21,026 nucleotides of DNA from the NCBI GenBank assembly GCA_041742355.1, contig JBGSIV010000092.1, forward strand, positions 1-21,026, written 5' to 3'. Positions 1 through 21,026 of this stretch are shown here, piece after piece. The DNA comes from Candidatus Zixiibacteriota bacterium (GTDB lineage Bacteria > Zixibacteria > MSB-5A5 > GN15 > FEB-12). The position numbers and the translations under genes are program-made. The number at the start of each line of letters is the position of its first letter. The first letter of the stretch is position 1. The notes beneath the pieces are model-generated. The model searched no databases. It saw only the letters and a list, made by a program, of their open reading frames with translations, and had not been told where the DNA came from.

Positions 1-1520
1 TTGCCGCCCGGGGCCGCATTGGCCGCCCAGATGCCGGCGGTCTGGTACCGCTCGAGCCATGCGGCCGCCTGACGCGGATTCCTCTCGCACTCGCTCGCGA
101 TCAGCTTGTCATAAGCACCCCCGTGGCGCTCTGAAAATGCCGCCCGCATATCGACCGGCGGAAGCTGGGAACGGAGCGCCGTCAGAAGCTCGGCGGCCCG
201 CCGCCAGTGTTCGACAGCCGACTTCCGGCGTCCCTTGCGGGCATCGCGATCCCCCAGGAGTGTCATGTACTGGGCACGAACATGCGGCATCACGCGAACC
301 GCCCGATTGGTCGACAGCCGGCGGCGCGCCTCAGTATGATCGGGTCGGTCGTTCAGCAACTCCAGATCGCACAGCGCCTCCCAGAGCGGCAACCGCCCCA
401 CGGGCATACGATTCCGAAGACGGACAATGGCGCGTACGCGGTCCTCCCCGGAACGCCGCGTCAGCGCCTCGGCGACACGCACAGCCGCCAGAAATCCATC
501 GTTCCCCTCCCGGCGGAATCCTTCCTCCGCCTTCCGCAAAGCCACGCGGCTCTCCCGGACCCGCCCAAGTGCCATCAGCGCCCGGCCGAGGAAGAAGGCC
601 GCTTTGGCCCCTTCATATCGGAGTCCAAGGGCCTTGGCCCGCCGCCCGGCCCGACGAGCGGTGTCGCGGGCATCGGGGAGCAGGTTCAGGCTCAAATACG
701 TTTCTGCCCGGTCGAGCACACACAGGAGATGTTCGCGTTCCTGACCGGCTTGAAGGTAGTAATCTTCACACTCCGCCAACTCCTGCAGGGCGATATGAAA
801 CTGCCCCTCGAGCATGTGCAGCCAGGCCAGCCCGTAGAGGCAGCCGATCGCCCGCAGGGTGTGGGCATGCCGGTCGAAGATCGTGCGGGCCGATGAATAG
901 AGCTCCTCTGCCGCCGGAAAAGAGAAGAGCTGGACGAGAGTATTGGCTTCGTTGTACCGACAAAAGGCCGCCGCCAGTTCGTTCCCCTGTCCATCGAAGA
1001 ACGCGCCGGCCCGGTGATAGAGCTGCTGCGCCTCCGGGTGACGATCCATTCGGTGCAGGACATTAGCGTAGTTGACCTCTGTCTTGGCCAGATCGGCGTC
1101 GGCGTTTCGCCGCCGAAAAACCGCCATCGCCTGCCGCCCCCGCCGCAGCGCTTCGGTGTGCCGACCCATGTACATAAAGACATCGATCAAAATGCGGTCG
1201 ATCCGGGCGCGGACGAGAGGATCACGGGTCAATTGCCTCGCCTCGAGGTAGCACGTTGCCGCCGGTTCATATTTGGCCGCCACGACATAGGCCCAGCCGA
1301 GCGCGCGCAGTGCTGTCAACACCATCGATCCGCCCTGCACACGGGCCCGCCGGACAAACTGCTTCCCGAGACGCACTGCGCGCGGGGCGGACAGCTCGGT
1401 CTCCTGCCGAATCAGCCGATCACAGGCTGCCGCCAGATCTCCGGGCGGCATACCCGCCACCTTCCCCGTGCCGAGAAAGCGAAGGATCGCAGCCCCGGGA
1501 TCAACGTCGGTCGTTACCAT
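1..1520 (-). CDS. TPR-repeat protein, probable N-terminal part of a TPR-CHAT (caspase-like) protease; 3' end lies outside the window
   Basis: Manual translation from the ATG at 1520, which overlaps the upstream TAA (ATGGTAA), gives 506 codons with no stop down to base 1 (MVTTDVDPGAAILRFLG...). It has repeated TPR-like helix pairs (ALRALGWAYVVAAKYEPAATCYLEAR; LAKTEVNYANVLHRMDRHPEAQQLYHRA; AAFCRYNEANTLVQLFSFPAAEELYSSAR; CVLDRAETYLSLNLLPDARDTARRA). These are followed by AAELLTALRSQLPPVDMRAAF...AYDKLIA...AAAWLERYQTAG, resembling the TPR-to-CHAT linker. The catalytic domain itself is not visible. Confidence 0.8.
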   Translation of the reverse strand, partial: MVTTDVDPGAAILRFLGTGKVAGMPPGDLAAACDRLIRQETELSAPRAVRLGKQFVRRARVQGGSMVLTALRALGWAYVVAAKYEPAATCYLEARQLTRDPLVRARIDRILIDVFMYMGRHTEALRRGRQAMAVFRRRNADADLAKTEVNYANVLHRMDRHPEAQQLYHRAGAFFDGQGNELAAAFCRYNEANTLVQLFSFPAAEELYSSARTIFDRHAHTLRAIGCLYGLAWLHMLEGQFHIALQELAECEDYYLQAGQEREHLLCVLDRAETYLSLNLLPDARDTARRAGRRAKALGLRYEGAKAAFFLGRALMALGRVRESRVALRKAEEGFRREGNDGFLAAVRVAEALTRRSGEDRVRAIVRLRNRMPVGRLPLWEALCDLELLNDRPDHTEARRRLSTNRAVRVMPHVRAQYMTLLGDRDARKGRRKSAVEHWRRAAELLTALRSQLPPVDMRAAFSERHGGAYDKLIASECERNPRQAAAWLERYQTAGIWAANAAPGG

Positions 1521-2074
1521 GACACGCTCTCAAAGTGAACTTGTTCGTTCGGCGAAAGCAGCTCGACCGTGCGGGGCGGGCGCGCCGATGACCAGGTGAA
1601 GAACCCATCTTCCCCCGCGAGCAGGCGCTGGCGCCCGGCCTTGAGCGCGAAGTCGGTCACGACACGGCGATCACGGTACACCCGGGCGACAAACTGCCAG
1701 GCGTGGTGACGGCGCTCGCCGACAATCTCTAACGCCAGGTTGAGCGCCGCCAGCCGCAGCCGTCGCACCAGCCCCTCAGGGATATCCCGAACGGCTGCCG
1801 GTCGTTCCCGCCACGAGTCGAACACAACGCGGCCGGCGACCTTCGCGCGTACGCCCTCCGGCGGCGCCAGCAGGGGCGTATTGATCCAGCGACTGATAGC
1901 GTCCTCCGACGGTGCAACAAAGTCAACACTGCCGGCCAAAGGAAAGCGGCGCACCAACGCGAAGAACTCGCGGCACTCGGCGCATTCCTGCAGGTGTTTG
2001 CCGAGTCGCCCCGGTTCCGAGGTCGCTGCGGCGATCAATTGGGCGCGCGAAGGATGTCTGTCGGACGACTTCAT
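1514..2074 (-). CDS. Soluble zinc-finger (ZAS/zf-HC2-like) putative anti-sigma factor with a beta-rich C-terminal domain, 186 aa
   Basis: Part of track ORF 1514..2329, with the start moved to ATG 2074 (AAGGAAGGG upstream; alternative ATG at 2101) to avoid overlapping the sigma gene. It carries H7...H27xxxC31xxC34 (HPSRAQL...HLQECAEC), has no hydrophobic TM stretch, and lies directly downstream of an ECF sigma gene. Confidence 0.72.
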   Translation of the reverse strand: MKSSDRHPSRAQLIAAATSEPGRLGKHLQECAECREFFALVRRFPLAGSVDFVAPSEDAISRWINTPLLAPPEGVRAKVAGRVVFDSWRERPAAVRDIPEGLVRRLRLAALNLALEIVGERRHHAWQFVARVYRDRRVVTDFALKAGRQRLLAGEDGFFTWSSARPPRTVELLSPNEQVHFESVSW

Positions 2075-2123
2075 AATGGCGGTTCCCTTCCTTTCTGCCA
2101 TAAAGGAGCCGGACCGGCGGGAC

Positions 2124-2678
2124 TTAGTCCACCGTGTAGCCCAGCTCGTCGAGAATTTTCCGTAATCGTTTAAGACAGCGCGAGCGCAGCGGCCCCAGCG
2201 CGTTGGGGGAGAGGCCGAACTGCCGGGCGATCTCCGCGTAGGGGAGAGCGGCCGGCGAAAAAAACAGCAGCCGGACAAGCTCACGACACCGTGGCTCCAA
2301 CCGTCCCAGCGCGACCTCGAGAACCGCACGCTGCTCCAGCCGAAGCACTTCTTCGTCCGGAAGCCGGACCACCCCGGCGGCCTCGGTGTCGTTCTCCACC
2401 TGCTGTCGCGATGACTGCTGCTGACGCATCCGGATCGCCCGCCGCCGCGTCGACTGAATCAGCCAGGCCGGCAGGCGCTCGGGATCCCGCAACTTCACCC
2501 GCGTCCGATAGAGGGCCAGCCAGACCTGCTGGCCGCAGTCCTCCGCGTCGGCAACGCTCAGTCCGGCCCGAAGCGCCACTGTCATTACCAAAGCCGCATA
2601 GCGTCGGACGACCTCGGCCCAGGCCGACCGGTCTCCGTCAATAACGCGTTGCCAGAGAATGTGGATATCGTCAGTCAC
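2124..2678 (-). CDS. ECF-type (sigma-70 family group 4) RNA polymerase sigma factor
   Basis: Region 2: GDRSAWAEVVRRY...DAEDCGQQVWLALY...RLPAWL. Region 4: LEPRCRELVRLLFF...PYAEIARQFGLSPNALGPLRSRCLKRLR. The start is uncertain: GTG 2678 was chosen (TAAGG upstream, gives 184 aa); alternatives are ATG 2750 or 2789. Confidence 0.92.
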   Translation of the reverse strand: MTDDIHILWQRVIDGDRSAWAEVVRRYAALVMTVALRAGLSVADAEDCGQQVWLALYRTRVKLRDPERLPAWLIQSTRRRAIRMRQQQSSRQQVENDTEAAGVVRLPDEEVLRLEQRAVLEVALGRLEPRCRELVRLLFFSPAALPYAEIARQFGLSPNALGPLRSRCLKRLRKILDELGYTVD

Positions 2679-2868
2679 CGTCTGCCTTACGAAAGGATTG
2701 AGCGCCGCGGTATGGCCACCGAAAGAACGCACGGGTGTTCCCTTGCCCATTAATACGAAGCGCGGCGGAAAAGGCAATCCGAAGTACACGTATCGCGAAA
2801 TATATGTTGAAGGAGTGCACGAACCGGCGACGGGACGGCTCTTCTATGAAGTCGTGCCGCGCCCGGCC

Positions 2869-4230
2869 TCAGAAGCTCAGCGTGAAACAGGTCCGCTCAT
2901 CCGGCGTCGATCGGACCGTGATATTCCCGGCGTGCAGCCGCATGATCTGGCGGGCCAGCGCCAGGCCGATCCCCGTGCCCCCCTTCTTCGTCGTGAAGAA
3001 CGGTATGAACACCTTGTCCAGCGCGCTTTCGGCAATTCCGGCCCCATTGTCGATTACCTCAATCAGGGTCTTGCCGCTCCGATCAATCCAGACTCGCACT
3101 ACTATAGTGCCGTCGTTGCGGCCGTCGAGCGCCTGAATCGAATTCAGCACGAGGTTGATCAGCACCTGCTCGATCAAATCGGGATCGACCGCCAGCTCCA
3201 GTTCGGACGGGTCGATTTCACTCGTGAACCTGATATTCCCCGCCTGCAACCGGCTCTCAAGAAGGCAGCGCACACGCCCGATCAACTCGCCCGCACCCAC
3301 GAACCGAAACTGCGGCGCCGGGATCTTCGTCAGGTTTCGGTAGGCTTCGACAAAATGCAGCAACCCCTGGCTGCGCTTCTCGATTGTCGTCAAAGCCGCC
3401 GTCAGATCGGTTGCCACCTCCGGGTTGATCGCACCGTTCGCCTGGTACTCCGGCGTGGCCATCTCCCGCTCGACCAGATTGTTGACCGACCCGGCCAGCG
3501 AGGCTATCGGTGTGATCGAATTCATGATCTCGTGGGTGAGCACCCGGATGAGGTTCTGCCACGCCGCCATTTCCTGCTCGGCCAGCTCCGAACCGATGTT
3601 CTGGATCGAAACAAGCATCAGCGAGTCCGAGTCCCGCCGAATCTTGGTGGCGTGAACCGCCAGCTGCAGCGTGTCATAGTCTCCCGTCACCTTCACCAGC
3701 GCTCGCTTGCCCGCCTCCAGGCCGCGCAGCGTTTCGGGAAGCGAGGGTTCCAGCTCCTCCAGACGATCGATATTCCGCAGAAAGTTGATATTGAGAATCC
3801 GCTTGGCCGCGTGATTGATCAGCTCCACATCCCCGTTGTCGCGAAACGCAATGACCCCGACGCCGATATGCTCCACGAGCGTCTGCAGGTAACGGTACTG
3901 CTCCTCTTTCTCAGCACGCGCCTTGCGGAAATCGTCGGCCACTTCCATAAACGCCGCCGAAAGCCCCTCGAACGACCGCCCTAATCCCAGCGTGACGAAC
4001 GATTGCGAAAAGTCCTGGTGGCGGATTGCTTCCAGGAACCGCGTCAACTGCTGATTGGTGCGCTCGACAAACCGGATCAACAGCCAGATCTGGTACAACA
4101 CCAGCGCCACCAGCAGCACCGAGGTCGCCACGAGCGAGGTGCCGACCAGTGCGTACCCGCACAGGGCCATAGTCAGCGCGAGGAGGACCACGCGCACGAT
4201 CACTTGAAACCGAAAGTGCCTAAAGGCCAT
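2869..4230 (-). CDS. Sensor histidine kinase (two N-terminal TM helices, PAS-like region, HisKA, HATPase_c)
   Basis: H-box VLTHEIMNSITPI, N-box EQVLINLVLNS, G1 DNGAGI, F-box FIPFFTTK, G2 GTGIGLAL. Overlaps the regulator's 3' end by 11 bp. Confidence 0.95.
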   Translation of the reverse strand: MAFRHFRFQVIVRVVLLALTMALCGYALVGTSLVATSVLLVALVLYQIWLLIRFVERTNQQLTRFLEAIRHQDFSQSFVTLGLGRSFEGLSAAFMEVADDFRKARAEKEEQYRYLQTLVEHIGVGVIAFRDNGDVELINHAAKRILNINFLRNIDRLEELEPSLPETLRGLEAGKRALVKVTGDYDTLQLAVHATKIRRDSDSLMLVSIQNIGSELAEQEMAAWQNLIRVLTHEIMNSITPIASLAGSVNNLVEREMATPEYQANGAINPEVATDLTAALTTIEKRSQGLLHFVEAYRNLTKIPAPQFRFVGAGELIGRVRCLLESRLQAGNIRFTSEIDPSELELAVDPDLIEQVLINLVLNSIQALDGRNDGTIVVRVWIDRSGKTLIEVIDNGAGIAESALDKVFIPFFTTKKGGTGIGLALARQIMRLHAGNITVRSTPDERTCFTLSF

Positions 4231-5617
4231 ACTTCTGTATGCGTCGGTAGAGGGAAGTCCGCGTCAACCCCAGTTCCCGGGCGGCATGGCTCAGGTTACC
4301 GTCGTGCTTGGCCAGCACCTTTCGAATAACCGTCCGCTCCACTTCCTCCAGATGCAGTTCCTTGAACACCAGCCCCGTGTTCTTGTCAGTCGGCCCATAC
4401 AGGAGGAAATCGCCGGGGGAGAGGACATTCCCGTCGGTCATGATCACCGCCCGCTCAATCGCATGCTGCAACTCGCGGACATTCCCCGGCCAGGCATAGT
4501 GCTCCAGCCGCTTGACCGTCCCCGCCGACAGCCGCTTGACCGTCTTGTGGTAGCGCCGGCAGTAGACCTTCAGAAAGTGGTCGGCCAGCGGCGCAATGTC
4601 CTCAATCCGCTCCCGTAGCGGCGGGAGCTGTATCTGGATCGTATTGATGCGGTAGAGCAAATCCTGGCGAAATCGCTGCTGCTGGACCATCTCATGAATC
4701 GGCATGTTCGTGGCGCTGATCAGCCGAATGTCAATCGCCGCCGCCCGGTTTGAACCGAGCCGCGTCACCGTCCGCTCTTGCAGCACCGTCAGCAGTTTCG
4801 CCTGCAGCCGCGGCGGCAGGTTGCCGATCTCGTCCAGGAACAGCGTCCCGCCCGAGGCCAGCTCAAACCGCCCCGCCCGGTCCTCCCGGGCATCGGTAAA
4901 CGCCCCTTTCGCATGCCCGAACAGCTCGCTCTCAAACAGCGTGTCGCTCACCGCCCCCATGTCAACCCCGACAAAGATCTGCCCCGCCCGTTGCGACTGA
5001 CGATGCAGCGCCCGCGCCACCAGCTCCTTGCCCGTGCCGTTCTCGCCGAGGATCAGCACATTGGCCTCCGTCGGCGCCACCCGTTCAATCGTATCGAACA
5101 CTTGCCGCATCGCCGGAGAGACCCCGATAAACTCGCAGAACGGCTGATCGAGCGTCTCCACCAGGTGCTGCTGACGTTCCGTCAGCACTCGCGCCTGCTC
5201 ATTCGACCGCCGCAGCTTCATCGCCGCCGACAACGTCGCCAGCAGCTTCTCGTTCTGCCACGGCTTGAGCACAAAGTCCGTCGCCCCCGCCTTTATCGCC
5301 CGCACCGCCAGATCGACATCGCCAAACGCCGTGAAGAGCACGATCACTGCCGACGGATCAATGGCCAGCGTCCGCTCCAGCCAGAAGAACCCCTCCTCGC
5401 CGCTCGACACATCGCGCGCGAAATTCATGTCCAGCAGGATCACATCGTACCGCTCGTTCTGCAGAAGCGCAGGGAGACGCTCCGGGCGCGTTTCGGTGTG
5501 AACCAGGGCAAAGTGCTGCTTCAGAAGCAGCCGGGCGGCTTGCAGCACGTCCTCGTCGTCATCGACAACGAGCACGCGGCCAGTCTTCTCCGAAGCTGAT
5601 ACCGGCTTGTCGCTCAT
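4220..5617 (-). CDS. NtrC-family sigma54-dependent response regulator (REC-AAA+-Fis HTH)
   Basis: REC: VLVVDDD, LLDMNF, TAFG, FVLKPW. AAA+: Walker [24 protein letters not shown], Walker [49 protein letters not shown]. Start is ATG 5617 (GGGA upstream) or 5629. Confidence 0.96.
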
Positions 5618-5712
5618 CGATCGTCCCATATGCGCGTGTACGCGCGACAGTGGAGGGAAGTTTCCAGTAAGTTCTTATTCCGGCTACAGATACACAAGCC
5701 AAATCGCGTCAA

Positions 5713-5753
5713 AAGTGTCCGAAAACGAACACTTGGTGTACGCCTGCGGATGA
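5713..5753. promoter_or_regulatory. Two tandem palindromic enhancer-like sites, probable binding sites of the divergent sigma54 activator
   Basis: AAGTGTCCG-AAAA-CGAACACTT (5713-5734, one mismatch) and GTGTACG-CCTG-CGGATGA (5736-5753). The sites are offset by 21 bp and lie about 80-120 bp upstream of the predicted sigma54 start site. Confidence 0.6.
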
Positions 5754-5784
5754 ATTGCCACCCAAATCCGTCGCATGCGACAGC

Positions 5785-5794
5785 TAACCCGTTG
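5785..5794 (-). promoter_or_regulatory. IHF-like DNA-bending site core
   Basis: The minus strand reads CAA-CGGG-TTA, the core of WATCAANNNNTTR, located between the enhancer-like sites and the -24/-12 box. The WAT part does not match. Confidence 0.3.
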
Positions 5795-5804
5795 CCACAC
5801 AACA

Positions 5805-5821
5805 TTGGCACACCATTTGAT
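5805..5821 (+). promoter_or_regulatory. Sigma54 (-24/-12) promoter of the transporter operon
   Basis: TTGGCAC-ACCAT-TTGAT versus consensus TGGCAC-N5-TTGCW. Spacing is correct, with GA instead of GC at -12. It is adjacent to a divergent sigma54 activator gene. Confidence 0.75.
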
Positions 5822-5835
5822 ATACAAATAGTCAT

Positions 5836-7143
5836 ATGCAATACCCTGTCGACAAAGAACCGGCCGGCAACTTGGACCTCCCCCAGTCCGGCATGGACCG
5901 AATCATCCCCCGGAAGAAGTGGACGCGCAAACGCCTCCTCTGGTGGGGGGGAAGCACGTGTGTCATACTCGCCGCCGTCGCTCTCTTCTTGTTTGCCGAC
6001 ACCCGCTCGTCCCTCAATGTCGAACAGGAGAAAATCACTGTTGCCGCCGTCGCCCATGCCCCTTTCCTCGAATTCATCCCCATCACCGGCGCGGTGCAGC
6101 CGATCAAGACCGTTTACATGGACGCCCTCGATGGCGGCCGCATCGAAGCGATTTACGTCGAGGAAGGCGCGTTCGTTGAACAGGGCGATTCCCTCCTGCT
6201 TATGGCCAACACAAACGTGCAGATGGAATTGATGTTCCGCGAAGCCGATCTGTACGACCAGATGAACAGCCTGCGGGCAACCCGCCTTGCGATGGAACAG
6301 AACCGGCTCTCCCTGAGCCAGCAGGCGGCCGAAGTTGCCTACCAGATCGGCCTGCAGACGCGCAACTTCGATCGCGCCAAAACGCTCCGGGAGAAGAACC
6401 TCGTCTCCGACGAGGAATTCCGCCGCGCCAAAGAAGACTTCGACTACTGGACCACCCGGCAGACACTCGTCGCCGAAAGCCAGCGTCAGGATTCGATCAT
6501 GCGCCAGCTGCAGATCGAACAACTCGAGCAGTCTATCGTGCGGATGCAGCAGAATGTCTCTATCGTCAAAGAGAAGTTCAACAACCTCGTGCTCCGCGCT
6601 CCGATCAGCGGCCAGCTGTCTTCCCTCAACGCCGAGATCGGCGAACTCAAACCGGCCGGCATCCGCCTCGGCCAGATCGACGTCCTCGACAGCTACAAAC
6701 TCCGCGCCTCCGTCGACGAATACTACGTCAGCCGCGTCGTGACCGGCCTTCTCGGCGACTGCGAAATCGGCGGCGCGTCCTACAAGCTATCCGTCCGAAA
6801 GGTCTTCCCCGAAATCAGGGACAGCCGCTTCGAAATCGACCTCGTCTTCGACGGCCCCACACCACCGACCATCCGCCGCGGCCAGTCGATCCAGATCCGC
6901 CTGGCCCTCGACGAACCCACCACCACCCTCACCATCCCCCGAGGCGGCTTCTACCAGACTACCGGCGGCAACTGGATCTACGTCCTCGACCAATCCGGCG
7001 ACTTCGCCGTCCGACGCCCCATCCGCCTGGGCCGGCAGAACCCCACCACCTATGAAGTGCTTGAGGGCCTCGAACCCGGCGAACGCGTAATAACCTCGTC
7101 GTACGACAACTACGGCGACTTCGAAAAACTGGTACTCAGGTAA
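5836..7143 (+). CDS. Efflux periplasmic adaptor (membrane fusion protein, MacA/HlyD-like)
   Basis: Basic N-terminus plus one TM helix, lipoyl halves (GGRIEAIYVEEGAFVEQGD; LRAPISGQL), long coiled coil, and C-terminal EVLEGLEPGERVI. The start may be ATG 5893 (MDRIIPRKKW), because 5836 is only a few nt from the predicted transcription start. Confidence 0.92.
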   Translation: MQYPVDKEPAGNLDLPQSGMDRIIPRKKWTRKRLLWWGGSTCVILAAVALFLFADTRSSLNVEQEKITVAAVAHAPFLEFIPITGAVQPIKTVYMDALDGGRIEAIYVEEGAFVEQGDSLLLMANTNVQMELMFREADLYDQMNSLRATRLAMEQNRLSLSQQAAEVAYQIGLQTRNFDRAKTLREKNLVSDEEFRRAKEDFDYWTTRQTLVAESQRQDSIMRQLQIEQLEQSIVRMQQNVSIVKEKFNNLVLRAPISGQLSSLNAEIGELKPAGIRLGQIDVLDSYKLRASVDEYYVSRVVTGLLGDCEIGGASYKLSVRKVFPEIRDSRFEIDLVFDGPTPPTIRRGQSIQIRLALDEPTTTLTIPRGGFYQTTGGNWIYVLDQSGDFAVRRPIRLGRQNPTTYEVLEGLEPGERVITSSYDNYGDFEKLVLR

Positions 7144-7166
7144 CCGACACATAAAGGAACCCGGCC

Positions 7167-7892
7167 ATGCCTTCCACCGGAATGTTGCGCGCAGACGTAC
7201 CCATGATCCACACGGCGTCGCTCTGCAAGCTCTATACGACCGAAGAGGTGGAAACCTCCGCCCTCAACAACGTCAACATCGACATTCTCCCCGGCGAATT
7301 CGTCTCCATCATGGGCCCCTCCGGCTGCGGCAAGTCGACCCTCCTGAACATCCTCGGCCTGCTGGACAACCCCTCCTCGGGAAGCTACCGCTTCATGGGC
7401 GCCGAGGTCGCAAAGTTCGGCGAGCGGGAACGGGCCAACCTCCGCAAACGGAACATCGGCTTCGTCTTCCAGAGCTTCAACCTCATCGACGAACTGACCG
7501 TCTTCGAAAACGTCGAACTCCCGCTCCTCTACCTCGGCGTTTCCGCCAGCGACCGAAAGCGGCAGGTCGAGGAAACCCTCGAACGCATGAACCTGATGGC
7601 CCGCCGTAACCACTTCCCGCAGCAACTCTCCGGCGGCCAGCAGCAGCGCGTCGCCGTCTCCCGCGCCATCATCGCCAATCCGTCACTCATCCTCGCCGAC
7701 GAACCCACCGGCAACCTCGACACCGCCCACGGCGACGAAGTCATGAAGCTCCTCACCGACCTGCACGAAGCCGGCACCACCATCGTCATGGTCACGCACT
7801 CGCCCGCCTACGCCGACTACGGCACGCGGACAATCCACCTGCTCGACGGCAAGGTCGTGACCGAAAATATCCTCCGCGCCCACCGCGCGTGA
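7167..7892 (+). CDS. ABC transporter ATP-binding protein (LolD/MacB-type)
   Basis: Walker A GPSGCGKS, Q-loop GFVFQSFNL, signature LSGGQQQRV, Walker B ILADEPTGNLD, H-switch MVTH. AAGGA precedes ATG 7167 (alternative start 7203). Confidence 0.96.
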   Translation: MPSTGMLRADVPMIHTASLCKLYTTEEVETSALNNVNIDILPGEFVSIMGPSGCGKSTLLNILGLLDNPSSGSYRFMGAEVAKFGERERANLRKRNIGFVFQSFNLIDELTVFENVELPLLYLGVSASDRKRQVEETLERMNLMARRNHFPQQLSGGQQQRVAVSRAIIANPSLILADEPTGNLDTAHGDEVMKLLTDLHEAGTTIVMVTHSPAYADYGTRTIHLLDGKVVTENILRAHRA

Positions 7893-7939
7893 GACCGTGA
7901 ACCCGTCCCGGATGGACGGCCAGTGAAAGCAATAGGACT

Positions 7940-10294
7940 ATGCTGAAGCACTATATCCGCATAACCATTCGGCAATTCTCGCGACACCGCATCTCCACCG
8001 CCATCAGCCTCATCGGGCTCGCCGTGGCCATCGCCTGCGGGTTGCTCGTTCTCGCCTTCGTCCGCCACGAAAAGAGCTTCGACCGCTTCCACGAACACGC
8101 CGACCGGATTGTTCGCGTCTATGAAAAACAGGTCTACCCGACCGGCGACCTCTGGGTGGCCGTGACCCCCTACCCGCTGGCCCCAGCCCTCCAGCGTGAT
8201 TTCTCCGAGATAGAAGCGGCCGTCCGAGTCTACTACGGCCGCCAGTTGATCGTCAGCCGGGGAACCGACCGCTTCCTCCAGTACCCGCTCTTTGCCGACA
8301 GCCAGTTCTTCCGCCTCTTCTCCTATCGCTTCCGCGCCGGTGATCCTGCGACCGCTCTCGCCCTGAAGAACTCGGTGGTCATTTCCAGCGAGGTCGCCGG
8401 GAAACTCTTCCCAGATGAGAACCCCATCGGGAAACCGATCCAGGTCAACGGCATGCCCGACCTCACCGTGACCGGCGTCCTCGATCCGCTCCCCGCGAAC
8501 ACCCACCTGCGATTCGACCTGCTCGTCTCACTTCCCACTGTCAGCGACACCTGGCCGCCCGAGCAGAAAGAAGCCTGGGGAACCAACGCTTTCGTCACCT
8601 ACCTCCTGCTCGCCCCGGCGGTCAACCGCGCCGATTTCGATGCCCGCCTCGAGGGCAGTCTTAAAAAATACCGCGATGGCCAGGGGACCACGACTCTGTA
8701 TCCCCAGCCCTTGACCGACATCCACCTTGGGCCGTCGTTCGTTGCCGACAACGCGCAGCGCTCCGACCCCCAGCGAATTTCCCTCTTCATCTTTGCCGCC
8801 GTTCTTGTTCTCCTCATTGCCGGCCTGAATTTCGTCAACCTTGCGACCGCCCAGGCCAACCTGCGCTTCCGCGAATTGGGCGTCCGTAGCTGCCTCGGCG
8901 CCGCCCTCGGTGACCTGCGCCGACAGATCCTCTGCGAAACCGCCATCATCACCGGCCTTGCTTCCCTTTTGGCTCTTGCCATTGGAGAACTTGCCTACCC
9001 GCTCGGACAGAGCCTTTTCGGGACCTCGTTCCCCCGACAGGACCTGCTGAGCCTCCCGAGCTTTGCCGCCCTCGTCGCCGGCTGGATCCTCATCTCACTT
9101 GCAATCGGAACCTACCTCGGCCTTATCACCACCCGACGCACTACCATACGGTGGCTCAAGGTCCAGCCCTCCGGCCGAAGTCTCGTTCGCACCGTTCTCG
9201 TCATCTGTCAGTTCGTCGTCTCAATCGGCATGATCCTCGTCGCCCTCGTCATGGTCCGCCAGCAGAACCTCGCCATGGCCACCCGCCTCGGCGCCTCCGG
9301 TGAACAGATCCTCATCGTACCGCTCCGAAGCGATGACACCAGGGAGAAGACCGAGACTCTTCGCCAGGCCCTGCGAGCCGTCACCGGTGTCAAAGCCGTC
9401 ACCGCACTCGATCAGATTCCAAACGATATCGAGAACTCCTCCACCTTCGATTGGGAGGGCCAGCCCCCCGACCAGACCTTCCTCCTCAATGTATGCGGCG
9501 CCGATGAACACTTCTTCGCGACCTTTGGTGTTCGCCTGACCGAAGGCCGTGCCTACACCACCACCGAACAAGATGTCTGCATCCTCAATGAGGCGGCCGT
9601 CCGCAAGATCGGCTGGGACGATCCGATCGGCAAGGTGATCGGCTCGGGCCCCGATGCCCGTGCGACCGTCGTCGGCGTCGTCGAGGACTTTCACTTCACC
9701 TCTCTGCGCAATGAAATCGCCCCGCTTGTCATGTTCCCGCGCGAATCGCCGTCGGCCTACGGCCTTTTGGCGGTCAGCCTCGACCCGAATGACATCGGCG
9801 CCGCCGGCCGCGAAATCGAAAAGCGGTTCACGCAGATCTGCCCCGCGACGCCGTACTCCTCGTCGTTCTTCGACGAAACCTTCGCACGGCTCTATGCCGA
9901 GGAGATCCGCGCCCAGAAGCTCGTCGGCGCCTTCGCCGCTCTGGCTATCCTCCTGGCCTGCCTCGGACTCTACGGCCTCGCCATCTTCAGCCTCCAGCGC
10001 CGCACCAAGGAAATGGGCATTCGCAGAGTCTTCGGCGCCTCCATGCGCAACATCATCTCCCTCCATACCCGCGAACACGTCATCTGGCTCATCGCGGCCA
10101 ACGCCGTCGGCCTGACCCTCGGCCTCCTCGTCAGCCGGCACTGGCTGGAGCGTTTTGCCTACCGCACCTCTATCCCGTGGTGGCTGCTGGCTGCGGTCGC
10201 CGCTGCCTCCGTGCTCCTGGTCGCGCTGACCGTGGGCATCCAAACCATCCGCGCCGCCCGAACCAAACCGGTGGAATCACTGCGCTACGAATAA
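7940..10294 (+). CDS. ABC transporter permease, duplicated MacB-PCD/FtsX architecture (784 aa)
   Basis: Starts MLKHYIRITIR, contains SFDRFH, two large extracytoplasmic domains, FtsX-type motifs RFRELGVRSCLGA and RTKEMGIRRVFGA, and ends PVESLRYE. Confidence 0.94.
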   Translation: MLKHYIRITIRQFSRHRISTAISLIGLAVAIACGLLVLAFVRHEKSFDRFHEHADRIVRVYEKQVYPTGDLWVAVTPYPLAPALQRDFSEIEAAVRVYYGRQLIVSRGTDRFLQYPLFADSQFFRLFSYRFRAGDPATALALKNSVVISSEVAGKLFPDENPIGKPIQVNGMPDLTVTGVLDPLPANTHLRFDLLVSLPTVSDTWPPEQKEAWGTNAFVTYLLLAPAVNRADFDARLEGSLKKYRDGQGTTTLYPQPLTDIHLGPSFVADNAQRSDPQRISLFIFAAVLVLLIAGLNFVNLATAQANLRFRELGVRSCLGAALGDLRRQILCETAIITGLASLLALAIGELAYPLGQSLFGTSFPRQDLLSLPSFAALVAGWILISLAIGTYLGLITTRRTTIRWLKVQPSGRSLVRTVLVICQFVVSIGMILVALVMVRQQNLAMATRLGASGEQILIVPLRSDDTREKTETLRQALRAVTGVKAVTALDQIPNDIENSSTFDWEGQPPDQTFLLNVCGADEHFFATFGVRLTEGRAYTTTEQDVCILNEAAVRKIGWDDPIGKVIGSGPDARATVVGVVEDFHFTSLRNEIAPLVMFPRESPSAYGLLAVSLDPNDIGAAGREIEKRFTQICPATPYSSSFFDETFARLYAEEIRAQKLVGAFAALAILLACLGLYGLAIFSLQRRTKEMGIRRVFGASMRNIISLHTREHVIWLIAANAVGLTLGLLVSRHWLERFAYRTSIPWWLLAAVAAASVLLVALTVGIQTIRAARTKPVESLRYE

Positions 10295-10309
10295 ACGGAA
10301 AGCGAACCG

Positions 10310-10372
10310 ATGCTGCGTCACTATTTCTTTATAGGCCTGCGCCCTGAACCGATGAGGACCGACATATGCTGA
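10310..10372 (+). pseudogene. Probable remnant (first ~11 codons) of a third permease gene
   Basis: ATG CTG CGT CAC TAT TTC TTT ATA GGC CTG CGC = MLRHYFFIGLR, matching the N-termini of both flanking permeases (MLKHYIRITIR, MLKNYFLVAIR). The 20-codon ORF stops at TGA 10370-10372. Confidence 0.55.
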
Positions 10373-12759
10373 AGAATTACTTTCTCGTCGCTATCCGCAC
10401 CCTCCGGCGCGAGCGCCTCTACGCCGCAATCAATGTGTTCGGTCTCTCTCTCGGCCTGACCGTCTGCCTCCTCGTCTTCGCCTACGTCAAGCACGAACTG
10501 TCCTATGACCGCTTTCATGAGATGTCCGACCGCCTCCACCGCATCAACTACCTCACCCCCGGCAAGGGGGGAGAGGTGCACAGATCGGCCGGCACCGCGT
10601 TCGTCCTGGCGCCGATCCTGCGCGAACAGGTGCCCGAAATCGAGGCTGTCGTGGCGACGGCCGACATCCCCGAGGCCATCGTCCGATCCCGCACCGAGAG
10701 CTTTCGCGAACCGCTCCTCTTCGCCGACTCCCAGTTCTTCTCTGTCTTCACCTTCCCGCTCGCCGAGGGAAACGCCGGAACCGCCCTGCAGGATCCCAAC
10801 TCCGTCGTTCTGAGCGAACGCCTTGCCGCCAAGTATTTCGGCGGTGAACCCGCCCTGGGCAGACAGCTGTCGATCGAGGTACGGGGGAAAACCGAGCCAT
10901 ACACCGTCACCGGCGTCTGCACGAATGTCCCCGGCAACTCCTCCTTTGAATTCGACCTCGTCGTACCGCTCCGCAAACTGTACTCGCTCTATGCCGGGAC
11001 GTTCGAATTCGGCTGGAACCTCACCTGGCCGAGCACCTGCGTCCTGCTCCGCCCCGACGCTTCGGTCACAACGGTCAACGCGAAACTCGCCGCCCTCGCC
11101 GACGGACTGCCGATCAATGCCGCCGATCAGCCCAAAGCACTCCTCGGACTCCAGCCCCTCTCCGAAATCCATTTCGATTACGGTGTCGACAACGCCCCCG
11201 CTAACGCCGGCAACCCCCGCTACTCCGCGATCCTCGCCGCCATCGCCATCCTCGTCCTCGTTCTGGCCTGCATCAACTTCACCACCCTGGCGGTCGGACG
11301 ATCCCAGACCCGGACAAAAGAAACCGGCATACGCAAAGTCCTCGGCGCCCGGCCTTCGCAACTCCTCGGCCGCTTTCTCTCCGAAGCCGCCGTCCTCTGC
11401 ACTCTCGCCACCGTCGCCGCATTCATGCTCGCCGAACTCACCCTCCCCGCATTCAACGAACTCTCCGGCAAACGCATCGAGCGCGGTTCCCTGCTTGATC
11501 TCACCACCTTCGCCGGGGCCATGATCCTGATCATCCTCACCAGCCTCCTCGCCGGCGGCTACCCGGCCCTCGTCCTCGCCCGCACCCGCCTCCGCGACAC
11601 CGTCCGGGGAAGAGCTATCCTCCTGACCGGCGGCGCCCTGACTCGCAGCCTGATTGTCCTGCAGTTCGGCCTTTCCATCGCCCTGATCGTCTCCACGCTC
11701 GTCATGGCTAATCAGCTGCGCTACATGCAGACCGTCCCCATCGGTTTCGACCGGGAACACCTCCTGCTGGTCAAACTCGCCGGTCCCGGCGCCGAAAAAC
11801 TGCGCATGGTCGAACTGCTCCGAAACGACCTCGCCGCCAACCCCGATATCGTTGCGATCAGCGCGGCCGGACGGAGCTTCGATGGCCGCGGCATGGCCAA
11901 CTCGGACTACCTCCCGGATTCGACCCTGTTCACCGCCTACTTCAACCCGGCCGACCAGTACTTCGTGCAGACCATGGGACTGTCGATCATCGAAGGCACT
12001 AACTTCACCGGCAGCACCCTCCCCGATTCGCTCGAACCCCTCCTCGTCAACGAAACCCTCGTGCGGGAATTGGGCTGGAATTCCGCTCTCGGACGGGCCG
12101 TCCCCGGCCTCAACGGCGGCCGCGTGATCGGCGTGGTCAACGACTTCAACTATCAGTCGCTTGTGGATCCCATCGCGCCGCTCGTAATCCCCTTCGCCAA
12201 CGCGGAGAGCTGGGGGGGCGATGTTCGCTATGCCTACTTCCGGCTCAAAAACGAACACCTGGGCAGGACCGTCGACGCGATCCACGGGGCCTGGCGCCGC
12301 GTCACCCCGCAACTGCCCTTTGATTACCAGTTCATGGATGAACACATCGATGCCCAGTACCGCTTCGAACAGCGCTGGTCGAAAGTGGTCGCCTACGCCT
12401 CCGGTATGGCGATCCTCGTCGCCTGCTTCGGGGCCTTCGGACTCACCGCTCTCGCCGTCGCCCGACGGCGCAAGGAAATCGGCGTCCGCAAAGTGCTCGG
12501 CGCCTCCGGCAGCCAGATCGTCCGCCTGCTCAACCGCGAATTCGTCTGGCTTGTCATCGCGGGCAACCTGCTCGCCTGGCCCGCGGCGTACTTCGTCGCG
12601 CAGAAGTGGCTGGAGGGATTCGCCTACCGCACCTCCCTGTCGGTCTGGCCGTTCCTGCTGGCCGCCGCCGCCACGCTCGTCATTGTGATTCTGACCGTCT
12701 CGGCCCAGGCCGTTCGCGCCGTGCTGGCCAACCCCGTGGAGTCCCTCCGCTACGAATGA
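10366..12759 (+). CDS. ABC transporter permease, duplicated MacB-PCD/FtsX architecture (797 aa)
   Basis: GAGGA RBS. Starts MLKNYFLVAIR, contains ELSYDRFH, RTKETGIRKVLGA and RRKEIGVRKVLGA, and ends NPVESLRYE. Paralogue of 7940..10294. Confidence 0.95.
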   Translation: MLKNYFLVAIRTLRRERLYAAINVFGLSLGLTVCLLVFAYVKHELSYDRFHEMSDRLHRINYLTPGKGGEVHRSAGTAFVLAPILREQVPEIEAVVATADIPEAIVRSRTESFREPLLFADSQFFSVFTFPLAEGNAGTALQDPNSVVLSERLAAKYFGGEPALGRQLSIEVRGKTEPYTVTGVCTNVPGNSSFEFDLVVPLRKLYSLYAGTFEFGWNLTWPSTCVLLRPDASVTTVNAKLAALADGLPINAADQPKALLGLQPLSEIHFDYGVDNAPANAGNPRYSAILAAIAILVLVLACINFTTLAVGRSQTRTKETGIRKVLGARPSQLLGRFLSEAAVLCTLATVAAFMLAELTLPAFNELSGKRIERGSLLDLTTFAGAMILIILTSLLAGGYPALVLARTRLRDTVRGRAILLTGGALTRSLIVLQFGLSIALIVSTLVMANQLRYMQTVPIGFDREHLLLVKLAGPGAEKLRMVELLRNDLAANPDIVAISAAGRSFDGRGMANSDYLPDSTLFTAYFNPADQYFVQTMGLSIIEGTNFTGSTLPDSLEPLLVNETLVRELGWNSALGRAVPGLNGGRVIGVVNDFNYQSLVDPIAPLVIPFANAESWGGDVRYAYFRLKNEHLGRTVDAIHGAWRRVTPQLPFDYQFMDEHIDAQYRFEQRWSKVVAYASGMAILVACFGAFGLTALAVARRRKEIGVRKVLGASGSQIVRLLNREFVWLVIAGNLLAWPAAYFVAQKWLEGFAYRTSLSVWPFLLAAAATLVIVILTVSAQAVRAVLANPVESLRYE

Positions 12760-12782
12760 AACCGGAACAGAGGATTATAACC

Positions 12783-13499
12783 ATGCTCTCCGCGAAAGCC
12801 GACCCGAATCGCAAATCTCCGTTGCCGGATGACAATGCCCTCATCCGCATGACCGGCATCTACCGCTACTACCAGACCGGAGCAGGGAAGACGTTCGTCC
12901 TCAACGGCATCGACCTCGCCATCCAGCCCGGCGAATTCGTCTCTATCATGGGCCCCTCCGGCGCCGGTAAATCCACCCTCCTGCACATCATCGGCCTGCT
13001 CGATGAACCCAACGACGGCGCCTACTTCCTCCTCGGGCAGGATGTCACCCGCCTCAAGGAGAAAGAACGTGCCGAGATCCACAAGCAGGCGATCGGCTTC
13101 GTCTTCCAGAGCTACCACCTCATCGACGAACTCACCGTCTCCGAAAATCTCGAGACACCCCTTCTGTACAAAGGCCTCGCCAAAGCCGAACGCAAGTCCC
13201 TCGTTGCCGACACCCTCGACCGCTTCCAGATCGTCGGCAAGAAAGACCTGTTCCCTTCCCAGCTTTCGGGCGGTCAGCAGCAACTGGTCGGCGTCGCCCG
13301 CGCGGTGATCACCAAACCGAAAATCATCCTCGCCGATGAACCCACCGGCAACCTCAACACCGCCCAGGGGGAGGAGATCATGCAGCTTTTTAAGCGGCTC
13401 AACACTGAGGGTACAACGATTATTCAGGTAACACATTCAGAGCGCAACGCCTCCTATGGCTCGCGGATCATCAACCTCATCGACGGCCGGATTGCGTAG
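12783..13499 (+). CDS. Second ABC transporter ATP-binding protein (LolD/MacB-type)
   Basis: AGAGGA RBS before ATG 12783 (the track start 12606 overlaps the permease). Motifs GPSGAGKS, GFVFQSYHL, LSGGQQQLVGVARA, ILADEPTGNLN, QVTH. Confidence 0.94.
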   Translation: MLSAKADPNRKSPLPDDNALIRMTGIYRYYQTGAGKTFVLNGIDLAIQPGEFVSIMGPSGAGKSTLLHIIGLLDEPNDGAYFLLGQDVTRLKEKERAEIHKQAIGFVFQSYHLIDELTVSENLETPLLYKGLAKAERKSLVADTLDRFQIVGKKDLFPSQLSGGQQQLVGVARAVITKPKIILADEPTGNLNTAQGEEIMQLFKRLNTEGTTIIQVTHSERNASYGSRIINLIDGRIA

Positions 13500-13646
13500 A
13501 GCTGCCGGCTGGGGAGAAGGCATGTTGGGGAACGGCTCGACCGGAAGTTTTCTTTGGCACTCCGCCCTCGCCTTGCCTACGTTACCGTAATCAGAGCCGG
13601 AACGACCGGATCTGCTTCACGCAGCACAAACAGGAGCGGTCCCGGA

Positions 13647-14579
13647 ATGGGTATCAACACCAGCATCCTCAATGCCATTGGCAACACCTCCCTCGTGCAA
13701 TTGCGCCACGTCGTGCCCGACAGCTGCGCGCCCATCTTCGTCAAACTCGAGTGGGAAAACCCCACCGGCAGCATGAAAGACCGCACTGCCCTCGCGATGA
13801 TTTCGCGCGCCGAGGAAGACGGCCGCCTCAAACCCGGCGACACCATCGTCGAATACACCGGCGGCAGCACCGGCATCTCGCTCGCCCTCGTCGCCGCCGC
13901 CAGGGGCTACCGCCTTCACATCGTCACCTCCGACGCTTTCAGCGAAGATAAACGCCGCCAGATGGCCGCTTATGGCGCGGAACTGACCCTCGTCCCCAGC
14001 GAAGGCGGCCTGACAACCAAAAAGCTCATTCTCGACATGATCGAAACCGCCCGCGCCATCGCCGACCGTCCCCACACCTACTGGACCAACCAGCTCTCCA
14101 ACACCGACAGCATCGCCGGCTACTACCCGCTCGGCGAGGAGATCTGGAGTCAGACCGATGGCCGCGTTACCGCCTTCGTCCACTGCGCCGGCACCGCCGC
14201 CTCCTCGCGCGGCGTCGCCACTATCTTGAAACGCCACAACCCGCACATCCATATCGCCGTCGTCGAACCGGCCGAATCCGCCGTCCTCTCCGGCGGCCAA
14301 CCCGGCCCGCACAAGATCGAGGGCGTCGGCATCGGCTACACGCCGCCCCTTTGGGATCCGAGCGTCGTCGATGAAATCATCCCCGTCGCCACCTCCGACG
14401 CCAAAGCCATGACCCGCCGCCTCGCCAAAGAAGAAGGCCTCTTCGCCGGGACCTCCTCCGGCGCCAACGTCATCGCCGCGCTCCGCGTTGCGGAGCGGCT
14501 AGGCCCTGACGCCACCGTCGTCACCCTCATGTGCGATTCCGGCTTGAAATACATGAGCACCGACGTGTTCCGGGCCTAG
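13647..14579 (+). CDS. PLP-dependent cysteine synthase-family (CysK/CBS-like) enzyme with atypical motifs
   Basis: CAGGAG RBS before ATG 13647. Motifs IGNTSLV, KLEWENPTGSMKDR (PLP lysine), HKIEGVG, EEGLFAGTSSGAN, DSGLKYMST. The substrate loop is EYTGGSTG and the phosphate loop is GTAAS. Confidence 0.88.
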   Translation: MGINTSILNAIGNTSLVQLRHVVPDSCAPIFVKLEWENPTGSMKDRTALAMISRAEEDGRLKPGDTIVEYTGGSTGISLALVAAARGYRLHIVTSDAFSEDKRRQMAAYGAELTLVPSEGGLTTKKLILDMIETARAIADRPHTYWTNQLSNTDSIAGYYPLGEEIWSQTDGRVTAFVHCAGTAASSRGVATILKRHNPHIHIAVVEPAESAVLSGGQPGPHKIEGVGIGYTPPLWDPSVVDEIIPVATSDAKAMTRRLAKEEGLFAGTSSGANVIAALRVAERLGPDATVVTLMCDSGLKYMSTDVFRA

Positions 14580-14593
14580 GGTCATCCGCCGAC

Positions 14594-14631
14594 CCGTCTT
14601 CTTCCGACGCTGCGTACGCCTGAGGAGACGG
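14594..14631 (+). terminator. Imperfect stem-loop after the cysteine synthase-like gene; weak terminator or RNA-stability candidate
   Basis: CCGTCTTCTT can pair with GAGGAGACGG using G-U pairs. It is followed by ACGTTCTTC, with no true poly-U tail. Confidence 0.3.
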
Positions 14632-14652
14632 ACGTTCTTCACCGCAAAGGCC

Positions 14653-14681
14653 TTGCACTCCATGCTCCCGCACGATATATT
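14653..14681 (+). promoter_or_regulatory. Sigma70-type promoter of the cco cluster
   Basis: TTGCAC-17 bp-TATATT, with the -10 box 84 bp upstream of the ccoI start, in an AT-richer intergenic region. Confidence 0.65.
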
Positions 14682-14765
14682 GGCCCAAAAGATGACTAAA
14701 GTGGGTACGTTAAATACACTTTTTGGTGTAGATTCCGCCCGCTGCGAACGTGAAGTCGTGCCACC

Positions 14766-17171
14766 GTGCCTGAACCGACCACTGCTGTATCAACCCCCTG
14801 CGCCCACTGCGGCGAAGCCTGCCGGAAAGGATCCGTTACGGCGGGCGACCTCATGTTCTGTTGCCCCGGATGCAAAGCGGTATATGAACTGCTCCACGCC
14901 GCCGAACTGGGCGACTACTACCGTCGGGACGCCTTCCCGGGCCTCAAGCCCGAGTCCTCCGCCGAATTCGCCTACCTCGACGACCCTGATGTCGCCCGAC
15001 AGCTCCTTGACTTCAGCGACCGGCGCTTCTCCCGCATAACGTTCACCATCCCCCAGATGCACTGCGCCTCCTGCATCTGGCTGCTCGAAAACCTCTACCG
15101 CCTCAAAGACGGTGTCAGCCGCAGCACGGTCAATTTCCCGCGCCGTCAGCTCACCGTCCTCTTCGAGCACGACCGCATCAGCCTTCGCCAACTTGTCGAA
15201 CTGCTGACCGGCATCGGCTACGAACCGGTCCTCCGCCTCGACCAGCTCGACCGCCCCAAAACCAGGAGCCGCCAGCGCTCCTACGCGCTCAAGATCGGCG
15301 TCGCCGGATTCTGCTTCGGCAACATCATGCTCCTGAGCTTTCCGCACTACCTCGGCGCCGATGAACTGGTGAACACCGCCTTCCCGACGATTTTCAAGTA
15401 TGTCATGCTGGCCCTGGCCCTGCCTGTCCTCTTCTACTCGGCGAGCGAGTACTTCCGCAACGCCTGGAGCGGCCTGCGCTCCCGCATGCTCACCATCGAC
15501 TTCCCGCTCGCCCTCGGCATTGCCGCCCTTTTCGGCCGAAGTCTCTTTGACATCATCACCGGAATCGGCCCCGGCTACCTCGACTCGTTCTCGGGCCTGG
15601 TCTTCTTCCTGCTCATCGGGCGGTTCTTCCAGCAGCGCACCTACGACCAGCTATCCTTCGACCGCGACTACAAAGCCTACTTTCCCGCCGCCGTCACCCG
15701 CAAAACCCCGACAGGGGAGACCAGTACCGCCATCAGCAAACTCGCCCTCGGCGACCGTATCATCGTCCGCCACGGCGAACTCATCCCCGCCGACTCGATC
15801 CTCATCGACGGCGACGGCTACATCGACTACAGCTTCGTCACCGGCGAAGCAGCTCCGCAGCAGGCCTCCAGCGGCGACCGCGTCCAGGCCGGCGGCCGCC
15901 AGATGGGCACCGCGATCGAGGTCGAGGTCGTCCGCGAGGTCTCCCAGAGCTACCTCACCAGCCTCTGGAACAGCGCCTCGTTCCAGACTGACACCCCCCG
16001 CACCATGACCTCGCTCGCCGACTACCTCAGCCGCTGGTTCACCGCCGCTGTTCTGACTATCACCGCTGCCACCTTTGCTTACTGGGTTCGCCTCGACAGC
16101 ACCGCCGCGCTCAACAACGCCGTCGCCGTGCTCGTGGTCGCTTGTCCCTGCGCCCTGGCCCTGGCCAGCCCTTTCATACTCAGTTCCGTGATGCGCGTCT
16201 TTGGCCGCCACGGCCTCTACCTGAAAAACCCCGCCGTCGCCGAAGCGATGGCCGCCGCCAACACTATCGTCTTTGACAAAACCGGCACCCTCACCTCCCC
16301 GGAGCCGACCGACCTTACCTTCGACGGCGCTCCTCTCACCGACATGGAGCAGCGACTGATCAAGGCGCTCGTGCGCAACTCGACCCATCCCGTCTCGCGC
16401 CGTATCGAGAAGTTCGTCACCGGGGAGACACTCCCCGTACAAAACTATGACGAAACCCCGGGGCAGGGTATCACCGGCACTATCGACAACCACACCCTTC
16501 ACCTTGGCCGGGCTGATTGGGTCGCTGATGCGGGGGAGATGCCGGTCAACAACCCGTACGACCGCACTCCGGCCACCTACCTGACCATTGACCGCGTACC
16601 GCGCGGACGATTCCTCTTTGGATCGGCCTGGCGCGACGGCGTCGCACAGCACCTGCCGTCCCTCACCTCGGCCTATCGGGTCGCTGTTCTTTCCGGCGAT
16701 ACCGATCGCGAAAGGCCTCTGCTTGAGAAGCTCTTCGGTGCGGATACCGGCATGGCGTTCAACCAGTCACCGCATGACAAACTGGCCCGTGTCGAGCGCC
16801 TGCAGGCCGACGGACACAGCGTCATTATGATCGGCGACGGTCTCAATGACGCCGGCGCCCTGCGCGCCGCGGATGTCGGCATCGCCGTCTCCGATGACAC
16901 CGCAGGCTTCTCCCCGGCCTGCGACGCTATCCTCGACGCCGGCAGCATTGGCCGCCTTCCCCGATTCCTGCGCCTCTCCCGCCTCGGCGTCCGACTAATT
17001 CAAGTTAGCTTTGTGATTTCATTGGCTTATAATATCGTCGGACTCGGCTTCGCCGTCACCGGCCACCTGTCCCCCCTGGTGTCGGCGATCCTGATGCCCA
17101 TAAGCTCGATTTCAGTCGTCGGGTTTGCAACCCTCGCAACTTCACTTGCCTCCCGACGGACAGGATTGTAG
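14766..17171 (+). CDS. ccoI: CcoI/FixI P1B-type copper-transporting ATPase for cbb3 oxidase assembly
   Basis: N-terminal CAHCG...FCCPGCKAVY, HMA motif MHCASC, A-domain TGE, CPC, DKTGT, HP, GDGLND, TM YN and MPISS copper-type motifs. First gene of the cco cluster; GTG start. Confidence 0.93.
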   Translation: MPEPTTAVSTPCAHCGEACRKGSVTAGDLMFCCPGCKAVYELLHAAELGDYYRRDAFPGLKPESSAEFAYLDDPDVARQLLDFSDRRFSRITFTIPQMHCASCIWLLENLYRLKDGVSRSTVNFPRRQLTVLFEHDRISLRQLVELLTGIGYEPVLRLDQLDRPKTRSRQRSYALKIGVAGFCFGNIMLLSFPHYLGADELVNTAFPTIFKYVMLALALPVLFYSASEYFRNAWSGLRSRMLTIDFPLALGIAALFGRSLFDIITGIGPGYLDSFSGLVFFLLIGRFFQQRTYDQLSFDRDYKAYFPAAVTRKTPTGETSTAISKLALGDRIIVRHGELIPADSILIDGDGYIDYSFVTGEAAPQQASSGDRVQAGGRQMGTAIEVEVVREVSQSYLTSLWNSASFQTDTPRTMTSLADYLSRWFTAAVLTITAATFAYWVRLDSTAALNNAVAVLVVACPCALALASPFILSSVMRVFGRHGLYLKNPAVAEAMAAANTIVFDKTGTLTSPEPTDLTFDGAPLTDMEQRLIKALVRNSTHPVSRRIEKFVTGETLPVQNYDETPGQGITGTIDNHTLHLGRADWVADAGEMPVNNPYDRTPATYLTIDRVPRGRFLFGSAWRDGVAQHLPSLTSAYRVAVLSGDTDRERPLLEKLFGADTGMAFNQSPHDKLARVERLQADGHSVIMIGDGLNDAGALRAADVGIAVSDDTAGFSPACDAILDAGSIGRLPRFLRLSRLGVRLIQVSFVISLAYNIVGLGFAVTGHLSPLVSAILMPISSISVVGFATLATSLASRRTGL

Positions 17172-17173
17172 AT

Positions 17174-17365
17174 ATGTATGTAGTAATTGTCCTCATGGGT
17201 GCCTCGCTCCTCGTCGCCGTCGGTTTCCTGCTCGCCTTCTGGTGGGCGGTCCGCTCCGGCCAGTACGATGACACCTACACGCCTGCGGTCCGAATGCTCT
17301 TCGATGACCCCGCGGCGAACAAGAAGAACAATACGAACGATAGCCATACTTCAAGGGAGAACTGA
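17174..17365 (+). CDS. ccoS: cbb3 oxidase maturation protein CcoS/FixS
   Basis: One TM helix followed by FWWAVRSGQYDD..TPAVRMLFDD. Confidence 0.95.
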   Translation: MYVVIVLMGASLLVAVGFLLAFWWAVRSGQYDDTYTPAVRMLFDDPAANKKNNTNDSHTSREN

Positions 17366-17368
17366 CGC

Positions 17369-19537
17369 ATGGCCGTTGAGACCTTCCAGTACGATAACCG
17401 AACGGTCCGTGATTTCGGCGTGGCCACCATTATCTGGGGCATCGTCGGCATGCTCGTCGGCGTCATCATCGCCACCCAGCTCTTCTGGCCCAGGCTGAAC
17501 CTCGGCCTTCCCTTCACTACCTTCTCGCACCTGCGCCCGCTGCACACCAACGCCGTCATCTTCGCGTTCGTCGGGAACGCCATGTTCATGGCGATCTACT
17601 ACTCCCTGCAGCGTCTCTGCAAAGCGCGCATGTGGAACGACACCCTCAGCCGCATCAACTTCTGGGGCTGGCAGATCATCATCGTCCTGGCCGCCGTCAC
17701 CCTCCCGCTGGGCATCACCACCAGCAAGGAGTACGCCGAACTCGAATGGCCCATCGACCTCCTTATCGCCGTCGTCTGGGTCATCTTCGGCGTCAACATG
17801 TTCGGCACCATCCTCAAACGCCGCGAACGACACATGTACGTGGCCGTCTGGTTCTACATCGCCACCTGGGTCACCGTGACTCTCCTCCATGTCGTCAACT
17901 CCCTCGAAATCCCCGTCTCGCTGACCAAGAGCTACCCGCTCTACGCCGGCGTGCAGGACGCCCTCGTCCAGTGGTGGTACGGCCACAACGCCGTCGCCTT
18001 CTTCCTCACCACCCCGTACCTGGGCATGATGTACTACTACCTTCCCAAAGCGGCCAACCGCCCCGTCTTCTCCTACCGCCTCTCGATTATCCACTTCTGG
18101 GCGCTCATCTTCATTTACATCTGGGCCGGCCCCCACCACCTGCTCTACTCCTCGCTCCCCGACTGGGCCCAATCCCTCGGCACCGTCTTCTCCATCATGC
18201 TCCTCGCCCCCTCCTGGGGCGGCATGCTCAATGGCCTCTTGACCCTGCGCGGCGCGTGGGACAAAGTCCGCGAAAGCGCCGTCCTCAAATTCATGGTCGT
18301 CGCCGTCACCGCCTACGGTATGGCCACCTTCGAGGGCCCGACCCTCTCCGTCAAGAGCGTCAACGCCCTCTCCCACTTCACCGACTGGACCATCGCCCAC
18401 GTCCATGTCGGCGCGCTCGGCTGGAACGGCTTCCTGACCTTCGGCATCCTCTACTGGCTGATCCCGCGCATTTTCCGCACCAACCTGTACTCCGAGAAAC
18501 TGGCCAACCTGCACTTCTGGATCGGCTTCTTCGGCATCGTCATCTATGCCCTGCCGCTCTACTTCGCCGGCATTACCCAGGGCCTCATGTGGAAGCAGTT
18601 CGGCGAGGGCGGCATCCTCAGCTACCCGAACTTCCTCGAAACCGTCGTCCAGATCATCCCCATGTACACCATTCGCATGGTCGGCGGCCTGCTCTTCCTG
18701 ATCGGCGTCCTCATCATGTTCTTCAATCTCTACAAGACCATGAAGCAGGGCTCGATGGAGGCCAACGAAGCCGCCGAGGCCCCTGCGCTCGAACCGCGCT
18801 ACGAACCCGCCGGCCACGATCGCGCCTGGCACCGATGGCTCGAACGCCGCCCGGTGCAGTTCCTCGTCCTGACCACCGTCGCCATCGCCCTCGGCGGCAT
18901 CATCGAAATGATCCCGACCTTCCTCATCCGCACCAACATCCCGACCATTGCCAGCGTCCAGCCCTACACCCCGCTGGAACTGGAAGGCCGCGACCTCTAC
19001 ATCCGCGAGGGCTGCAACAACTGCCACTCGCAACTCGTCCGCCCCTTCCGCTCCGAAACCGAACGCTACGGCGAGTACTCCAAAGCCGGCGAATACGTCT
19101 ACGACCACCCCTTCCTCTGGGGTTCCAAGCGCACCGGCCCCGATCTCCAGCGGCAGGGCGGGAAGTACCCCGATGCCTGGCAGTTCTCGCACCTGAAAGA
19201 CCCGACCTCGATGTCCCCCGGCTCGATCATGCCCCCCTACCCGTGGCTGATCACCGACCAGCTTGACCTCGATGACACCGAGGCGAAAATTCGCGCGATG
19301 CAAACGCTCGGCGTGCCATACCCCGAGGGCTACGATCAGATCTGCCTGAACGACCTGCGCCTGCAGGCCGACAAGATCGCCCGCGGACTGGCCGATGCCG
19401 GCATCGAGGTCGCTTACGACCGCGAAATCATCGCCATGATCGCTTACCTGCAGCGGCTCGGCACCGACATCAAGGTCAAACCGGCCCAGCCGACACCGCC
19501 GCCAACCACCCCGGCCGAGATCATCGCCGGAAACTAG
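17369..19537 (+). CDS. ccoN: cbb3-type cytochrome c oxidase fused subunits I/II (CcoN-CcoO)
   Basis: CcoN motifs LRPLHTNAVIFAF, KEYAELEWPID, QWWYGHNAVAF, YIWAGPHHL, TIAHVH continue in frame into CcoO motifs GRDLYIREGCNNCHSQ, WGSKRTGPDL, SIMP. AGGGAG RBS. Confidence 0.97.
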   Translation: MAVETFQYDNRTVRDFGVATIIWGIVGMLVGVIIATQLFWPRLNLGLPFTTFSHLRPLHTNAVIFAFVGNAMFMAIYYSLQRLCKARMWNDTLSRINFWGWQIIIVLAAVTLPLGITTSKEYAELEWPIDLLIAVVWVIFGVNMFGTILKRRERHMYVAVWFYIATWVTVTLLHVVNSLEIPVSLTKSYPLYAGVQDALVQWWYGHNAVAFFLTTPYLGMMYYYLPKAANRPVFSYRLSIIHFWALIFIYIWAGPHHLLYSSLPDWAQSLGTVFSIMLLAPSWGGMLNGLLTLRGAWDKVRESAVLKFMVVAVTAYGMATFEGPTLSVKSVNALSHFTDWTIAHVHVGALGWNGFLTFGILYWLIPRIFRTNLYSEKLANLHFWIGFFGIVIYALPLYFAGITQGLMWKQFGEGGILSYPNFLETVVQIIPMYTIRMVGGLLFLIGVLIMFFNLYKTMKQGSMEANEAAEAPALEPRYEPAGHDRAWHRWLERRPVQFLVLTTVAIALGGIIEMIPTFLIRTNIPTIASVQPYTPLELEGRDLYIREGCNNCHSQLVRPFRSETERYGEYSKAGEYVYDHPFLWGSKRTGPDLQRQGGKYPDAWQFSHLKDPTSMSPGSIMPPYPWLITDQLDLDDTEAKIRAMQTLGVPYPEGYDQICLNDLRLQADKIARGLADAGIEVAYDREIIAMIAYLQRLGTDIKVKPAQPTPPPTTPAEIIAGN

Positions 19538-19548
19538 GGGAGAGGACG

Positions 19549-19743
19549 ATGTTCTCCGACATACTCGGCAACACCGGCGGCGCTGTCCCGCTCACCCTCG
19601 CCGCGATGATCATCTTCATCGTCTGCTTCGCGGCCGTCGTCATCTGGGCCATGAAACTCGACAAGCACATCGTAAACGAAATGGCGCACCTGCCGCTCAA
19701 CGACGGCGCGGCGCCTGTGGAAGATAGAGGTAACCATGAGTGA
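19549..19743 (+). CDS. ccoQ: cbb3 oxidase small subunit CcoQ/FixQ-like
   Basis: 64 aa with a single TM helix and C-terminal MAHLPLND, located between ccoNO and ccoP. GAGGA RBS. Confidence 0.85.
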   Translation: MFSDILGNTGGAVPLTLAAMIIFIVCFAAVVIWAMKLDKHIVNEMAHLPLNDGAAPVEDRGNHE

Positions 19744-20404
19744 CACGCAGGATCGGCTGCTCGATCACGACTACGACGGCATCCAGGAACTGGATAACGA
19801 CCTCCCCCGCTGGTGGGTCTGGCTCTTCTACATCACCATCGTCTGGGGTGTGCTCTACATGTTCTACTACCACGTCTTCGGCATCGGCTACTCCAGCGAC
19901 GATGAGTACCGCTCCGAAGTCGACCCCAACTACGTCCGCGTTGAAAGCAAAGAGGCCCGCCTCCTCGGCGTGCTGCCCGTCTACCGCAGCCCGTGGTACG
20001 ACCCCGCCCGCGATCTTGAACGCGTTGCCGACAAACCCAAAGCGGCCGCCTATGTCGAGGAAACCCGCGAGAGCGACACCGCCACCTACGTCGCCCTCAC
20101 CGACCTCGCCGTGCTCACCGCCGGCAAAGCCACCTACGACCGCCTCTGCTTCACCTGCCACGGCAAGTTCGGCGAAGGCGGCATCGGGCCGAACCTCACC
20201 GACGACTACTGGCTCCACGGAGCGGGTATGTCCGATGTCGTCAAGACCATCAAGTACGGCGTTCCGGCCAAGGGGATGGTCCCGTGGCGCTTCGAACTTA
20301 AGCCCGATCAGATCCTCGAAGTGGCTAGCTACGTCATGACCCTCCACGGCACCAACCCGCCCAACCCGAAATCCCCGCAGGGAGAACTCGCAGCCCGGCA
20401 GTAA
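19736..20404 (+). CDS. ccoP: cbb3 oxidase subunit III CcoP/FixP (single heme c)
   Basis: HDYDGIQELDNDLPRWW N-terminal motif, TM helix, one CFTCH, GPNLTDDYWLHG, distal GMVPW. Confidence 0.93.
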   Translation: MSDTQDRLLDHDYDGIQELDNDLPRWWVWLFYITIVWGVLYMFYYHVFGIGYSSDDEYRSEVDPNYVRVESKEARLLGVLPVYRSPWYDPARDLERVADKPKAAAYVEETRESDTATYVALTDLAVLTAGKATYDRLCFTCHGKFGEGGIGPNLTDDYWLHGAGMSDVVKTIKYGVPAKGMVPWRFELKPDQILEVASYVMTLHGTNPPNPKSPQGELAARQ

Positions 20405-20408
20405 ACCT

Positions 20409-21026
20409 ATGGCCATCAAGGAGAGCCCCTCAGACTCTTTCCGCGACCAGCTCGCTACCATCGACCGCCGCGGCCGCCGCCTCTGGGTGTACCCCAACAA
20501 ACCCCACGGCATCCTCTACCGCTGGCGCACCATCGTCTCCTGGGCGCTCCTGGCCATCCTCTTCGGCACGCCGTTCGTCCGGATCGACGGCAACCCGCTG
20601 CTGCTGCTTGACATCATCAATCGCCGCTTCTTCATCTTCGGCCACATCTTCTGGCCGCAGGACTTCTTCCTCTTCGTCCTCGGCGGCATCTGGCTCGTGC
20701 TCCTGATCATCCTGTTCACCGCCGCCTTCGGACGCCTCTTCTGCGGATGGCTCTGCCCACAAACGATCTTCCTCGAAATGGTCTTCCGCAAAATCGAGTA
20801 CCTCATCGAGGGGAACGGCCCCCGCCAGCGCGAGCTTGACAAGCGACCCATGGACGCCGACAAGTTCATCCGCAAATCGACCAAGCACGTCATCTTCTTT
20901 GGGCTCTCGTTCCTGATCGGCAACCTCCTGCTGTCCTACTTCGTCGGCACCGAACGCCTCTGGCAGATTATCACCGACCCGCCCGCCGAGCATGTCACCG
21001 GCCTCGTCGCGATGGTCATCTTCTCC
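20409..21026 (+). CDS. ccoG: cbb3 oxidase accessory Fe-S protein CcoG/FixG (truncated by window end)
   Basis: Manual translation from ATG 20409 is open to the window end: MAIKESPSDSFRDQLATID..WVYP..RRFFIFGHIFWPQDF..FGRLFCGWLCPQTIFLEMVFRKIEYLIEG. Absent from the ORF track because it has no stop in the window. Confidence 0.93.
   Translation, partial: MAIKESPSDSFRDQLATIDRRGRRLWVYPNKPHGILYRWRTIVSWALLAILFGTPFVRIDGNPLLLLDIINRRFFIFGHIFWPQDFFLFVLGGIWLVLLIILFTAAFGRLFCGWLCPQTIFLEMVFRKIEYLIEGNGPRQRELDKRPMDADKFIRKSTKHVIFFGLSFLIGNLLLSYFVGTERLWQIITDPPAEHVTGLVAMVIFS

Follow-up and report, generated by a model that had tools for sequence, protein, structure and literature searches.

A four-gene ECF sigma factor, protease and subtilase cassette of Zixiibacteriota as a candidate peptide-triggered proteolytic switch

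The window analysed here, an entire contig of 21,026 nucleotides (C92), carries part of a cassette of four genes encoding an ECF sigma factor, a soluble small protein, a TPR-CHAT protease and a secreted S8 subtilase. We propose, as an evenly balanced judgement, that the cassette is a peptide-triggered proteolytic switch in which an octamer would bind the TPR domain, the CHAT domain would cut the putative anti-sigma after Arg96 and the sigma factor would be freed. The subtilase would be exported, and the octamer would be released during its maturation and would re-enter the cell. There it would bind to the TPR domain of the caspase-like protease, a cytoplasmic enzyme, and activate it; the activated protease would cleave the soluble anti-sigma behind Arg96, and the cut anti-sigma would be degraded. 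The freed sigma factor would transcribe the genes for anti-sigma, TPR-CHAT and subtilase from a promoter at the 3' end of its own gene, a positive feedback, and in addition those for DUF5666 lipoproteins and other exported proteins. New here are the small-protein profile with its RsiW match and Arg96, the promoter-like motif 3' of the sigma gene and the co-variation between octamer and TPR domain.

An earlier note on this DNA had described three co-oriented genes. These are real: sigma factor, 186-aa small protein and TPR protein are all encoded in one orientation on the minus strand. The note had missed the fourth gene, the S8 peptidase partner, a secreted subtilase encoded after the TPR-CHAT gene. 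The features of the window are:

2124..2678, minus strand: ECF sigma factor, 184 aa, GTG start (Sigma70_r2, E 1e-9; TIGR02937, E 9e-22, over the cut-off)
2105..2130, minus strand: predicted promoter of the cassette's own sigma factor, covering the sigma stop codon and facing the downstream genes (GGACTAA, 15 bases, CTCC)
1514..2074, minus strand: soluble putative anti-sigma, 186 aa (four N-terminal helices, FDSW strand, flexible loop, C-terminal beta-sandwich)
1973..2056, minus strand: zinc anti-sigma-type motif H7-x19-H27-x3-C31-x2-C34, optional in the family
1787..1789, minus strand: Arg96, candidate P1 residue for cleavage by CHAT, invariant in 152 of 152 family members
17..1520, minus strand: N-terminal part (~500 aa) of a cytoplasmic TPR-CHAT protease of ~905 aa (TPR_12, E 3e-13), running off base 1
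603..1205, minus strand: conserved TPR face, predicted peptide-binding groove (residues 106-306, 40-residue ladder)
1..16, no strand: probable mis-assembled contig tail (two other runs diverge at base 17; their loose ends are closely similar)
2817..2844, plus strand: second, divergent promoter-like motif copy (score 14.3), no same-strand gene directly behind it, weak alone

As the earlier note had observed, the TPR gene starts before the preceding stop codon, its ATG overlapping the end of the upstream small-protein gene by 7 bases. We strongly infer that the window's TPR protein is a TPR-CHAT protease whose CHAT part lies beyond the contig end, as the note had predicted. The orthologue at locus L034, from the same genus, is a 903-aa TPR-CHAT protein (72% identical to the window's TPR protein over 503 aa), and the His/Cys dyad is intact in all 28 aligned CHAT domains. 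A complete TPR-CHAT paralogue in this genome, on contig C157, also keeps the dyad. No overlap of C92 with other contigs was found and no sequencing run links base 1 to another contig; a longer alternative tail beyond base 17 has an in-frame translation resembling the orthologue's next residues. The catalytic half most likely sits on contig C154, joined to C92 by orthology without bridging sequence. C154 opens with an orphan CHAT fragment, 72% identical to the L034 orthologue and carrying the His/Cys dyad, followed by a 1376-aa secreted subtilase bearing QGSIPFSD. Contig C31 was rejected as the continuation of C92: its best relatives belong to a different clade (~49%), and its peptide type mismatches the window's TPR residues. 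There are three cassette copies in this genome, each with a different peptide.

The earlier note had treated the trio as a unit, and the genes do recur together. Loci found through the small protein have the order sigma, small protein, TPR-CHAT in 24 of 24 cases, with an S8 gene next in 22. Among 70 loci anchored on the sigma factor, a set that overlaps the first, 69 have the small gene at position +1, 55 a full CHAT gene (14 had no room for one) and 53 an S8 gene (15 had no room). The relatives' records are titled Zixiibacteriota or Ignavibacteria, and gene order is kept across those titled Zixiibacteriota. The note knew of no mechanistic characterisation of such a neighbourhood; it is, however, already published as the context of ECF54, with a +1 carboxypeptidase-regulatory-like protein, a subtilase and a TPR-CHAT protein, and proteolytic control has been proposed (Casas-Pastor et al. 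2021, PMC7826278 supplement; review PMC8999054). ECF54 is described as 100% actinobacterial, with no putative anti-sigma and with the promoter GTATCAG (-35) and CTCC (-10) (PMC7826278; PMC8999054). Our literature search, with subscription papers and bioRxiv supplements outside its coverage, returned no description of the peptide, the anti-sigma or the mechanism.

Most of 55 CHAT domains conserve W-x-V-x-D, a motif that may belong to the S1 pocket, though an argument from it for Arg specificity was dropped. The TPR ladder comprises R106, K146, N150, N153, R157, N190, D270, E273, E303 and K306, on a face whose residues are acidic at one end and basic at the opposite one. TPR-CHAT proteases occur widely and are poorly characterised (PMC11506125). 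A search of plasmids with the TPR-CHAT protein gave no match, and a search of PDB sequences gave no match to Csx29 at E 0.01.

The small protein is likely the anti-sigma of the adjacent sigma factor. Matched against the PDB, its family profile has a sole match, the anti-sigma RsiW (E 0.009), a weak match owed largely to the zinc motif. Features of class I ZAS proteins are present, namely H-x3-C-x2-C with an upstream ligand, a three-helix bundle plus fourth helix and the +1 gene position. The zinc motif occurs in 82 of 103 full-length family representatives, 80 of which also have the upstream His/Cys; matches to zf-HC2 are weak and confined to 3 of 28 members. It is missing from the small protein of the C251 paralogue, and some small proteins that lack it carry a basic, low-complexity N-terminus instead. 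The soluble zinc-finger anti-sigma of the earlier note keeps its anti-sigma-like N-terminus, given the RsiW match, and its lack of a transmembrane stretch (maximal 19-residue hydropathy 1.05), but the zinc motif is absent from 21 of the 103 members. Pfam and NCBIfam contained no family for the small protein, and Foldseek gave no match to its structure at E 0.001. Structural alignment brought up nothing beyond generic beta-sandwiches (at best Z 8.4, with rmsd 2.4 and 85 residues aligned), so no function can be read from the fold. No natural fusion of sigma factor and small protein was present in five longer sigma matches inspected, and an apparent fusion at L042/L118 was an artefact of masked bases.

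Arg96 is a candidate cut site for the CHAT protease. Its loop is flexible in the structure prediction (pLDDT 54), and the equivalent Arg is also invariant in the actinobacterial +1 family. Arg-specific cleavage has a precedent in PatU3, which HetF cleaves after Arg117 (PMC9457339). Cleavage at Arg96 would spare helices 1-4, so that sigma release would need a further step. Alternatively, the small protein might be an adaptor, a securin-like pseudo-substrate inhibitor of CHAT or an uncleaved sigma partner, the protease having its target elsewhere. The conserved core, which is the FDSW...R loop and beta-sandwich and not the zinc domain, would fit such a role, as would the actinobacterial counterpart, which has the zinc motif in 0 of 120 cases and belongs to a group described without an anti-sigma. 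We nevertheless regard this as unlikely in view of the near-invariant +1 position, the RsiW-like domain with its four helices and the location of the gene behind the sigma factor's predicted promoter, all of which argue for an anti-sigma.

That promoter follows a family consensus, GTAC[GT]AA ... CTCT. Of 67 distinct loci, 66 have it at the 3' end of the sigma gene, although the matrix was trained on the same 3'-of-sigma sites that were later scored. Taken by itself, the window shows no significant excess of the pattern (2 matches where 0.45 are expected, a number equalled in 10 of 100 shuffles). The same promoter-like motif lies upstream of 12 of 18 DUF5666 genes compared with 3 of 216 other neighbours, and ahead of the sigma gene itself in only 1 of 48 cases. 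In several relatives the divergent copy is upstream of a gene for a secreted protein. A genome-wide scan returned 77 sites above 13 bits, many within ORFs and, below the top matches, mostly noise. The predicted regulon consists of secreted proteins, both secreted enzymes and lipoproteins.

The octamer of the cassette subtilases has the pattern Q-x-S-x-x-hydrophobic-x-D. It is located at the junction of prodomain and catalytic domain in 52 of 53 same-strand S8 proteins, the exception being an extra S8 of a different type, and is found in 0 of 11 unlinked S8 proteins of this genome. It was not found as a separate small gene outside S8 genes. Three tandem copies of the pattern, used as a query, retrieved 78 metagenome loci; 54 were set aside, being not S8 genes and in many cases unrelated four-residue repeats, and the remaining 24 encode S8 proteins with 3-9 copies, 15 of them with a homologue of the sigma factor, small protein, TPR or CHAT in the same locus. 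Locus L183 has three octamer copies at the same junction as in the window-family subtilase, and in distant cassettes tandem D-to-Q repeats also move to a different subtilase loop. The TPR ladder is retained in 5 distant TPR-CHAT proteins from loci with repeat-bearing S8 genes.

Octamer distance tracks TPR residues 140-310, a region picked after a first coarse scan, with a partial r of 0.45 over 43 loci and of 0.43 over 33 de-duplicated loci once the distances of sigma factor, small protein and the rest of TPR-CHAT are removed. As controls, 333 mutually overlapping 8-column windows were taken from these subtilases; none reached that r, and the octamer tracks the TPR domain better than it tracks the subtilase's own catalytic domain. 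Mapped on a tree of 55 loci, peptide position 4 changes about 10 times. The TPR column that matches these changes best is 186 (rank 1 of 1342), followed by 223 (rank 4) and 226 (rank 7), and all three lie on the Asn-ladder face; second place in this comparison went to a small-protein column. The co-varying TPR positions are 186, 223, 226, 260 and 279, and peptide Arg2 was lost on two separate occasions, both coinciding with the loss of Asp260. Face versus non-face comparisons gave rough p values of 0.007-0.026, and the whole sample comprises 33-55 related loci from few clades.

The octamer might instead serve only the structure or autoprocessing of this subtilase subfamily, or be a site cut at Asp, its co-variation a product of shared ancestry and the protease-gated ECF switch set off by a cytoplasmic trigger of another kind. 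Such an explanation would suit the single octamer of these genomes, at the usual place of subtilase prodomain processing, and the co-inheritance of all four genes (pairwise distance correlations 0.70-0.78). It is quite unlikely, in our estimate, given that no other 8-column subtilase window follows the TPR domain as the octamer does and that the motif is repeated up to nine times and relocated in distant cassettes. Moreover, 52 of the 53 S8 proteins have an N-terminal hydrophobic stretch and the TPR-CHAT proteins have none; subtilase and CHAT are predicted to reside in different compartments.

Re-entry of a released octamer would require an importer. The candidate here is an OPT-family transporter and not Opp: searches for the Opp/Dpp binding-protein family found no member in this genome and weak partial matches in only 3 of 19 cassette-bearing genomes. 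OPT-family genes are present in 40 of 41 genomes, with or without a cassette and unlinked to it, and most cassette genomes have no linked importer. The absence of Opp and of a linked importer, an exported-protein regulon and the same octamer-TPR co-variation would also fit a secretion or maturation monitor. Here the TPR domain would read the octamer on unexported cytoplasmic precursor, or the peptide would switch the protease off in a negative feedback, so that exported-protein output is tuned and cells are not counted. We consider such a monitor somewhat unlikely. The relocated tandem repeats fit a released peptide, the oppositely charged ends of the TPR face fit a peptide with two free ends, and characterised CHAT proteases are inactive at rest until triggered (PMC10028731, PMC11506125).

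The earlier note had suggested a stand-alone anti-phage or stress sensor whose TPR domain recognises a phage or stress protein, like the CRISPR-linked protease and sigma effectors. The parts do resemble Csx29/Csx30/CASP-sigma and DdvA/DdvS, but a self-made peptide is the more likely ligand, because every cassette subtilase checked carries an octamer that co-varies with the conserved TPR face. The note's observation that cas genes are not adjacent also extends further: cas1 and RAMP had no match in this genome (93.8% complete), and cas models had none among 134 neighbour proteins. No recurring defence genes occurred among the same 134, which gave five scattered matches to generic models. With a predicted regulon of secreted enzymes and lipoproteins, a phage sensor appears very improbable, and the role of the switch is likely density- or confinement-dependent production of extracellular proteins and not phage defence.

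In its fullest form, to which we give slightly less than even confidence, our proposal is a multi-phylum cell-cell signalling system: the subtilase would be a pheromone precursor, its octapeptide would be read with pherotype-like specificity by the TPR groove of the CHAT protease, and proteolysis of the anti-sigma at an invariant Arg would switch on exported proteins as an autoinducing ECF regulon. If true, this is a signalling system undescribed so far, a non-CRISPR counterpart of craspase signalling that would take TPR-peptide signalling beyond Firmicutes, with a caspase-like output, and would offer peptide-activated proteases that are orthogonal to one another. Should the protease-gated switch alone hold, the cassette is a variant, in a new phylum, of a neighbourhood already published. 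With candidate ligand, co-varying receptor residues, candidate cut site and predicted promoter named, three purified proteins and one synthetic 8-mer suffice to test the circuit.

TPR receptors of the RRNPP family (Rap, Rgg, NprR, PlcR, PrgX) that read re-imported peptides are established (PMC4873490). The cassette would share with them a short secreted peptide that is re-imported and read by a cytoplasmic TPR domain, and it shows receptor-peptide co-variation, a likeness of design. It differs in having a caspase-like protease as output in place of a DNA-binding or phosphatase domain, a subtilase as precursor in place of a small dedicated gene, no Opp found and a different phylum. The type III-E craspase Csx29/Csx30/CASP-sigma (PMC10028731) likewise has a cytoplasmic TPR-CHAT protease that is allosterically gated through its TPR domain and cuts a sigma inhibitor, as predicted here; in the cassette, by contrast, there is no Cas7-11/crRNA, the predicted trigger is a peptide and the putative inhibitor, 186 aa long, resembles zinc anti-sigmas. 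Myxococcus xanthus also combines zinc anti-sigma domain, TPR-CHAT and ECF sigma factor in one circuit, DdvA/DdvS (PMC11506125), but DdvA is a single transmembrane protein whose TPR-CHAT is periplasmic and controls a defence island, whereas the parts here are separate and soluble. Other regulatory CHAT proteases are HetF of Anabaena, which cuts PatU3 after Arg and whose substrate is not an ECF anti-sigma (PMC9457339), and SAVED-CHAT of the SAVED-CHAT/PCaspase/PCc-sigma system, which responds to cyclic oligoadenylate (bioRxiv 2023.06.23.546230).

The ECF classification leaves the entry for the regulation of ECF54 open. Common to ECF54 and the cassette are an ECF sigma factor, a beta-sandwich +1 protein, a subtilase and a TPR-CHAT protein. 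The cassette differs in its phylum, in the zinc anti-sigma-type domain on most +1 proteins, in its secreted octamer-bearing subtilase and in forming one operon with the promoter at the 3' end of the sigma gene. The -10 elements are similar (CTCC/CTCT), whereas the -35 element is GTAC[GT]AA here and GTATCAG in ECF54. In the one actinobacterial locus taken as an example, the S8 protein has neither octamer nor signal-like N-terminus. HMM-to-sequence searches linking the actinobacterial with the Zixibacterial +1 family gave no match of significance at the scale of a database (16 bits at best), and the two were connected only by comparing profile with profile. The window's sigma factor is 36% identical to that of the ECF54-type Nonomuraea locus L130, where the published ECF54 promoter motif is present, and the Nonomuraea +1 family and the Zixibacterial small protein match with a moderate profile-profile probability of 65% and a pairwise E of 6e-5, sharing DS...R and a similar predicted fold.

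Domain searches placed three minus-strand genes at the start of the window, in agreement with the earlier note, and identified the ordinary neighbours that lie outside the cassette:

2124-2678, minus strand: ECF sigma factor (domain searches)
1514-2074, minus strand: small soluble protein of 186 amino acids with H27-x3-C31-x2-C34, a putative anti-sigma
start at 1520, minus strand, continuing past the contig end: TPR protein
within 2869-21026: histidine kinase with sigma-54 response regulator, and MacB-type exporter
within 2869-21026: PLP-dependent cysteine-synthase-like enzyme, heavy-metal P-type ATPase and cbb3 oxidase genes

The window is the full extent of contig C92. Two further sequencing runs part from it at base 17, and their loose ends are closely alike. 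The longer loose end, translated in frame, is similar to the next residues of the orthologue, so that an assembly tail error probably accounts for bases 1-16.

Of the 41 genomes searched in the order, 19 have a match to the small protein. The gene order sigma, small protein, TPR-CHAT protease was kept in all 24 loci fetched, so that the trio is conserved together, a point that the earlier note had proposed to check, and an S8 subtilase follows in 22. A sigma-anchored search, the results of which overlap with these loci, yielded 71 loci (70 strong), with the small gene in 69, TPR in 65, a full CHAT in 55 and S8 in 53. Misses were mostly at contig ends, one TPR miss was a masking artefact, and loci with room yet a missing gene numbered one for CHAT and two for S8. 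Records of cassette relatives are titled Zixiibacteriota or Ignavibacteria; a profile of the small protein gathered 1200 representatives at E 0.001, and its look-alike clusters are mainly Acidobacteriota. Among the further partners raised in the earlier note, the subtilase was thus found next to TPR-CHAT, but cas1 and RAMP had no match in this 93.8% complete genome. Phage sensing by the cassette is highly improbable given this result and a PADLOC analysis of 134 neighbour proteins (one representative each from 134 of the 196 neighbour clusters), in which all five hits were to generic models and no defence system recurred.

The window's TPR gene most likely continues on contig C154. This genome contains six CHAT matches and carries the sigma/small-protein pair three times. 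On C157 the set is complete, comprising sigma, small protein, a TPR-CHAT of ~940 amino acids, a dockerin-bearing S8 subtilase and a DUF5666 lipoprotein. Contigs C31 and C154 both open with a CHAT fragment, with an S8 gene, or only the beginning of one, behind it. L034, an orthologous locus from the same genus, shares 72% identity with the window TPR, 72% with the C154 CHAT fragment and 66% with the C154 subtilase; the C31 fragment, by contrast, is nearer a different clade (~49%). C154 is therefore the likely continuation, by orthology and not by a bridging read. At TPR positions co-varying with the subtilase peptide described below, window residues match those of loci with C154-type peptides, which supports this link independently. 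The His/Cys dyad is present in 28/28 aligned CHAT domains, in line with the earlier prediction of a CHAT beyond base 1, and the window's own CHAT is assigned to C154 by orthology. In a larger set, a pattern search detected the dyad in 54 of 56 CHATs, and both misses show it upon inspection. TPR-CHAT genes are split or shortened in L045, L053, L080, L082, L090 and L119, which fits either sequencing error or decay.

Other CHAT sets occur in the genome. A fourth, divergent cassette subtype is represented at C227:188-3174 (L139) by a sigma, a zinc-less small protein with the DS...R motif and an S8 with a variant Q...D junction, and separately at C80:10546-13314 by a matching TPR-CHAT; it is intact in L091 and L118, adjoining the main cassette. 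C232:6477-10744 carries another ECF sigma, an anti-sigma that has both the zinc motif and a hydrophobic segment, and a TPR-CHAT whose N-terminus is export-like; the arrangement resembles a split DdvA. At C139:28328-30718 the architecture is different: CHAT is N-terminal, and a hydrophobic stretch and then a long C-terminal region come after it.

We propose a mechanism to which we give about an even chance of being correct. An octamer peptide would be released from the exported subtilase, re-enter the cell and dock in the TPR groove, activating CHAT; CHAT would then cut the anti-sigma at Arg96, freeing sigma to drive the cassette genes and exported-protein genes. The interpretation in the earlier note, a protease-gated sigma switch, is partly supported, and it now has specific candidates for the ligand, the receptor residues, the cut site and the promoter, all of which could be tested at low cost. 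The proposed input resembles RRNPP signalling (PMC4873490) and the output craspase (PMC10028731). No description of the octamer or the cassette mechanism was found in the literature searched, and supplements beyond it could bear on this point.

A single octamer, Q-x-S-x-x-hydrophobic-x-D, is located at the prodomain/catalytic junction in 52 of 53 same-strand cassette S8 proteins and in 0 of 11 unlinked S8s of this genome. That it is merely structural is quite unlikely in our estimation; its divergence tracks TPR 140-310, a region picked after an earlier scan, beyond shared ancestry (partial r 0.45 for 43 loci, 0.43 for 33 de-duplicated), exceeding all 333 control windows from the same subtilases. 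In a tree of 55 loci, few and related to one another, the columns changing with peptide position 4 include TPR 186, 223 and 226 (ranks 1, 4 and 7 of 1342); on two occasions Asp260 is lost together with peptide Arg2. Conserved Asn, Arg, Asp and Glu residues make up a 40-residue ladder within TPR 106-306, and this ladder is kept in distant TPR-CHATs. A scan for three tandem octamer copies gave at least 124 stretches. Examination of 78 such loci showed subtilases with 3-9 copies in 24 (15 beside cassette homologues, 8 alone on their contig, 1 without room) and something else in 54. The L183 subtilase has three copies at the prodomain/catalytic junction; most other repeat-bearing subtilases have the array within the catalytic domain. 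At L216 2869-3651, tandem octamers of this pattern occur in an ORF that is not an S8 and that immediately precedes an ORF weakly matching S8; it may be a stand-alone precursor of the peptide. Cassette subtilases of L037, L046 and L135 carry highly variable C-terminal cargo of up to ~2180 amino acids (beta-helix, TSP3, dockerin, FlgD/T9SS-like tail).

As to re-entry, no Opp binding protein was found in this genome, with weak hits only in 3 of 19 cassette genomes, and the Opp/Dpp binding-protein family is absent from most of the 41 genomes searched; nearly every genome of the order has OPT-family transporters, which are not linked to the cassette. A secretion monitor, or a switch of opposite polarity, is a tentative and somewhat unlikely alternative.

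In the predicted structure of the small protein, helices span 10-18, 21-30, 32-43 and 57-69 and a strand spans 77-86; the loop at 91-100 is of low confidence, and a beta-sandwich completes the model. The sole PDB hit of the family profile is the anti-sigma RsiW (E 0.009), spanning the zinc motif to the fourth helix; 82 of 103 full-length representatives have the motif. The loop residue Arg96 is invariant (152/152 members), and the CHAT protease HetF cleaves after Arg (PMC9457339); Arg96 is therefore a candidate cut site. Because such a cut would leave the putative sigma-binding helices whole, a later degradation step must be assumed. We consider it unlikely that the small protein is instead an uncleaved adaptor or inhibitor.

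The earlier note expected similar sigma/CHAT neighbourhoods elsewhere, and one is in print: according to the PMC7826278 supplement, actinobacterial ECF54 is accompanied by a +1 carboxypeptidase-regulatory-like protein, a subtilase and TPR-CHAT, with no anti-sigma, and has the promoter GTATCAG/CTCC. Proteolytic control was proposed for ECF54 and is restated in PMC8999054. A Nonomuraea locus shows this layout and the published promoter motif; the cassette gene set is therefore already published as ECF54 context. We regard the cassette as a variant of the ECF54-type neighbourhood rather than as an established member of ECF54, and not as a CRISPR effector. The Nonomuraea +1 family matches the small-protein family with a probability of 65% over 91 columns and a common DS...R motif; 0 of 120 members have the zinc motif, and the predicted fold has helices and a loop of low confidence along with the same generic beta-sandwich. 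Because the subtilase at the one actinobacterial locus has neither the octamer nor a signal-like N-terminus, ECF54 itself may fall outside the peptide model.

A two-part motif, GTAC[GT]AA ... CTCT, occurs at the 3' end of the sigma gene, in or beyond the reading frame, in 66 of 67 loci, scoring 9 to 23 bits versus ≤6.5 in control windows within the sigma gene, with a matrix trained on these same sites. Out of sample, it was found upstream of 12 of 18 DUF5666 lipoprotein genes and ten exported-protein genes (second subtilases, CHRD- and dockerin-bearing proteins), but of just 3 of 216 other neighbours and 1 of 48 sigma genes. The predicted output comprises exported proteins and the anti-sigma, protease and subtilase themselves. 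Promoter copies at L053 9068+ and 12202+, L054 5966- and 2838-, and L052 6293+ are followed by non-coding sequence of ~150-200 bases, similar from copy to copy, and by a hairpin resembling a terminator; these may be small RNAs of the regulon.
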